Positions 1 to 44,744 of a stretch of DNA of 44,744 nucleotides are shown in pieces. The DNA comes from an uncultured Desulfovibrionaceae bacterium (GTDB lineage Bacteria > Desulfobacterota > Desulfovibrionia > Desulfovibrionales > Desulfovibrionaceae): the NCBI GenBank assembly GCA_964545305.1, contig CAZJFJ010000003.1, positions 1 through 44,744 of the forward strand, written 5' to 3'. How positions within the stretch are numbered: position 1 is the stretch's first letter; the number at the start of each line of letters is the position of its first letter. Made by a program: the position numbers and the translations under genes. The notes beneath the pieces were generated by a model, which was not told the origin of the DNA, searched no databases, and was given only the letters and a program-made list of their open reading frames with translations.

Positions 1-1057
1 TGCCAAAACTGGCGATCAAGTCCGGTTGTTTCACAAATTTTTCCATGGCTTCCGCCAGCGCAGAGGTGTTTCTTACCGGAACCATAAACCCGTTCACTCC
101 CTCCACCACCAGTTCACGGCAACCGGGCACATCCGCCACCACGGCCGGGCGGCCCATGCTCATCCCTTCCATAATGGATGTGGGGAGCCCCTCCCGGTAG
201 GAAGGCAGCACCATCACGCTGGCCTCTCTGATAAACGGGCGCACATCATCGGTTGCGCCCAGATATTCAAGAAAGCCTCCCTGCGCCCAAGCCTTTACTT
301 CATCCAGCGGAACGCTGCCCGGCCCGCTTTCCGCCGGCCCTAGAATTTGGAAAACGGCCTGATCGGAGTAGTCCCTGCCAAGCTGACTTGCGGCTCCGGC
401 AAATTCTCTTATGCCCTTTGCTTCAACCAGACGGCCCACCAGAAGGAAAGTGACGGGAGAAAGCTTGGGTGGGCAAAATTCGAAATGCCCGATGTCTACC
501 CCGGTTCCACGCAGCATTCCAATCTGGCCCGGCTTAGGTTCCTTGGGCAGTATCCCCAGCTTTTGAAAATGGGCGAGATCGTCGCGATTCTGGAAAAAAA
601 CGGTCTTGCAGTGCTTTAATGCGAATTTATAAAGGCACGACGCTGCCAGGGTAAGAACCCGCTTGGGCAGGTTGTCGGCCTCAAAGGTGTATCCCAGGCC
701 GGTAATCATGGCGAAGCGGGAGGGAACAGATGCGAGCCATGCGGCAATGGTTCCGTAAATGACCGGTTTTATCGCATAGCCGAAGAACACATCGGGCTTT
801 ATCCGGCGCAGTTCCCGCCAGAGCAGATAGAGCGAGCGCAGGTCGGCAACCGGGTTGAGCCCGCGCCTGTTCATGGGAACGGGCCTTACCAAGGCCCCCC
901 AGGATTTGAGGCGGATAATCGCCCGCCTGTCCGCCTCTTCGCTTGTGTCGGGCACAAAACACACCACTTCGTGTCTGGCTTCCACAAGCATTTTAATTAG
1001 CGTGGGCCAGAAATTGGCCATCGAGCGCGCCTGGCTGCCCATAATTACAATGCGCAT
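1..1057 (-). CDS. GT-B fold glycosyltransferase (family 1/4 type), C-terminus cut by window edge
   Basis: The minus-strand frame is open from ATG (1057-1055) to position 1. It is absent from the ORF track because no stop lies in the window. My translation MRIVIMGSQARSMANFWPTLIKMLVEARHEVVCFVPD...VMVLPSYREGLPTSIMEGMSMGRPAVVADVPGCRELVVEGVNGFMVP carries the EG(L/F)P...E-x7-E signature of retaining GT1/GT4 enzymes. Confidence 0.8.
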   Translation of the reverse strand, partial: MRIVIMGSQARSMANFWPTLIKMLVEARHEVVCFVPDTSEEADRRAIIRLKSWGALVRPVPMNRRGLNPVADLRSLYLLWRELRRIKPDVFFGYAIKPVIYGTIAAWLASVPSRFAMITGLGYTFEADNLPKRVLTLAASCLYKFALKHCKTVFFQNRDDLAHFQKLGILPKEPKPGQIGMLRGTGVDIGHFEFCPPKLSPVTFLLVGRLVEAKGIREFAGAASQLGRDYSDQAVFQILGPAESGPGSVPLDEVKAWAQGGFLEYLGATDDVRPFIREASVMVLPSYREGLPTSIMEGMSMGRPAVVADVPGCRELVVEGVNGFMVPVRNTSALAEAMEKFVKQPDLIASFG

Positions 1058-1227
1058 GTTGATCACTTCCTGTTGTTGAGGCTGGCTGGTGCTATATACC
1101 ACATCGGCGGATAACACTGCAAGCGTTCCGGGAGCAAGCTTGCAATAATTCTGTACCCATCCGGATAATTTTGCTAATATGTTGGCGTTCTTTCAAAATA
1201 CGGGTGCGGAATGTGAAGGAGTTCAAA

Positions 1228-2250
1228 ATGCCCAGATACAGTAAATTGTGCGAAAAACTTCGGAAAGAGCCGAAAACCTGGCTGATAACCGGGGTTGCCG
1301 GCTTTATCGGATCAAATCTTCTGGAAACTTTGTTGCAGCTTGATCAGAAAGTGGTGGGGCTCGACAATTTTATGGCCGGCTATCAGCATAATCTGGACAT
1401 GGTGCAGGACATTGCGGGGCCGGAGAGATGGAATAATTTTACGTTCATCCGCGGGGATGTGCGCGATCCGGCATGCTGCGCCAATGCCTGTGAAGGGGTG
1501 GACTATGTGCTTCATCAGGCGGCTCTCGGCTCTGTGCCCCGCTCCATCGTCGAACCGCAGCTTTCCAACGACTGCAATATCACCGGGCACCTGAACATGC
1601 TGGTGGCCGCGCGTGACGCCGGAGCCTCCGGGTTTGTTTACGCGGCTTCGTCTTCAACCTATGGCGACGAACCCACTTTGCCCAAGCGGGAGGATAAAAT
1701 AGGCAAGCCTCTTTCTCCCTACGCCCTCACCAAATATGTGAACGAGCTTTACGGGGAGGTTTTTGCCTCCTGCTACGGCTTTAAAAGCATAGGGCTTCGC
1801 TATTTCAATGTCTTCGGCAGGCGCCAGGATCCTTGCGGAGCATACGCGGCGGTGATTCCGCTATGGTTTTCCGCCCTGCTGAAAGGGGAACAGATCGTAA
1901 TAAACGGTGATGGCGAGACCTCCCGCGATTTCTGCTATATAGACAATTGCGTGCAGGCCAATATTCTGGCCGCTTGCGCCCCAGACAGTTCTAAAAATGA
2001 AATATACAACGTTGCCGTGGGCGAGCGCACCAGCCTGAACGAATTGTTTTACACCCTGCGTTCAGAGGTCGCCCGCTTCCGTCCCGAAGCGGCGGAAGTA
2101 GAACCGGAATACGGCCCGTTTCGTGAAGGCGATGTACGTCATTCCCAGGCCGACATCAACAAGGCTTCCCGCATGCTCGGCTACAGCCCGGAGCATGGAG
2201 TGGCGCAGGGGCTCTCGTTGTCGGCGGAGTGGTATTATAGCAATTTATAG
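1228..2250 (+). CDS. NAD-dependent nucleotide-sugar 4-epimerase (extended SDR, WbpP/TviC-like)
   Basis: ORF 1171..2250. The preferred ATG at 1228 follows GAAGGAG. Motifs: Rossmann [15 protein letters not shown], catalytic SSSTYG and YALTKY (YxxxK), and NVFGRRQDP. Confidence 0.85.
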
Positions 2251-2282
2251 TTCTTCAGGCGTGATTTTTTTTGACAAACAGC

Positions 2283-2311
2283 TTGACGAACCCTTTGAAA
2301 GGATGTAAATG
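2283..2311 (+). promoter_or_regulatory. Candidate sigma-70 promoter for rplU-rpmA
   Basis: TTGACG (2283-2288), a 17-nt spacer, then TAAATG (2306-2311), about 30 nt upstream of the rplU ATG. A second TTGACA lies at 2271-2276. Confidence 0.35.
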
Positions 2312-2341
2312 TCCAAATCCGTTCATTGGAGGATTTGTAAA

Positions 2342-2650
2342 ATGTACGCTATTATTGAAACAGGTGGTAAACAGCTTTGTGTGTCTGAAGGCAAAACCTT
2401 CAGAGTGGACAAGCTGGCAGCAGATACAGGCAGCGAAGTCAGCATTGATAAAGTGCTGATGGTTGGCGGTTCCAATTTTTCCGTAGGAGCCCCCTATCTT
2501 TCAGGCGCTAAAGTTACTGCGGAAGTAGTAGACCATTTCCGTGGAGAAAAAATTATCGTTTTCAAAAAGCGCAGACGTAAAGACTCCCGCAGCAAGCAGG
2601 GTCACCGTCAGGATTACACCACTATCAGAATCAACTCCATTGTGGCGTAA
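2342..2650 (+). CDS. rplU: 50S ribosomal protein L21
   Basis: MYAIIETGGKQLCVSEGKTFRVDKL... is the canonical L21 N-terminus. The internal ATG at 2342 of ORF 2309..2650 is chosen on that basis. Confidence 0.95.
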   Translation: MYAIIETGGKQLCVSEGKTFRVDKLAADTGSEVSIDKVLMVGGSNFSVGAPYLSGAKVTAEVVDHFRGEKIIVFKKRRRKDSRSKQGHRQDYTTIRINSIVA

Positions 2651-2663
2651 GGAGATATAAGTC

Positions 2664-2933
2664 ATGGCACATAAGAAAGCAGGCGGGTCTACCCGCAACG
2701 GTCGCGACAGTAAGGGTCAACGCCGCGGAGTGAAGATTTTTGGCGGGCAGGCCGTTTCCGCAGGCAGCATTCTGGTTCGCCAGCTGGGAACTAAAATTCA
2801 CCCAGGTGAAGGCGTGGGCTTGGGCCGGGACTTCACCATCTTCGCAACCTGCGACGGTGTGGTTAAGTACGAAAAGTACGTCCGCAAAACAAGAAGCCTT
2901 ACCAGAGTGCATGTGCTTCCCCAGGAAGCCTAG
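2664..2933 (+). CDS. rpmA: 50S ribosomal protein L27
   Basis: [29 protein letters not shown]... is the canonical L27 N-terminus. The gene lies 13 nt after rplU. Confidence 0.95.
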
Positions 2934-2958
2934 TTTCTGGCAGTATCAAGATTTTTAA

Positions 2959-2996
2959 AGGCGGAAGAGGCGGATGCTTCTTTCGCCTTTTTTTCT
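2959..2996 (+). terminator. Rho-independent terminator after rpmA
   Basis: AGGCGGAAGAGG (2959-2970) pairs with CTTCTTTCGCCT (2977-2988) using two G-U pairs. The loop is CGGATG and a T-run follows. Confidence 0.6.
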
Positions 2997-3124
2997 TTGT
3001 CTGATTGAGATTGGGTGTTTGATTTCAAATTTTATCCTTTCTCTGGGGGTAAACCGCGGAGGAAAGGGGTGGCCGGGAAAATGTTCCGAAAAGATTTTTG
3101 GCCGCATAAAGAGTGGATTTTTCA

Positions 3125-4285
3125 ATGCGATTTGTAGATGAGGCGCATATATCGGTAAAGGCCGGCAAAGGCGGCGCTGGCTGCATATCTTTCAGGCGCG
3201 AGAAGTTTATCCCGCGGGGCGGGCCGAATGGCGGCGACGGGGGCGCTGGCGGAAACGTGATTGTGAAGACCTCGGAGAGGCTGCTTTCGCTTTACGACTT
3301 CCGTCTGAAAAGGCGTTACGAAGCGGAGAACGGACAGCCGGGCCAGGGCAGCCAGATGCACGGAAGGGACGGTAATGACGTGGTGCTGGAGCTTCCGCTG
3401 GGCACACTGGTCTACGCGGTGACGCCGGAAGGCGAACGCCTGATTGCCGACCTAAACAGTTTTGATTCATGCGAGGTGATTGCCAGGGGCGGCCAGGGCG
3501 GCAAGGGAAACGAACATTTCAAATCGTCCACCATGCAGGCTCCTAAATTTGCTCAGCCCGGGGGACCGAGCGAGGAACTCACCCTCAGGCTGGAGCTTAA
3601 AATTCTGGCCGACGCCGGGCTTTTGGGGCTTCCAAATGCCGGGAAATCAACTTTTATCTCAAAGGTTTCCGCAGCAAGGCCCAAAATAGCCCCGTATCCC
3701 TTTACCACGCTTGTTCCAAATTTGGGCGTGATGCTTGATAATGACAATTATGAGCGCCGTCTGGTCATTGCCGACATTCCGGGCCTGATTGAAGGGGCGC
3801 ACGCCGGGCAGGGGCTGGGGCACAGGTTTCTCAGGCATTTGGAGCGCACCCGCTTTCTGGTGCATATTCTGAGCGCCGAAGACATCAGCCTGGACGACCC
3901 CTGGGCCGGGTTTCAGATGATCAATGAGGAACTCGCGCTGTTTGAGCCAAGGCTGGCTGAACGCAAGCAAATAGAAGTGGTGAACAAGACTGATTTGCTT
4001 GATGAAGAATTTCTGGCTGAACTGAAAGCCGTTGCCGCAAAGGAAGGACGCAGGGTCTTTTTCATTTCCGCGCTGAACAGTGATGGAATGACGGATGGCC
4101 TGGAAGAGCTCAAGAACGCCATGTGGAGCCTGAACGACAGCCTTCCGGTGAGTGATGCTTTTGTCCGTCCGCGCACGGCGGAAGAGTTGTTTGGGGAGAT
4201 TGCCTCTTCATCCGAGAGTGAAGAGGGGGAGCTTCTGGATGACGAGGATTATTCCGGCATCGAAGTGATTTGGACCAAAGAATAG
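3125..4285 (+). CDS. obg: GTPase Obg/CgtA
   Basis: MRFVDEAHISVKAGKGGAGCISFRREKFIPRGGPNGGDGGAGGNVI is the Obg fold with its glycine-rich N-terminal domain. G1 motif GLPNAGKST and G3 motif DIPGLIEGA are present. Sits in conserved rplU-rpmA-obg synteny. Confidence 0.95.
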   Translation: MRFVDEAHISVKAGKGGAGCISFRREKFIPRGGPNGGDGGAGGNVIVKTSERLLSLYDFRLKRRYEAENGQPGQGSQMHGRDGNDVVLELPLGTLVYAVTPEGERLIADLNSFDSCEVIARGGQGGKGNEHFKSSTMQAPKFAQPGGPSEELTLRLELKILADAGLLGLPNAGKSTFISKVSAARPKIAPYPFTTLVPNLGVMLDNDNYERRLVIADIPGLIEGAHAGQGLGHRFLRHLERTRFLVHILSAEDISLDDPWAGFQMINEELALFEPRLAERKQIEVVNKTDLLDEEFLAELKAVAAKEGRRVFFISALNSDGMTDGLEELKNAMWSLNDSLPVSDAFVRPRTAEELFGEIASSSESEEGELLDDEDYSGIEVIWTKE

Positions 4286-4299
4286 GTGGCGGGGCAGTT

Positions 4300-5442
4300 A
4301 TGGATTGGCAGAGTGAAAGACTGGAAGTGATGAGACAGGCCCGTTGCGTGGTTGTTAAAGTGGGCAGTGCGGTGCTCACTGATGAACACGGGCTGGACCT
4401 TAATGTGATTAAAAACCTGGTATCCCAGCTGGCTTTTTTGCACAGAAAAGGCATAAACGCCGTGCTGGTTTCGTCGGGCGCGGTTGCGGCGGGGCGGGCG
4501 GTTTTAAGGGAATCGGGCGCCAGCATTGAGGGAGTTCCGGGCAAACAGGCCGCCTCGGCCATCGGGCAGAGCCGCCTGATGCACACTTATGACCAGCTTT
4601 TTGATGCGCACGAAATAATTTCGGCCCAAGTTCTGCTTACCCGCGAGGATCTGGGCGACAGGCACCGTTTTTTGAATGCGCGCAATACCTTCACCCAGCT
4701 GCTTTCCTGGGGAGTGCTTCCGGTGATCAATGAAAATGACACTGTGGCGGTGCAGGAACTTTTGAAGTTTGGGGACAATGATACTTTGGGCAGCCTGCTG
4801 CTTAACTTGGTTGAAGCGGATCTGTTCGTGAACTTGACCACGGTTGGAGGAGTGCTTGACGACAACCCGCAAAAGAACCGGGACTGCAAGATTATGCCTT
4901 GCGTGGAGGACGTGCACAGCCTTGACCTGGATGGGCTTTGCGGGGGTAAAAGTAGTGTTGGCACCGGGGGCATGTATTCAAAGCTGCTTGCGGCGCGAAG
5001 GGCTTCCCAGCTTGGCGTGCCGACCATGATTTTGCCCGGCAAGGAAAAGGAAATTTTGATCAGGGCTTTTGAAGGTGAATCTGTCGGAACCTGGATTCGC
5101 GCCAATGTAAGAGGGATTTCCCGCCGTAAATTCTGGATGGCATACAATCAGAACGTTTACGGGCAAATATTCGTCGACTCCGGGGCCGCGAAGGCCCTGC
5201 GCGAAGGGGGAACCAGCCTGTTGCCCGCAGGCATTATTGAAGTGGAAGGAGATTTCCATTCGGGCGACCTGGTTCGTGTGCTGACCAGGGACGGAGACAT
5301 GGTCGGAGTGGGGCTCAGCAATTATAATTCCCGGGAATTGCAGCAAATCAAGGGAAGGAAGCTTTCTGAGCTGATGAGCTCCAATGAGCCGTACCTTGAA
5401 GCCATTCATTGTGACAACTTGTTGATCGGCGCAGTTATTTAG
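4300..5442 (+). CDS. proB: Glutamate 5-kinase with C-terminal PUA domain
   Basis: VVKVGSAVLTDEHGLD, INENDTVAV and GTGGMYSKL are amino-acid kinase motifs, and the C-terminal part is PUA-like. ATG 4300 is preferred over TTG 4270. The TAG stop at 5440-5442 is also the first 3 nt of a repeat element. Confidence 0.9.
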   Translation: MDWQSERLEVMRQARCVVVKVGSAVLTDEHGLDLNVIKNLVSQLAFLHRKGINAVLVSSGAVAAGRAVLRESGASIEGVPGKQAASAIGQSRLMHTYDQLFDAHEIISAQVLLTREDLGDRHRFLNARNTFTQLLSWGVLPVINENDTVAVQELLKFGDNDTLGSLLLNLVEADLFVNLTTVGGVLDDNPQKNRDCKIMPCVEDVHSLDLDGLCGGKSSVGTGGMYSKLLAARRASQLGVPTMILPGKEKEILIRAFEGESVGTWIRANVRGISRRKFWMAYNQNVYGQIFVDSGAAKALREGGTSLLPAGIIEVEGDFHSGDLVRVLTRDGDMVGVGLSNYNSRELQQIKGRKLSELMSSNEPYLEAIHCDNLLIGAVI

Positions 5443-5558
5443 AGCAGTTAACGCCTCAAATGATTGCTTAACGGGAGGCAAAGCCTTCCTGCAATCATTT
5501 GACGGCAAGGATTTGTCTTCAACTCCTTGCAGGGCATTTCAAGTGTGAAATGGCCTAG
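5440..5558 (+). repeat. Structured intergenic repeat, family 1, copy A
   Basis: TAGAGCAGTTAACGCCTCAAATGATTGC...GCAATCATTTGACGGCAAGGATTTGTCTTCAA.TCCTTGC..GCATTTCAAGTGTGAAAT. An 11-bp perfect stem joins 5457-5467 to 5491-5501. A second hairpin is GCAAGGA/TCCTTGC. Near-identical copies lie at 12586, 24336 and 39818. Confidence 0.85.
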
Positions 5559-5685
5559 AGCAGATTAACTTTAAGACGCCGCACTCGGCGTTGCCGGCGG
5601 AAGTAAATTCCGCCTACGCCTCGTGCACGGACATCCCTTCTTGGGTCGGGCTGTCCTAGAGCATTTCAAGTGTGAAATACTCTAA
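5556..5685 (+). repeat. Repeat family 2 (variable core), abutting family-1 copy A
   Basis: Begins TAGAGCAGATTAACTTT and ends CCTAGAGCATTTCAAGTGTGAAATACTCTA. The same start motif (AAAGCAGATTAATTTT) and end motif (AGAGCATTT) bracket 35253..35404. Confidence 0.5.
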
Positions 5686-5713
5686 TACCCTGGAGTTTGT
5701 TTCCGGACTTTTC

Positions 5714-5742
5714 TTGCCTTGAAAAATAATTGGGATTAATAT
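5714..5742 (+). promoter_or_regulatory. Candidate sigma-70 promoter for the small membrane protein gene
   Basis: TTGCCT (5714-5719), a 17-nt spacer, then TAATAT (5737-5742). Confidence 0.4.
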
Positions 5743-5805
5743 ATCTTTCAAATGCGCGCGTTGGAACGCAGAAGCGCACAGGCACACAAAAATCAGGAGT
5801 TTATT

Positions 5806-5994
5806 ATGCCGCCAACCCCTCCCCCGCGAAAAACTACCGAAGAAGTCCGCACCTTGAAAGCAAGCGCATGGGTGCGCTTGACGCGAGTGGCAATCAGTTT
5901 TCTGCTGGGCGGCCTCGCCCTTCTGGTTCTTCTGGTCATCTCTGGAAACAAGACGGTAGGTGAAGTTCTGGAAATGCTTAAGGGATTATTTTGA
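5806..5994 (+). CDS. Small single-pass membrane protein (62 aa), function unknown
   Basis: The internal ATG at 5806 of ORF 5752..5994 follows AGGAG. The product is MPPTPPPRKTTEE... and has one hydrophobic helix (VAISFLLGGLALLVLLVI). A strong terminator follows. Confidence 0.5.
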   Translation: MPPTPPPRKTTEEVRTLKASAWVRLTRVAISFLLGGLALLVLLVISGNKTVGEVLEMLKGLF

Positions 5995-6018
5995 CGGATT
6001 ACGTGTCGATCGGAATTT

Positions 6019-6052
6019 AAAAAAGCGGGCAGCCTGGGCTGCCCGCTTTTTG
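6019..6052. terminator. Bidirectional rho-independent terminator between convergent genes
   Basis: AAAAAGCGGGCAGC-CTGG-GCTGCCCGCTTTTT: a 10-bp GC-rich stem flanked by an A-run and a T-run. Confidence 0.85.
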
Positions 6053-6196
6053 GATTCATGGCCAAAGCATTTTAACATGAAAGAGAGTTTTTTGACAAAA
6101 AGCTCTGCCAGCGTGGAGCGCTGTTCACCCGCGGGCACAGGGGGGGAAGTTATTTCCACGGTTAAGCGCCGCATTGCTGTTTCAAATTAGTCCGCT

Positions 6197-6550
6197 CTAT
6201 GAAGTGCGGTCCATATACATGGGAATTGCTGTTGTTCCCGAGGTCAGGGTCTTGTTGTAGCCGCGCTGGACTTTCGCCTGCTTTTTCCCCTGTTTGAATT
6301 CTTCCTGCAAGGAACTGTGAAGTTTTTTGGCCTCTTCTGTCAATTTGCCCTGCAATTCATGCATTTCTATAAGTTTGTTTTTAAACTCTTCGGCCACATT
6401 GGGCTGGAAGAATTGCCCGGCTTCCCGCACAAGGCTGGCGCGGCTTTTCGCGTATCCTTCCGCCTGCTCTATTTCGCCCGCTTGCAGGCAGGAAAGTTCA
6501 AGCTCTCCAAGCCGCAGGGCTTCATCAATTTTGCGAATGCCTTTATTCAT
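6197..6550 (-). CDS. Hypothetical coiled-coil protein (117 aa)
   Basis: The ORF has a helical, charged composition (LQGKLTEEAKKLHSSLQEEFKQGKKQ). It lies 33 nt downstream of the 6584..7273 gene on the same strand. No family was recognised. Confidence 0.55.
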   Translation of the reverse strand: MNKGIRKIDEALRLGELELSCLQAGEIEQAEGYAKSRASLVREAGQFFQPNVAEEFKNKLIEMHELQGKLTEEAKKLHSSLQEEFKQGKKQAKVQRGYNKTLTSGTTAIPMYMDRTS

Positions 6551-6583
6551 AGCGCCACCTTCGGCTGCGCGCCGGGATTTTGG

Positions 6584-7273
6584 TCAGTTCTGTTTCTCAA
6601 TGCTGTTCTGGATAAAAGAAATGGTCTCTTCCCAGTTTTCCATTATGGGCAAGAATTCGTATTCCAGGAGATCTGAAAGAAGAATCCAGTCTTCATTTTC
6701 CAGTACCTCGGTCATTTCGCTGAGCAGGTTTGAAATGTTTTCCACATTGGCCGAAAATTCCGGAATAACCTCCTCAACCCCCACATACTCATTGCGCAGA
6801 AGGGAAATCATCCCAAGGAAATCGCGGGTAACATCCATCAGATCCTGGAAAAGCTCCAGGGCCTCGGAATCATCGGCGCGGCGAAACAGGGCTGCTATCT
6901 CGCGGGAGCCGGCGCTCATCAGCTTGCTTACTTTTCTAAGTTCCTGGGTAATGCTTGCGGCCATCTGGTTAATCGGCATGGACTGAATTTCCAATGATTC
7001 TATTTCTGAAATTTCAATATCTTCCGCCTGGTGAGGATAAATTTCGGAAAATTGCTCTTTGTTGACCAGAACGTCAGTGATGATCCGTTCTTTAAGAGAA
7101 TCCTCCTCCATTACCTTGATAAGCACTTCCTGCAAATTTTCAAAGGAACTGAGCTTAAGCTGGGCCTCACGGCCGTCTATAATAATCATCAACACACCCT
7201 CCTCATTGGGATGCACTTGTAAATAGTGCGTTTTTCTGCCGGCTGACAGGGAGCGGGCAGGAAAATTTGACAT
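6584..7273 (-). CDS. Hypothetical acidic protein (229 aa)
   Basis: Long ORF with normal codon structure. The N-terminal third is beta-rich (VLMIIIDGREAQLKL) and the C-terminus is acidic and helical. No family was recognised. Confidence 0.6.
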   Translation of the reverse strand: MSNFPARSLSAGRKTHYLQVHPNEEGVLMIIIDGREAQLKLSSFENLQEVLIKVMEEDSLKERIITDVLVNKEQFSEIYPHQAEDIEISEIESLEIQSMPINQMAASITQELRKVSKLMSAGSREIAALFRRADDSEALELFQDLMDVTRDFLGMISLLRNEYVGVEEVIPEFSANVENISNLLSEMTEVLENEDWILLSDLLEYEFLPIMENWEETISFIQNSIEKQN

Positions 7274-7284
7274 TATAAAGCCTT

Positions 7285-7300
7285 TGGCAGAGGCTATGCA
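7285..7300 (+). promoter_or_regulatory. Sigma-54 (-24/-12) promoter candidate for the 7TMR-DISM gene
   Basis: TGGCAgaggctaTGCA. GG and GC have the canonical spacing (GG at positions 2-3, GC at 14-15). Lies about 140 nt upstream of 7443. Confidence 0.5.
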
Positions 7301-7312
7301 AAAAAAATGCCG
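7297..7312 (-). promoter_or_regulatory. Possible divergent sigma-54-like motif sharing the palindromic TGCA core
   Basis: The minus strand reads CGGCAtttttttTTGCA with correct GG/GC spacing. It points at the 7273 start, leaving only about a 12-nt leader. The spacer is a low-complexity T-run. Confidence 0.25.
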
Positions 7313-7442
7313 ACTCTTTGAAAAGACCTTTCTAAAAAAACTTCACAAAGCGGGCCTCATGCGGTAAGCTTTTAAAAGAATTAATATTTATTGGCGGGTC
7401 AACGTTCGCAAACGGCAATATTTTCAGTCTGCGGGTGGGTCT

Positions 7443-9266
7443 GTGTTGCGGGATTATTTTTTAAAAACTGGCTGTAAAGTTGGCCTGGCACTGCTGGCGT
7501 TAACCATTTTTTCCGTTTCCGGGGTCGAGGCCGTGGCGGGGGAAGTGGCCATAGGCCCCAGCGCGCATTTTGTGAATATCACCCCTTTTTTGGATTATTA
7601 CGAAGACCCTGGCGGGAAGCTTGGGATTTCAGACGTGTCATCCGGGGAGGTGTACAGGCGGTTCAAGCCTGTTGGAAGCGAAATTTTTCATGCCGGCCTC
7701 AGTTCTTCAAGTTATTGGTTCCGGGTGAAGTTCGGCCTTCCCCAAAGCTCTGACTGGGGAGGGAAGTGGCTTTTGGAAATCCCCGAATTGAATTTGGGGG
7801 AAGTGTCCATGTATGTTCCCGACTTTACCAAGCCGGGAGGCTTTGACATGGTGAAGGGGCTCAACCTGTTTGAGTGCCCGAAGCAGCCGTTTGTCTTTCA
7901 AAATACGGTTTTCCCACTGTCTTCCCGCGTAGGGGGGAAGACAGTGTTTTTTAGGATTACGGGCAAATCGCCGATCAGTCTGCCGATTTATGTTTGGGAG
8001 GAAGGAGCATATGGAAAAGAGCTTTCCCGGCGGGCGGTAATCTTTTCCCTCGCCTGCGGGCTGATGCTGGGTGCTGCGGCTTTTGGCGTGTTCGCCCTGT
8101 CCAGCAGAAATTGGAAGGCGGTGGCTTTGTTTGTCGGCTACACCACTTTATGGGTGTGCCTTCTGTTCAACATTCGCGGGTATTCGTTTTTGTTTTTCAG
8201 CAACTCGTGCCCATTGTATCAAAGCACCGGCCTGATCTTGTGCGGGGTGGGAATTGCCAGTATTCTGCTGACTAATTGCTTGCTTAAGGTGCGCCTGTAT
8301 GTCCCATGGCTTTACCGCATCGGGCTGGGGATTATGGCTGCTTCCGCAGCCGCCGGGCTGCTTTCCTTTGTTTTGCCGCAGGCGGTCAACATCAAACTGG
8401 CGGCGGTGTGCATAGTCTTGGCCGGAAGTTACAAGCTGTGCACGTCGTCTGTCAGGGTCAGGCAGAAAAGCCTTTCGGCCTTCTGGTATCTGATTTCCTG
8501 CATATTTCTTTATGGTTCCTGCCTCTTGTCTTTTGGGAACGGCATGCTCTGGCCCGATATTCCGGAGATGCAGAACATTTTGATTTTCGGAGCCAGCCTG
8601 TCCAGTCTGTTTATTTGCCGTGCGATTACTGTGGAGTATGGAATTCTGGAGCTTAAGCAGATTCGCCACGGAGCCGACGCGGATGATCGTGACTTGTATG
8701 ATATCTCCACCGGCCTTCACAGTCAGGGATATTTCGTCAGCCGTTTCACCGAAGAGATGAACCACAGCTACCGGGTGAGGCAGCCTCTGTCTTTGCTTTT
8801 GATTGACATCGATCATTTGCGCCACATTAATGAACAGTATGGGGTGCTGTTCTCGGATCAGGTGATTGTGAGGCTGGGAGAAGTGATAAAAAGGAATTCT
8901 TTGTGCTTTAGCGTTGCCGGGAGGCTGGAGGGAGGGCTTTTCGCCCTGCAACTGCCGGAAGCGCATTTGGGAGAGGCTCTTGGGGTTGCCGAAAAAATCC
9001 GGGGCGAATTTTCAGAAATTGAGTTCAGCACAGCCAGCCACATAAAACATTCTTCTCAGCCTGAAGAGACAGAAGGCGCCCTTGGGCGTTTTGATGAAGA
9101 TAAGGGTATCGTCTGGTTTTCGGTCTGTATCGGGGCGGTCGAGGTCATGCCGGAAGAAAGGCACTGGGAGGAAGTGCTCAGACGGGCTCAGAGGGAGCTG
9201 AAAAAGGCGAAACAAGCCGGAGTGGGCAGCATTTCGCCGGGGCCGGAGTTCAAGGCTCCGCTGTAG
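7443..9266 (+). CDS. 7TMR-DISM receptor with degenerate GGDEF domain
   Basis: GTG start. Signal/TM segment, a periplasmic domain of about 180 aa (YWFRVKF, 7TMR-DISMED2-like), seven hydrophobic helices (about aa 195-395), then a GGDEF-fold domain (LLLIDIDHLRHINEQYG). The active-site pentapeptide reads EGGLF (aa 496-500, nt 8928-8942) instead of GG(D/E)EF. Confidence 0.8.
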   Translation: MLRDYFLKTGCKVGLALLALTIFSVSGVEAVAGEVAIGPSAHFVNITPFLDYYEDPGGKLGISDVSSGEVYRRFKPVGSEIFHAGLSSSSYWFRVKFGLPQSSDWGGKWLLEIPELNLGEVSMYVPDFTKPGGFDMVKGLNLFECPKQPFVFQNTVFPLSSRVGGKTVFFRITGKSPISLPIYVWEEGAYGKELSRRAVIFSLACGLMLGAAAFGVFALSSRNWKAVALFVGYTTLWVCLLFNIRGYSFLFFSNSCPLYQSTGLILCGVGIASILLTNCLLKVRLYVPWLYRIGLGIMAASAAAGLLSFVLPQAVNIKLAAVCIVLAGSYKLCTSSVRVRQKSLSAFWYLISCIFLYGSCLLSFGNGMLWPDIPEMQNILIFGASLSSLFICRAITVEYGILELKQIRHGADADDRDLYDISTGLHSQGYFVSRFTEEMNHSYRVRQPLSLLLIDIDHLRHINEQYGVLFSDQVIVRLGEVIKRNSLCFSVAGRLEGGLFALQLPEAHLGEALGVAEKIRGEFSEIEFSTASHIKHSSQPEETEGALGRFDEDKGIVWFSVCIGAVEVMPEERHWEEVLRRAQRELKKAKQAGVGSISPGPEFKAPL

Positions 9267-9437
9267 GCCGGGAAGCTTTTCCGCCCCAGGACTGTTGGGG
9301 CGGGCCAAAACATTCCTTGCGCTAATACTTTTTTGTCTATATAAATAATTTTGTGTAGAGAATTAAATCAACCGTAAAGACGGGTCGCCCTGGGGAATAA
9401 TTCCGCATTCGCCGTCAGGGCAAATTGGAGTAGACTT

Positions 9438-10079
9438 ATGCATAAACCTTCTATCGGTATCACACCGGAAGGGGCTCCTTGCCTTATTATCGGGGCTCTG
9501 GCCACTCTTGTCTGTGCCGTGTTGGGCTGCTTTATCTTTACAATTATATTTTTTCTTTTATTTGTTTTTTGCATGCATTTTTTTCGCAATCCGGAGCGGA
9601 TAGTTCCTCAAGGGGAAGGGATAGCGGTCAGCCCGGCGGACGGGCGCGTGGTCAGCATCAGGATGGCTCCCGACCCGGTAAGCGGGGAGTCCCGGCAGTG
9701 TGTGGGCATCTTTATGAATCTTTTGAACGTGCATGTGAACCGCATTCCTGTATCCGGGGAAATTGCTGATATACGCTACTATCCGGGAAAATTCATCAAC
9801 GCCTCGTGGGACAAGGCTTCCACTGACAACGAACGCTGCGTCTACGTGGTGAAAGACGACAAAAAGACAGAGTGGACGGTGGTGCAGATTGCCGGCCTTA
9901 TCGCCCGCAGGATTGTCTCCTACGTGGAGGTGGGCGACAAGCTGAGCGCCGGACAGCGTTTTGGAATGATTCGTTTCGGCTCCAGGGTTGACATTTATCT
10001 TCCTGAAGGGGTCGCGCCTTTGGTGGGAGTTGGTGATTCCGTGTGGGCCGGAGAAACCGTAATCGCCAAGAGGGCGTAA
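9438..10079 (+). CDS. psd: Phosphatidylserine decarboxylase proenzyme (short type)
   Basis: Motifs SPADGRV, NVHVNRIPVSG and the self-cleavage motif RFGSRVD are present. The gene is directly followed by pssA. Confidence 0.9.
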   Translation: MHKPSIGITPEGAPCLIIGALATLVCAVLGCFIFTIIFFLLFVFCMHFFRNPERIVPQGEGIAVSPADGRVVSIRMAPDPVSGESRQCVGIFMNLLNVHVNRIPVSGEIADIRYYPGKFINASWDKASTDNERCVYVVKDDKKTEWTVVQIAGLIARRIVSYVEVGDKLSAGQRFGMIRFGSRVDIYLPEGVAPLVGVGDSVWAGETVIAKRA

Positions 10080-10832
10080 GTGAAAGTCATGGATAGGTTG
10101 CCTCCCCACAAGGGCGTTTATATTCTGCCCAATCTGATTACTACTGCGAGCCTGTTTTGCGCATTCCTCGCTCTGGTCTGGATTTCGCGCGGACTGTACG
10201 AGTCCGCGGCACTGGCTATATTCTTCGCGGCTCTTCTGGATGGTCTGGACGGCAAAGTTGCCCGCATCACGAACACCAGCAGCCCTTTTGGGGTGGAGTA
10301 CGACTCGCTGGCTGATCTTGTGGCTTTTGGGGTAACTCCAGCCTTTTTGCTGTTTAACTGGCAGCTTGCCGCTTACGGGCGGTATGGCTTGGCCGTCTGC
10401 TTCATTTTTGCGGCCTGTGGAGCCATGCGGCTTGCCCGCTTCAATATCAGCACTTCCAGCGGGACCAAGAAGTTTTTTACCGGGCTTCCCATCCCCGCAG
10501 GCGGGTGCACCATTGCGGCCCTGGTTTTGTTCACGCCCAACATCCCTGAAGCGCTTCACGCCTATCTTCCTCCGTTTTGCTTCCTCCTCGGCCTGCTTCT
10601 GGGCGTGCTCATGGTCAGCCGGGCGCGGTATTACTCCTTTAAGGACTTTGGCATTGTAAAGGCCTATCCCTTACGCTCTATGGTGGCGGTGCTCATACTT
10701 TTTGCGATTATTGCGATTGACCCTAAGTTTATGGCTTTCTTGCTGCTTATGGCTTATGTCGTGGCGGGGATGGTTTACACTCTGCTGCTTATGGCGAAAA
10801 GCCGCAGGTCTTCCAAGGCTCCCAGCGAATAG
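10080..10832 (+). CDS. pssA: CDP-diacylglycerol--serine O-phosphatidyltransferase
   Basis: CDP-alcohol phosphatidyltransferase motif DGLDGKVARITNTSSPFGVEYDSLADLVAFGVTP. Several TM helices. The GTG at 10080 has AAGAGGG about 8 nt upstream; an alternative ATG is at 10089. Confidence 0.9.
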   Translation: MKVMDRLPPHKGVYILPNLITTASLFCAFLALVWISRGLYESAALAIFFAALLDGLDGKVARITNTSSPFGVEYDSLADLVAFGVTPAFLLFNWQLAAYGRYGLAVCFIFAACGAMRLARFNISTSSGTKKFFTGLPIPAGGCTIAALVLFTPNIPEALHAYLPPFCFLLGLLLGVLMVSRARYYSFKDFGIVKAYPLRSMVAVLILFAIIAIDPKFMAFLLLMAYVVAGMVYTLLLMAKSRRSSKAPSE

Positions 10833-10942
10833 CCGGAGCGGCGTTGTGGTTGTTCCGTTGCTCATCAGGATGGGGTTTTTGGGCGCGTATGCCTGATTTG
10901 GGCCGTATTTGTCTTGATCTACTATGAAATTGAGGGGCCAGT

Positions 10943-12475
10943 ATGGGCATTGGCGCTAACCCGGAAAAACGGCGGCATCTGAGTTTTCCTTCCGCTTTCA
11001 CCATCCTGTTTTTCATAATGCTGCTGGCCATAGGCGCCACCTGGGTTGTTCCGGCGGGATCATATTCAAAGCTGACTTACAACGCCAGCGAGAAAATGCT
11101 TGAGGTCACCGACCCGCACGGCAAGGCAATCAGCCTGCCTCCCACCCAGGAGGCTTTGGACCGGATCAATATCCATATCAATCTGGAACAATTCACCAAA
11201 GGCAAGATCACCAAACCGGTTGCCATTCCAAACACCTATGAAAGGCTTGAACAGAAGCCCAAGACTCTTGCTGACCTTACCGTGAGCATGGTTGAAGGAG
11301 TTATTGAGGCCGTTGACATTATGGTGTTCATTTTTGTTCTGGGCGGTTTGATTGGGGTTGTGAACAAAACCGGGGCCTTCAACTCCGGGCTTGTCGCTTT
11401 GTCCAAAAAAACCAAGGGGCGGGAATTTGCGCTGGTTTTTCTGGTTTCGCTTTTAATGGTTATCGGCGGAACTACTTGCGGCATTGAAGAAGAGGCGGTC
11501 GCCTTTTATCCTATTCTGGTCCCCATATTCCTGGCTCTTGGCTATGACTCCATTGTTTGTGTGGGAGCCATTTTTCTGGCGTCGTCCATGGGTACCACTT
11601 TTTCAACCATAAATCCGTTTTCCGTGGTTATAGCCTCCAGCGCCGCCGGAATCCAGTTTACCGAAGGGATTCAGTTCAGAATTGCCGGCTGCGTAGTTGG
11701 AGCGGCTGTGGTCATTTCCTATCTGTATTGGTATTGCCGTAAAATCAGGGCCAATCCTGAATTTTCCTACACTTATGACGATCATGAAAAATTCCAGCAG
11801 CGTTTTCCGGTTAACCTGGATGAGGAAAGCATCGGCAAATTTTCATTGAGAAAGAAGATCATCCTTCTTTTATTCGCAGTGGCTTTTCCCATTATGGTCT
11901 GGGGCGTGTCTGCGGGGGGCTGGTGGTTTCCCCAGATGGCGGCGTCATTTTTAGCCATAACCATTGTCATCATGTTCATTTCCGGGCTGGGCGAGCATGA
12001 CGCCACCGAAGCCTTTGTGCATGGCGCTTCCGGCCTGGTCGGCGTTTCACTGATTATCGGGCTGGCGCGCGGGGTCAACTTGATTATGGAGCAAGGCATG
12101 ATCTCCGATACAGTCCTTTTTTACGCTTCCAGCGTGGTGTCCGGAATGCAGGGGGGCGTGTTCGCAGTGGCGCTGATGATTGTTTTTTTCTTTTTGGGCT
12201 TTATTGTTCCCTCTTCTTCCGGCCTCGCGGTGTTGTCCATGCCAATTATGGCGCCGCTTGCCGATACGGTGGGAATTCCCCGCTATGTTGTTGTTTCGGC
12301 CTACAACTGGGGCCAGTACGCCATGCTTTATCTTGCCCCCACCGGCCTGGTGCTGGCCACTCTCCAAATGCTTGGGATGAAGTATAACCACTGGTTGAAG
12401 TTTGTTTGGCCGATGGTGCTTTTCCTGTTCATTTTCGGAGGAGGGCTTCTGGTTTTGCAGGTGATGCTGGCGTAG
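10943..12475 (+). CDS. YfcC/DcuC-type anaerobic carrier family membrane protein
   Basis: 510-aa polytopic protein. The N-terminus FPSAFTILFFIMLLAIGATWVVPAGSYSKL matches the remembered YfcC N-terminal pattern. Confidence 0.7.
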   Translation: MGIGANPEKRRHLSFPSAFTILFFIMLLAIGATWVVPAGSYSKLTYNASEKMLEVTDPHGKAISLPPTQEALDRINIHINLEQFTKGKITKPVAIPNTYERLEQKPKTLADLTVSMVEGVIEAVDIMVFIFVLGGLIGVVNKTGAFNSGLVALSKKTKGREFALVFLVSLLMVIGGTTCGIEEEAVAFYPILVPIFLALGYDSIVCVGAIFLASSMGTTFSTINPFSVVIASSAAGIQFTEGIQFRIAGCVVGAAVVISYLYWYCRKIRANPEFSYTYDDHEKFQQRFPVNLDEESIGKFSLRKKIILLLFAVAFPIMVWGVSAGGWWFPQMAASFLAITIVIMFISGLGEHDATEAFVHGASGLVGVSLIIGLARGVNLIMEQGMISDTVLFYASSVVSGMQGGVFAVALMIVFFFLGFIVPSSSGLAVLSMPIMAPLADTVGIPRYVVVSAYNWGQYAMLYLAPTGLVLATLQMLGMKYNHWLKFVWPMVLFLFIFGGGLLVLQVMLA

Positions 12476-12522
12476 CTGGCTTATGGAATTGAGCTTTTTG
12501 GCGGAACCGTTGTTTTTGCATG

Positions 12523-12578
12523 AAACCGGGCCTTTCTGGAAACAGGATTGTTGTCTGTTCGAGATGCCCGGTTTTTTC
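12523..12578 (+). terminator. Possible terminator after the yfcC-like gene
   Basis: AAACCGGGC (12523-12531) pairs with GCCCGGTTT (12566-12574) and TTTTTC follows. The loop is long, at 34 nt. Confidence 0.35.
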
Positions 12579-12585
12579 TTTTGTC

Positions 12586-12703
12586 AGAGTATTTCAAGTG
12601 TGAAACGCTTCTGCAAGGGTTTGTCTTCAAATCCTTGCCGCCAAATGACTGCAGGGCGGCTTTGCCCACCGTTAAACAATCATTTGAGGCGTTAACCGCT
12701 CTG
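12586..12703 (-). repeat. Structured intergenic repeat, family 1, copy B (inverted orientation)
   Basis: AGAGTATTTCAAGTGTGAAAC..GCAAGGGTTTGTCTTCAAATCCTTGCCGCCAAATGACTGC...CAATCATTTGAGGCGTTAACCGCTCTGG is the reverse complement of the copy A architecture. Confidence 0.85.
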
Positions 12704-12884
12704 GAAGAAAGATTCTTTGCTGCAAAAGTTCAGTAGGGTGTTTTGTTTGAGGCAGTAAGTTGTATGGCTGGTGTCAGGGGAATTTAAAAATCAGGCCGCA
12801 GGCCATTTTAACTTTGAAAGAATGCCTTCCAAACAAAATGCCCTGGCCGCAAAGGCATGCGCCTGCCCCGGATGTGCCTCAACA

Positions 12885-13469
12885 CTATTTTTCTGTGTTT
12901 GAAAATACTTTTTTGTTGCTGTTGAAAGGCTTTGTGATGTCGAACCAGTAAGTGCGGTTGACTGTAACCAGTTTTCCCTGAAAGAAGGATAAGATGTGTT
13001 CGTCGTCCGCGCCGGTTTTGGACAGTTTTTCCAGTTCCGGCCAGTATTCCTCAGGCAGTAGGTCCAGAGTGGCCTCGGCAATGTCGAACCGCTGCCCTTT
13101 TTGACCGGTTTGCTCGGACTGTCTGATAATCAGGCATTTCATGGGCAAGAAACGTTTGCCGTCTTCCGGCACGGTATAGAATTCCTCCATGTTGCGCATA
13201 TCAATCAGGTCGGATTCAAAGCTACGCACATCGAAGAATTTTTTATCATTTTCGTATGGGTAGCCTATAACCATAACATCGGCTTTGCCATATCCCCATC
13301 CTCCGCTAACCACCGCCTGCACATCGGCCGGAGCTCCGATGTCGGCCAGAACTTTTTTGGGGGTTGCGGGCATATAGGGCGAACCGGCGGTCTGGGCGCG
13401 AGCGGAAAAAGCTGTGATAGAAATCAGCATTAAAATGAGCATGGCTGGAAAGCATTGCCGGATATTCAT
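12885..13469 (-). CDS. Secreted hypothetical protein (194 aa)
   Basis: Signal peptide MNIRQCFPAMLILMLISITAFSARA/QT. The start overlaps the CYTH gene stop by 4 nt (ATGA), which implies translational coupling. Confidence 0.6.
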   Translation of the reverse strand: MNIRQCFPAMLILMLISITAFSARAQTAGSPYMPATPKKVLADIGAPADVQAVVSGGWGYGKADVMVIGYPYENDKKFFDVRSFESDLIDMRNMEEFYTVPEDGKRFLPMKCLIIRQSEQTGQKGQRFDIAEATLDLLPEEYWPELEKLSKTGADDEHILSFFQGKLVTVNRTYWFDITKPFNSNKKVFSNTEK

Positions 13470-13945
13470 GTTTGTTTGATGCCCCAGTTCTTGTAAGGGT
13501 TTTGAGCCAGATTGAAATTCGCATATCTAGGGTCGAGGCTTACCTCTTCGCCGATCCATCCGGGTTTGGAAAATTTTTCGCCTTCGGAAGCAAGCTCTAT
13601 CTCCGCCATGATCAGGCCCGCATTTTCTCCAAAAAATTCATCTATTTCCCAGATGTGACCCGCATGTTCCACAATATGGCGCTTTTTTTCAATCACGCTG
13701 TGCTCGGCATAGTGTTCAATCAGTTTGCGGGCATCGGTCAAAGGGATTTCATATTCAAACTCATCTGCGGAGATGTTCTTGCGTTTTCCCTTGATGCCAA
13801 GCAACGCCCGTTCGCCGCGGGTGCGCACCCGAAAAACGCAATTCTTGCCTTTGCCCAGATAGGCTTGTGAAATGTGTTCGCCTTGGGCCAGTTTGCGCCA
13901 TTCATCTCCTGTTACCAGGAATTTGCGTTCAATCTCTTTAGTCAT
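13466..13945 (-). CDS. CYTH domain protein (CyaB/ThTPase-type triphosphate tunnel metalloenzyme)
   Basis: EIERKFLV (the ExExK signature) at the N-terminus, RVRTRGERALLGIKGK, and WEIDEFFGENAGLIMAEIEL. ATG 13945 (MTKEIERKF) is preferred over the upstream in-frame ATGs. Confidence 0.8.
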   Translation of the reverse strand: MTKEIERKFLVTGDEWRKLAQGEHISQAYLGKGKNCVFRVRTRGERALLGIKGKRKNISADEFEYEIPLTDARKLIEHYAEHSVIEKKRHIVEHAGHIWEIDEFFGENAGLIMAEIELASEGEKFSKPGWIGEEVSLDPRYANFNLAQNPYKNWGIKQT

Positions 13946-14008
13946 GGCTGTACCGTGTTTCATTGTGGAAATGCCGCGCAAAATATGAGGCCGGCAGAAG
14001 ATCGCCCG

Positions 14009-15631
14009 TTAGTTGCCAGGGGTTGTGGCACCTTGCGTTCCCTGCCCGCCCGGATGAGCCGGGGCAGGAGCTTCGGACGAGTTGCCGGAAGCAGAGGGAA
14101 CGTTTCCGCCGGAGGTCTGCCGCCCCGTCCGCCTTGCGCTTTCCCTGGTGTCGTAGGTGACGGGCTGGGCCGGAGCCGAACCGCTGGGGTGCAGTTCATA
14201 TTCCGGTGTTTTATAGTCGTAAGGGGTCCAGGGCAGTGTGAGCGGCCATTGGGAATCCGGGCTTGGGGTATAATCGTTCGGTCGGGCCACCCGGTCGGTC
14301 GGGCTTGTTCCGCTGGGGGCCTGCAGGGATGGGGATGCCTCGCCCATGCTGATGTAAAGTTTTGACAGCGCCCCAAGGTAATCGGCCTTCGCTGCCGTCA
14401 GATAGGCTTCGGCCTGGGTCAGCGAAGCCTGGGCGGTGAGCACGTCTATGTTGGCGCCAACCTGGGCTTCATACCGGGACTGCGCCATGCGGAAGGCTTC
14501 TTTGGCCTGTTCCAGGCCGCGGTCAGCCACTTTTATGCGTTTGGCCGCTTCGGTGATTTTGAGCAGGTCGGACTTGACTTCATAGGCTACCTGCTGAAGC
14601 AGCTCCTCCTCATCCGCCTTTACTTTGCTGATAAGATGGCTGGCCTGCTGGGTGCGGTAGAAGCTTTGCCCCCACTCGAACAGATTCCAGGTTCCGGTGG
14701 CTCCGAAATTCCAGGCGGAGTAATTCGTGTCAGCGGTGCTGGAGCCGGCTGCCCGCCATGTGTCGCCTTGGCTTTCTGCGCTTACATAGCCGTAAATTTG
14801 GGGATAGAAGTTGGATGCGGCTGAAAGTTTGTCCTTGTAGCTGATTTCCACGCTTTTGCGGGCGATGAACACATCGGGGCGCAAGCGGTAGGAGCGGTCG
14901 AGACAATCTTCCAAAGTGGCGGCAAAGGGGATGAACTCCAGTGCGCCCACGTATTCCGCCCTGGCTTCAAGCGGCAGGTTGAGCAGGGTGTTCAGGCGGG
15001 CCTGTTGAGTGTCGAGGCTGTTTTGCGCCTGAAGCAGAGAGTCCTCGGCAGAAGCCACATCGGTTTCTGCTTGCAGCACATCGAGCCGGGGGCGCAGGCC
15101 AACGTCATAAAACTGGCGGGTGATGGTCAGCTGGGTGTTCAGGCGCAGCAGCGAATCCTGCGCGCTACGGACCATTTCCCGGGCGGAAAGCAGGGCCAGA
15201 AAGTTTTCTTGCACCAGTCCAATGGTGGTCAGCTCGGTGTTACGGCGCTGGGCCTGGGCCTGCTCTCCCTGAAGAGCCGCTTTCTGATAACCGGCAAGCA
15301 GGGAGAAACCCGTAAACAGGGGCTGGTTTATCTTGGCTTCCATATTATAGGTTTCCTTGCTGCCTTTGATTCCCCCGTAGTAGTCAGGCTCCTTGCTGCG
15401 TTTATCGGCCTGGTAGCTCACGCTTAAAGATGGCCCGAAAGCCCCGCGGGCCGATTTGCGGGCGCTTTCCGCAGCTTCTGCGGAGGAGTAGGCTGAATCG
15501 ATGCTTTTATTTTCCTTAAGCGCGTATTCAACGGCTTCTTGCATGTTGAAAGCCTGCTGGGCGTTGGTTTGGGCGGGGCATAACAGAAAGGCCGCCCCCA
15601 GGGATAGTGTTAGAATATATGAAAAGCGCAT
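14009..15631 (-). CDS. TolC-family outer membrane efflux protein with a 109-aa low-complexity C-terminal tail
   Basis: ATG 15631 follows AAGGAG. Signal peptide MRFSYILTLSLGAAFLLCPAQTNA. Two OEP repeats (LNTLLNLPLEA..., DVLTAQASLTQAEAYLTAAKADY). The tail (14012..14338) is rich in P, S, G and T. Confidence 0.85.
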   Translation of the reverse strand: MRFSYILTLSLGAAFLLCPAQTNAQQAFNMQEAVEYALKENKSIDSAYSSAEAAESARKSARGAFGPSLSVSYQADKRSKEPDYYGGIKGSKETYNMEAKINQPLFTGFSLLAGYQKAALQGEQAQAQRRNTELTTIGLVQENFLALLSAREMVRSAQDSLLRLNTQLTITRQFYDVGLRPRLDVLQAETDVASAEDSLLQAQNSLDTQQARLNTLLNLPLEARAEYVGALEFIPFAATLEDCLDRSYRLRPDVFIARKSVEISYKDKLSAASNFYPQIYGYVSAESQGDTWRAAGSSTADTNYSAWNFGATGTWNLFEWGQSFYRTQQASHLISKVKADEEELLQQVAYEVKSDLLKITEAAKRIKVADRGLEQAKEAFRMAQSRYEAQVGANIDVLTAQASLTQAEAYLTAAKADYLGALSKLYISMGEASPSLQAPSGTSPTDRVARPNDYTPSPDSQWPLTLPWTPYDYKTPEYELHPSGSAPAQPVTYDTRESARRTGRQTSGGNVPSASGNSSEAPAPAHPGGQGTQGATTPGN

Positions 15632-15936
15632 AGTCGGCTCCTTAAAAGCGGGCAAAAAGAGGTTGAAAGTTCGGCGCCTCGCCCTGAGAGGAATGGCGTA
15701 TGCTGCCTCCTTGGGGCTTGGTTGGCAGGTGCGTAAGTATGAAAGCACCGCCGGAATTAGCTGCATCCTACACTTGAAATTGAAGTTTTACAAGGGAAAG
15801 GCCGTGTTGAAGCGGTTTGCCTTGATTGCGAATGCCATTACAGTTCAATGGTTTTTCGTGATTGCTCATTTTGCAAAACAGTTTTTCAGAGAGTGGAATA
15901 AACTTTTCAGGCCAGGAAGAGGAAGAGCGATTTGGA

Positions 15937-15952
15937 TGGTCTTGATTTTGCA
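15937..15952 (+). promoter_or_regulatory. Sigma-54-like promoter candidate upstream of the nucleotidyltransferase/TagF-like pair
   Basis: TGGTCttgattTTGCA with correct GG/GC spacing, 68 nt upstream of ATG 16021. The -24 element is imperfect. Confidence 0.35.
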
Positions 15953-16020
15953 TCATTCCTGACAAGCATATTGTGTGTCAAAAAAATGATGCGCCAAACC
16001 AAAACGCTGAGGATAGAAGT

Positions 16021-16758
16021 ATGCGTGCTGTAATTCTTGCTGCCGGGGTGGGAAGCCGCCTGGGCAATCCTTTTCCCAAATCCCTGTCTACCCTGCCCGG
16101 CGGGGAGCGGATTTTAGGCCGCCAGATCCGTATTCTGCGCGAGGCTGGAATTCGTGAAATCGTGGTGGTTGTGGGCTTTAAGAAAGAACTGATCATGGAG
16201 GAATACCCGGAAGTGGACTACTGCTACAACCCGGTGTTCTATCTCACCAATACCTGCAAAAGCCTTCTGCGCGGGCTTGAATATGCGGATGAAGACGTGA
16301 TTTGGACCAATGGCGATGTTGTGTTTGATGAGGCTTCCATCGGCAGCTTGCTTGCAACTCCGGGCAACTGCGTGCTGGTGGACAAAAGCGAATGCGGCGA
16401 TGAAGAAGTGAAATACAAGACCGGGGCGCACGGTAAAATAATTGAAATTTCTAAATTGGTGCAGGACGGGGAAGGCGAGGCCGTGGGCATCAATAAAATT
16501 TCCCGCGCCGGGCTGCCCGTGTTTGTGGAAGCCCTGCGGCGGTGTGAGGATAGCGATTATTTTGAACGGGGCATTGAGCTTTCCATTTCGGAGGGGCTGG
16601 AGTTCAACGCCCTGGATATTTCTGAATACCGCTGCATTGAGGTTGATTTTGAGGAAGACCTGATCCGGGCGAGGCAGTTGTTCTCTGAAGAGGGAATGAG
16701 TTCTGCGCTGAGGGAAGAGCTTGGCAAAAATCCGCTGCACGAGCAGTTCGGCCTGTAG
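16021..16758 (+). CDS. Nucleotidyltransferase (LicC/NTP_transferase-like cytidylyl/uridylyltransferase)
   Basis: MRAVILAAGVGSRLG..PKSL is the G-loop signature of sugar/alcohol-phosphate nucleotidyltransferases. ATG 16021 follows GAGGA. Confidence 0.8.
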   Translation: MRAVILAAGVGSRLGNPFPKSLSTLPGGERILGRQIRILREAGIREIVVVVGFKKELIMEEYPEVDYCYNPVFYLTNTCKSLLRGLEYADEDVIWTNGDVVFDEASIGSLLATPGNCVLVDKSECGDEEVKYKTGAHGKIIEISKLVQDGEGEAVGINKISRAGLPVFVEALRRCEDSDYFERGIELSISEGLEFNALDISEYRCIEVDFEEDLIRARQLFSEEGMSSALREELGKNPLHEQFGL

Positions 16759-16767
16759 GTTTGGCAA

Positions 16768-17985
16768 ATGCCGGAAAACAGGAAAAACAAAATGCAAGGC
16801 CCGGATACAGCTGAATTTGAGCGGCAGATAGATGAACTGCTGAAAATAGCCAGCCTTACTCCTGTGCGGCAAGACAGGGTGCTTTTCGTGGGCAGGGCCG
16901 GAGGCCGGCTGATAGACAATTGCAAACATGCTTTTCTTGCCGCCTGCAGGAAAGATTATGGGTTTTCCCCCCTGTTTATGACTGGATTCAGGGAGGAGTA
17001 TGCCCTGCTTAAGCAGGCCGGGCTTCCAGCGGCCATGTTCCCGGCCGATTTAAGGGAGATTGCCAGTTGCGCGGCAGTGGTCTGCGATGATTTCTGGTGG
17101 CGTACCGAACCCGTGTACGCGATGCTGCACGGCCGCCCCAACTTTCAGCTGTGGCACGGCATTCCTTTAAAAGCCATTGGTAAAAGCGAAATTGAATCAT
17201 CTGTGAATATGGATGAGGAAAAGGCCAAGTATCTTGAGTCCATGTACAGCGGCTATGATTTTGTGCTGACTACTTCAAAATTTGCGGCTGATGAGATTTT
17301 CTCCCGTGTATTTTTCGAAGGCGAATTCGTGGCGGCAGGATATCCCCGCAACGATGTTCTTTTAAGAAAGCCTGACGCAAAGGATTTGCTGGGCAGCGAT
17401 CCTGAGCTTTTAGGCAGTATCCGGGCGCACAAACGGGCAGGAGGCAAGGTTGCCTTTTTCATGCCCACTTTCCGCGACACCGGAGGCGATGTTTTCACCG
17501 ACAGCGCCCTTGACCCGGTCGCGCTGAACAGCCTGTGCAAGCGGCACAACCTCATGCTGGTTTTGAAATTTCATCCCTTTGTAGAGCTTGGGGTTGAGGG
17601 CCTCCTTTCAAATTTATTTATGATGCAGAGCCATCTGGATGTTTATCCTTTACTTGCCCAGTCTGATTTTTTGATTACCGACTATTCATCGGTGTATTTT
17701 GATTATCTGCTCACAGGCCGGCCAGTGATTTTTTATACTTATGATCTCGAAAAATATCTGAGCCAGGACCGTGAATTCATGCTTGATTTTGAAAAATTTT
17801 CCCCAGGCGGCAAGGCCCGCGATCAGGCGGAACTTTTTGGCATGATTGAGCGGATTGCGGAAACTGGGGACGATGGATTCGGAGATGCCCGGAAAAATCT
17901 GGCAAAGTTTTTATTTAAAGATCAGGACCCTGAAAGCGGCAGGCGGGTATGTGAGCACATAAGTGAAAATCTGCTGAATCTTTGA
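16768..17985 (+). CDS. CDP-glycerol/CDP-ribitol glycerophosphotransferase family protein (TagB/TagF-like)
   Basis: Motifs [24 protein letters not shown] and [31 protein letters not shown] match Glyphos_transf family blocks. The gene starts 9 nt after the preceding gene. Confidence 0.8.
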
Positions 17986-18047
17986 TGTGCCGGGCCCGAT
18001 GGAGCCCTTGTGTTGAATTTCCGGTAAAACCGCCTCCGAGCTGTGCT

Positions 18048-18063
18048 TGGCAAGCTATTTGCA
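18048..18063 (+). promoter_or_regulatory. Sigma-54 (-24/-12) promoter
   Basis: TGGCAagctatTTGCA. Both conserved pentamers match with exact spacing. Lies about 80 nt upstream of ATG 18145. Confidence 0.65.
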
Positions 18064-18144
18064 AAACACTGGGGCATAATGACAATAAAATGACCTGCAT
18101 CCGTCAGCCGGGCGCGGGAAGATCCTTAACCGAGGAGGTAGATA

Positions 18145-18564
18145 ATGTTTTTCTTGCTTGGCGGAGATGAAAAAAAAGTTAAAAAAGCAACCCCGAAGGT
18201 GGGTGAGAATGTGACCAGAGTGCGTGAGCTTTTTCTTAGCGGCCGGTTTCCCGTGGTAACCACCCCTCAAATTGAAGGCAAAGCCTTGGGAAAAGTGCTT
18301 GGATTGGTGGTTTGCCGCGGATATGACTCTGAAGAGGCGTTTTTCGGCATGGCTGCCATGGCGGTGAATAAAGGCGCTCAGGCAATCATCGGCTATCAGG
18401 AAAATGTGGCTTTCCACCCCGATGGGACCAAGTATTTTTGCTGCTATGGTACGGCTGTGCAGTTTGAGATGCCCAAGCAATCCTTGCGGGCTGCGGCTAT
18501 TGCCAGGCAAAAAGGCAAAATAAGCGTGACGATGGAAGCCGAGACACCGCCTTTGATCATGTAA
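18145..18564 (+). CDS. YbjQ/UPF0145-like small protein (tentative)
   Basis: RBS GAGGAGG. VVTTPQIEGKALGKVLGLV...AMAVNKGAQAIIGYQENV...CCYGTAVQ resembles the YbjQ pattern (ITT..i.G..i...lG.V ... GAnAvigv ... yGTAV), but the central segment is shorter. Confidence 0.45.
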   Translation: MFFLLGGDEKKVKKATPKVGENVTRVRELFLSGRFPVVTTPQIEGKALGKVLGLVVCRGYDSEEAFFGMAAMAVNKGAQAIIGYQENVAFHPDGTKYFCCYGTAVQFEMPKQSLRAAAIARQKGKISVTMEAETPPLIM

Positions 18565-18709
18565 TCTCAGCTTATCAGGAATCGTTACTGCAATATTGCC
18601 GGAAAACATTTCTTCCTATTGGGCAGGGGAAAGGCTGTGAGTTTAGGGGATTATATCTGCTCCCCCCCTCGTGGCCTTTTTTTTGTTTCCATTTTCTCTG
18701 AAAAAGGGG

Positions 18710-18739
18710 TTGACCCGGACCTGCAATCGGCTTTAAAAA
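18710..18739 (+). promoter_or_regulatory. Weak sigma-70 promoter candidate for the NlpC/P60 gene
   Basis: TTGACC (18710-18715), a spacer of 17-18 nt, then TTAAAA/TAAAAA. A palindrome follows immediately. Confidence 0.3.
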
Positions 18740-18756
18740 AATAATTAGTTTTTGGT

Positions 18757-18778
18757 TAAGGATGCACATGCATCCTTA
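18757..18778. promoter_or_regulatory. Near-perfect 22-bp palindrome (possible operator)
   Basis: TAAGGATGCA-CA-TGCATCCTTA: 10-bp arms and a 2-nt centre, about 145 nt upstream of the NlpC/P60 start. Confidence 0.4.
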
Positions 18779-18923
18779 TCAACTCCGGCCGCCTGGCCGG
18801 TCAAACAGGCCGCCTTCCATTCCTGCGCTCAGAACAGGTCCTGCGGCTGAAATATAGGAACAACAAGGTGCTTATGTCCAGTTTGCCACATCTTCCCACC
18901 GTGTCTTCAAGGATTTCTCTATC

Positions 18924-19640
18924 ATGAAGGGCGTTAAACTGCCCGGCATCTCCGCAGGATTACTTCTGATCCTGGTCGTATTTGTTTCCGCTTGCGGGAA
19001 AAAAGGGCCTGTGGAAGAAGAGCTGGTTGCCTTTAACGTAAAACCTGAAATAGAACAAGGAATGACTTCCGATGGGCTCCTGTCCAAGCAGGGCCTGGCA
19101 AAGGGGGTTCTTCTTGCCGCATATTCCCAAGTGGGAACGCCGTATCGCTATGGCGGAACCACACCCAAGGGGTTTGACTGCTCCGGGTTTACCCGTTGGG
19201 TCTATTCTCAAAACGGCATCCAGATGCCCCGCTCCTCAAAAGAGCAGTTTAAAGTGGGCCGTCCGGTTGGCAAGGAAGAGATAAAACCTGGTGATTTGCT
19301 TATGTATAAGCGGGGAAAGCGGGGCGGCACGCATGTGGGAATTTATGTGGGTGACGGAAAATATATTCACAGCCCCAGCAGGGGGAAGACTGTGATGGAA
19401 GACAACGCTTTCAACCCCAAATCGTCGCTTAAGTTTTTGGGGGCCCGCCGCGTTTTTGAAGACTCCGCTTCCTGCGCTTTGACAAACGAGCAAAAACGGC
19501 AGGCCAAAGATATTTTTGTGGCTACCAATGATTTTGAAGTCAAGGAGGTTTTGGAGCCTGCCGCAAGGGATAAATCCAAAACTGCCAAAACTGGAAAGTC
19601 CAAGGCGAAAAACAGCAAATCCAAGAAAAGAAAATCTTAG
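18924..19640 (+). CDS. NlpC/P60 (C40) peptidoglycan endopeptidase lipoprotein
   Basis: Lipobox LVVFVSAC. Catalytic block GTPYRYGGTTPKGFDCSGFTRWVY...GTHVGIYVGDGKYIHS. Lys-rich C-terminal tail. Confidence 0.9.
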   Translation: MKGVKLPGISAGLLLILVVFVSACGKKGPVEEELVAFNVKPEIEQGMTSDGLLSKQGLAKGVLLAAYSQVGTPYRYGGTTPKGFDCSGFTRWVYSQNGIQMPRSSKEQFKVGRPVGKEEIKPGDLLMYKRGKRGGTHVGIYVGDGKYIHSPSRGKTVMEDNAFNPKSSLKFLGARRVFEDSASCALTNEQKRQAKDIFVATNDFEVKEVLEPAARDKSKTAKTGKSKAKNSKSKKRKS

Positions 19641-19678
19641 TCAGATTCAGACATAATTAGGGATGTCTTTAGGAGGCG

Positions 19679-19721
19679 GAACAAGGGGAAGGCGTATGGC
19701 TTTTCCCTTGTTCCTGTTTTG
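19679..19721 (+). terminator. Terminator-like hairpin after the NlpC/P60 gene
   Basis: GGAACAAGGG (19679-19688) pairs with CCCTTGTTCC (19706-19715), followed by TGTTTT. Confidence 0.5.
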
Positions 19722-19850
19722 GGTGCAAGAAAAATAGCTTGCCGGAGCGCCCAAGCTTGGATAAAGTATGCAGTTACGTTTGTTATGAGGCGTTTGGCGC
19801 TAGAGGCAGCGCCATTTGTTGTGAAGTTTGTTTTTCTATGGAGATTTGCC

Positions 19851-20249
19851 GTGAGTGACCCTAAAAAGATATTGGTCCCAGATTTTGAAAAATGCGGAGG
19901 CCTTGTTCCTGCTATTGCCCAGGATGCGAAAACCGGCAAGGTTTTAATGCTGGCTTACATGAATGAAGAAGCATGGGGCAAGACCATTGAAACCGGAGAG
20001 GCCCATTATTACAGCCGCAGCCGTAACACTCTCTGGCATAAGGGCGGCACTTCCGGTAATACCCAGAAAGTTAAAGAGATCATGCTTGACTGCGATCTGG
20101 ATACTGTATTGATCAAGGTTGAACAAATTGGAGGAGCGGCTTGCCATAACGGCTATGAGAGCTGCTTCTACCGCGCAGTGCAGCCGGACGGCTCGTTCCG
20201 TCTCTGCTGTGAGCAGGTGTTCGACCCCAAGGAGGTTTATAAGAAATGA
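19851..20249 (+). CDS. hisI: Phosphoribosyl-AMP cyclohydrolase
   Basis: [25 protein letters not shown]...[20 protein letters not shown]...[20 protein letters not shown]. The GTG at 19851 follows GGAGA. The upstream part of ORF 19719.. has no homology signal. Confidence 0.85.
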
Positions 20250-21136
20250 TTGGAGGTAATTCTGAGGGCAAGCTTAAGCTGGGCATCCCCAAGGGGTCGC
20301 TTGAGCAGGCCACAATCAATCTGTTTGAAAAATCGGGCTGGAAAATCAGAACTGATTCCCGCAATTATTTCCCCGACATAAACGATCCTTCTATTTCAGT
20401 CAGCCTTGCCCGCGCCCAGGAAATTCCCCGTTATGTGTCCGAGGGAGTGATGGATGTGGGGCTTTCCGGAAAGGACTGGATTTTGGAAAACAACGCCGAT
20501 GTGGTTGTGGTTGACGACCTGATTTATTCCAAAGTCAGCTCCCGCAAGGCCCGTTGGGTTCTTGCCGTGGCGGGCAACTCCCCTTATCACCAGGTGAAGG
20601 ATTTGGAAGGTTGCCGCATAGCCACGGAAATAATGGGCGTATCGCAGAGATTTTTTGCCAATGCCGGGGTTAACGTAAAAGTTGAGTATTCCTGGGGGGC
20701 AACTGAAGCCAAAGTTGTGGAAGGCCTTGCCGATGCGATTATTGAGGTCACCGAAACCGGATCCACCATTGATGCGCACGGGCTGCGTATTATTGCCACG
20801 GTTATGGAAACCAACACTCAGCTGATCGCCAACAAAGAATCGTGGAAGGATCCTAAAAAACGCAAAAAAATAGAGCAGATCAATCTTTTGCTGCAAGGCG
20901 CGCTCCGGGCGGAAAGTTTGGTGGGCCTTAAAATGAACGTTCCCACCGCTACACTGGACAAGGTGCTGGCGATTGTGCCCAGCCTCAATTATCCAACAGT
21001 GGCTCCTTTGCAGAATTCAGACTGGGTAGCTCTGGAAATAGTGATAGACGTGAATGTGGTGCGCGATTTGATTCCTCTGTTAACAGAGAATGGCGCAGAA
21101 GGGATTATTGAGTATTCCCTGAATAAGGTGATTTAA
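20246..21136 (+). CDS. hisG: ATP phosphoribosyltransferase, long form
   Basis: [24 protein letters not shown], and [18 protein letters not shown] (PRPP loop). A C-terminal regulatory domain is present. The start overlaps the hisI stop (ATGA). Confidence 0.9.
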
Positions 21137-21167
21137 ACTGACTTTGTGAAAAACAGGCTTTGAAAAA

Positions 21168-21203
21168 GGAAAAAGGAGGTTTGGGCCTCCTTTTTCTTTT
21201 TTT
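21168..21203 (+). terminator. Rho-independent terminator after hisG
   Basis: AAAGGAGG-TTTGGG-CCTCCTTT followed by TTCTTTTTTT. Confidence 0.7.
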
Positions 21204-21405
21204 GTACTGTTAATTTGCAAAATAATTAGTAATATTTTCTGCTAGTGAAATATTTTATTTACAATGGTTGATTCTTTGGATAAAAAGGAATTGAATGGGT
21301 TAGTGTTGGGCAGCTTGTTCTTAGAATGTTTATAAATATATGCTGCTCAGGGGTGTTTATCGCACCGCCAAATTTGGGATCCAGCGTTTATCAGTAAAAA
21401 TTGAT

Positions 21406-21453
21406 GACAGCTCCTGCTCCCGGGCAGGGGCTGTCCTTTTTTTGTCTTTTTTT
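21406..21453 (+). terminator. Strong intrinsic terminator hairpin inside the leader of the MFS gene (attenuator or sRNA 3' end candidate)
   Basis: GACAGCTCCTGC-TCCCGG-GCAGGGGCTGTC is a 12-bp stem with one G-U pair. CTTTTTTTGTCTTTTTTT follows. It ends 44 nt before ATG 21497. Confidence 0.65.
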
Positions 21454-21496
21454 ACTGCCGAAGCGCTTAACAATAAATAAGCAAGAGGAATATTCG

Positions 21497-22801
21497 ATGA
21501 GAAAAGGATGGCTAATTGCTTTTGCAGGCACGGGTCTTAACCTCATTTTGGGTGTTATTTATGCTTGGAGTGTATTCAAGGCCACCCTTGTAGCGCCGAT
21601 TGAGCAGGGAGGCTATGGTTGGACTGATACAATGGCCACCAGCCCCTATGCTTTCGCTATTGTTGTCTGGGCGATTTTGATGATCCCCGCAGGGCGCCTG
21701 CAGGACAAGTTCGGCCCCCGGATTATCGCCACTTTCGGCGCCCTGTCTCTTGGCCTGGGTTTGTTTGTCACCAGTTTCGCTTCCCCTGTGCCGGAAGGGG
21801 TGGACGCCCTGAGCCTCGGCTTTTGGGATCAGATCATGCTTGCATGGCCTGCAATGGTCGGTATCGGGATCTTCGCCGGCGGGGGGATGGGGCTTGGTTA
21901 TGCATGTCCCACACCGGCCGCCATCAAATGGTTCCCTCCCTCAATGAAAGGGCGGGCCACCGGGGTAGTTATTGCCGGCATGGGGTTTGCCACCGTGTAT
22001 ATCGCTCCCCTTGCCAGCCATTTGATCAAGACTTACGGCATTGTTTCCAGCTTTCAAATTTTGGCTGTGGGCTTCGCCATAGCCGGGGTTCTTTTCTCCC
22101 AGGTTCTGCGCAACCCGCCTGCGGGCTATGTGCCGGAGCCGGATCCTAAAGCGAACACCGCCCTTGCCAACACCGCCGCCAACGCCGGTATTGATCGCAC
22201 CTGGACCTATATGGTGAAAACTCCCATTTTCTATCTGATCTGGATCCAATTCGTGTCCGGAACCTCCGCGGGTCTGATGATTATCGGCAGCATTGCGGGT
22301 ATTGTTACCCTGCAATCCGGCGGAGTGATCGCGGCAGGTTTTATGTTCGCAGCCCTGCTTTCCTTGTTTAACGCTGCCGGGCGTATTTGCTCCGGGTACA
22401 TTTCAGACAAGCTTGGCGCGAACCGCACCTTGATGTTGGTATGCGGCATTCAGATTGCGGTGATGCTTGCCTTCCCGCACATGAGCACCTTGATAGGGTT
22501 TGCTGTTGTAACTGCGCTTTGCGGTTTTAACTACGGCTCGTGTATGCCTTTGTTCCCGACCATGACCGCCGGTTTTTGGGGCACAAAAAACCTTGGCATG
22601 AACTATGGAGTGCTTTATAGTGCATGGGGTGTTGCAGGGGTACTCTGCCCGGTGGTTAGCGGCTATATTAAAGATACCACCGGCAGCTACAACGATGCCT
22701 ATATCTTTGCTGCAGCCCTTCTTGCCGCCACAGTTCTGGTTGGGCTTGTGCGCGAGAAGTGGGGTGAAGCCCTCAGCCATCCGATCGGCTCAAATGCTTA
22801 G
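21497..22801 (+). CDS. MFS transporter, oxalate/formate antiporter (OFA) family-like
   Basis: ATG 21497 follows AGAGGA. N-terminus MRKGWLIAFAGTGLNLILGVIYAWSVFK. 12 TM-type hydrophobic segments. The GRLQDKFGPR loop motif is present. Confidence 0.8.
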   Translation: MRKGWLIAFAGTGLNLILGVIYAWSVFKATLVAPIEQGGYGWTDTMATSPYAFAIVVWAILMIPAGRLQDKFGPRIIATFGALSLGLGLFVTSFASPVPEGVDALSLGFWDQIMLAWPAMVGIGIFAGGGMGLGYACPTPAAIKWFPPSMKGRATGVVIAGMGFATVYIAPLASHLIKTYGIVSSFQILAVGFAIAGVLFSQVLRNPPAGYVPEPDPKANTALANTAANAGIDRTWTYMVKTPIFYLIWIQFVSGTSAGLMIIGSIAGIVTLQSGGVIAAGFMFAALLSLFNAAGRICSGYISDKLGANRTLMLVCGIQIAVMLAFPHMSTLIGFAVVTALCGFNYGSCMPLFPTMTAGFWGTKNLGMNYGVLYSAWGVAGVLCPVVSGYIKDTTGSYNDAYIFAAALLAATVLVGLVREKWGEALSHPIGSNA

Positions 22802-22819
22802 AGGCTTCCAGGCTGAATA

Positions 22820-22866
22820 AAAAGCAAAAGGCAGATTGGCGCAGCCGGTCTGCCTTTTGCTTTTTA
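22820..22866 (+). terminator. Rho-independent terminator
   Basis: AAAAGCAAAAGGCAGA (22820-22835) pairs with TCTGCCTTTTGCTTTT (22849-22864), then a T-run. Confidence 0.8.
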
Positions 22867-22906
22867 TAAAACTTGTTGTGAAATTTTGGAAACTGGAGTT
22901 ATTCAA

Positions 22907-24097
22907 ATGGTTAAAAACAGATACCTGATGCTTTTCCTTGCGTTCATAATCACTTTCTTTCTGGGTGTGCTTTACGCGTGGTCGGTTTTTGTAATTCCCC
23001 TGGAAAAGGCGTTCGGCTGGGTGCGTCCGGAAACCTCGCTCACTTTTACCTTTTTGATGGCGTTTTTCTGTCTGGGGATGCTTTTGAGCGGGCAGTTCAT
23101 TAAGAGGTTCGGCCCCTCCCGCACGGTGTTTCTGGGCGGGCTGCTTGGGGGAGCGGGTTTTTTCGGCGCTTCGTATACTTCCAGCCTTGTCTGGCTATAT
23201 GTCAGCTATGGGGTGATAGGCGGGTTCGGCATAGGGGTCGCCAATGTGGTTCTGACTTCAGTGATTCTTCGCTGGTTTGCAGACAAGCGGGGATTTGCCA
23301 GCGGAATTTTGACTGCGGGCCTGGCTCTGGGGGCTTTTTTCCTTGGCGCCAAAACTGCCCCTCATCTGATTGCGGGATTCGGCTGGGATGGAACTTTCCG
23401 TTTCTTGGGGATTTCGTACTGGGTAATTATTTGTCCTCTCTCATTTCTGGTCAGGTTTCCGGCTGCCGCTTCTGGCGGCAGTTCCGGGTCTTCCGCAGAA
23501 ATATGGGGTGTTGGGCTCAAGGAAATGCTTCGCAATCCCAGCGCATGGTATCTGATTTTCTGGCTTCTTTTCATCCACACCGGCGGGCTGATGATTATCG
23601 CGCACGTTTCACCCTATGTGGAAAGCCTGAATTTTACTCCCGCAGACGCGGCTCTGGCTATGGGCGTGCTTGCGCTGGCCAATGCGGCCGGCCGTTTTCT
23701 GTTTGGCTTCCTGCATGACAAGCTGGGAAGAAAACCCACCATGGTGCTAAGCTCTCTGACCATTGTAACGGGCCTTCTGGCTCTTGCCTGTCTGCCTGCC
23801 GATTTTGGCTACAACGCCCTGCTTGTGGGAGTGGTAATCACCGGTCTGGCCTATGGGGGAAGCATTCCCCAGCTGGCGGCCATGGTCAGTGCGTTTTTCG
23901 GCCCGAAGAACTTTACCACGAATTACGGCTTTGCGGCCTTGGCCAGCATGGCCGCCGCGATTTTGGGGCCTTATTTCGGTTCCAAGGTGCAGTTTGCATC
24001 AAGCTACAAGGAAGCGATCATCTGTGCCGCCGCGGTGTCCGGCATCAGCCTGCTGATGGCTATCTTGCTTAAAAATCCCAGACTGGAGCAAAAGTAA
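22907..24097 (+). CDS. MFS transporter, OFA family-like (paralog of 21497..22801)
   Basis: MVKNRYLMLFLAFIITFFLGVLYAWSVFVIPLEKAFGW and GQFIKRFGPSR. Same architecture as the upstream gene. Confidence 0.8.
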   Translation: MVKNRYLMLFLAFIITFFLGVLYAWSVFVIPLEKAFGWVRPETSLTFTFLMAFFCLGMLLSGQFIKRFGPSRTVFLGGLLGGAGFFGASYTSSLVWLYVSYGVIGGFGIGVANVVLTSVILRWFADKRGFASGILTAGLALGAFFLGAKTAPHLIAGFGWDGTFRFLGISYWVIICPLSFLVRFPAAASGGSSGSSAEIWGVGLKEMLRNPSAWYLIFWLLFIHTGGLMIIAHVSPYVESLNFTPADAALAMGVLALANAAGRFLFGFLHDKLGRKPTMVLSSLTIVTGLLALACLPADFGYNALLVGVVITGLAYGGSIPQLAAMVSAFFGPKNFTTNYGFAALASMAAAILGPYFGSKVQFASSYKEAIICAAAVSGISLLMAILLKNPRLEQK

Positions 24098-24296
24098 ATT
24101 TTTTCTCCGGTTCCGGGAAGGGCTCGACTTGGAACCCCCGCTTTTGAGTACAAGGGGATGTGAGTATAAAATTAAGGCTGGACGATACTTGATGAGTTGT
24201 ATCAACATTTAACCTTGAAAATATTGGAAATAAAACCTGGTTACGCGAAGTGCGGCGCGTAAAAGCTGAAACGTTTCAACACAAGGTTTTGCGTAT

Positions 24297-24326
24297 AAAA
24301 ACGCCCTGTAAAAGCAGGGCGTTTTT
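24297..24326. terminator. Bidirectional terminator-like hairpin
   Basis: AAAAACGCCCTG-TAAAAG-CAGGGCGTTTTT. It lies 200 nt after the MFS stop and 10 nt before repeat copy C. Confidence 0.6.
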
Positions 24327-24335
24327 GGTATAAAT

Positions 24336-24444
24336 TAGAGCATTTCACACTTGGAATGCTCTGCAAGGGTTTGTCTTCAAATCCTTGCCGCCAAATGATT
24401 GTAGGGCAACCGTTAAGCAATCATTTGAGGCATTAACTGCTCTA
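24336..24444 (-). repeat. Structured intergenic repeat, family 1, copy C (inverted orientation)
   Basis: TAGAGCATTTCACACTTGGAATGCTCTGCAAGGGTTTGTCTTCAAATCCTTGCCGCCAAATGATTG...CAATCATTTGAGGCATTAACTGCTCTA. Its terminal TAG, read on the minus strand (24444-24442), is the larE stop codon. Confidence 0.85.
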
Positions 24445-25293
24445 AAATAAGGAACGCAAGAAATTGAGTTCTTCGGCCTCTTCGTTTTTTTCCCTTTGAT
24501 CAAAGTAGCCGGACAGCTTTATTTCCGCCTGCATTCTTGCCTCTGGAAATCCCAGAAAAGCAAGTTTTTCATGCAAAACATCTTTCTTTGCTTCCAGCAT
24601 TTGTGCTTCTTGCCAATCTACTTGCAAAAGCGGTTTGTCGTTCTGGAGCAGGCGCATCCGAAAATTCTTGAACCCCAGCCCGGCGATCTCCTCTTCTGTT
24701 TTTTCAAGTTTTTGCAGCAGGTCCAACTTCGGTCGCGTGCCGTAGTCGAAGCGGGTAAGAAGGCAGGGGCGGGAAGGCTGGTCGGGTAAATCCATGCCGT
24801 TTTCCCGGGCAAGATGCCTTATTTCAGGTTTGTTTATGTTTGTAAGCGCGAGTGGTGAAATAACGCCAAGCTCTTTGAGGGCCTTGAGGCCGGGGCGAAA
24901 TTTTTCAAGATCGGAGGCGTTGCTTCCCTCCAATATTGAATTGCCTTTGGCAAAGGCTGCAATAAGGGAAAACAGCTCCAGCTTGCAGGCATAGCAGCGT
25001 TGTTTGCTGCCTTCGGCCACAGCCGCGATGCCCAGCGGATCGAAGGGCACCTCAATGACAGGTATGGCTTTTTTGCCAAGCCAGGCCAGGGCGAACTCCG
25101 TTTCGGAGCGGGGCACATGAGGACCCCGAATATGTACGGCTGTAAACTGGATTTTGGCCTTCCAGGCAGTATGGGCGATAAACCGGCTATCCACCCCGCC
25201 CGAAAACGCAAGCACAAAAGGGCTGTGCGAGGCAAGAAGGCCATGCAGTTCGCACAATTTGCGCCCGGCGTTTTGCGGGTTGATCTCAGTCAT
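24442..25293 (-). CDS. larE: LarE-type PP-loop ATP-utilising sulfur transferase (TIGR00268-like)
   Basis: PP-loop AFSGGVDS. Also RPGLKALKELGVISPL and KPEIRHLARENG..PSRPCLLTRFDYG. Cys100-x-x-Cys103 (RCYACK) plus Cys177. Overlaps the upstream regulator gene by 8 nt. Confidence 0.75.
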   Translation of the reverse strand: MTEINPQNAGRKLCELHGLLASHSPFVLAFSGGVDSRFIAHTAWKAKIQFTAVHIRGPHVPRSETEFALAWLGKKAIPVIEVPFDPLGIAAVAEGSKQRCYACKLELFSLIAAFAKGNSILEGSNASDLEKFRPGLKALKELGVISPLALTNINKPEIRHLARENGMDLPDQPSRPCLLTRFDYGTRPKLDLLQKLEKTEEEIAGLGFKNFRMRLLQNDKPLLQVDWQEAQMLEAKKDVLHEKLAFLGFPEARMQAEIKLSGYFDQREKNEEAEELNFLRSLF

Positions 25294-26734
25294 TGTCGCA
25301 AGTTTCCGATGCGGTGATTTCCAGCATTTTCAGCTTTCGGGACAAATGGCTGCGCTCAATGCCTATTAGCTCGGCCAGGCGGCTGATGTTGCCGTTGCAT
25401 TCCGCAAGTTTCGTTTTGAGGTAGAACCGTTCAAATTCTTGTCTGGCAGCGCGCAAATCGTTTATGGCCAGGGCTGGAGACACGGGGCTGCAGGCAGGGG
25501 TGCAAACGGAGTTTCCGACGGCCGGCCCTGAAAATTTTTTTGGGGCTGCGGCAACGCCCGCCTGCATTTCAGCAGGCAGGTGCCCCAGCCTGAGTTCCTT
25601 GCCGCTGTGCAGAATGAGCATGCGCTCGATAAAGTTGCGCAATTCCCGCACATTGCCCGGCCAGGAGTAGTTCAGGATGGCGTCTCTGGCTTCTTCTCCC
25701 AGGGTCAGGGGCCTGAAGCCGTGCCTTGTGATTAGCGTGTCTTCGAACAACGCCGCAAGCAGGAGGATGTCATTCCCCCTTTCTTTCAGCGGAGGGAGCG
25801 CCAGCGGAAATACATTCAGGCGGTAATACAGGTCTTCCCTGAATCTTCCGGCAGAGATTTCTTCCTCCATATTTTTGTTGGTGGCGGCGATTACCCGCAC
25901 GTCAACCCGGATGGTCTGCGAACCGCCTACCCGCTCAAATTCCTTTTCCTGAAGTATCCGCAGGATTTTGGCCTGGGTTTTCAGGCTCATGTCGCCTATT
26001 TCGTCAAGAAACAGCGTTCCTTGGTGGGCGAGCTCAAACTTGCCCGGCCTGGCAGCCTCCGCCCCGGTGAATGCCCCCCTCTCATGCCCGAACAGCTCGC
26101 TCTCAATAAGTTCTTCGGGAATGGCGGCGCAGTTGACTGCTACAAAAGGCCCTTTTTGACGTTCACTTTTCAGGTAAACCGAGCGTGCCGCTATTTCCTT
26201 GCCCGTGCCGTTTTCACCGGTAATCAGCACCCAGGCGTCTGTTGGGGCGACCCTGGCAATTTGCTCCTTAACCGCCATAATGGCAGGGGAAACTCCGTCA
26301 AGCTCCAGAGGGGAATCCTCCTGGCCTGTGCGTAGCGCTTCATTTTCACGCTTGAGCAGAATGAATTCCAGCGTCCGGTTTACGGCCAGCACTATTTTTT
26401 CCAGAGAAAGGGGTTTTTCAATGAAATCGTGCGCCCCGGCTTTAATGGCTGACACCGCAGTTTCAATGTTGCCGTGCCCGGAAATCATAATTACCGGAAG
26501 CTGGGGGTGTCTTTCCTTGATTTTGGAAAGAGCGTCCATGCCATCCATGCCGGGAAGCCAGATATCCAGAAAAATCAGGTCGGGCAATTCCCTTCCGATC
26601 AGTTCCAGCGCCTCCTCGGCGCTTTCACAGTCGAGCACGATATGACCCTCATCCTCTTCCAGGATGCCTCGAAGAGAGAGGCGGATTCCCGCCTCATCGT
26701 CCACAATGAGTATGCGCGCTTTGGGGCTGGGCAT
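25286..26734 (-). CDS. Sigma-54-dependent response regulator (NtrC family: REC + AAA+ + Fis-type HTH)
   Basis: Receiver domain ILIVDDE...[14 protein letters not shown]. Walker [15 protein letters not shown] loop (ERGAFTGA). C-terminal [25 protein letters not shown]. Confidence 0.92.
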
Positions 26735-26762
26735 GTTGCTTGTTCCATTGCCTGCCTTCAGG

Positions 26763-27008
26763 CTAGGGATGGTTGGGGCTGTAAAGCTGTCTGAGGATTA
26801 TGACCCCGTCTTCTTCGGGGCGGGAGTGAATGTCCAGCTCTTTGCTGCCGCCAAAACATTGAAAGTTGTTGTTTTCAAGCTTAATGTAGCCGGCTGCGGT
26901 TATCTTGGCGTAGGGGAGCTGCTCCCGCATATCGGCGTGATCCACCCGGTCGGGGAACAGAAATGCGACCTGTTGCCCGCCAAAATCTTCACAGATAAGA
27001 TATTTCAT
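26763..27008 (-). CDS. Small hypothetical protein (81 aa) heading the regulator-larE operon
   Basis: The ORF has RBS GAGGAA about 8 nt upstream. It lies 28 nt upstream of the response regulator on the same strand. No family was recognised. Confidence 0.45.
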   Translation of the reverse strand: MKYLICEDFGGQQVAFLFPDRVDHADMREQLPYAKITAAGYIKLENNNFQCFGGSKELDIHSRPEEDGVIILRQLYSPNHP

Positions 27009-27074
27009 TATTGTTCCTCACATTAAGACTGTGTATGAAATGCTGGTTTGAATATAAGCCAGGCCTTCTGTTAG

Positions 27075-27090
27075 GGCAAGGGCAAAGCCT
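27075..27090 (-). promoter_or_regulatory. Weak sigma-54-like motif upstream of the small ORF/regulator/larE operon
   Basis: The minus strand reads AGGCTttgcccTTGCC with correct GG/GC spacing. Only 7 of about 10 conserved positions match. Confidence 0.3.
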
Positions 27091-27107
27091 TGATAATTCT
27101 TTCAAGC

Positions 27108-27132
27108 AAAAAAGGAGCCGGTTTCCGGCTCC
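27108..27132 (-). terminator. Rho-independent terminator after the DUF47 gene
   Basis: The minus strand reads GGAGCCGG-AAA-CCGGCTCC followed by TTTTTT, 9 nt downstream of the stop. Confidence 0.8.
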
Positions 27133-27140
27133 TTCTGGTT

Positions 27141-27815
27141 TTATTTGGCGATCATGGACCGCAGCAGATCAATGCAGTTTTCGGTATTGTGGCTCATGGA
27201 CTTGAGGCGTTCCACAAAGTGAATAAGCTGGTAGATGTCTTTGAAATTCATGTCGGTATTATAAATTTCCGCAGTTAGAACATGGCAGCGCCGGGTAATG
27301 TGAGCATGCTGCTGGCGCACGTCCCTGTACATGGATTTGGTTTGCTCCCGGTCGATTTCATCCCCGTTAATAAGGTCTACCGTACTCCGGAGGGCCGGTT
27401 CGAGCAGTGTGACGATTTTGGTTACTTCCAATATCAGGTCCAAAAGTTCTTTCTTGAAGTATTCAGGGGTGTCCACCCTGCGCATGGAAAGCCAGTCGAG
27501 ACACTCCTGCCCTGCATCAAGAATGTTGTCCTGTTTGGACAGATAGGACAAAAACAGGGGCTTGTCCACGGCCATGAACAGACCGCGCGGCAAATGGTTG
27601 CGCATGTTGCGCTTGATTGAGTCGGCATGCTCTTCCGCCTGGCAAAGTATGTCCTGAATTTCGTTAAAATGCAGCCCTGTGCCTTCTTTAAGATAAACAG
27701 TGAGCGCTTGTTCCAGAAGCATTGTTCCTTTGGCGATCAGCTCATAATGCTCTACAAGCCCCTCTATCGGGGAATTTACCGATAAAATTCCAAAAAAAGG
27801 AAAACGCGGACCCAT
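27141..27815 (-). CDS. DUF47/TIGR00153 PhoU-like protein (PiT-associated phosphate transport regulator)
   Basis: 224-aa helical protein immediately downstream of a PiT transporter, which is the classic DUF47-PiT pairing. RBS AAGGAGG. Confidence 0.75.
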   Translation of the reverse strand: MGPRFPFFGILSVNSPIEGLVEHYELIAKGTMLLEQALTVYLKEGTGLHFNEIQDILCQAEEHADSIKRNMRNHLPRGLFMAVDKPLFLSYLSKQDNILDAGQECLDWLSMRRVDTPEYFKKELLDLILEVTKIVTLLEPALRSTVDLINGDEIDREQTKSMYRDVRQQHAHITRRCHVLTAEIYNTDMNFKDIYQLIHFVERLKSMSHNTENCIDLLRSMIAK

Positions 27816-27837
27816 GGGGCCTCCTTAAGCTTTATGA

Positions 27838-29085
27838 TTATCCTGTTGGGAATATCGTATGGCGTAATATTTCATATATTACTATACAGGTTATTGCTGC
27901 AATCGGCAATGTCAGCACCCAGTATATCGCTATTTTATATAAAACACGAAAGTCCACCGCACTGAACCCGCGCGCCACGCCCACTCCTACAATCGCCCCC
28001 ACGGCCGCATGCGTGGTTGAAATGGGCATGCCCAGGTTTGAGGCCAGCAAAACGGTTGTGGCCGCGCCAAAGGCAACGGCGAAGCCCCTGGTGTTGGTAA
28101 GTTTGGTGATGCGTTTGCCCATGGTGTGCATAACTTTGTGGCCCAGGCAAAGGGTGCCCAGGGCGATGCCCACTCCCCCCAGCGCAAGAATCCATAGCGG
28201 AACTCCGCCGTTTCCTGTTAAATCCCCTTTGCTGATATTGTAAATTGCCGCAACCGGGCCGATGGCGTTGGACACATCGTTGGCCCCATGTGAAATAGCC
28301 AGATAGCAGGCCGTTCCAATTTGCAGGCGCCTGAAAATGTTCTCTACCGCTCTGTTGGGGCGGACGCTGTGATCAAGATTGTTTTTGATGCGTTTCCGGA
28401 AGAAAAGGGTGGAAACTACCATGATTGCCACCGTGCCCAAAATTCCAAGGGGAGCAGGGATATTCAGGCTTGCCCCATATGGTGTTTTATAAAGGAACGA
28501 CAAAACCACCAGGGCAATGGTCAGGCTCCCCCATATGGGAGCCCAGAAGATTGCGGCGCCAAGCACATCTTTTCTCACCAGCACGTAGCGCCGTATATGC
28601 ACGAAGATTATGAAGGCAAGCAGCCCTCCAAACAGCGGGGAGACAATCCATGAAAGCGCAATCTTGGCAATGTTTCCCCATTGCACCACGTCAATGCCCC
28701 CTGCAATAAGGCCGAACCCCAGCAGCCCTCCTATAAGGGAATGGGTGGTTGAAACAGGGAGCTCCGTGAGGGTTGCGATCAGAACCCAGGTCGCTGTGGA
28801 AAGAAGAGCCGCAAGCATGCCCACGGCCAGGATATTGGCCGAGGCTATTGCTTCCTGAGAAACAATGCCCTTGCAGATTGTATTGGTGACATTGGAACCC
28901 ATAAAGATTGCGCCCACGCAGTTAAGCACGGCGGCAATCAATACTGCCTGGCCGATGGTGATGGCCTTTGCGCCCACGGCCGGGGCCATGGCGTTGGCCA
29001 CATCATTTGCTCCCAGTGAAAAGGCGACCAGCAGGCCGGCAATGATCGCAGCGTAGAACAACAAGGTAATAGGATCCAATGCCAA
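27838..29085 (-). CDS. Inorganic phosphate transporter, PiT family
   Basis: Duplicated PiT signature: GANDVANAMAPAVGAKAIT (N-terminal half) and GANDVSNAIGPVAAI (C-terminal half). Polytopic. Confidence 0.92.
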   Translation of the reverse strand: MALDPITLLFYAAIIAGLLVAFSLGANDVANAMAPAVGAKAITIGQAVLIAAVLNCVGAIFMGSNVTNTICKGIVSQEAIASANILAVGMLAALLSTATWVLIATLTELPVSTTHSLIGGLLGFGLIAGGIDVVQWGNIAKIALSWIVSPLFGGLLAFIIFVHIRRYVLVRKDVLGAAIFWAPIWGSLTIALVVLSFLYKTPYGASLNIPAPLGILGTVAIMVVSTLFFRKRIKNNLDHSVRPNRAVENIFRRLQIGTACYLAISHGANDVSNAIGPVAAIYNISKGDLTGNGGVPLWILALGGVGIALGTLCLGHKVMHTMGKRITKLTNTRGFAVAFGAATTVLLASNLGMPISTTHAAVGAIVGVGVARGFSAVDFRVLYKIAIYWVLTLPIAAITCIVIYEILRHTIFPTG

Positions 29086-29172
29086 ATCAATCCTTATGCC
29101 GTGGGCAAGATTTCAAATTGTGCTCTTGTCCAAATATAATGAAAGCGCAAAGAGGGTGTTTGAAGCGGAAAA

Positions 29173-29391
29173 CTACTTCATGCGGTAGGTAATCCTTCCA
29201 CGGGTCAAGTCATAAGGTGAAAGTTCGACCGTCACCTTGTCTCCGGGCAGGATTCGGATGTAAAATTTACGCATTTTGCCTGAAATATGGGCAAGAACTT
29301 CATGTCCGTTTTCCAGTTCCACCTTGAACATGGCGTTGGGGAGTGCCTCTTGCACTATACCGTCTATTTCAATGGCATCTTCTTTGGCCAT
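29173..29391 (-). CDS. infA: Translation initiation factor IF-1
   Basis: [72 protein letters not shown] is full-length canonical IF-1. Confidence 0.97.
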
Positions 29392-29521
29392 GCTGCCTCC
29401 TGTATATTCCCGTTTTTGCCGGAATTTTCACATTGCCCGGCCGGTAGGGGGAAATCCCGTTCCGCCAAGCTACCGTTTAATATCAGATTGCGCTGGGAGT
29501 TGAAAGGGAAAAAATGGTTTT

Positions 29522-30379
29522 TTATCGTTTTTTTCCGGGGGCGCCGGTTTTTTTTCTGGCGGCGCGGAGATTGTTCTTAATAGCGAGGTTTGGCTCTTTG
29601 GGTTTTCTGAAGAACCACCACGCGCCAACGGCGAGCATGGGCAGGCAGAGGATTTGGCCCATTGTGAGCCAGCCTAAGGCCAGATAGCCAAGCTGGCTGT
29701 CGGGAAGGCGCACGAATTCAACGGCAAACCGGAAACAGCCGTAACCGATTAAAAACAGCCCGCTTACCCTGCCGGCGGCTCTCGGCTTGGAGGAATAGGC
29801 CCAAAGGATTATGCCGAGCACAAGCCCCTCAAGGGCGGCTTCATAAAGCTGGGAAGGATGGCGGGGAAGATGGCCCGCGCCCTTGAACACAACCCCCCAA
29901 GGCAAGGAGGTGACGCTCCCCCACAATTCTCCGTTAATGAAATTGGCCAGCCTGCCGGTCATTAGCCCCAGCGGAACCAGCGGAACGATAAAGTCGCTTA
30001 CTTGCAGCAGGGTGCGCCCGGTTTTTCTGGCAAACCAGCACAGTGCCGCGGTCATGCCGACCAGCCCGCCGTGGAAGGACATGCCGCCTTCCCACAGCTT
30101 GAGCATTGCCGCAGGTTCCTTGATGTAATACGCCAGATCATAAAACAGGATGTAGCCGAACCTTGCCCCCAGCACCATCCCCACGGCGGCGTAAATAATC
30201 AGGTTGTCCACATCATCCAGGGACCATATGCTTGCCGGGTTGTTTGCGGCGGATTTTTTTGCCCGCATCCGTCCCAGAACCCATGCCCCCGCAATTCCCG
30301 CAATATAGGCCAGCCCGTACCAGCGGACTGCGAAAGAACCTATGTGAAAGGCAACGTTGTCGATATCATGAATGAACAT
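29522..30379 (-). CDS. lgt: Prolipoprotein diacylglyceryl transferase
   Basis: WYGLAYIAG, GGMSFHGGLVG, GRLANFINGELWG, RHPSQLYEA and GCFRFAVEFVR are Lgt signature blocks. Confidence 0.92.
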   Translation of the reverse strand: MFIHDIDNVAFHIGSFAVRWYGLAYIAGIAGAWVLGRMRAKKSAANNPASIWSLDDVDNLIIYAAVGMVLGARFGYILFYDLAYYIKEPAAMLKLWEGGMSFHGGLVGMTAALCWFARKTGRTLLQVSDFIVPLVPLGLMTGRLANFINGELWGSVTSLPWGVVFKGAGHLPRHPSQLYEAALEGLVLGIILWAYSSKPRAAGRVSGLFLIGYGCFRFAVEFVRLPDSQLGYLALGWLTMGQILCLPMLAVGAWWFFRKPKEPNLAIKNNLRAARKKTGAPGKKR

Positions 30380-30476
30380 CTGTTATGGAGCCTGCTTTTT
30401 AATTTTACTTTTGTGGGGAGGAGATTAATGCTTTTGCAGGAAATTATCCAGAAAAAGATGGGTGTCTGCGGGCGGG

Positions 30477-32090
30477 TCAGAATTGTTTTTTCTCTGCGGC
30501 TGCAATGCTGAGCCCCGCCTTGTTCAGCCCCTGCAAAATCAAAGCTGCGGCCTCATCACTGAGTGCCAGCGTGTGAACATACCGTAGCGGGTTTTGAGTG
30601 AAATCGGGCTGGATGTTCAGGAGCTCGTTCACAGCTTCCTTCGCTTCTTCAGTTTTGCCCAATTGCCCGAAAGCTGCGGCGCGGAGCATTGGGTCCCAGA
30701 AACATCCCGGAGTGTTCACAAGCAGGGCCTCGTTTGAAGCCAGCTCAAAATTTCCCGCCAGGTAATATTTCAGGTAGGGCACAATTCTGCCCCAGCTGGG
30801 CGAGCATGGGTTGAGCTCGCGGCAACGCTCCATAAGCGCGATGCCTTCATCAAAGTTTCCGGAAAGCCCTGTCAGCAGCCCGGTTGCCAGAATCATATAC
30901 GAATTGGCCGGGTTGAGAGGAATTACCTGGGCAATCGCCTTTTCAAACTGGGGCAGGTTGCGGCGCAGGAAGAAATTGAGGGCGAGCGCCCAGTATGCGG
31001 TTTGTGATGTTCCATCCAGGGCTATTGCGCGCAAGGCGAATTCCTGCGCCTTGTCCAGGGCGTTGGGAACGGTGTCGTAGCCAAGCTGATAGTCCGAGGC
31101 GTAAAGGTCGGCCAGAGTGGCCACAACCATCGGATTGTTCGGAGAAATGAGGATAAGTTGTTCCAGGGATTGTTTGGCGTGGAGAAACAGTTCCCGGTTG
31201 AACGTGGGCATCCAGTTGTGGTAGCTGAGCATCGTTTCATAGAACTCAAGATGTTCGTATTCCCGGCAGGACAGCTCTTGCATAAGTTTGCGGCGTATGG
31301 AGCCGAAGCTGTCTCCCACGCGGGAAACCAGGCGTTGGGCCATCTCTTCCTGAACTGCGAACAGGTTCCGGCCGCCTATCTTGGCGTCAAAACGTTCGGC
31401 CCAGATGTTGGTTCCGGTTGCCGCATCGGCCAGTTCGGCCCGCAGGCGGATGTGGTTGTTGTGAAGCTGTGCGCTGCCGTGCAGAATGAACTTTACGGCG
31501 AGTTTCTGGGCAATAACGTATAGAGGTTCGGTGCTGGGGTTGATGCAGCGGGCGGCATAGGAGCTCACGACGGACAAATCTTCAAACCGGGTGAGGGCAA
31601 GAGTCGTTTCATCGGCCAGACCTTCTATGAAATGAAGGTCGTCCGGGTTTTCGCTAAGGTTTGTGAAGGGAAGGACGGCAATGGCTATCTGGGCCAAAGC
31701 TTGTGGTTTGGGGGGGCATGGAAGCTGCGGGCTGGGTGGAGAATCCTCCAAAGCCTTTTCTATTCTACTGAAGATGGGGACATAGCCGCCTTTGGGCACG
31801 TCTATGCGCACCGGGCCGGGCTCGGGGGTTGAGAAATAATATTCCATTAGCCGGTTACGCAATTTGGCGGTTTCTGTTCTGACCACAGGATCGTGCAGGG
31901 GGTCGAAATTGGCGCCGCGTCCAAAAACAGTGGTCGCAATGGTATACGCCTTGAGCTGCCCGGCGTTGCCAGTCAGGGTTTCCTCCACAATAAAGCGGAA
32001 GAACTTCTTAAGGCGATCGGACGCGTTGAAGTTGCTGGCGTTCAGAATCAGCTCCAGCTGATTCTGAATTTCCTGGCTGGTTATCGGCAT
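30477..32090 (-). CDS. Putative regulator/sensor: wHTH-like N-terminal module + TolB-N-like (COG5616) domain + C-terminal TPRs
   Basis: The central block IAIAVLPFTNLSENPDDLHFIEGLADETTLALTRFEDLSVVS...KFILHGSAQLHNNHIRLRAELADAATGTNIWAERFD matches the remembered COG5616 consensus. The C-terminal half is TPR-like. The N-terminal 105 aa are paralogous to the ORF at 44257... The gene is divergent from the amidinotransferase gene. Confidence 0.7.
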   Translation of the reverse strand: MPITSQEIQNQLELILNASNFNASDRLKKFFRFIVEETLTGNAGQLKAYTIATTVFGRGANFDPLHDPVVRTETAKLRNRLMEYYFSTPEPGPVRIDVPKGGYVPIFSRIEKALEDSPPSPQLPCPPKPQALAQIAIAVLPFTNLSENPDDLHFIEGLADETTLALTRFEDLSVVSSYAARCINPSTEPLYVIAQKLAVKFILHGSAQLHNNHIRLRAELADAATGTNIWAERFDAKIGGRNLFAVQEEMAQRLVSRVGDSFGSIRRKLMQELSCREYEHLEFYETMLSYHNWMPTFNRELFLHAKQSLEQLILISPNNPMVVATLADLYASDYQLGYDTVPNALDKAQEFALRAIALDGTSQTAYWALALNFFLRRNLPQFEKAIAQVIPLNPANSYMILATGLLTGLSGNFDEGIALMERCRELNPCSPSWGRIVPYLKYYLAGNFELASNEALLVNTPGCFWDPMLRAAAFGQLGKTEEAKEAVNELLNIQPDFTQNPLRYVHTLALSDEAAALILQGLNKAGLSIAAAEKKQF

Positions 32091-32313
32091 TTTTTTTATT
32101 TTAGTTAACAGGATGGAATTTTTTTAAATATTAGAACTTCTTTTTGATATTTACAAGGGGCGGGAATTTAATCCTCAGCTTTTTCTTTTGTGTAGCCTAC
32201 ATATTGTTATGTCCTGTAATATTCTGTCAAAGCCTTCCCGCTTCCCTTAGCCTGCAATCATCGAAACAAACAAATACTCATTAAGCATTCATAAGATAAG
32301 GAGGTAGTGAGTA

Positions 32314-33456
32314 ATGGCTAAGATTGTTAATTCATGGAATGAATGGGATCCGCTGAAAAGAATAATTCTTGGCAGCGCATGGGGAACTCACCAGCCAAAG
32401 AGCGACATTTCCTGGGATTATGACGCTCCTACCAGGCCCGGCTGGTATGGCCGCATGCCTGAAGAAATGGAAGCCAAGGCGATTGAGCTGATGAACGGAT
32501 TCCAGAAGATTCTGGAGTCGCGCGGAGTGGTTGTTGACCGCCCGCAGCCTTTTGACAGCACCAAGAAAACCGTGACTCCCGACTGGGAATGTGAAGTCCA
32601 GCGCGGCTTCCAGCCTTGCCGCGACGTTTTCTTCTGCACCGGCAACGAAATCATGGAAGCGACCATGTCCATCCGTTCCCGCTGGTTTGAATACATTGCT
32701 TTCCGCGATATCCTTGAAAACTATTTCCACAACGACCCTGAATTCTCCTGGGTTGCCGCTCCCAAACCGCGCCTCACCGATCAAACCTTCGAGCATAACT
32801 GGTGGTTCAACTATAAGCATGTTTGGTCGAATGAAGTCAAGCGCGAACGGATGCTGAAGCGGCAGTGGCACACCACCAACAAGGAGCCTTTGTTTGACGC
32901 CGCAGACGGCATTCGTTTCGGCAAAGATATTTTCTGGAACGTTTCCGCCATTTCCAATGCTGCCGGAATAGACTGGCTGCGCCGCCACTTCAGCTCCCGC
33001 GGCCTGCGCCTGCACGAAATCCAGTTTGACGGCGATTATCACCATTGGCATATCGACGTATGCATCATGCCCCTGCGCCCCGGCCTTTGCATATACAATC
33101 CTTATTATATGTACCTCACTCCCCAGTTCGAAGAGCTTTTGAAAAAGAATGACTGGGAACTGATTCCCGCTGTTCCGCCTACCCATCAATACAATATGCG
33201 TATCGGCACCCTGAACGAGCGTGTGGGTCCCTACTGGATTTCCATGAACACCCTTTCCATCGATCCCAAGACCATGTGCATTGAAGCCCATGAAACCGGA
33301 TATCAGGAACAGATCAACAAGATGGGCATTGAAGTTATCCCGGTTGATTACGCCGAGCAGGTAGCTTTTGGCGGATCGCTGCATTGCTCCACTGTGGACG
33401 TACACCGCGAAGGCGGTTGCGAGGACTACTTCCCCAATCAGGTGGAAGGTTACTAA
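32314..33456 (+). CDS. Amidinotransferase, glycine amidinotransferase (AGAT/StrB1) family, paralog A
   Basis: RBS AAGGAGG. Blocks NSWNEWDPLK, GNEIMEATMSIRSRWFEY, FDAADGIRFGKDIF (catalytic Asp), HWHIDV (catalytic His) and GGSLHCSTVDV (catalytic Cys358, nt 33385-33387) align with remembered human AGAT blocks SYNEWDPLEE, GNEIIEAPMAWRSRFFEY, FDAADFIRAGRDIF, MHIDAT and GGGFHCWTCDV. Confidence 0.85.
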   Translation: MAKIVNSWNEWDPLKRIILGSAWGTHQPKSDISWDYDAPTRPGWYGRMPEEMEAKAIELMNGFQKILESRGVVVDRPQPFDSTKKTVTPDWECEVQRGFQPCRDVFFCTGNEIMEATMSIRSRWFEYIAFRDILENYFHNDPEFSWVAAPKPRLTDQTFEHNWWFNYKHVWSNEVKRERMLKRQWHTTNKEPLFDAADGIRFGKDIFWNVSAISNAAGIDWLRRHFSSRGLRLHEIQFDGDYHHWHIDVCIMPLRPGLCIYNPYYMYLTPQFEELLKKNDWELIPAVPPTHQYNMRIGTLNERVGPYWISMNTLSIDPKTMCIEAHETGYQEQINKMGIEVIPVDYAEQVAFGGSLHCSTVDVHREGGCEDYFPNQVEGY

Positions 33457-33492
33457 TTAGTTTAATACCGGAAAGCCTCCCCGGTTTAACTT

Positions 33493-33530
33493 GTCACCGG
33501 AGTGCCTTGCAACGGGCGCACTCCGGTGAC
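33493..33530 (+). other. 13-bp perfect-stem hairpin between the amidinotransferase and symporter genes
   Basis: GTCACCGGAGTGC (33493-33505), a 12-nt loop, then GCACTCCGGTGAC (33518-33530). No T-run follows. Confidence 0.6.
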
Positions 33531-33618
33531 ACACGGACAGGCGGGGATGGACGGTGCTACGGCGGCTGCCCGGTGGTTAGGGGTTTGTCGGGTGATGCCA
33601 AGGAGGCAATGCAGTAAT

Positions 33619-35171
33619 ATGGATAATAATCTCATCTATGGCGGAGGCTTGGCTGCCTATCTGGGACTGATGATTCTGATTGGCTATCTTGTTAAAACAG
33701 AATCAAAACTTCGGAAGACTATCTGGTTGGGGGGCGCAGTTTCGGCCTGTTTTACAACTCGGGCACCCTGGCCGCCTGTTTTCTTGGCGGCGGGATTCTG
33801 ATTGGGGCTTCCGGCAAAATATATTCCGTGGGCATATGGGACGACACATTCCTTTCGGGAGGCGCGCTGATTCTTATCGGCGGTTTCCTGATGTGCCTGT
33901 TCATGGCGGGCACCTTCTACATGCCCAAGCTCTGGCGCCTAAAATTTATTTCTCTGGGCGATCTTTTCTACACCCGCTTCGGGCGGCGTACGGGCCTTCT
34001 CTCCTCCGTGCTGATTTCTGTGAACTTCCTGTTCTGGGTAGCGGTGCAGATCCTGGTGTTTGGAAAAATCGTGAACGCGATTCTCGGATGGGATCTCCAG
34101 ATGTCAATTATTCTGGCCATGGCGGTCATCTGCACCTATACCATGCTGGGCGGCCTGTTTGCGGTGTGCTTTACCGACATCGTGCAGGTAACCGTAACCG
34201 TGCTTGGCGTTTGCGCCCTGGTGCCATACAGCATTGCCGCTGTGGGCGGCTGGGAAGTTTTTACCGTTTCCTACGACCCGGAACTGATTAAAATGATTCC
34301 CGGCACAATGGACATTGACCCGTGGCTTGCCTGGTTCGCCGCTTTTGCCGCTGTGGGCCTGGGCGGAATAGTCAGCCCGGACTTGATGCAGCGCGCTTTT
34401 TCTGCGAAGTCTCCGGGAATTGCCCGCACATCCGCGTATGTGGCCTGTTCCATAACCTTTGGCGTGTCGGTGCTGATTATCATCTGCGCCCTGGCAGGTC
34501 AGATTCTGGTTACAAACGGAACTCTCACCGATCCCTATTTGATTGGCGACCCGGCCGCCGGGCTGTCCGCCGACCCCGAACTGATCTTGCCGGTGATGAG
34601 CAAGGCTATTCTGCCGCTGCCGCTGGTGGTGCTGTTCCTGGGCGCGGGCCTGTCCGCGGTGATGAGCGCTGCGGCCACCGCCCTGCTGGCGCTTGCGGGC
34701 ATGATTTCCATTAATATCTACAGAGATATCATCAACCCTGAAGCTACGGAAAAACAGCAGGTGTTTGTGACCCGGGTGCTTGTTTTGGGCATGGGCATTT
34801 TTGCAACCATTGTGGCCCTTTATTACCCCAGCGCCGCAGAGCTTTCGGCGTTCGGCTTCGACCTCATCCTGGCTTCGCTGCTTGGTGCGATGACCCTGGG
34901 GCTGTTCTGGAAAAAGGCCAACTCGGTGGGCGCGGCCGCAGGTATGATTGCCGGTATCCTGTTCAGGGTTATCGGTGCGGCGCTAGACAGCGGGGAGTTC
35001 AGCCTGATTGCCATGGCGTACCCCGAACACTGGTACTTTTTTACCCTGTTCTCGCCTGTAATCAGCTTTGCAACAATTATAGCGGTGTCTCTTGCCACCC
35101 AAAAGAATTGTCCTCCAATTGAGCTTAAAGAAAGGCTGCACGAGTTCAAAGAAGTGGAAGCCGCTGCATAG
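33619..35171 (+). pseudogene. Sodium:solute symporter (SSS family), paralog A, interrupted by a 1-nt frameshift in an A-run
   Basis: The N-terminus MDNNLIYGGGLAAYLGLMILIGYLVK is in frame 1 (ATG 33619). The rest (EDYLVGGRSFGLFYNSG...; ORF track 33828..35171) is in frame 3, which is open from 33696. Adding one A to AAAA (33694-33697) restores GYLVKNRIKTSEDYLVGGRSF, compared with GYIVKNKIKVTEDYLVGGRKF in paralog B. Confidence 0.8.
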
Positions 35172-35193
35172 CAGCCGCTTTCAGGCAGGATTG

Positions 35194-35231
35194 AAAAAGG
35201 CTCCGCTTTTGCGGAGCCTTTCTGTTTTTTT
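35194..35231 (+). terminator. Rho-independent terminator after symporter A
   Basis: GGCTCCGC-TTTT-GCGGAGCC followed by TTTCTGTTTTTTT. Confidence 0.85.
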
Positions 35232-35252
35232 GTCTTGCTTCAGAGGGCGGCC

Positions 35253-35404
35253 CTAAAGCAGATTAATTTTGAAACATCCCTTTCGGTGCTTAATTTGCTG
35301 TCTTCATCCGCATGACTCAAAGATTCGTCTACGGCTGAAGCCCCGGCGGGAGTGGACCCCGCCTGCGGGGCGGACGGAGCGAGCAGCGCCGCCAGAGCAT
35401 TTTA
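35253..35404 (+). repeat. Repeat family 2 copy (variable GC-rich core)
   Basis: Starts CTAAAGCAGATTAATTTTGAAAC and ends GCCAGAGCATTTTATC. These are the same terminal motifs as 5556..5685. Confidence 0.45.
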
Positions 35405-35434
35405 TCAAAAATAACTTTTCAAGGTTAAAATGCC

Positions 35435-35947
35435 CTAGCCGTGAGTAATCTCGATCTTGCGGGACTCTTCCTTTACCTGCTCCCTGCGGGGCAAGGAAAT
35501 GTCGAGCACTCCCTGTTTATAAGAAGCTGTGATTTCATCGGCCTTTACATCTTCAGGCATGGTTACAACCCGGCGGAAAGAACCGAAGCTTCTTTCCACA
35601 TGGTAAACGCCTTTTTCTTCGTCCTTCTCTTCTTTTTCCTGCTTTTTCTCGCCACTGATAATCAGGCTGTTTTCCTTCATTTCAACAACAATATCTTTTT
35701 CTTCCACTCCCGGAATTTCAACGGAAATATGCCATGCCTTTTCGTCTCCGGTGATATTCATTCTGGGCTGAATGAACCCTTCCTGAACAGATTTGCCGCG
35801 CGGGAGGGCCGGGGCAAAGGCGGTCATAAGGCCAAAAGGAAATGCGGTGGAGTCCAGCATTTCATCAAACATTCTGTCCAATTCCGAGCCTAAAAACATC
35901 CGTTTTGCCGGGTTTTCATATTTTTTTACATTAATTTTGTTGGTCAT
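35435..35947 (-). CDS. Hsp20/alpha-crystallin family small heat-shock protein
   Basis: ATG 35947 follows GGAGG. The alpha-crystallin core is AWHISVEIPGVEEKDIVVEMKENSLIISGEK...SFGSFRRVVTMPEDVKADEITASYKQGVLDISLP. Confidence 0.9.
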   Translation of the reverse strand: MTNKINVKKYENPAKRMFLGSELDRMFDEMLDSTAFPFGLMTAFAPALPRGKSVQEGFIQPRMNITGDEKAWHISVEIPGVEEKDIVVEMKENSLIISGEKKQEKEEKDEEKGVYHVERSFGSFRRVVTMPEDVKADEITASYKQGVLDISLPRREQVKEESRKIEITHG

Positions 35948-36335
35948 AAAAACCTCCATAAATAGCATTTTACTTCATGTGCTTTTGTTTTTCAGCTTAG
36001 AAGGCTGTTTTTAAGTTGAAAACTTTCAAAAGCGACCTGGTAAGATAGCTTATTATACTAATAACATAAATCCGGCTGAAGGATAGTCAAGCTGTGGGCG
36101 TTATTTTGTTAATTTCCAGTTAATGGAGCGCGTAGAGCGGGAAATTTGTTTGTGGTGCAGAAAAAAAACTGATTTTCATGCTGATGTGGAATATGCTGGG
36201 GGAGGAAATCCGTTTTCCCATTCCACTTTTTGATTTTTCTTGCCAGAGTATGATGATGAGGATATATAGGCGCAATGTGTCGTGCCACGGATGCCGTTTG
36301 GCGCGCTGCCCAAATATTAATTCTATGGAGTAGAC

Positions 36336-37028
36336 ATGGACACGGGTTTATTATCCATGATTGGTCAGGCCACCTTGGGGGCCAAGCTGCTGCTTTTGCT
36401 GCTTTTGTTGATGTCTGTGGTGAGCTGGGGGCTCATTTTTCAGAAGTGGCGTTCGCTGAAGGCCGCGAAGCAAAAAGCGGAAACAGGCCTTACCCGTTTT
36501 GAAAACTCGCGCAACCTGCGCGAGGCGGTAAGCTCGCTTGGCGGCGATTCCCTGTCTCCCTTATATTTTGTTGCGGAATTCGGGGTGAATGAATTCAACC
36601 GGGTTAAAGAGCTTCAAAATACCGATGATGTTGTGGTGGATAACGTGCGCCGTGCGCTTGGGCAGGGAGTGGGGGAAGAAATGATTCGGCTTTCCCAGGG
36701 GCTCTCGTTTCTCGCCACCACCGGCAACACCGCTCCGTTCATAGGCCTTTTGGGCACGGTATACGGCATTATGCACGCCTTCCATAATATAGGCATGCAG
36801 AAAAGCGCTTCGCTGGCATCGGTTGCCCCCGGCATCTCCGAGGCCCTTGTGGCCACCGCTGTGGGGCTTTTCGTGGCCATTCCGGCTACCGTCGCCTTTA
36901 ACTCGTTTAATAGCCGCTTAAGCGACCTTGAGGTTCATCTTACAAACTTCAGCTCGGCGTTTCTCAACCGCGTGCAGCGTGAAATAAACGCTCCCAAAAA
37001 CACCACTACAGCAGCGGGCACAAAGTAG
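36336..37028 (+). CDS. tolQ: TolQ (MotA/TolQ/ExbB proton channel family)
   Basis: N-terminal TM followed by FQKWRSLKAAKQKAE. Conserved block TAPFIGLLGTVYGIMHAF...VAPGISEALVATAVGLFVAIPA. Confidence 0.8.
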   Translation: MDTGLLSMIGQATLGAKLLLLLLLLMSVVSWGLIFQKWRSLKAAKQKAETGLTRFENSRNLREAVSSLGGDSLSPLYFVAEFGVNEFNRVKELQNTDDVVVDNVRRALGQGVGEEMIRLSQGLSFLATTGNTAPFIGLLGTVYGIMHAFHNIGMQKSASLASVAPGISEALVATAVGLFVAIPATVAFNSFNSRLSDLEVHLTNFSSAFLNRVQREINAPKNTTTAAGTK

Positions 37029-37035
37029 GTAAGCC

Positions 37036-37482
37036 ATGGAAACCCCAAGCAGCCATCACAGCAACTTTGTTTCGCAAATCAACGTCACCCCCTTTGTTGA
37101 CGTTATGCTGGTGCTCCTGATTATTTTTATGATAACCGCTCCCATGATGACCCAGGGCCTGGACGTCAAATTGCCCACAACCCAGGCGGTGGATTCGCTT
37201 CCCTCCGATGAACCTACAGTGACCATGACCATCAAAGCCGACAGCACCATCTGGCTTGACCAGTATCAGGTGGAAACGTTGGAAAACCTTACCGCCATGC
37301 TTGAGGAAAACGTGATCAAACCCGGCAAGACGCTGTTTATTCAGGCCGACAAGAATGTGAACTACGGCGTGGTGGTGGATATGATGGGCCGCATCAAAAT
37401 GGCCGGAATTGAAAACGTGGGTCTGGTGGCCGACAAGGTAGAGCCCGCGCTTCCGTCCACCACGGATAAGCCTAAGAAATAA
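37036..37482 (+). CDS. tolR: TolR (ExbD/TolR family)
   Basis: INVTPFVDVMLVLLIIFM (conserved Asp in the TM helix), followed by LFIQADKNVNYGVVVDMMGRIKMAGI. Confidence 0.85.
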   Translation: METPSSHHSNFVSQINVTPFVDVMLVLLIIFMITAPMMTQGLDVKLPTTQAVDSLPSDEPTVTMTIKADSTIWLDQYQVETLENLTAMLEENVIKPGKTLFIQADKNVNYGVVVDMMGRIKMAGIENVGLVADKVEPALPSTTDKPKK

Positions 37483-37515
37483 CAAGGCCGCCATGTACGC
37501 TTTTAACCCAAGGGT

Positions 37516-38526
37516 TTGGGCATGCGCTTCCGCACTAGTTTAACTGTTTCCTTTTTTCTGCATATCGCCATAATTTTGCTGCTTCTGGCAGGAGCTGCAA
37601 TTATGCCTTCCGTGCGGCTGGACATCCCGCAAAATCAGGTGACGATCATTAACCTTGACGGCCTTGAGGGCGGAACTGAAGCTCCGGTAATTCCCGTGAA
37701 ATCCAAGGGGGCCAGCAGCAAAAGCAGCCCGCAGGAAAAAGCTTCCACCGAGCAGGCGGAGGCTAAGGCGGAAGCAAAGTCCAAACCTGAACCCAAGCCT
37801 GAACCCAAGCCGAAGGAAGAACCCAAGCCAAAGATCGAGGAGCCGGATCATCCCAAGGTGCTGGAAGAGCCTAAGCCCAAAGAAAAGCCCAAGGTTGAGG
37901 AACCCAAGCCTGAACCCAAGCCGAAGGAAGAACCCAAACCAAAGGATGAGCCAAAGCCCAAGCCCAAGGATGAACCTAAGCCCAAAGATGATTCTAAGGA
38001 AAAGCCCAAGGATGAGGCCAAGGATAAATCCAAGGACGAGGGCAAGGCCAAAGAGGATAAGCCCAAGGATGCCAAGTCCAAGGACGGTTCGGACACCAAG
38101 GGTGATTCCAAGACGAAGTCAAAGAGCAAGGGCGTAGGCGGAGATGAGGGCCTTGACGATGTGCTCAGCGCCATCCAGTCCCAGGTCGATTCGCGGGATA
38201 AAACCGGAGGCGGATCGGGAACCGGGCAAGGGCAGGGCCACGGCAGCGCCGTGGGCATCCAGGCTTCTTATGCCGACACCATCAAGGCGATAGTGCAAAG
38301 CGCCTGGTCATATTCCGGGCGTGCCGACCGTGCGTCGCTTTCCGCGGTTGTGCTGCTTCAGCTCGATTCCAACGGCAAAATTCTTGGCTACCAGATTATC
38401 AGAAGCTCGGGCGATCCGACTTTTGATGGCACTTTGAAGACCGCGATAGCCAAATCTGAAAATAAATTGCCGGCGCCGCCCAACGCCAGCATGCAGAATC
38501 TGGAAATCACATTCTACGACCAGTAG
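37516..38526 (+). CDS. tolA: TolA-like protein (TM anchor, Lys/Pro/Glu-rich spacer, TonB_C/TolA C-terminal domain)
   Basis: TTG 37516, or ATG 37522 (MRFRTSL...). One TM helix. A KPEP-type spacer of about 110 aa. The C-terminal domain is YADTIKAIVQSAWSY...ILGYQIIRSSGDPTFDGTLKTAIAKS. Confidence 0.75.
   Translation: MGMRFRTSLTVSFFLHIAIILLLLAGAAIMPSVRLDIPQNQVTIINLDGLEGGTEAPVIPVKSKGASSKSSPQEKASTEQAEAKAEAKSKPEPKPEPKPKEEPKPKIEEPDHPKVLEEPKPKEKPKVEEPKPEPKPKEEPKPKDEPKPKPKDEPKPKDDSKEKPKDEAKDKSKDEGKAKEDKPKDAKSKDGSDTKGDSKTKSKSKGVGGDEGLDDVLSAIQSQVDSRDKTGGGSGTGQGQGHGSAVGIQASYADTIKAIVQSAWSYSGRADRASLSAVVLLQLDSNGKILGYQIIRSSGDPTFDGTLKTAIAKSENKLPAPPNASMQNLEITFYDQ
37789..37944 (+). repeat. In-frame 45-nt direct duplication within the TolA spacer
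   Basis: GAACCCAAGCCTGAACCCAAGCCGAAGGAAGAACCCAA(G/A)CCAAAG occurs at 37789-37833 and at 37900-37944 with 1 mismatch. The offset is 111 nt (37 codons). Confidence 0.85.
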
Positions 38527-38568
38527 CGCCTTTGCCGGTATTTCGGAAATCTGAAAAAGACTGCTGGC

Positions 38569-38584
38569 TGGCAGAGATTTTGCA
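38569..38584 (+). promoter_or_regulatory. Sigma-54 (-24/-12) promoter
   Basis: TGGCAgagattTTGCA. Both pentamers match consensus with exact spacing. Lies 117 nt upstream of ATG 38701. Confidence 0.7.
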
Positions 38585-38700
38585 GCCTTTCCAGCTGAAG
38601 AGACGTTTTTTTGACCAGGATTGCCTATAGGTCATTGATTAAGCGTCTTAATATTGGTATTCCTATTTATATTAAAGTATAAAGGCAGGATGCAAGCTTA

Positions 38701-39465
38701 ATGGCTGATGAAGATACTAGCCTTAAAAACCAAAGCCCTGAGCTCGGAGAAAACCAGGAAGTTCTGATGGATTCGGAGGACCTGTTTGATGAACAGGGTA
38801 ATCTGAACACGCAGGCCGTCGCGCCGGTTTCTTCCGGAGGCAGCAAGGTTGAGCTTGACCTGGATGATGCGCCTTTCCTGAAAGAAGAAGAAAAAGAGAG
38901 CAAACCGGAAGAAGCAGCCAAGCCGAATGAGGGCGAACTTGCGATGCCCGCGTCCGAAGAGGCCGCGCCGGAAAGCTTCATAAAAAAACTGCTCAAACGA
39001 AAGAAATTGTTGATTGGAGCCGGAGCCGGGCTTGTTCTTTTAATAGCGGGCATTGTCGTTTTGCTTCTGCTTGGCGGGGAGGAACCTCCCAAGGAAGCTG
39101 CGCCAGAAACCCATACTGCGGAGCAGACGGAACCGCCTTCTCCGGTTGAAGTCCTGCCGGGCGAAGTGCTGATTCATTGGGAACCGTTCTGGGTGGAATA
39201 TACCGGCCAGGAAGGGGAAACCAGGTTTCTCATCTGCGAATTGTCCTCACCCACAACCGACCCTGAACTCAAGGCGGAGGCTGATTCAAAAACCCTCGCC
39301 ATTCGCGACGCCATTTATTATTATTTGGCGCACAAGCCGCTCACCTTCCTGTCGGAGCAAAATAACGCGGACGTTTTGAAGGAAGATTTGCTGGGGGTGA
39401 TCAACGGCTATCTCACCCGGGGGCAATTGAGCAAACTTTATATTGAGAATTACCTGATTCGCTGA
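38701..39465 (+). CDS. FliL-like flagellar basal-body-associated protein (long acidic N-terminal extension)
   Basis: One TM helix (LLIGAGAGLVLLIAGIVVLLLL). The C-terminal domain WEPFWVEYTGQEGETRFLICELS...LAIRDAIYYYLAHKPLTFL...LKEDLLGVINGYL...LYIENYLI fits the FliL pattern. Sigma-54 promoter upstream. Confidence 0.6.
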   Translation: MADEDTSLKNQSPELGENQEVLMDSEDLFDEQGNLNTQAVAPVSSGGSKVELDLDDAPFLKEEEKESKPEEAAKPNEGELAMPASEEAAPESFIKKLLKRKKLLIGAGAGLVLLIAGIVVLLLLGGEEPPKEAAPETHTAEQTEPPSPVEVLPGEVLIHWEPFWVEYTGQEGETRFLICELSSPTTDPELKAEADSKTLAIRDAIYYYLAHKPLTFLSEQNNADVLKEDLLGVINGYLTRGQLSKLYIENYLIR

Positions 39466-39671
39466 ATTCGGGAGCTTTGGTTTTTTATCGTCTGTAGAAA
39501 TCAATCTGCTTTGGGTGTTGTTTGCATATCTGATCGGGAATTTTTTGAGAATGCCCGGCGGAATTTTCCATGAATTTTCCACGAAATTGACATGACGCGG
39601 TGGCAGCGTTTTTGGATGAAAAAGTAAAAAACTTTCGTTCTGCTGCTTTTATGCTTCAGCCAATGCAGTTT

Positions 39672-39817
39672 TAAAAAGTTTGAAAATTAAAACAGGCTTG
39701 GAGCAGCCGGTTTTGTGGTTTGCCCCTCTGAACTGATGGCGAAACTGCCTGCGCCTGCGCCCGCGGGTGGGCGGCACGGCTTGTCCCGCCAAAGCATTTC
39801 CTCAGAAGCAGCCTTTC
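39672..39817. repeat. Probable repeat family 2-related segment abutting family-1 copy D
   Basis: GTTTGAAAATTAAAACAGGCTT resembles the reverse complement of AAAGCAGATTAATTTTGAAAC. The core is GC-rich and the segment ends CCAAAGCATTTCCTC. The similarity is loose. Confidence 0.3.
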
Positions 39818-39934
39818 TAGAGCAGTTAACGTCTCAAATAATTGCTTAACGGGAGGCAAAGCCTTCCTGCAATCATTTGGCGGCAAGGATTTGTCTTCAA
39901 ATCCTTGCCGAGCATTTCAAATGTGCCATGCTCT
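39818..39934 (+). repeat. Structured intergenic repeat, family 1, copy D
   Basis: TAGAGCAGTTAACGTCTCAAATAATTGCTTAACGGGAGGCAAAGCCTTCCTGCAATCATTTGGCGGCAAGGATTTGTCTTCAAATCCTTGCCGAGCATTTCAAATGTGCCATGCTCTGG. Confidence 0.85.
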
Positions 39935-40085
39935 GGATGATAATATCCTGAAAATCCCCCTCCGAAATGGTATGCCCCCATCAGGTTTTCAAAGTTTCAG
40001 CCGAAAGGGGCTTTTTTATTTTGTCTACCTGATGGGGAGCATGGCAAAATCTTGGAAGGGGCTTTCATTTATAAAACATACGGAT

Positions 40086-41045
40086 TTAGGCAACCTTGGC
40101 CCCGGCTTCTTTTCCTCCGGCGGGCTCAAGCGGGTTTTTTTCAGATTCCCTTTTTTTATCCTTGATTGAAATAATCATCACCACCGCACCGATAACGAGC
40201 ACTGCTCCGATTCCGCCCATAAAGGTGAAGGCCTCTCCCCACCAAAAGAAGGCGAATACAGCGGCCAGAAACGGCTCCGAAGCGGTTTCGAACACCGACA
40301 CCCTGGTGGCGGGAAGGCGTTTGAGCCCCTCGCAGAAGCAGAGATAGGCAAACCAGTTGCAGATAAGGCCCAGCGCCGCTAAAGATAGCCAGACTTCCAG
40401 GGTCTTGTCCGGCATGAAACTTACAAACGGGAACATACACAATGCGCCGACCGGCAAAATGTGCATATACAGAGAAACCGGGGATACGTTATCGTTCAGG
40501 TATTTTTTGGCTACAAGCGAGTGCAGGGAGAACAGGAACCCGGAACCTAGCCCTGCCGCCATTCCGATCATGGAGCTGCCTTCAGGCAGCCCTCCGCCCG
40601 ACAAGGCGATCATGCCGGCCCCGGCAATTGCGAGAAAAATGGCGAATATTTTGCTGCCGCCCATAGCTTCCTTGAAGAACAGGTACGACCATATGGCCAC
40701 CCAGATGGGGGCGGTGTTGTTAAGGACCGAAGTGGTAGCCGCCCCGGATTTATGCACGGCGAACATGTACATGAAAAAGAGAATTCCCACGCCGGGAATG
40801 CCGAAAAGGGAAAATACGGCTCTTTGCCTGGGAGTAATTTTCCAGGCTCCGATAATCATGCCGTGGACGATGAAGAACGCGCCGCCGAAAAAGGCGCGCC
40901 AAAACGCGCACTCAACCGGGCTTACCCCTTGCGCCAGGGGGTAACGGGTAACCGGGCCGATCAGGCTGAATGAAAGGGCGGCGAGAAAAACCATTAAATA
41001 GCCGATCAGGGCTGTACGGTTATTTTCTGGGGTTTGAGCCAGCAT
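40086..41045 (-). CDS. EamA/DMT superfamily transporter
   Basis: 319 aa with ten hydrophobic helices in a 5+5 arrangement and a charged C-terminal tail. Lies 113 nt downstream of amidinotransferase B on the same strand. Confidence 0.75.
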   Translation of the reverse strand: MLAQTPENNRTALIGYLMVFLAALSFSLIGPVTRYPLAQGVSPVECAFWRAFFGGAFFIVHGMIIGAWKITPRQRAVFSLFGIPGVGILFFMYMFAVHKSGAATTSVLNNTAPIWVAIWSYLFFKEAMGGSKIFAIFLAIAGAGMIALSGGGLPEGSSMIGMAAGLGSGFLFSLHSLVAKKYLNDNVSPVSLYMHILPVGALCMFPFVSFMPDKTLEVWLSLAALGLICNWFAYLCFCEGLKRLPATRVSVFETASEPFLAAVFAFFWWGEAFTFMGGIGAVLVIGAVVMIISIKDKKRESEKNPLEPAGGKEAGAKVA

Positions 41046-41158
41046 GTATGTTCCTTACTTATCGTGTTTATAATGTTTTGGCCGCCTTCCACCAGCCTAG
41101 GAGGTTTTCTGGCGGAAGGGCAGGCCAATGATGGGGTTTTTAGTCAGGCGATTGCGGT

Positions 41159-42346
41159 TTAATATCCTGCAATCTGCTTGGGGAAATAATCCTCACAACC
41201 GCCTTCGCGGTGAACGTCCAGTGTTGTGCAATGGAGCATGCCCCCGAAGCGGAACACTGCGTCATATTTAACGGGCATCACTTCAAAGCCCATTTTGTCG
41301 AACTGCTCGCAGAATGGTTTTTCATTTGCATCCACACAAACCATATTGGGGCTGAGAGAGAGAATGTTCATGGAAATCCAGTTGGTTCCGTTTTGTCCTT
41401 GCCCCTTGACAGTATTGCACAGGGTCAGTTTGTCGGTCCAGTGAAATATGGGGTCGGTGGCCGGAATCAATTCCCATTCGTTGATCTTCATCAGTTCCAG
41501 GAATTCAGGGGTCATGGGCGGCTTGCCGGGGCAGAACATGGCAAGGCCGGGGCGAAGCAAGTTCAGCGAACAGTCGATATGCCACGGGCGGAAGAACTTG
41601 CTTACCGAGGTGTCGAACGCGATTTTATGCACCCGGATTCCCTGCCTGGCGAGGTAGCGCCTGACCCAGTCGAATCCTTTTTTATTGGTTACTGCGGAGG
41701 GTTGCAGGAAAATGTCCTTGCCCGCGCGGGCTGCGTCCGCGGCGTCCCAGAGCGGTTCTTTTTCCGTGATCTGGAATTGACCGTTGCGCTGCATTTTCGC
41801 TTTGTCGTCATCATCCCAGACATTGTCGTAATTATAGTAGTAGTTTTTCACATACGACTCGTCAGTGAGCCTGGGTTTGGGGGCGGATGTCCAGATGAAG
41901 TCGGGGTCTTCCTCATACCATTTCTCAAACAACGGGCGCAGGGCGAGATATTCGAACCAGCGGGAACGCAGGGAGCATGTGGCCTCAATAATCTCATTGC
42001 CCACGGGAAGGAACAGGTCGCGGGGGTTGGAAATGCCGCGCTGATTGATCTGGGTCCAATCGGGCGTGGAAACGGCCTGAACCCGGAGCATGGACTCGTG
42101 CGGAACAACCCTGTCCACAACGGCTCCTTGCTTGTTCATGATTTTTGCGAATTCTTCCTGCTGCTCGCAGGCGAGTTGCACCATTTCTTCAGGAAATGGC
42201 CCCCATGTTCCAAACGGAAAATCTCCGTTTACATTGTTATAATGCCATGCCGGTTCCGGGGCGGGAATCTGGGTGCCCCTCGCGGTTCCAAGCACCACCC
42301 TTTTTAGCGGATCCCATTCGTTCCAGCTGTTTATAATCTTTGCCAT
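41159..42346 (-). CDS. Amidinotransferase, glycine amidinotransferase (AGAT/StrB1) family, paralog B
   Basis: ATG 42346 (MAKIINSWNEWDPLKRV) follows GGAGAG. Blocks GNEIIEATCSLRSRWFEY, WDAADAARAGKDIF, PWHIDCS and GGMLHCTTLDVHREGGCEDYFP. By eye roughly half the residues are identical to paralog A, including the same C-terminal tail. Confidence 0.85.
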   Translation of the reverse strand: MAKIINSWNEWDPLKRVVLGTARGTQIPAPEPAWHYNNVNGDFPFGTWGPFPEEMVQLACEQQEEFAKIMNKQGAVVDRVVPHESMLRVQAVSTPDWTQINQRGISNPRDLFLPVGNEIIEATCSLRSRWFEYLALRPLFEKWYEEDPDFIWTSAPKPRLTDESYVKNYYYNYDNVWDDDDKAKMQRNGQFQITEKEPLWDAADAARAGKDIFLQPSAVTNKKGFDWVRRYLARQGIRVHKIAFDTSVSKFFRPWHIDCSLNLLRPGLAMFCPGKPPMTPEFLELMKINEWELIPATDPIFHWTDKLTLCNTVKGQGQNGTNWISMNILSLSPNMVCVDANEKPFCEQFDKMGFEVMPVKYDAVFRFGGMLHCTTLDVHREGGCEDYFPKQIAGY

Positions 42347-42418
42347 AACGATCTCTCCTGGTATTAGTTGGCCCGCCAAGCCCATATTTGGCCTATTCCG
42401 GGCGCAGAGTTTGCCGAA

Positions 42419-43975
42419 TTAAACTGCCCCGGCCTTTTCCCTTATTTGGTCGATGGTCACGGGGTTGTCGTCTGCATCGTAATGGAAGCCATACTCATTA
42501 GACGGATTTGCTTTCTGAGTGGCCAGGCTGACGGTGATGGTAACGGCGAAAGCCACGATCGGGCCCAGCAGCGTGTATATGTACCAGCCGGGAGCGGATG
42601 AGCACACACCCTCAAGGGTGAAGCCGTTGGCTATTCCCGCCGGGATGATGCGGATGAGAAGACCGGAGATGATGCCCGCCACCGCCCCGTAGCCGTTTGT
42701 CTTTTTCCAGTACATGCCCAAAGTCATGCAGGCGAAGAGGCTGGACATGATCAGGTCGAACCCGAACGCAACCAGCAGGAATACGTATTTAAGGTTCAAA
42801 GCTGCATAAAGGGCCATGCCGGAAAAAATGATTACACATATGCGGCTCAGGAAAAGCAGTTGCTTGTCATCGATGTCCGGCTTCACAAAGTCCTTGATAA
42901 TGTTTTTGCTCATCATCCCGCTCATGGCAAGAAGCGCGGAGGAGGCTGCGCCCATTACCGCAGAGAGGCTCGCTCCGATGAACAGGATCATCAGGGGCAG
43001 GGGCAGGAATTCCTTGACCATTACCGGAACGATAAGCTCCATATCGCCCTGGAGCATTGATTCGGGGATGATGCCGGTGTCGGTCATGACCAGGCCTACC
43101 AAGGCGAGAAGAATCATGATGATGCTCAATACTGTTTTGATGAGCGCGGCCACAATAGCCGAGTTGCGGGCCACGGCGGCGGTTTTCGCCGCGAACGCGC
43201 GCTGCATCAGATCGGGGCTTACCACCGAACCTATGCCCACAACCGCCCAGCACGCGAGCCATGCCAGCCATACATGGCCATCGGCCACCTGTGGGAAAAC
43301 ATGGGTTCTTTCTGCGGGAACGGCGGCTATAAACGCATCCCAGCCGCCTACAAGAGGAAGGGCGAGAGGCAGAAGCACTACCACGCCAATGGTGACCAGG
43401 GCTACCTGGATCATGTCGGTGACCATTACGGCCCAAAGCCCGCCCATGGAGGTATACACGCAGATGATGGCTATGCCGAGGAGCGCTGACCAGAACAGAT
43501 CCCAGCCCATGAACACTGTGCATATTTTGGCGAAAACCAGAATTTGCACTGCTACCCAGAATACAAAAGTCATAACGGTTACAATGCTTACGGTTATTCC
43601 CGTGGGTTTGCCGAAGCGGTTATAAAAATAATCCCCCAAAGAGAGCAGCTTCAGGCGCCACAGCTTCGGCATGTAAAAGAAGCCTGCGATGAGAAGGCAG
43701 AAGATGCCGCCCAGCGAAATTGCGGAGCCGAACATGGCCGAGTCGTTCCACACGCCCATGCCGTAAGTGGCCCCGGGCAAGGAAAGTATCAGCGAGCCTC
43801 CCAGAAAGCAGGCCGTGAGGGCGGGCGCGTTGAATAAAAGTGTAAATTTACGGCCTCCGACCAGATAGTCTTCGGTGACCTTGATTTTGTTTTTGACGAT
43901 GTAGCCCACAGACAGCATGGCTGCGAAGTAAATGCCCACTCCAATATAAATTGCCGCAAGATGTCCTGTTTCCAT
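42419..43975 (-). CDS. Sodium:solute symporter (SSS family), paralog B, intact
   Basis: ATG 43975 (METGHLAAIY) follows AAGGAGAAAA. EDYLVGGRKF, FYMPKLWRLKLLSLGDYFYNRFG, GGLWAVMVTDMIQV and PDLMQRAFAAK are collinear with paralog A. Confidence 0.88.
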   Translation of the reverse strand: METGHLAAIYIGVGIYFAAMLSVGYIVKNKIKVTEDYLVGGRKFTLLFNAPALTACFLGGSLILSLPGATYGMGVWNDSAMFGSAISLGGIFCLLIAGFFYMPKLWRLKLLSLGDYFYNRFGKPTGITVSIVTVMTFVFWVAVQILVFAKICTVFMGWDLFWSALLGIAIICVYTSMGGLWAVMVTDMIQVALVTIGVVVLLPLALPLVGGWDAFIAAVPAERTHVFPQVADGHVWLAWLACWAVVGIGSVVSPDLMQRAFAAKTAAVARNSAIVAALIKTVLSIIMILLALVGLVMTDTGIIPESMLQGDMELIVPVMVKEFLPLPLMILFIGASLSAVMGAASSALLAMSGMMSKNIIKDFVKPDIDDKQLLFLSRICVIIFSGMALYAALNLKYVFLLVAFGFDLIMSSLFACMTLGMYWKKTNGYGAVAGIISGLLIRIIPAGIANGFTLEGVCSSAPGWYIYTLLGPIVAFAVTITVSLATQKANPSNEYGFHYDADDNPVTIDQIREKAGAV

Positions 43976-44256
43976 ATTTTTCTCCTTGCTTTCTCTGTTT
44001 GGCCGTAAAACGGCAACCTTTCTTATGCTTTTCAATATAGGCCCAAATTCGGGAACGAATAAGTTCCCAATATGTTAATTGGCAGAAAAAATGAAAATTG
44101 TTGAAAGGGAGAGAAATAATCCCGGAGGCTTTCTTTTATTCTCCAGAGATGTTAAGGAAATGTTAACTTTTCAAACAAACATCTTTTCTTTTCAAAACCG
44201 TGCTATTGAAGTAGATTCAAAATCTTTTAAATTAATAGAATTTGGTTTTTTGATTT

Positions 44257-44744
44257 ATGGATGAATTGAACAAACCCGACAACATATCTTCGTCACTAAC
44301 TCAAGCTGTAAGGCGGGAGCTGGAGCGCATTCTGGCGAGCAAGGAATTTTACGCATCGCGCAGGTTCAGCAATTTTCTGACCTATATTGTAGAGGAAACC
44401 CTGGCCGGACGGGGGCCTGAAATCAAGGCCTACAATATTGCCCTGGAGGTGTTCAGGCGTCCGGCGGATTTCGACCCTCAAACCGACTCCGTTGTCAGGG
44501 TGGAAGCGACCAAGTTGCGCAACCGGCTTGAAAATTACTATCGTTATAACCCCAAGGAAGGGGAAATCAGAATTTCCATTCCCAAAGGGCATTACACTGT
44601 AGCGTTTTCATTAGGAAAAATGCGGGAAAATTTCAGCTCCGGCGCGGCATTCCCCGCAGGGGGGCCAGCCCAAGGAGAAGGGACGAAGAGCGGGGCTGTT
44701 TCTTCCAATTTTCCGGAGGCCCACCCTGCCGGCAGCGCCGAACC
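44257..44744 (+). CDS. Paralog of the 30477..32090 regulator/sensor (N-terminal part; runs off the window)
   Basis: The frame is open from ATG 44257 to the window end, so it is not in the ORF track. My translation is MDELNKPDNISSSLTQAVRRELERILASKEFYASRRFSNFLTYIVEETLAGRGPEIKAYNIALEVFRRPADFDPQTDSVVRVEATKLRNRLENYYRYNPKEGEIRISIPKGHYTVAFS.... It aligns without gaps to aa 6-108 of the 30477..32090 product. Confidence 0.7.
   Translation, partial: MDELNKPDNISSSLTQAVRRELERILASKEFYASRRFSNFLTYIVEETLAGRGPEIKAYNIALEVFRRPADFDPQTDSVVRVEATKLRNRLENYYRYNPKEGEIRISIPKGHYTVAFSLGKMRENFSSGAAFPAGGPAQGEGTKSGAVSSNFPEAHPAGSAE

Follow-up and report, generated by a model that had tools for sequence, protein, structure and literature searches.

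The window analysed here, a stretch of 44,744 nucleotides from an uncultured Desulfovibrionaceae bacterium, contains two cassettes, A and B, in each of which the gene of an AGAT-family amidinotransferase homologue lies beside the gene of a sodium:solute symporter (SSS). The paired enzyme and importer probably serve to exchange guanidino (amidino) groups, with imported small molecules on one side and ornithine/arginine on the other. Only cassette B appears to be a complete module in this organism, because the importer of cassette A was lost to a frameshift.

The enzyme of cassette A (AT-A) is encoded by an ATG-initiated open reading frame on the plus strand (32314..33456, 380 aa). Its strong Shine-Dalgarno sequence, AAGGAGG (32298-32304), is located in an AT-rich, divergent promoter region (32091..32313, +) that otherwise yielded sigma-70-like promoter matches only. 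In a phmmer search of the PDB, residues 5-373 of AT-A aligned with human AGAT (1jdw) at E = 1e-56, collinear over the full length and with 33% identity. Alignments to SxtG (3e-53), HsvA (6e-46) and StrB1 (8e-45) also run end to end. The collinearity with AGAT/StrB1-type enzymes that a preliminary description of this DNA had noticed is thus confirmed. The Asp-His-Cys motifs quoted there are present as well, and Asp195, His246 and Cys358 align with Asp254, His303 and Cys407, the catalytic triad of AGAT (PMC3684758). These three positions and those of AGAT Asp170 and Asp305 are invariant in 90 of 90 aligned sequences of the clade to which AT-A belongs. Asp104 and Asp248 of AT-A occupy the positions of Asp170 and Asp305, which we take from the AGAT structure to be the guanidinium-binding residues.

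The AF2 model of AT-A (pLDDT 86.4, pTM 0.88) predicts a five-fold β-β-α-β propeller. Foldseek places AGAT, SxtG, HsvA and StrB1 on ranks 1-7 (TM 0.80-0.90; 0.85/0.90 for 1jdw), with the hydrolases DDAH, ArgZ and ADI at a TM of about 0.55, so the predicted fold is nearer to the transferases than to the hydrolases. Neither AT-A nor its paralogue AT-B matched any Pfam family at E <= 0.01. This includes PF02274, the family proposed earlier as a check, for which both enzymes came out negative at E < 0.01. A precomputed PF02274 match is present on a few clade homologues. The miss is ascribed to limited sensitivity of the model and does not count against homology. By its sequence, AT-A is a member of the AGAT/StrB1 amidinotransferase family (EC 2.1.4.x), and transfer activity is predicted for it.

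AT-A and AT-B belong to a clade of more than 2000 sequences that is separate from AGAT (45-55% identity within the clade versus about 33% to AGAT). Members are found in SAR11, roseobacters, Chloroflexota, Aminicenantes and Desulfobacterota. Their present annotation reads 'glycine amidinotransferase' (KEGG K00613) or even 'serine/threonine protein kinase'. The literature on catabolic or transporter-linked amidinotransferases returned biosynthetic enzymes and KEGG-based annotation only and no characterised clade orthologue, in line with the earlier supposition. Cluster look-ups gave no named cultured carrier of the module.

The substrate-binding region of the clade differs from that of AGAT. The specificity positions 300 and 302 are Asn and Met in AGAT and Phe and Ser in CyrA (PMC3684758). 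The corresponding residues are His and Trp in AT-A, Arg and Trp in AT-B, and vary between subclades. Arg322 of AGAT, a ligand of the α-carboxylate, is replaced by Tyr in AT-A and by Lys in AT-B; thus, binding of Arg/Orn cannot be assumed. Owing to the differences at all three positions, AT-A and AT-B are not classed as Arg:Gly enzymes, that is, as orthologues of AGAT or CyrA. Furthermore, the 300- and 355-loops carry insertions, and an Arg conserved throughout the clade occupies AGAT position 312. Tandem paralogues are common (e.g. loci L002 and L045). Their frequency and the specificity positions that differ between subclades are counted in favour of a probable diversity of substrates.

The symporter gene of cassette A (SSS-A; 33619..35171, +; assigned by PF00474 and frame analysis) is frameshifted. 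Its start codon (ATG 33619) lies in another frame than the open reading frame 33828-35171, which had been listed as the transporter but comprises only the C-terminal 447 codons (PF00474, E = 2e-36). A -1 frameshift, caused by deletion of one nucleotide in the A-run 33694-33697, splits the gene of 517 codons and removes the first transmembrane helices. Adding one A to the run restores an open reading frame of 517 aa, and orthologues have one extra A at this site (GTT AAA ACA). The N-terminus is intact in the orthologue from a relative with a 92%-identical enzyme. The gene is intact in L087, L093 and L001. The identical lesion is present in six independent metagenome assemblies from different samples, which excludes a sequencing error. 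Programmed frameshifting was also considered and rejected, as inspection found no slippery heptamer of the type X XXY YYZ near GTT AAA ACA. Only one base is missing and the rest of the gene is undamaged, so the lesion is recent. SSS-A is probably a dead gene in this organism.

The spacer between AT-A and SSS-A contains an inverted repeat with perfect 13-bp arms (GTCACCGGAGTGC...GCACTCCGGTGAC; 33493..33530, +). It has no T-run and is possibly a processing or stability element. Cassette A ends, as described before, with a strong intrinsic terminator (35196..35231, +), formed by a stem-loop with an 11-bp stem (35196-35221, z = -4.3) and a T-run.

Cassette B is the second enzyme-symporter pair that the preliminary description had placed 6 kb away in a different gene order, and both statements hold, the order being opposite to that of cassette A. 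AT-B (41159..42346, minus strand; 395 aa from the MAKI start) is 47% identical to AT-A. The intact SSS-B (42419..43975, -; 518 aa) matches PF00474 at E = 7e-38 and is 48% identical to SSS-A. A gene of the EamA/DMT transporter family (40086..41045, -; PF00892) is located 3' of AT-B and is a candidate for a product exporter. EamA homologues are also found downstream of AT-B-clade genes in L033, L012 and L011, and another DMT-type gene in L020. Exact-protein look-ups gave no record for AT-B or SSS-B and found the EamA protein only on a 1.9-kb contig.

The symporter had been named as the sole partner of the enzyme. Besides the EamA gene after AT-B, however, a divergent TolB-like/TPR gene stands next to each cassette. 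TPR-A (30477..32090, -; 537 aa, Pfam TPR) is divergent from AT-A and consists of an N-terminal domain, a TolB-like region and TPR repeats. Its paralogue TPR-B (44257..44744, +) is divergent from SSS-B and runs past the window end, with the N-terminal 162 codons inside. In relatives of TPR-A elsewhere, the N-terminus is an adenylate cyclase, Trans_reg_C or kinase domain. The TolB-like/TPR protein is a candidate sensor or regulator of the cassette. The model of its N-terminal domain is confident (pLDDT 91.5) and has no significant PDB match in Foldseek (best match an OmpR-type domain, probability 0.38, E = 3). The N-terminal 125 aa matched no Pfam family at E <= 10, and hence no DNA-binding domain. 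As modelled, this domain appears to be novel. The two divergent promoter regions share no word of 10 nt or more that could serve as a common operator, only AT-rich 8-9-mers. No riboswitch (e.g. for guanidine) was matched within the window at the Rfam gathering score, and at E <= 1 the region 31900-33700 yielded nothing except a spurious lncRNA match.

In every Desulfovibrionaceae relative examined (L001, L033, L087 and L089-L094), the genes for enzyme, SSS and TPR protein are linked. The TPR-A homologues lie beside the AT/SSS genes in each of these loci. Three gene orders occur, and the linkage is kept at 45-80% protein identity. Members of the SSS subfamily sampled at 47-73% identity adjoin an enzyme gene in three of three cases. 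A transporter gene (SSS, TRAP or ABC) lies no more than 5 kb away in 37 of 80 loci sampled from other species. SSS genes of only 25-27% identity stand beside clade enzymes in 10 of the 80 (Dehalococcoidia, Desulfobacterales and others), and by a rough estimate chance would give roughly 1-2. The functional coupling of enzyme and transporter proposed in the preliminary description is supported by this adjacency in every sampled Desulfovibrionaceae relative and with distant SSS genes in other phyla. In the AT-B-clade loci L020, L012 and L011, TRAP systems take the place of the SSS. The substrates of TRAP transporters are typically carboxylates or sulfonates, which suggests a substrate of this kind.

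In 23 of the 80 loci, all from other phyla, a gene for an ArcE-like protein (arginine synthetase), ornithine carbamoyltransferase (OTC) or carbamate kinase (CK) is located within 5 kb (18, 11 and 9 loci, respectively). These loci come from many different parts of the enzyme tree. The ArcE-like protein has about 446 aa, is annotated as 'GTPase' and shows weak similarity to cDPG synthetase. The published description of ArcE, which includes this weak similarity, fits these neighbours (PMC11032458). Cluster c1, which comprises these proteins, is putatively equated with ArcE (Thermococcus TK2200) by matching description and context. PMC11032458 and a further ArcE paper make no mention of amidinotransferases. 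The neighbouring transcarbamylase scores as a true OTC (577 bits versus 281 for putrescine carbamoyltransferase), which fits arginine and citrulline as intermediates. Among the further clade neighbours are members of the creatininase, creatinase/M24 and agmatinase families, a theme of guanidino compounds, as well as Lrp and sigma-54 regulators. A LAT-family aminotransferase and an aldehyde dehydrogenase are linked to the enzyme in some loci. Neither the window nor loci L081-L094 gave a tblastn match to representatives of ArcE-like, OTC, CK and LAT proteins. The exchange of amidino groups with Arg/Orn suggested earlier is supported in part and indirectly. Arg/Orn as the co-substrate pair gains support from the OTC/CK/ArcE-like operons of other phyla, but the window itself has no gene of an Arg/Orn pathway and SSS-A is frameshifted.

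We infer substrate class, Orn/Arg partner, direction and the role of the regulator in a model of uptake and transamidination, in which both cassettes would be self-contained, separately controlled modules. This model has close to an even chance of being correct. The SSS importer would take up a guanidino compound that is small and either zwitterionic or anionic; guanidino acids, for example guanidinoacetate, guanidinopropionate/-butyrate or taurocyamine, are the most likely candidates. The Cys-His-Asp triad of the AT enzyme would load the amidino group on Cys358 as a covalent intermediate and pass it to L-ornithine, which would become L-arginine, while the donor would be left as an amine without its amidino group. 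For cassette B, the EamA transporter is a possible exit for this amine. Arginine would be used as a nitrogen source; in genomes with ArcE, OTC and carbamate kinase it would enter these reactions, with ornithine regenerated and ATP made. The divergent TolB-like/TPR protein would probably act as sensor and regulator, making uptake inducible.

More tentatively, guanidino compounds may enter an undescribed 'ornithine-carrier' route through the enzymes of this clade, a proposal that we regard as possible but doubtful. A guanidino compound and ornithine would be converted by the clade enzyme to arginine and the free amine (Guanidino-X + ornithine -> arginine + X-NH2). ArcE would convert arginine, ADP and Pi to citrulline, NH3 and ATP, and OTC would form ornithine and carbamoyl phosphate from citrulline and Pi. 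Carbamate kinase would then use carbamoyl phosphate and ADP to give ATP, NH3 and CO2. If so, each guanidino group would provide anaerobes with up to 2 ATP and 2 NH3, and neither O2 nor metal hydrolases would be needed. The paralogues would each be adapted to a different guanidino acid, and the Desulfovibrionaceae cassettes would be an uptake and salvage front end of the route.

The sequence does not fix the direction of transfer, but a biosynthetic direction is unlikely. An imported amine or amino acid (glycine, taurine, β-alanine, GABA) would be amidinated using arginine, and the guanidino product would stay as a solute or leave through EamA. All characterised members (AGAT, CyrA/AoaA, SxtG, StrB1, HsvA) work in this direction, the gene downstream of AT-B is of the exporter type, and ArcE is reversible and can also run from citrulline to arginine (PMC11032458). 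The LAT aminotransferase and aldehyde dehydrogenase of some loci could use up the ornithine formed. Downstream tailoring or biosynthetic genes are absent, however, and the neighbours are of the catabolic type (ArcB-like OTC, CK, the creatininase, creatinase and agmatinase families, Lrp, sigma-54). Furthermore, a guanidino solute would cost fermentative or sulfate-reducing anaerobes ATP and nitrogen. We consider it very unlikely that the clade is hydrolytic, with water attacking the S-amidino-Cys to give urea and the amine, or a deiminase-like variant. Such a metal-free 'guanidino-acid amidinohydrolase' would free nitrogen from imported guanidino compounds or arginine. The hydrolases are distant (TM about 0.55 and 12-16% identity, compared with 0.8-0.9 and 30-34% for the transferases), genes for urease or urea carboxylase did not turn up among the conserved neighbours, and the OTC/CK/ArcE partners fit better with arginine as the product. 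Nevertheless, many Cys-dependent hydrolases share the fold (DDAH, ADI, ArgZ/AgrE and NnhA in the Foldseek list), the substrate-binding positions are remodelled with the 300-/355-loop insertions, and the linkage to LAT and aldehyde dehydrogenase recalls an arginase-type route.

The loss of the first transmembrane helices of SSS-A, fixed in six assemblies, would also agree with cassette A being a decaying duplicate without present function. The region 32314-35171 would then be a relic and only cassette B would matter. This is distinctly unlikely, as the AT-A reading frame is uninterrupted, retains every catalytic residue and is preceded by a strong Shine-Dalgarno sequence, the lesion is recent and of a single base, and AT-A could draw its substrate from SSS-B or another carrier. 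Finally, a chance adjacency of enzyme and transporter from unrelated processes is extremely improbable. The evidence for coupling is gene linkage, and the comparative data contradict chance: linkage survived rearrangement within the Desulfovibrionaceae despite sequence divergence and re-arose elsewhere with distantly related SSS genes more often than expected from the rough estimate.

Guanidinoacetate, creatine, taurocyamine, guanidinobutyrate and homoarginine are abundant, nitrogen-rich compounds of animals, urine and marine invertebrates. To our knowledge, the microbial breakdown described for them proceeds by metal ureohydrolases or creatinase. Transamidination, if it holds true, would be a new way of harvesting nitrogen under anoxic conditions, and energy as well with ArcE/OTC/CK. 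Given its broad occurrence, from SAR11 to Desulfobacterota, and its current annotation, the function of the clade bears on how creatine, taurine and arginine metabolism are read from metagenomes. The message of the window itself is narrower, namely two apparently regulated modules, of which the first has a probably dead importer and the second is complete.

Compared with known systems, the window enzymes have the same fold, triad and both guanidinium-binding Asp residues as AGAT/GATM (1JDW) and CyrA/AoaA. The gene context of the latter is creatine or toxin biosynthesis, whereas the window enzymes are accompanied by transporters. StrB1 (streptomycin), SxtG (saxitoxin) and HsvA (the polyamine amidinotransferase of Erwinia) are homologous and use arginine as amidino donor; AmtA (phaseolotoxin homoarginine), likened by description only, is also an arginine-donor amidinotransferase. 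These four are encoded in biosynthetic or virulence clusters, in contrast to the importer, exporter-type and sensor-type genes of the window, where tailoring enzymes are absent. The symporters SSS-A and SSS-B share PF00474 (TC 2.A.21) and the TIGR00813 superfamily with PutP and PanF, their best curated matches. Their scores fall well short of all equivalog cut-offs (119 versus 515 bits for PutP), and the two form a narrow subfamily, mainly from Desulfovibrionaceae, with no named member.

The arginine deiminase (ADI) pathway (arcABC-arcD) and the arginine synthetase pathway (ArcE-ArcB-ArcC; PMC11032458) have the same operon logic as the clade loci of other phyla: uptake, an entry enzyme and then the ATP-yielding carbamoyl-phosphate route. 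The clade loci add an amidinotransferase homologue as a further entry enzyme and have a Na+ symporter in place of the Arg/Orn antiporter; none of the ADI/ArcE pathway genes is located within the window. The agmatine deiminase pathway (AguA-PTC-CK) with its agmatine/putrescine antiporter likewise imports a guanidino compound other than arginine and converts the guanidino carbon to carbamoyl phosphate. AguA is Cys-dependent and of the same superfamily as the clade enzyme, but it is a hydrolase. Its product is a ureido compound for a dedicated transcarbamylase, whereas the transcarbamylase of the clade loci scores as a true OTC.

Each of the two modules in the window consists of a TolB-like/TPR protein (TPR), an amidinotransferase homologue (AT) and a sodium:solute symporter (SSS). 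In cassette A, AT-A is an ATG-initiated reading frame of 380 amino acids (32314–33456, + strand) with the sequence AAGGAGG upstream (32298–32304). Cassette B comprises SSS-B (42419–43975, − strand; 518 amino acids, intact), AT-B (41159–42346, − strand; 395 amino acids from the MAKI start, which is also the gene callers' choice) and an EamA/DMT transporter (40086–41045, − strand). The paralogues are 47% (AT-A, AT-B) and 48% (SSS-A, SSS-B) identical. The symporter had been taken for the only partner of the enzyme, but each cassette faces a divergent TolB-like/TPR gene and cassette B also has the EamA gene. TPR-A (537 amino acids) lies at 30477–32090 on the − strand; its paralogue TPR-B starts at 44257 on the + strand and runs past the window end. 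The stretch at 36336–38526, between the cassettes, encodes ExbB/TolQ, ExbD, a TonB-like repeat protein and, after these, a FliL-domain protein. The upstream stretch at 21401–24097 carries two neighbouring MFS transporter genes along with genes for a sigma-54 response regulator and a PitA/PhoU-like pair. Neither group of genes showed a link to the cassettes.

All sequence and structure tests that were run place the window enzymes in the AGAT/StrB1 family. In a comparison with all PDB sequences, AT-A matches human L-arginine:glycine amidinotransferase along its entire length (AGAT, 1jdw; E = 1e-56, residues 5–373), and further full-length matches are SxtG (3e-53), HsvA (6e-46) and StrB1 (8e-45). 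An AlphaFold2 model calculated from 26 homologues is confident (pLDDT 86.4, pTM 0.88). Foldseek ranks AGAT first (TM 0.85/0.90, 33% identity); SxtG, HsvA and StrB1 come next. Pfam PF02274 does not match AT-A or AT-B at E 0.01; the proposed HMM check thus fails for both paralogues, though homology is beyond doubt. The family works by ping-pong transfer via S-amidino-cysteine. The Asp, His and Cys motifs quoted in the preliminary description are present and align with Asp254, His303 and Cys407, the catalytic triad of AGAT (PMC3684758). AGAT Asp170 and Asp305 are also kept in AT-A, and none of these five residues varies among 90 aligned sequences of the AT-A/AT-B clade. At the residue level of the alignments, the amidinotransferase-type catalytic apparatus is complete in AT-A and AT-B.

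Both genes are covered by near-full-length stop-free antisense reading frames (32332–33405, − strand, 357 codons over AT-A; 41210–42307, + strand, 365 codons over AT-B). A similar shadow frame opposes homologues at eight genome loci (cluster c8, e.g. L004, L011, L016, L035), and a naive ORF caller preferred it to the true amidinotransferase gene. These frames are probably an effect of codon composition and not genes.

The reading frame previously described as the cassette A transporter (33828–35171) covers only the C-terminal 447 codons of SSS-A (PF00474, E = 2e-36). The true start is ATG 33619, with its own AAGGAGG upstream, in a different frame that reaches a stop after 60 codons. Set against SSS-B, the gene has a −1 frameshift within GTTAAAACAG (A-run 33694–33697). 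Addition of one A restores a frame of 517 amino acids, reading ...YLVKNRIKTSEDYLVGGRSFG.... Cassette A and the lesion recur in six assemblies from different samples (L081–L086; 0–3 mismatches per 2858 nt), in which gene callers also split SSS-A (60 and 426 amino acids). The frameshift is therefore genuine and has become fixed in this population. In the relative L087 (enzyme 92% identical) the symporter is intact and its N-terminus is exactly that predicted from the repair; the symporters of L093/L094 and L001 (enzyme 82% identical) are intact as well. Programmed frameshifting was rejected, as there is no slippery heptamer. The truncated SSS-A would be missing the opening helices of its LeuT-type core and is therefore regarded as inactive.

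The terminator noted downstream of cassette A is real (11-bp stem at 35196–35221 followed by a T-run; z = −4.3 against shuffles). The AT-A/SSS-A spacer contains a perfect inverted repeat with 13-bp arms (GTCACCGGAGTGC / GCACTCCGGTGAC, 33493–33530) and no T-run, possibly a binding site for a protein or a hairpin that acts in mRNA processing or stability. Folding of the spacer as a whole is just modestly better than that of shuffles (z = −1.95). Across several assemblies cassette A is identical base for base, and its flanks show small indels (35171–35435 and 37516–38526 against L081–L083): 5 nt past the terminator and 9 nt within the Pro/Glu/Lys-repeat region of the TonB-like protein. AT-B varies at three residues between strains.

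The pairing of enzyme and transporter is more than chance, as the preliminary description had argued: the linkage outlasts changes of gene order and recurs in other lineages. The SSS-B subfamily is narrow (~95 clusters at ≥41% identity, then a fall to ~30%). All three sampled members (73, 47 and 49% identity) directly adjoin one or two enzyme genes, with a TPR gene beside each pair and the order varying (AT-SSS, SSS-AT, SSS-AT-AT). In 80 species-representative loci with homologues from other lineages, an SSS gene lies within 5 kb in 10; these symporters are just 25–27% identical to SSS-B and were therefore recruited independently. Any transporter gene (SSS, TRAP or ABC components) is present within 5 kb in 37 of the 80. 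In Desulfovibrionaceae of the AT-B subclade, the SSS is replaced by TRAP systems (DctPQM), and here too the enzyme gene is followed by EamA-type genes (L020, L012, L011, L033). As TRAP binding proteins typically take carboxylate- or sulfonate-bearing ligands, this replacement in sister loci speaks for a substrate with such a group.

TolB-like/TPR homologues also adjoin enzyme and SSS genes in L001, L033, L087, L089/90, L091/92 and L093/94. Their core is common to proteins with an N-terminal adenylate cyclase, Trans_reg_C winged helix or kinase, which marks the TPR protein as a signalling scaffold. Its N-terminal 110 residues have a confident fold (pLDDT 91.5) and no significant Pfam or PDB match; the top hint is an OmpR-type domain (probability 0.38, not significant). 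A role as regulator is hence plausible but unproven.

Clustering and annotation of the neighbouring reading frames of the 80 loci revealed a 446-residue P-loop protein (c1; 18 loci), an L-lysine-6-transaminase-family aminotransferase (14), ornithine carbamoyltransferase (OTC, 577 bits on NF003286; 11), carbamate kinase (CK; 9) and Lrp regulators (8). Creatininase- (6), creatinase/M24- (3) and agmatinase-family proteins (2) fit a guanidino-compound theme. Cluster c1 is annotated as 'GTPase', has weak similarity to cyclic-2,3-diphosphoglycerate synthetase and adjoins arcB/arcC. By description and context it is ArcE-like; ArcE is an ADP-forming arginine synthetase that turns arginine into citrulline and gains ATP (PMC11032458). 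ArcE-like, OTC or CK genes lie within 5 kb in 23 of the 80 loci, spread across many branches of the enzyme tree including the sister branch of AT-A and AT-B. There, L025 (Desulfobacteraceae UBA2156) carries a sigma-54 regulator, OTC, CK, the ArcE-like gene, the enzyme and an SSS. Operons with this combination also occur in L026, L009, L015, L028, L016 and L018. Judged from gene content, the simplest explanation of the linkage is that the enzyme forms arginine from ornithine plus a guanidino compound taken up from outside, while ArcE, OTC and CK regenerate ornithine.

The clade contains 2053 clusters at 90% identity (E ≤ 1e-10) and at least 588 confirmed loci in species-representative genomes, from Anaerolineae, Dehalococcoidia, Aminicenantes, Desulfobacterota, Acidimicrobiia, SAR11 and roseobacters. 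Identity to AT-A is 45–55% within the clade and only 33% for AGAT; AT-A and AT-B are not Arg:Gly-enzyme orthologues. Positions 300/302, which set specificity in AGAT and CyrA (PMC3684758), position 322 and the 355-loop vary between subclades. Together with the common tandem paralogues (L002, L045), this suggests diversification over several substrates. In Anaerolineae (L002 8001–11615, L045 622–9161, L013, L017, L034), the enzyme occurs as two or three paralogues, in tandem or in a cluster, that differ at the specificity positions and adjoin genes for ABC transporters, creatininase-family proteins and Lrp regulators. Homologues of SAR11 (L057, L062, L070, L072) and Planktomarina (L071, L074) keep AGAT-like Arg322 and Ser354/355; the neighbours of these SAR11 and roseobacter homologues are ABC transporters, an FAD monooxygenase or creatinase-family genes. 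In a preprint on a bloom metatranscriptome, the homologues are counted as 'GATM' for the step from taurine to taurocyamine, solely on the basis of KEGG. Several members (P0090, P0112, P0119, P0430) are called 'serine/threonine protein kinase' in NCBI, an evident misannotation, and 'glycine amidinotransferase' in JGI.

For the window, uptake and transamidination onto ornithine is predicted with somewhat less than even confidence. A guanidino acid would enter with Na+, its amidino group would be moved to ornithine to yield arginine, the leftover amine of cassette B may exit through EamA and the TPR protein would sense the substrate. However, Tyr or Lys replaces AGAT Arg322 in the window paralogues, so that Arg/Orn are no more than candidate co-substrates of both. 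Genes of the Arg/Orn pathway are absent from the window and the strain-level loci. That the enzyme runs in the biosynthetic direction is unlikely. Rather less probable is that cassette A, with its presumably dead transporter and its intact catalytic residues, is a functionless relic, a reading that overlaps the others. Least probable of these is a hydrolytic variant: against the AT-A model, hydrolases of the superfamily (DDAH, ArgZ/AgrE, arginine deiminase, NnhA) score a TM of just ~0.55 at 12–16% identity. Although function is read here from genomes, transamidination onto ornithine is an attractive prediction at the family level and directly open to testing.

The amidinotransferase literature found covers only biosynthetic enzymes and, in marine MAGs, 'GATM' labels assigned through KEGG. 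Both papers on ArcE (one being PMC11032458) make no mention of an amidinotransferase or its link to ArcE-type arginine catabolism. The gene contexts point to an undescribed, transporter-linked role for a known enzyme family, probably in catabolism or salvage. Among known systems, the arc operons and the agmatine deiminase pathway are functionally nearest, except that the entry step here would be a transferase.

What the first reader, a model, noticed from the sequence alone, without database searches (positions are those of the whole stretch)
40086..43975. Second, permuted copy of the amidinotransferase-symporter module (cassette B) with an adjacent EamA transporter
On the minus strand the order is SSS (43975..42419), then amidinotransferase (42346..41159), then EamA/DMT transporter (41045..40086). 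Cassette A runs amidinotransferase then SSS. By eye both protein pairs are about half identical, and the enzymes share an identical C-terminal block DVHREGGCEDYFP.Q..GY. Divergent paralogous cassettes in one neighbourhood suggest two substrate specificities of one system type. The EamA gene could export a product, but that is speculative.
Basis: partly seen in the sequence, partly recalled or inferred. Interest (0 to 1): 0.72.

Follow-up and report, generated by a model that had tools for sequence, protein, structure and literature searches.

The report
Paralogous amidinotransferase–transporter modules in Desulfovibrionaceae
The window carries two diverged copies of a conserved, uncharacterised gene module that pairs a creatine-pathway-type amidinotransferase with a dedicated sodium symporter, a sensor-like protein and (in copy B) an export-type transporter, probably for taking up and converting small guanidino compounds.

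Summary
On the minus strand lie an SSS symporter (42419-43975), an AGAT-family amidinotransferase (AT, 41159-42346) and an EamA transporter (40086-41045). AT-B and AT-A are 48% identical, as are the two symporters.

- Each cassette has a divergently transcribed paralogous gene ("c20": a new N-domain plus a CadC-sensor-like/TPR part). These lie at 30477-32090 and from 44257 to the window end.
- The cassette A symporter has a 1-nt deletion in an A-run.

The module is conserved.
- 14 of 16 loci with this narrow SSS subfamily have an AT next door, and 13 have c20.
- EamA follows the AT throughout the AT-B clade, even where a TRAP system replaces the symporter.
- AT and SSS distances correlate across modules (Mantel r=0.70), with some swaps.

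AT-A and AT-B are deep lineages, not recent duplicates. AT-B groups with enzymes of other phyla (98% bootstrap). The catalytic residues are intact, but the specificity positions differ between A and B.

In other phyla this AT family sits with ornithine carbamoyltransferase, carbamate kinase, ornithine aminotransferase and creatininase. The most likely function is inducible uptake and transamidination of guanidino compounds. Substrate and direction are not shown. I found no paper on this system.

The parts
44257..44744 (+). c20-B: 5' part (162 codons) of a ~544-aa sensor/regulator-like gene, transcribed divergently from cassette B and cut by the window end
   Evidence: ORF clustered with c20-A. 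It is 99% identical to the N-terminus of the complete 544-aa gene in L086, which has the same layout c20 | SSS - AT.
43976..44256 (.). AT-rich (32% GC) divergent intergenic region with three TTAACAT copies (44072, 44149, 44160; the last two 11 bp apart); a candidate operator/promoter region
   Evidence: 3 of the 4 TTAACAT sites in the 44.7-kb window fall here, all on the operon strand. The same sites occur in L086, and 5 copies lie in the L001 intergenic region. Direct repeats confirmed. Binding has not been tested.
42419..43975 (-). SSS-B: sodium:solute symporter, 518 aa, first gene of cassette B
   Evidence: PF00474 E 6e-38. Scores are below the PutP and PanF equivalog cut-offs. 48% identical to SSS-A. 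Belongs to a narrow subfamily.
41159..42346 (-). AT-B: AGAT-family amidinotransferase homologue, 395 aa
   Evidence: PDB 1jdw (human AGAT) E 4e-59 over the full length; 35% identity. Cys407, His303, Asp254, Asp170 and Asp305 equivalents are present; Asn300 is Arg and Arg322 is Lys.
40086..41045 (-). EamA-B: DMT/EamA-family transporter, 319 aa, last gene of cassette B
   Evidence: PF00892, two domains, E 9e-41. 73% identical ortholog in the same position in L001. EamA genes lie next to the AT across the AT-B clade.
30477..32090 (-). c20-A: 537-aa sensor/regulator-like protein, transcribed divergently from cassette A
   Evidence: AF2 model with pLDDT 90.6. The middle and C-terminal part matches the periplasmic sensor domain of CadC, TolB-N and TPR folds. 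The N-domain has no known fold match. 66% identical ortholog in the same position in L177.
32314..33456 (+). AT-A: AGAT-family amidinotransferase homologue, 380 aa (cassette A)
   Evidence: 48% identical to AT-B. Orthologs at 92% (L177) and 82% (L173, L036). Catalytic residues are intact; pocket positions are His300 and Tyr322.
33492..33531 (+). Perfect 14-bp hairpin with a 12-nt loop between AT-A and SSS-A, with no T-run after it
33619..35171 (+). SSS-A: symporter of cassette A, interrupted by a 1-nt deletion in the A-run at about 33694-33697; the repaired product is 517 aa
   Evidence: Frame analysis. The repaired protein aligns over its full length. DNA alignment with intact orthologs L177 and L173 shows a single-base gap. 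The L177 ortholog is 82% identical and intact at 514 aa.

Best explanation
Cassette B is one member of a conserved module family found here only in Desulfovibrionaceae-type genomes. It comprises a divergently transcribed sensor-like gene (c20) and an operon encoding a Na+/solute symporter, a cytoplasmic AGAT-family amidinotransferase and an EamA/DMT transporter. Cassette A (c20 | AT - SSS) is a second, anciently diverged member. Proposed working: c20 senses the compound and switches on the operon (inferred). The symporter imports a small guanidino compound, most likely a zwitterionic guanidino acid or related amine (inferred). The AT uses its Cys-His-Asp triad to take the amidino group onto the active-site cysteine and pass it between that compound and the arginine/ornithine pair. 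The homology and intact catalytic residues are shown; the substrates and direction are inferred. EamA then exports the leftover product (inferred). A and B would handle different compounds because the residues at the AGAT specificity positions differ. The likely benefit is scavenging of nitrogen-rich guanidino compounds as arginine. In relatives from other phyla, the same enzyme family would feed ornithine carbamoyltransferase and carbamate kinase for ATP.
For: The AT is homologous to AGAT over its full length, with all five catalytic or guanidinium-binding residues intact. Linkage is conserved: an AT lies next to this SSS subfamily in 14 of 16 loci and c20 in 13 of 16. EamA lies next to the AT in every informative locus of the AT-B clade except L087, whether uptake is by SSS or TRAP. 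AT and SSS co-diversify (Mantel r=0.70, p=1e-4). Gaps are short, RBSs are good, and no terminator-like sites lie between the three genes. The layout of regulator-like gene plus importer plus enzyme, present in several paralogous copies per genome, is typical of nutrient-scavenging loci. Examples: CALUZB01 carries L013 and L087 with three ATs; EPI_MAG_00210 carries L012 and L036; one MAG has three SSS paralogs (P0135, P0147, P0189). Family context points to arginine/ornithine and to catabolism. Among 71 genome loci, the AT lies within 5 kb of ornithine carbamoyltransferase (15), carbamate kinase (12), ornithine aminotransferase (14) and creatininase (5, above the TIGR04448 cut-off). The TRAP binding proteins that replace the SSS in L009 and L012 are closest to ethanolamine-binding Csal_0678 (E 1e-30 and 1e-33) but, by my reading of the alignment, keep the TRAP carboxylate-binding Arg. 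This fits a small ligand with both a cationic and an anionic group. Pocket positions differ by lineage: B has Arg300/Lys322 and A has His300/Tyr322. A lineage-specific repeated motif lies in the divergent intergenic region.
Against: No substrate, direction or activity is shown. Arg322 and Ser355, which bind the amino-acid carboxylate in AGAT, are not conserved in A or B, so arginine/ornithine may not be a substrate pair here. No arginine-pathway gene lies in the window. No arginine deiminase was found in the sampled OTC/CK loci, so the step from arginine to citrulline in the proposed energy-yielding route is missing. The c20 N-domain has no detectable DNA-binding fold. EamA-family proteins can import as well as export. 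SSS-A is frameshifted as sequenced, so cassette A may be inactive. The trees are NJ only.
Confidence: 0.5

Rival explanations
1. Biosynthetic direction. The AT uses cellular arginine as donor to amidinate an imported amine (for example glycine, taurine, an amino alcohol or a polyamine), and EamA exports the new guanidino product. Ornithine is the by-product.
For: All characterised amidinotransferases work in this direction (AGAT, StrB1, CyrA, SxtG, AmtA, HsvA; PDB names; PMC4887976 and PMC3684758). EamA relatives are mostly exporters of amino-acid-like compounds (YddG, RhtA type). Ornithine aminotransferase and P5C dehydrogenase next to the AT in many loci would dispose of ornithine. An EutH (ethanolamine-permease family) gene in L176 and the ethanolamine-SBP-like TRAP proteins fit import of a small amine.
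Against: No benefit is evident for a sulfate-reducer family in exporting a guanidino compound at the cost of arginine. There are no secondary-metabolite genes nearby. Creatininase, catabolic-type OTC and carbamate kinase next to relatives point to breakdown. Several inducible-looking paralogous modules per genome resemble scavenging systems.
Confidence: 0.2
2. The enzymes are hydrolases rather than transferases. One option is a metal-free amidinohydrolase (guanidino compound or arginine + water gives amine/ornithine + urea). The other is a deiminase that fills the arginine deiminase role. The symporter would bring in the substrate and EamA would remove the amine product.
For: The guanidino-group-modifying superfamily includes hydrolases with the same Cys-His-Asp chemistry (established knowledge). 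OTC and carbamate kinase clusters with the AT lack a recognisable arginine deiminase in the loci sampled, as if the AT supplied that step. AT plus ornithine aminotransferase plus P5C dehydrogenase mimics the arginase (roc) pathway. In M. tuberculosis a superfamily member (Rv2323c), clustered with rocE and rocD, is needed for growth on arginine (PMC4569260). The AGAT acceptor/carboxylate residues are altered in A and B.
Against: The closest characterised relatives by far are true transferases (E 4e-59 to AGAT), whereas the match to arginine deiminase or DDAH models is negligible. Creatininase adjacency does not fit an arginine-only enzyme. No urease or urea-handling genes were seen next to the modules.
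Confidence: 0.22
3. The adjacency is incidental. The symporter, enzyme and EamA genes serve unrelated functions, and the two cassettes only look like a system.
For: There are no expression data. Two loci carry the SSS subfamily without an adjacent AT (L094, L095).
Against: The linkage persists across many diverged loci in both gene orders, with correlated divergence. EamA stays with the AT even when the importer type changes.
Confidence: 0.03

Closest known systems
L-arginine:glycine amidinotransferase (AGAT/GATM; PDB 1JDW)
   Same: Homologous over the full length (E 4e-59, 34-35% identity). Cys407, His303 and Asp254 of the triad and Asp170 and Asp305 are conserved in AT-A and AT-B.
   Different: Asn300, Arg322 and Ser355 are replaced (B: Arg, Lys, Asn; A: His, Tyr, Asn). 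The proteins are bacterial and cytoplasmic, and are encoded in transporter operons rather than a creatine-synthesis setting. The activity is untested.
Bacterial natural-product amidinotransferases (StrB1, SxtG, HsvA, CyrA, AmtA)
   Same: Same family (E 4e-38 to 2e-51 against StrB1, HsvA and SxtG).
   Different: Those enzymes sit in antibiotic, toxin or virulence clusters. Here there are no biosynthetic genes, only transporters and a sensor-like gene. Relatives sit with OTC, carbamate kinase, ornithine aminotransferase and creatininase.
Arginine deiminase pathway (arcA-arcB-arcC-arcD)
   Same: In Dehalococcoidia, Desulfobacterales and other loci, the AT plus an SSS lies with catabolic-type OTC and carbamate kinase, in a layout like arcABCD.
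   Different: The window has no OTC or carbamate kinase. The enzyme is AGAT-like rather than ADI-like (PF02274 E 0.35). The transporter is an SSS rather than an ArcD antiporter. A ~450-aa GTPase-like partner (c1) is also present in those loci.
M. tuberculosis roc cluster (rocE permease, rocD, Rv2323c)
   Same: A guanidino-modifying-superfamily enzyme is clustered with a permease and ornithine aminotransferase for arginine utilisation (PMC4569260). This parallels the AT plus OAT loci.
   Different: Rv2323c is DDAH-like, a different family. AT-A matches that NCBIfam model only at E 0.002.
CadC (ToxR-like pH/lysine/cadaverine sensor-regulator)
   Same: The c20 middle and C-terminal region has the CadC periplasmic sensor domain as its best PDB fold match (3ly7, E 2e-5). 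Distant sequence homologues carry Trans_reg_C or adenylate cyclase domains N-terminal to the same region.
   Different: c20 has no recognisable membrane segment in the model, only a disordered linker at 114-130. Its N-domain shows no Trans_reg_C similarity by profile, hhalign or fold.

Membership tests
AGAT-type amidinotransferases (guanidino-group-modifying enzyme superfamily) | Full-length sequence homology to characterised amidinotransferases | tested here: met
   AT-B against PDB: AGAT E 4e-59, SxtG 2e-51, HsvA 6e-42, StrB1 4e-38, all over about residues 5-388. AT-A is 34% and AT-B 35% identical to human AGAT.
AGAT-type amidinotransferases (guanidino-group-modifying enzyme superfamily) | Catalytic triad Cys407-His303-Asp254 and guanidinium-binding Asp170/Asp305 | tested here: met
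   All five are invariant in AT-A, AT-B and 24 relatives in a MAFFT alignment with AGAT.
AGAT-type amidinotransferases (guanidino-group-modifying enzyme superfamily) | AGAT substrate-binding residues Asn300 (flap), Arg322 and Ser355 | tested here: not met
   AT-B has Arg, Lys, Asn and AT-A has His, Tyr, Asn. Arg322 and Ser355 are kept only in the other main clade (SAR11, creatininase-linked and OAT-linked enzymes). This mapping depends on the alignment.
AGAT-type amidinotransferases (guanidino-group-modifying enzyme superfamily) | Amidino transfer from arginine to an amine acceptor | not testable with these tools
   An enzyme assay is needed.
Sodium:solute symporter family (SSS, TC 2.A.21) | Match to PF00474/TIGR00813 over the whole transporter core | tested here: met
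   SSS-B PF00474 E 6e-38 over 1-406 of 406 positions, and SSS-A E 2e-36. TIGR00813 gives 167 and 152 bits, below its 184-bit cut-off.
PutP / PanF equivalogs within SSS | Score above the NCBIfam equivalog cut-off | tested here: not met
   PutP 119 bits against a 515 cut-off. PanF 108 bits against 328.
EamA/DMT transporters | Two tandem EamA domains | tested here: met
   PF00892, two stretches, E 9e-41. TIGR00950 gives 90 bits, below its 230 cut-off.
CadC/ToxR-like one-component transcription regulators (for c20) | OmpR-type winged-helix DNA-binding domain (PF00486) | tested here: not met
   No Pfam hit. The profile of 16 N-domains finds nothing in PDB. hhalign against a Trans_reg_C domain gives probability 0.2%. 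Foldseek with the pLDDT-95 N-domain model gives a best E of 2.9.
CadC/ToxR-like one-component transcription regulators (for c20) | CadC-type sensor domain fold | tested here: met
   Foldseek top hit is 3ly7, the CadC periplasmic domain (E 2.2e-5, 341 columns, TM 0.44 normalised to the target). TolB-N and TPR hits follow.
Arginine deiminase pathway locus | ADI, catabolic OTC and carbamate kinase genes in the locus | tested here: not met
   None is in the window. OTC and CK occur only in relatives' loci. No ADI was found among the neighbours scanned.
Guanidine or other riboswitch-controlled transporter operon | Rfam riboswitch upstream of the transporter | tested here: not met
   No Rfam hit at gathering scores in the window. 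Only noise at E up to 1 around both cassettes.

The most novel reading that the evidence does not exclude
AGAT-like enzymes form the core of a previously undescribed catabolic route. The amidino group of imported guanidino compounds (creatine from creatininase, guanidinoacetate, taurocyamine, guanidino-alcohols) is shuttled onto ornithine to give arginine. Arginine is then used as nitrogen or, in many anaerobic phyla, fed through OTC and carbamate kinase to make ATP, with a GTPase-like partner protein (c1). Desulfovibrionaceae would have expanded this into several sensor-controlled import/convert/export modules, each for a different host- or waste-derived guanidino compound.
Probability: 0.3. 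Interest if true: 0.8.

Novelty: new variant of a known kind. Interest (0 to 1): 0.6.

Why it matters
Bacterial amidinotransferases are known almost only from toxin and antibiotic synthesis. Here the same enzyme type sits in transporter operons with its own sensor-like gene and is multiplied within genomes of gut and wastewater sulfate reducers. In other anaerobes it lies beside energy-conserving arginine-pathway genes and creatininase. If these modules break down or scavenge guanidino compounds, they would explain how anaerobes use creatine, guanidinoacetate and related host or animal waste products. They would also add an unrecognised nitrogen and energy source for Desulfovibrionaceae. In addition, they would correct a widespread misannotation: NCBI names relatives "serine/threonine protein kinase".

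Tried and rejected
- Riboswitch or leader control: no Rfam family at gathering scores or at E up to 1 near either cassette.
- Family naming of the AT from libraries: no Pfam or NCBIfam model fits. Only the PDB sequence search placed it.
- c20 as a winged-helix regulator: I expected a Trans_reg_C-like N-domain, but profile, hhalign and fold searches all failed. Only the sensor part is supported.
- Recent tandem duplication of A and B: rejected by the AT tree.
- Strict co-inheritance of AT and SSS: rejected by L036 (AT 82% but SSS 49% to cassette A) and L176 (A-like SSS with a B-like AT).
- Arginine deiminase in the OTC/CK loci: not found among ten extra neighbours.
- Arginine-pathway genes elsewhere in the window: none.
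- Metagenome scan for more SSS-subfamily loci: only 4 of 80 were true subfamily members.
- Literature: nine full-text searches found no paper on this enzyme subfamily, cassette or pathway. This covers only the held open-access library.
- Naming the source organism: no record names were returned. The family-level placement rests on the titles of the nearest MAGs.

Full report
**Observation**

- The symporter runs from ATG 43975 to 42419.
- The enzyme runs from ATG 42346 to 41159. AGGAG lies 9 nt upstream, and homologues start with the same MAKI... sequence.
- The EamA gene runs from 41045 to 40086.
- Pfam gives SSF (PF00474) for the symporter and two EamA domains for the last gene.
- The enzyme has no Pfam or NCBIfam match. 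It aligns end to end with human L-arginine:glycine amidinotransferase (AGAT; PDB 1jdw, E 4e-59), and then with SxtG, HsvA and StrB1.

Cassette A has the enzyme at 32314-33456, followed by a symporter. The two enzymes are 48% identical (E 8e-133). The two symporters are also 48% identical (E 1e-124). The identical C-terminal block is real but is conserved across the family, so it does not mark a special A-B relation.

First, each cassette has a divergently transcribed paralogous gene, which I call c20.
- c20-A is at 30477-32090 on the minus strand.
- c20-B starts at ATG 44257 on the plus strand and is cut by the window end.
- A 99%-identical contig (L086) shows the complete 544-aa c20-B next to the same symporter and enzyme.

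Second, the cassette A symporter is broken. Its first 26 codons, from ATG 33619, are in a different frame from ORF 33828-35171.
- A 1-nt deletion in the A-run near 33694-33697 explains the break.
- The repaired protein is 517 aa and aligns over its full length with homologues.
- DNA alignment with the intact orthologs L177 and L173 shows a single-base gap.
- This is either a pseudogene or a homopolymer sequencing error.

**Is it a conserved system?**

A scan of species-representative genomes found at least 575 stretches encoding relatives of the enzyme. I fetched 80 loci, clustered their ORFs and annotated the recurrent neighbours.

The symporters of both cassettes belong to a narrow subfamily.
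- About 94 clusters are at least 41% identical to SSS-B, and identity then drops to 33% or less.
- Identity is only 27-29% to the SSS genes found next to the enzyme in other phyla.

Of 16 loci carrying this subfamily at 44% identity or more, 14 have the enzyme immediately adjacent and 13 have c20.
- B-type order (c20 | SSS - AT): L001, L086, L087, L013 and L175. L174 has EamA between SSS and AT. L176 has the same SSS-AT order but with c20 downstream on the same strand.
- A-type order (AT - SSS): c20 is divergent upstream in L177 and L089-L093, downstream in L173 and L036, and out of view in L096, whose contig ends after the SSS.
- L177 is the cassette A ortholog (c20 66%, AT 92%, SSS 82% identical, with an intact symporter).

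An EamA gene lies beside the enzyme or symporter in WIN-B, L001, L013 (two copies), L012, L007, L009, L174 and L095. This includes L009, L012 and L007, where a TRAP DctPQM system replaces the symporter. The EamA link is therefore conserved and does not depend on the importer type.

In cassette B the gaps are 72 and 113 bp and hold no terminator-like site. No riboswitch was found.

**History of the two copies**

Over 14 modules, enzyme and symporter distances correlate (Mantel r=0.70, p=1e-4). The main A and B lineages are congruent in both NJ trees. The deep histories differ, however.
- AT-A with L177, L173 and L036 forms one clade (100% bootstrap).
- AT-B with L086, L001 and L087b forms another (100%).
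- The B group clusters with enzymes of Dehalococcoidia, Desulfobacterales and Aminicenantes to the exclusion of clade A (98%).
- Monophyly of all Desulfovibrionaceae enzymes has 0% support.
- The symporters form one subfamily, cleanly separate from the other phyla's SSS (100%).
- Re-pairing has occurred. L036 has an A-type enzyme (82%) with a symporter only 49% identical to SSS-A. L176 joins an A-like symporter (62%) to a B-like enzyme.

A and B are therefore two old lineages of one module family, not a local duplication.

Several MAGs carry two or more modules.
- CALUZB01 carries L013 and L087, and L087 has two enzymes in tandem.
- EPI_MAG_00210 carries L012 and L036.
- One MAG has three symporter paralogs.

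**The enzyme**

The triad Cys407/His303/Asp254 and the guanidinium-binding Asp170/Asp305 of AGAT are invariant in all 25 family members aligned. The positions of Asn300, Arg322 and Ser355, which shape substrate binding in AGAT (established knowledge from the AGAT structures), vary by lineage.
- AT-B and close relatives: Arg, Lys, Asn.
- AT-A: His, Tyr, Asn.
- Dehalococcoidia type: His, Trp, Gly.
- SAR11, creatininase-linked and OAT-linked clade: Arg322 and Ser355 are kept, and identity to AGAT is 38-42%.

This supports different specificities for A and B. It also warns that arginine/ornithine binding may be altered in both.

**Context in other phyla**

Among 71 genome loci, the following genes lie within 5 kb of the enzyme.

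| Neighbour | Loci |
|---|---|
| ~450-aa GTPase-like protein (c1; Walker A, NKID, weak CobW/HypB/UreG and cyclic-diphosphoglycerate-synthetase similarity) | 20 |
| Ornithine carbamoyltransferase | 15 |
| Ornithine aminotransferase | 14 |
| SSS genes | 13 |
| Carbamate kinase | 12 |
| Creatininase (above its equivalog cut-off) | 5 |

P5C dehydrogenase, a DAO-type oxidase and aldehyde:ferredoxin oxidoreductase also occur. No arginine deiminase was seen in the ten extra neighbours scanned. These neighbours tie the family to arginine/ornithine metabolism and, through creatininase, OTC and carbamate kinase, to breakdown rather than natural-product synthesis.

**Hints on the ligand**

- The TRAP binding proteins of L009 and L012 have ethanolamine-binding Csal_0678 (4UAB) as their best PDB relative (E 1e-30 and 1e-33; ligand from PMC12410723 and PMC4646407).
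- By my reading of the alignment, they keep the Arg of the usual TRAP carboxylate filter (KFRAV, KIRAI) and an acidic residue near the Csal_0678 platform Glu. This fits a small zwitterion such as a guanidino or amino acid. It is an inference, not a test.
- L176 carries an EutH-family gene inside the module.

**c20**

The AlphaFold model is confident (pLDDT 90.6).
- It shows a 112-residue N-domain, a disordered linker, an alpha/beta domain and TPR repeats.
- The best PDB fold match is the periplasmic sensor domain of CadC (E 2e-5), followed by TPR and TolB-N structures.
- Distant homologues attach adenylate cyclase or Trans_reg_C domains to the same region.
- The N-domain alone (pLDDT 95.4) matches nothing, by profile, hhalign or Foldseek.

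A sensing role is therefore supported, but DNA binding is not.

The divergent intergenic region of cassette B holds 3 of the window's 4 TTAACAT sites, two of them 11 bp apart. The motif recurs in L086 and L001. Other lineages share other motifs.

**Interpretation**

The best-supported reading is an inducible import-convert-export module for a small guanidino compound, with A and B tuned to different compounds. Three things are shown: the homology, the intact catalytic residues and the conserved linkage. Four are inferred: the substrate, the direction, export by EamA and regulation by c20.

The main rivals are the biosynthetic direction (arginine donor, guanidino product exported) and a hydrolytic activity (amidinohydrolase or deiminase). 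Nine literature searches in the held library found no description of this subfamily or module. Relatives are named "glycine amidinotransferase" by JGI and, apparently wrongly, "serine/threonine protein kinase" by NCBI.

**Verdict**

This is a new variant of a known enzyme kind in an undescribed, conserved transport-linked module. It is of moderate to high interest, mainly because it makes a catabolic role for amidinotransferases testable.

Noticed in passing
window 33619-35171 (break near 33694-33697): The cassette A symporter has a 1-nt deletion in an A-run relative to intact orthologs (L177, L173). It is either a pseudogene or a homopolymer sequencing error.
   Followed up: yes
window 33492-33531: A perfect 14-bp inverted repeat with a 12-nt loop lies between AT-A and SSS-A, with no T-run after it. 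It could be an RNA processing or stability element, or a weak attenuator.
   Followed up: partly
window 44072-44078, 44149-44155, 44160-44166: Three of the four TTAACAT sites in the whole window lie in the 281-bp c20-B/SSS-B intergenic region, two of them 11 bp apart. The motif is shared with L086 and L001. WIN-A and L177 share a different motif (GTAGCCTACA...TCCTGTAATAT). L013 and L175 share another (TGTTTACYGTAAAYTACCTG).
   Followed up: partly
L004:8426-9790 and 25 other loci (e.g. L006, L016, L021, L041, L053, L059): A ~450-aa protein (c1) is the commonest neighbour of this amidinotransferase family outside Desulfovibrionaceae. It has a Walker A motif (GSGKS) and NKID, with weak similarity to CobW/HypB/UreG and to cyclic 2,3-diphosphoglycerate synthetase. 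Its function is unknown.
   Followed up: partly
L053, L054, L058, L028, L017: A creatininase gene (TIGR04448, 298 bits against a 235 cut-off) lies directly beside the amidinotransferase in Anaerolineae-type loci, often with an AsnC regulator, OTC and c1. This suggests creatinine or creatine as a substrate for that clade.
   Followed up: partly
L042 and L069 (contig CACVKW010000506.1, Olavius symbiont Delta 1); L070, L073, L078, L079, L082, L084 (Pelagibacteraceae): A gutless-worm symbiont carries two amidinotransferase genes on one contig. SAR11 genomes carry an AGAT-like gene (42% identical to human AGAT, with Arg322 and Ser355 kept) next to a FAD monooxygenase gene and two cell-wall-type genes (products of ~380 and ~626 aa).
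   Followed up: no
one search hit list (P0018, P0057, P0114, P0119): NCBI records name close relatives of this amidinotransferase "serine/threonine protein kinase". This looks like a propagated misannotation.
   Followed up: no
L087:11544-13948: One Desulfovibrionaceae module has two amidinotransferase genes in tandem after the symporter (56% and 80% identical to AT-B), followed by a HAD hydrolase gene instead of EamA.
   Followed up: partly
L008, L010 (Aminicenantes): The amidinotransferase is flanked by up to five paralogous, apparently secreted Peptidase_M24 proteins. This fold family includes creatinase and prolidase.
   Followed up: no
window 30477-32090 (residues 1-112 of c20-A): The conserved N-terminal domain of c20 is predicted with very high confidence (pLDDT 95), as four helices plus a beta hairpin. 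It has no significant match in PDB by sequence profile or Foldseek, so it may be an undescribed output domain.
   Followed up: yes
window 35435-39465: The two cassettes are separated by unrelated genes: an Hsp20-like gene, three ORFs that read like TolQ/ExbB-, TolR/ExbD- and TonB-type genes (by eye only, not scanned) and a FliL-domain gene (PF03748). The cassettes are therefore neighbours, not a tandem array.
   Followed up: partly
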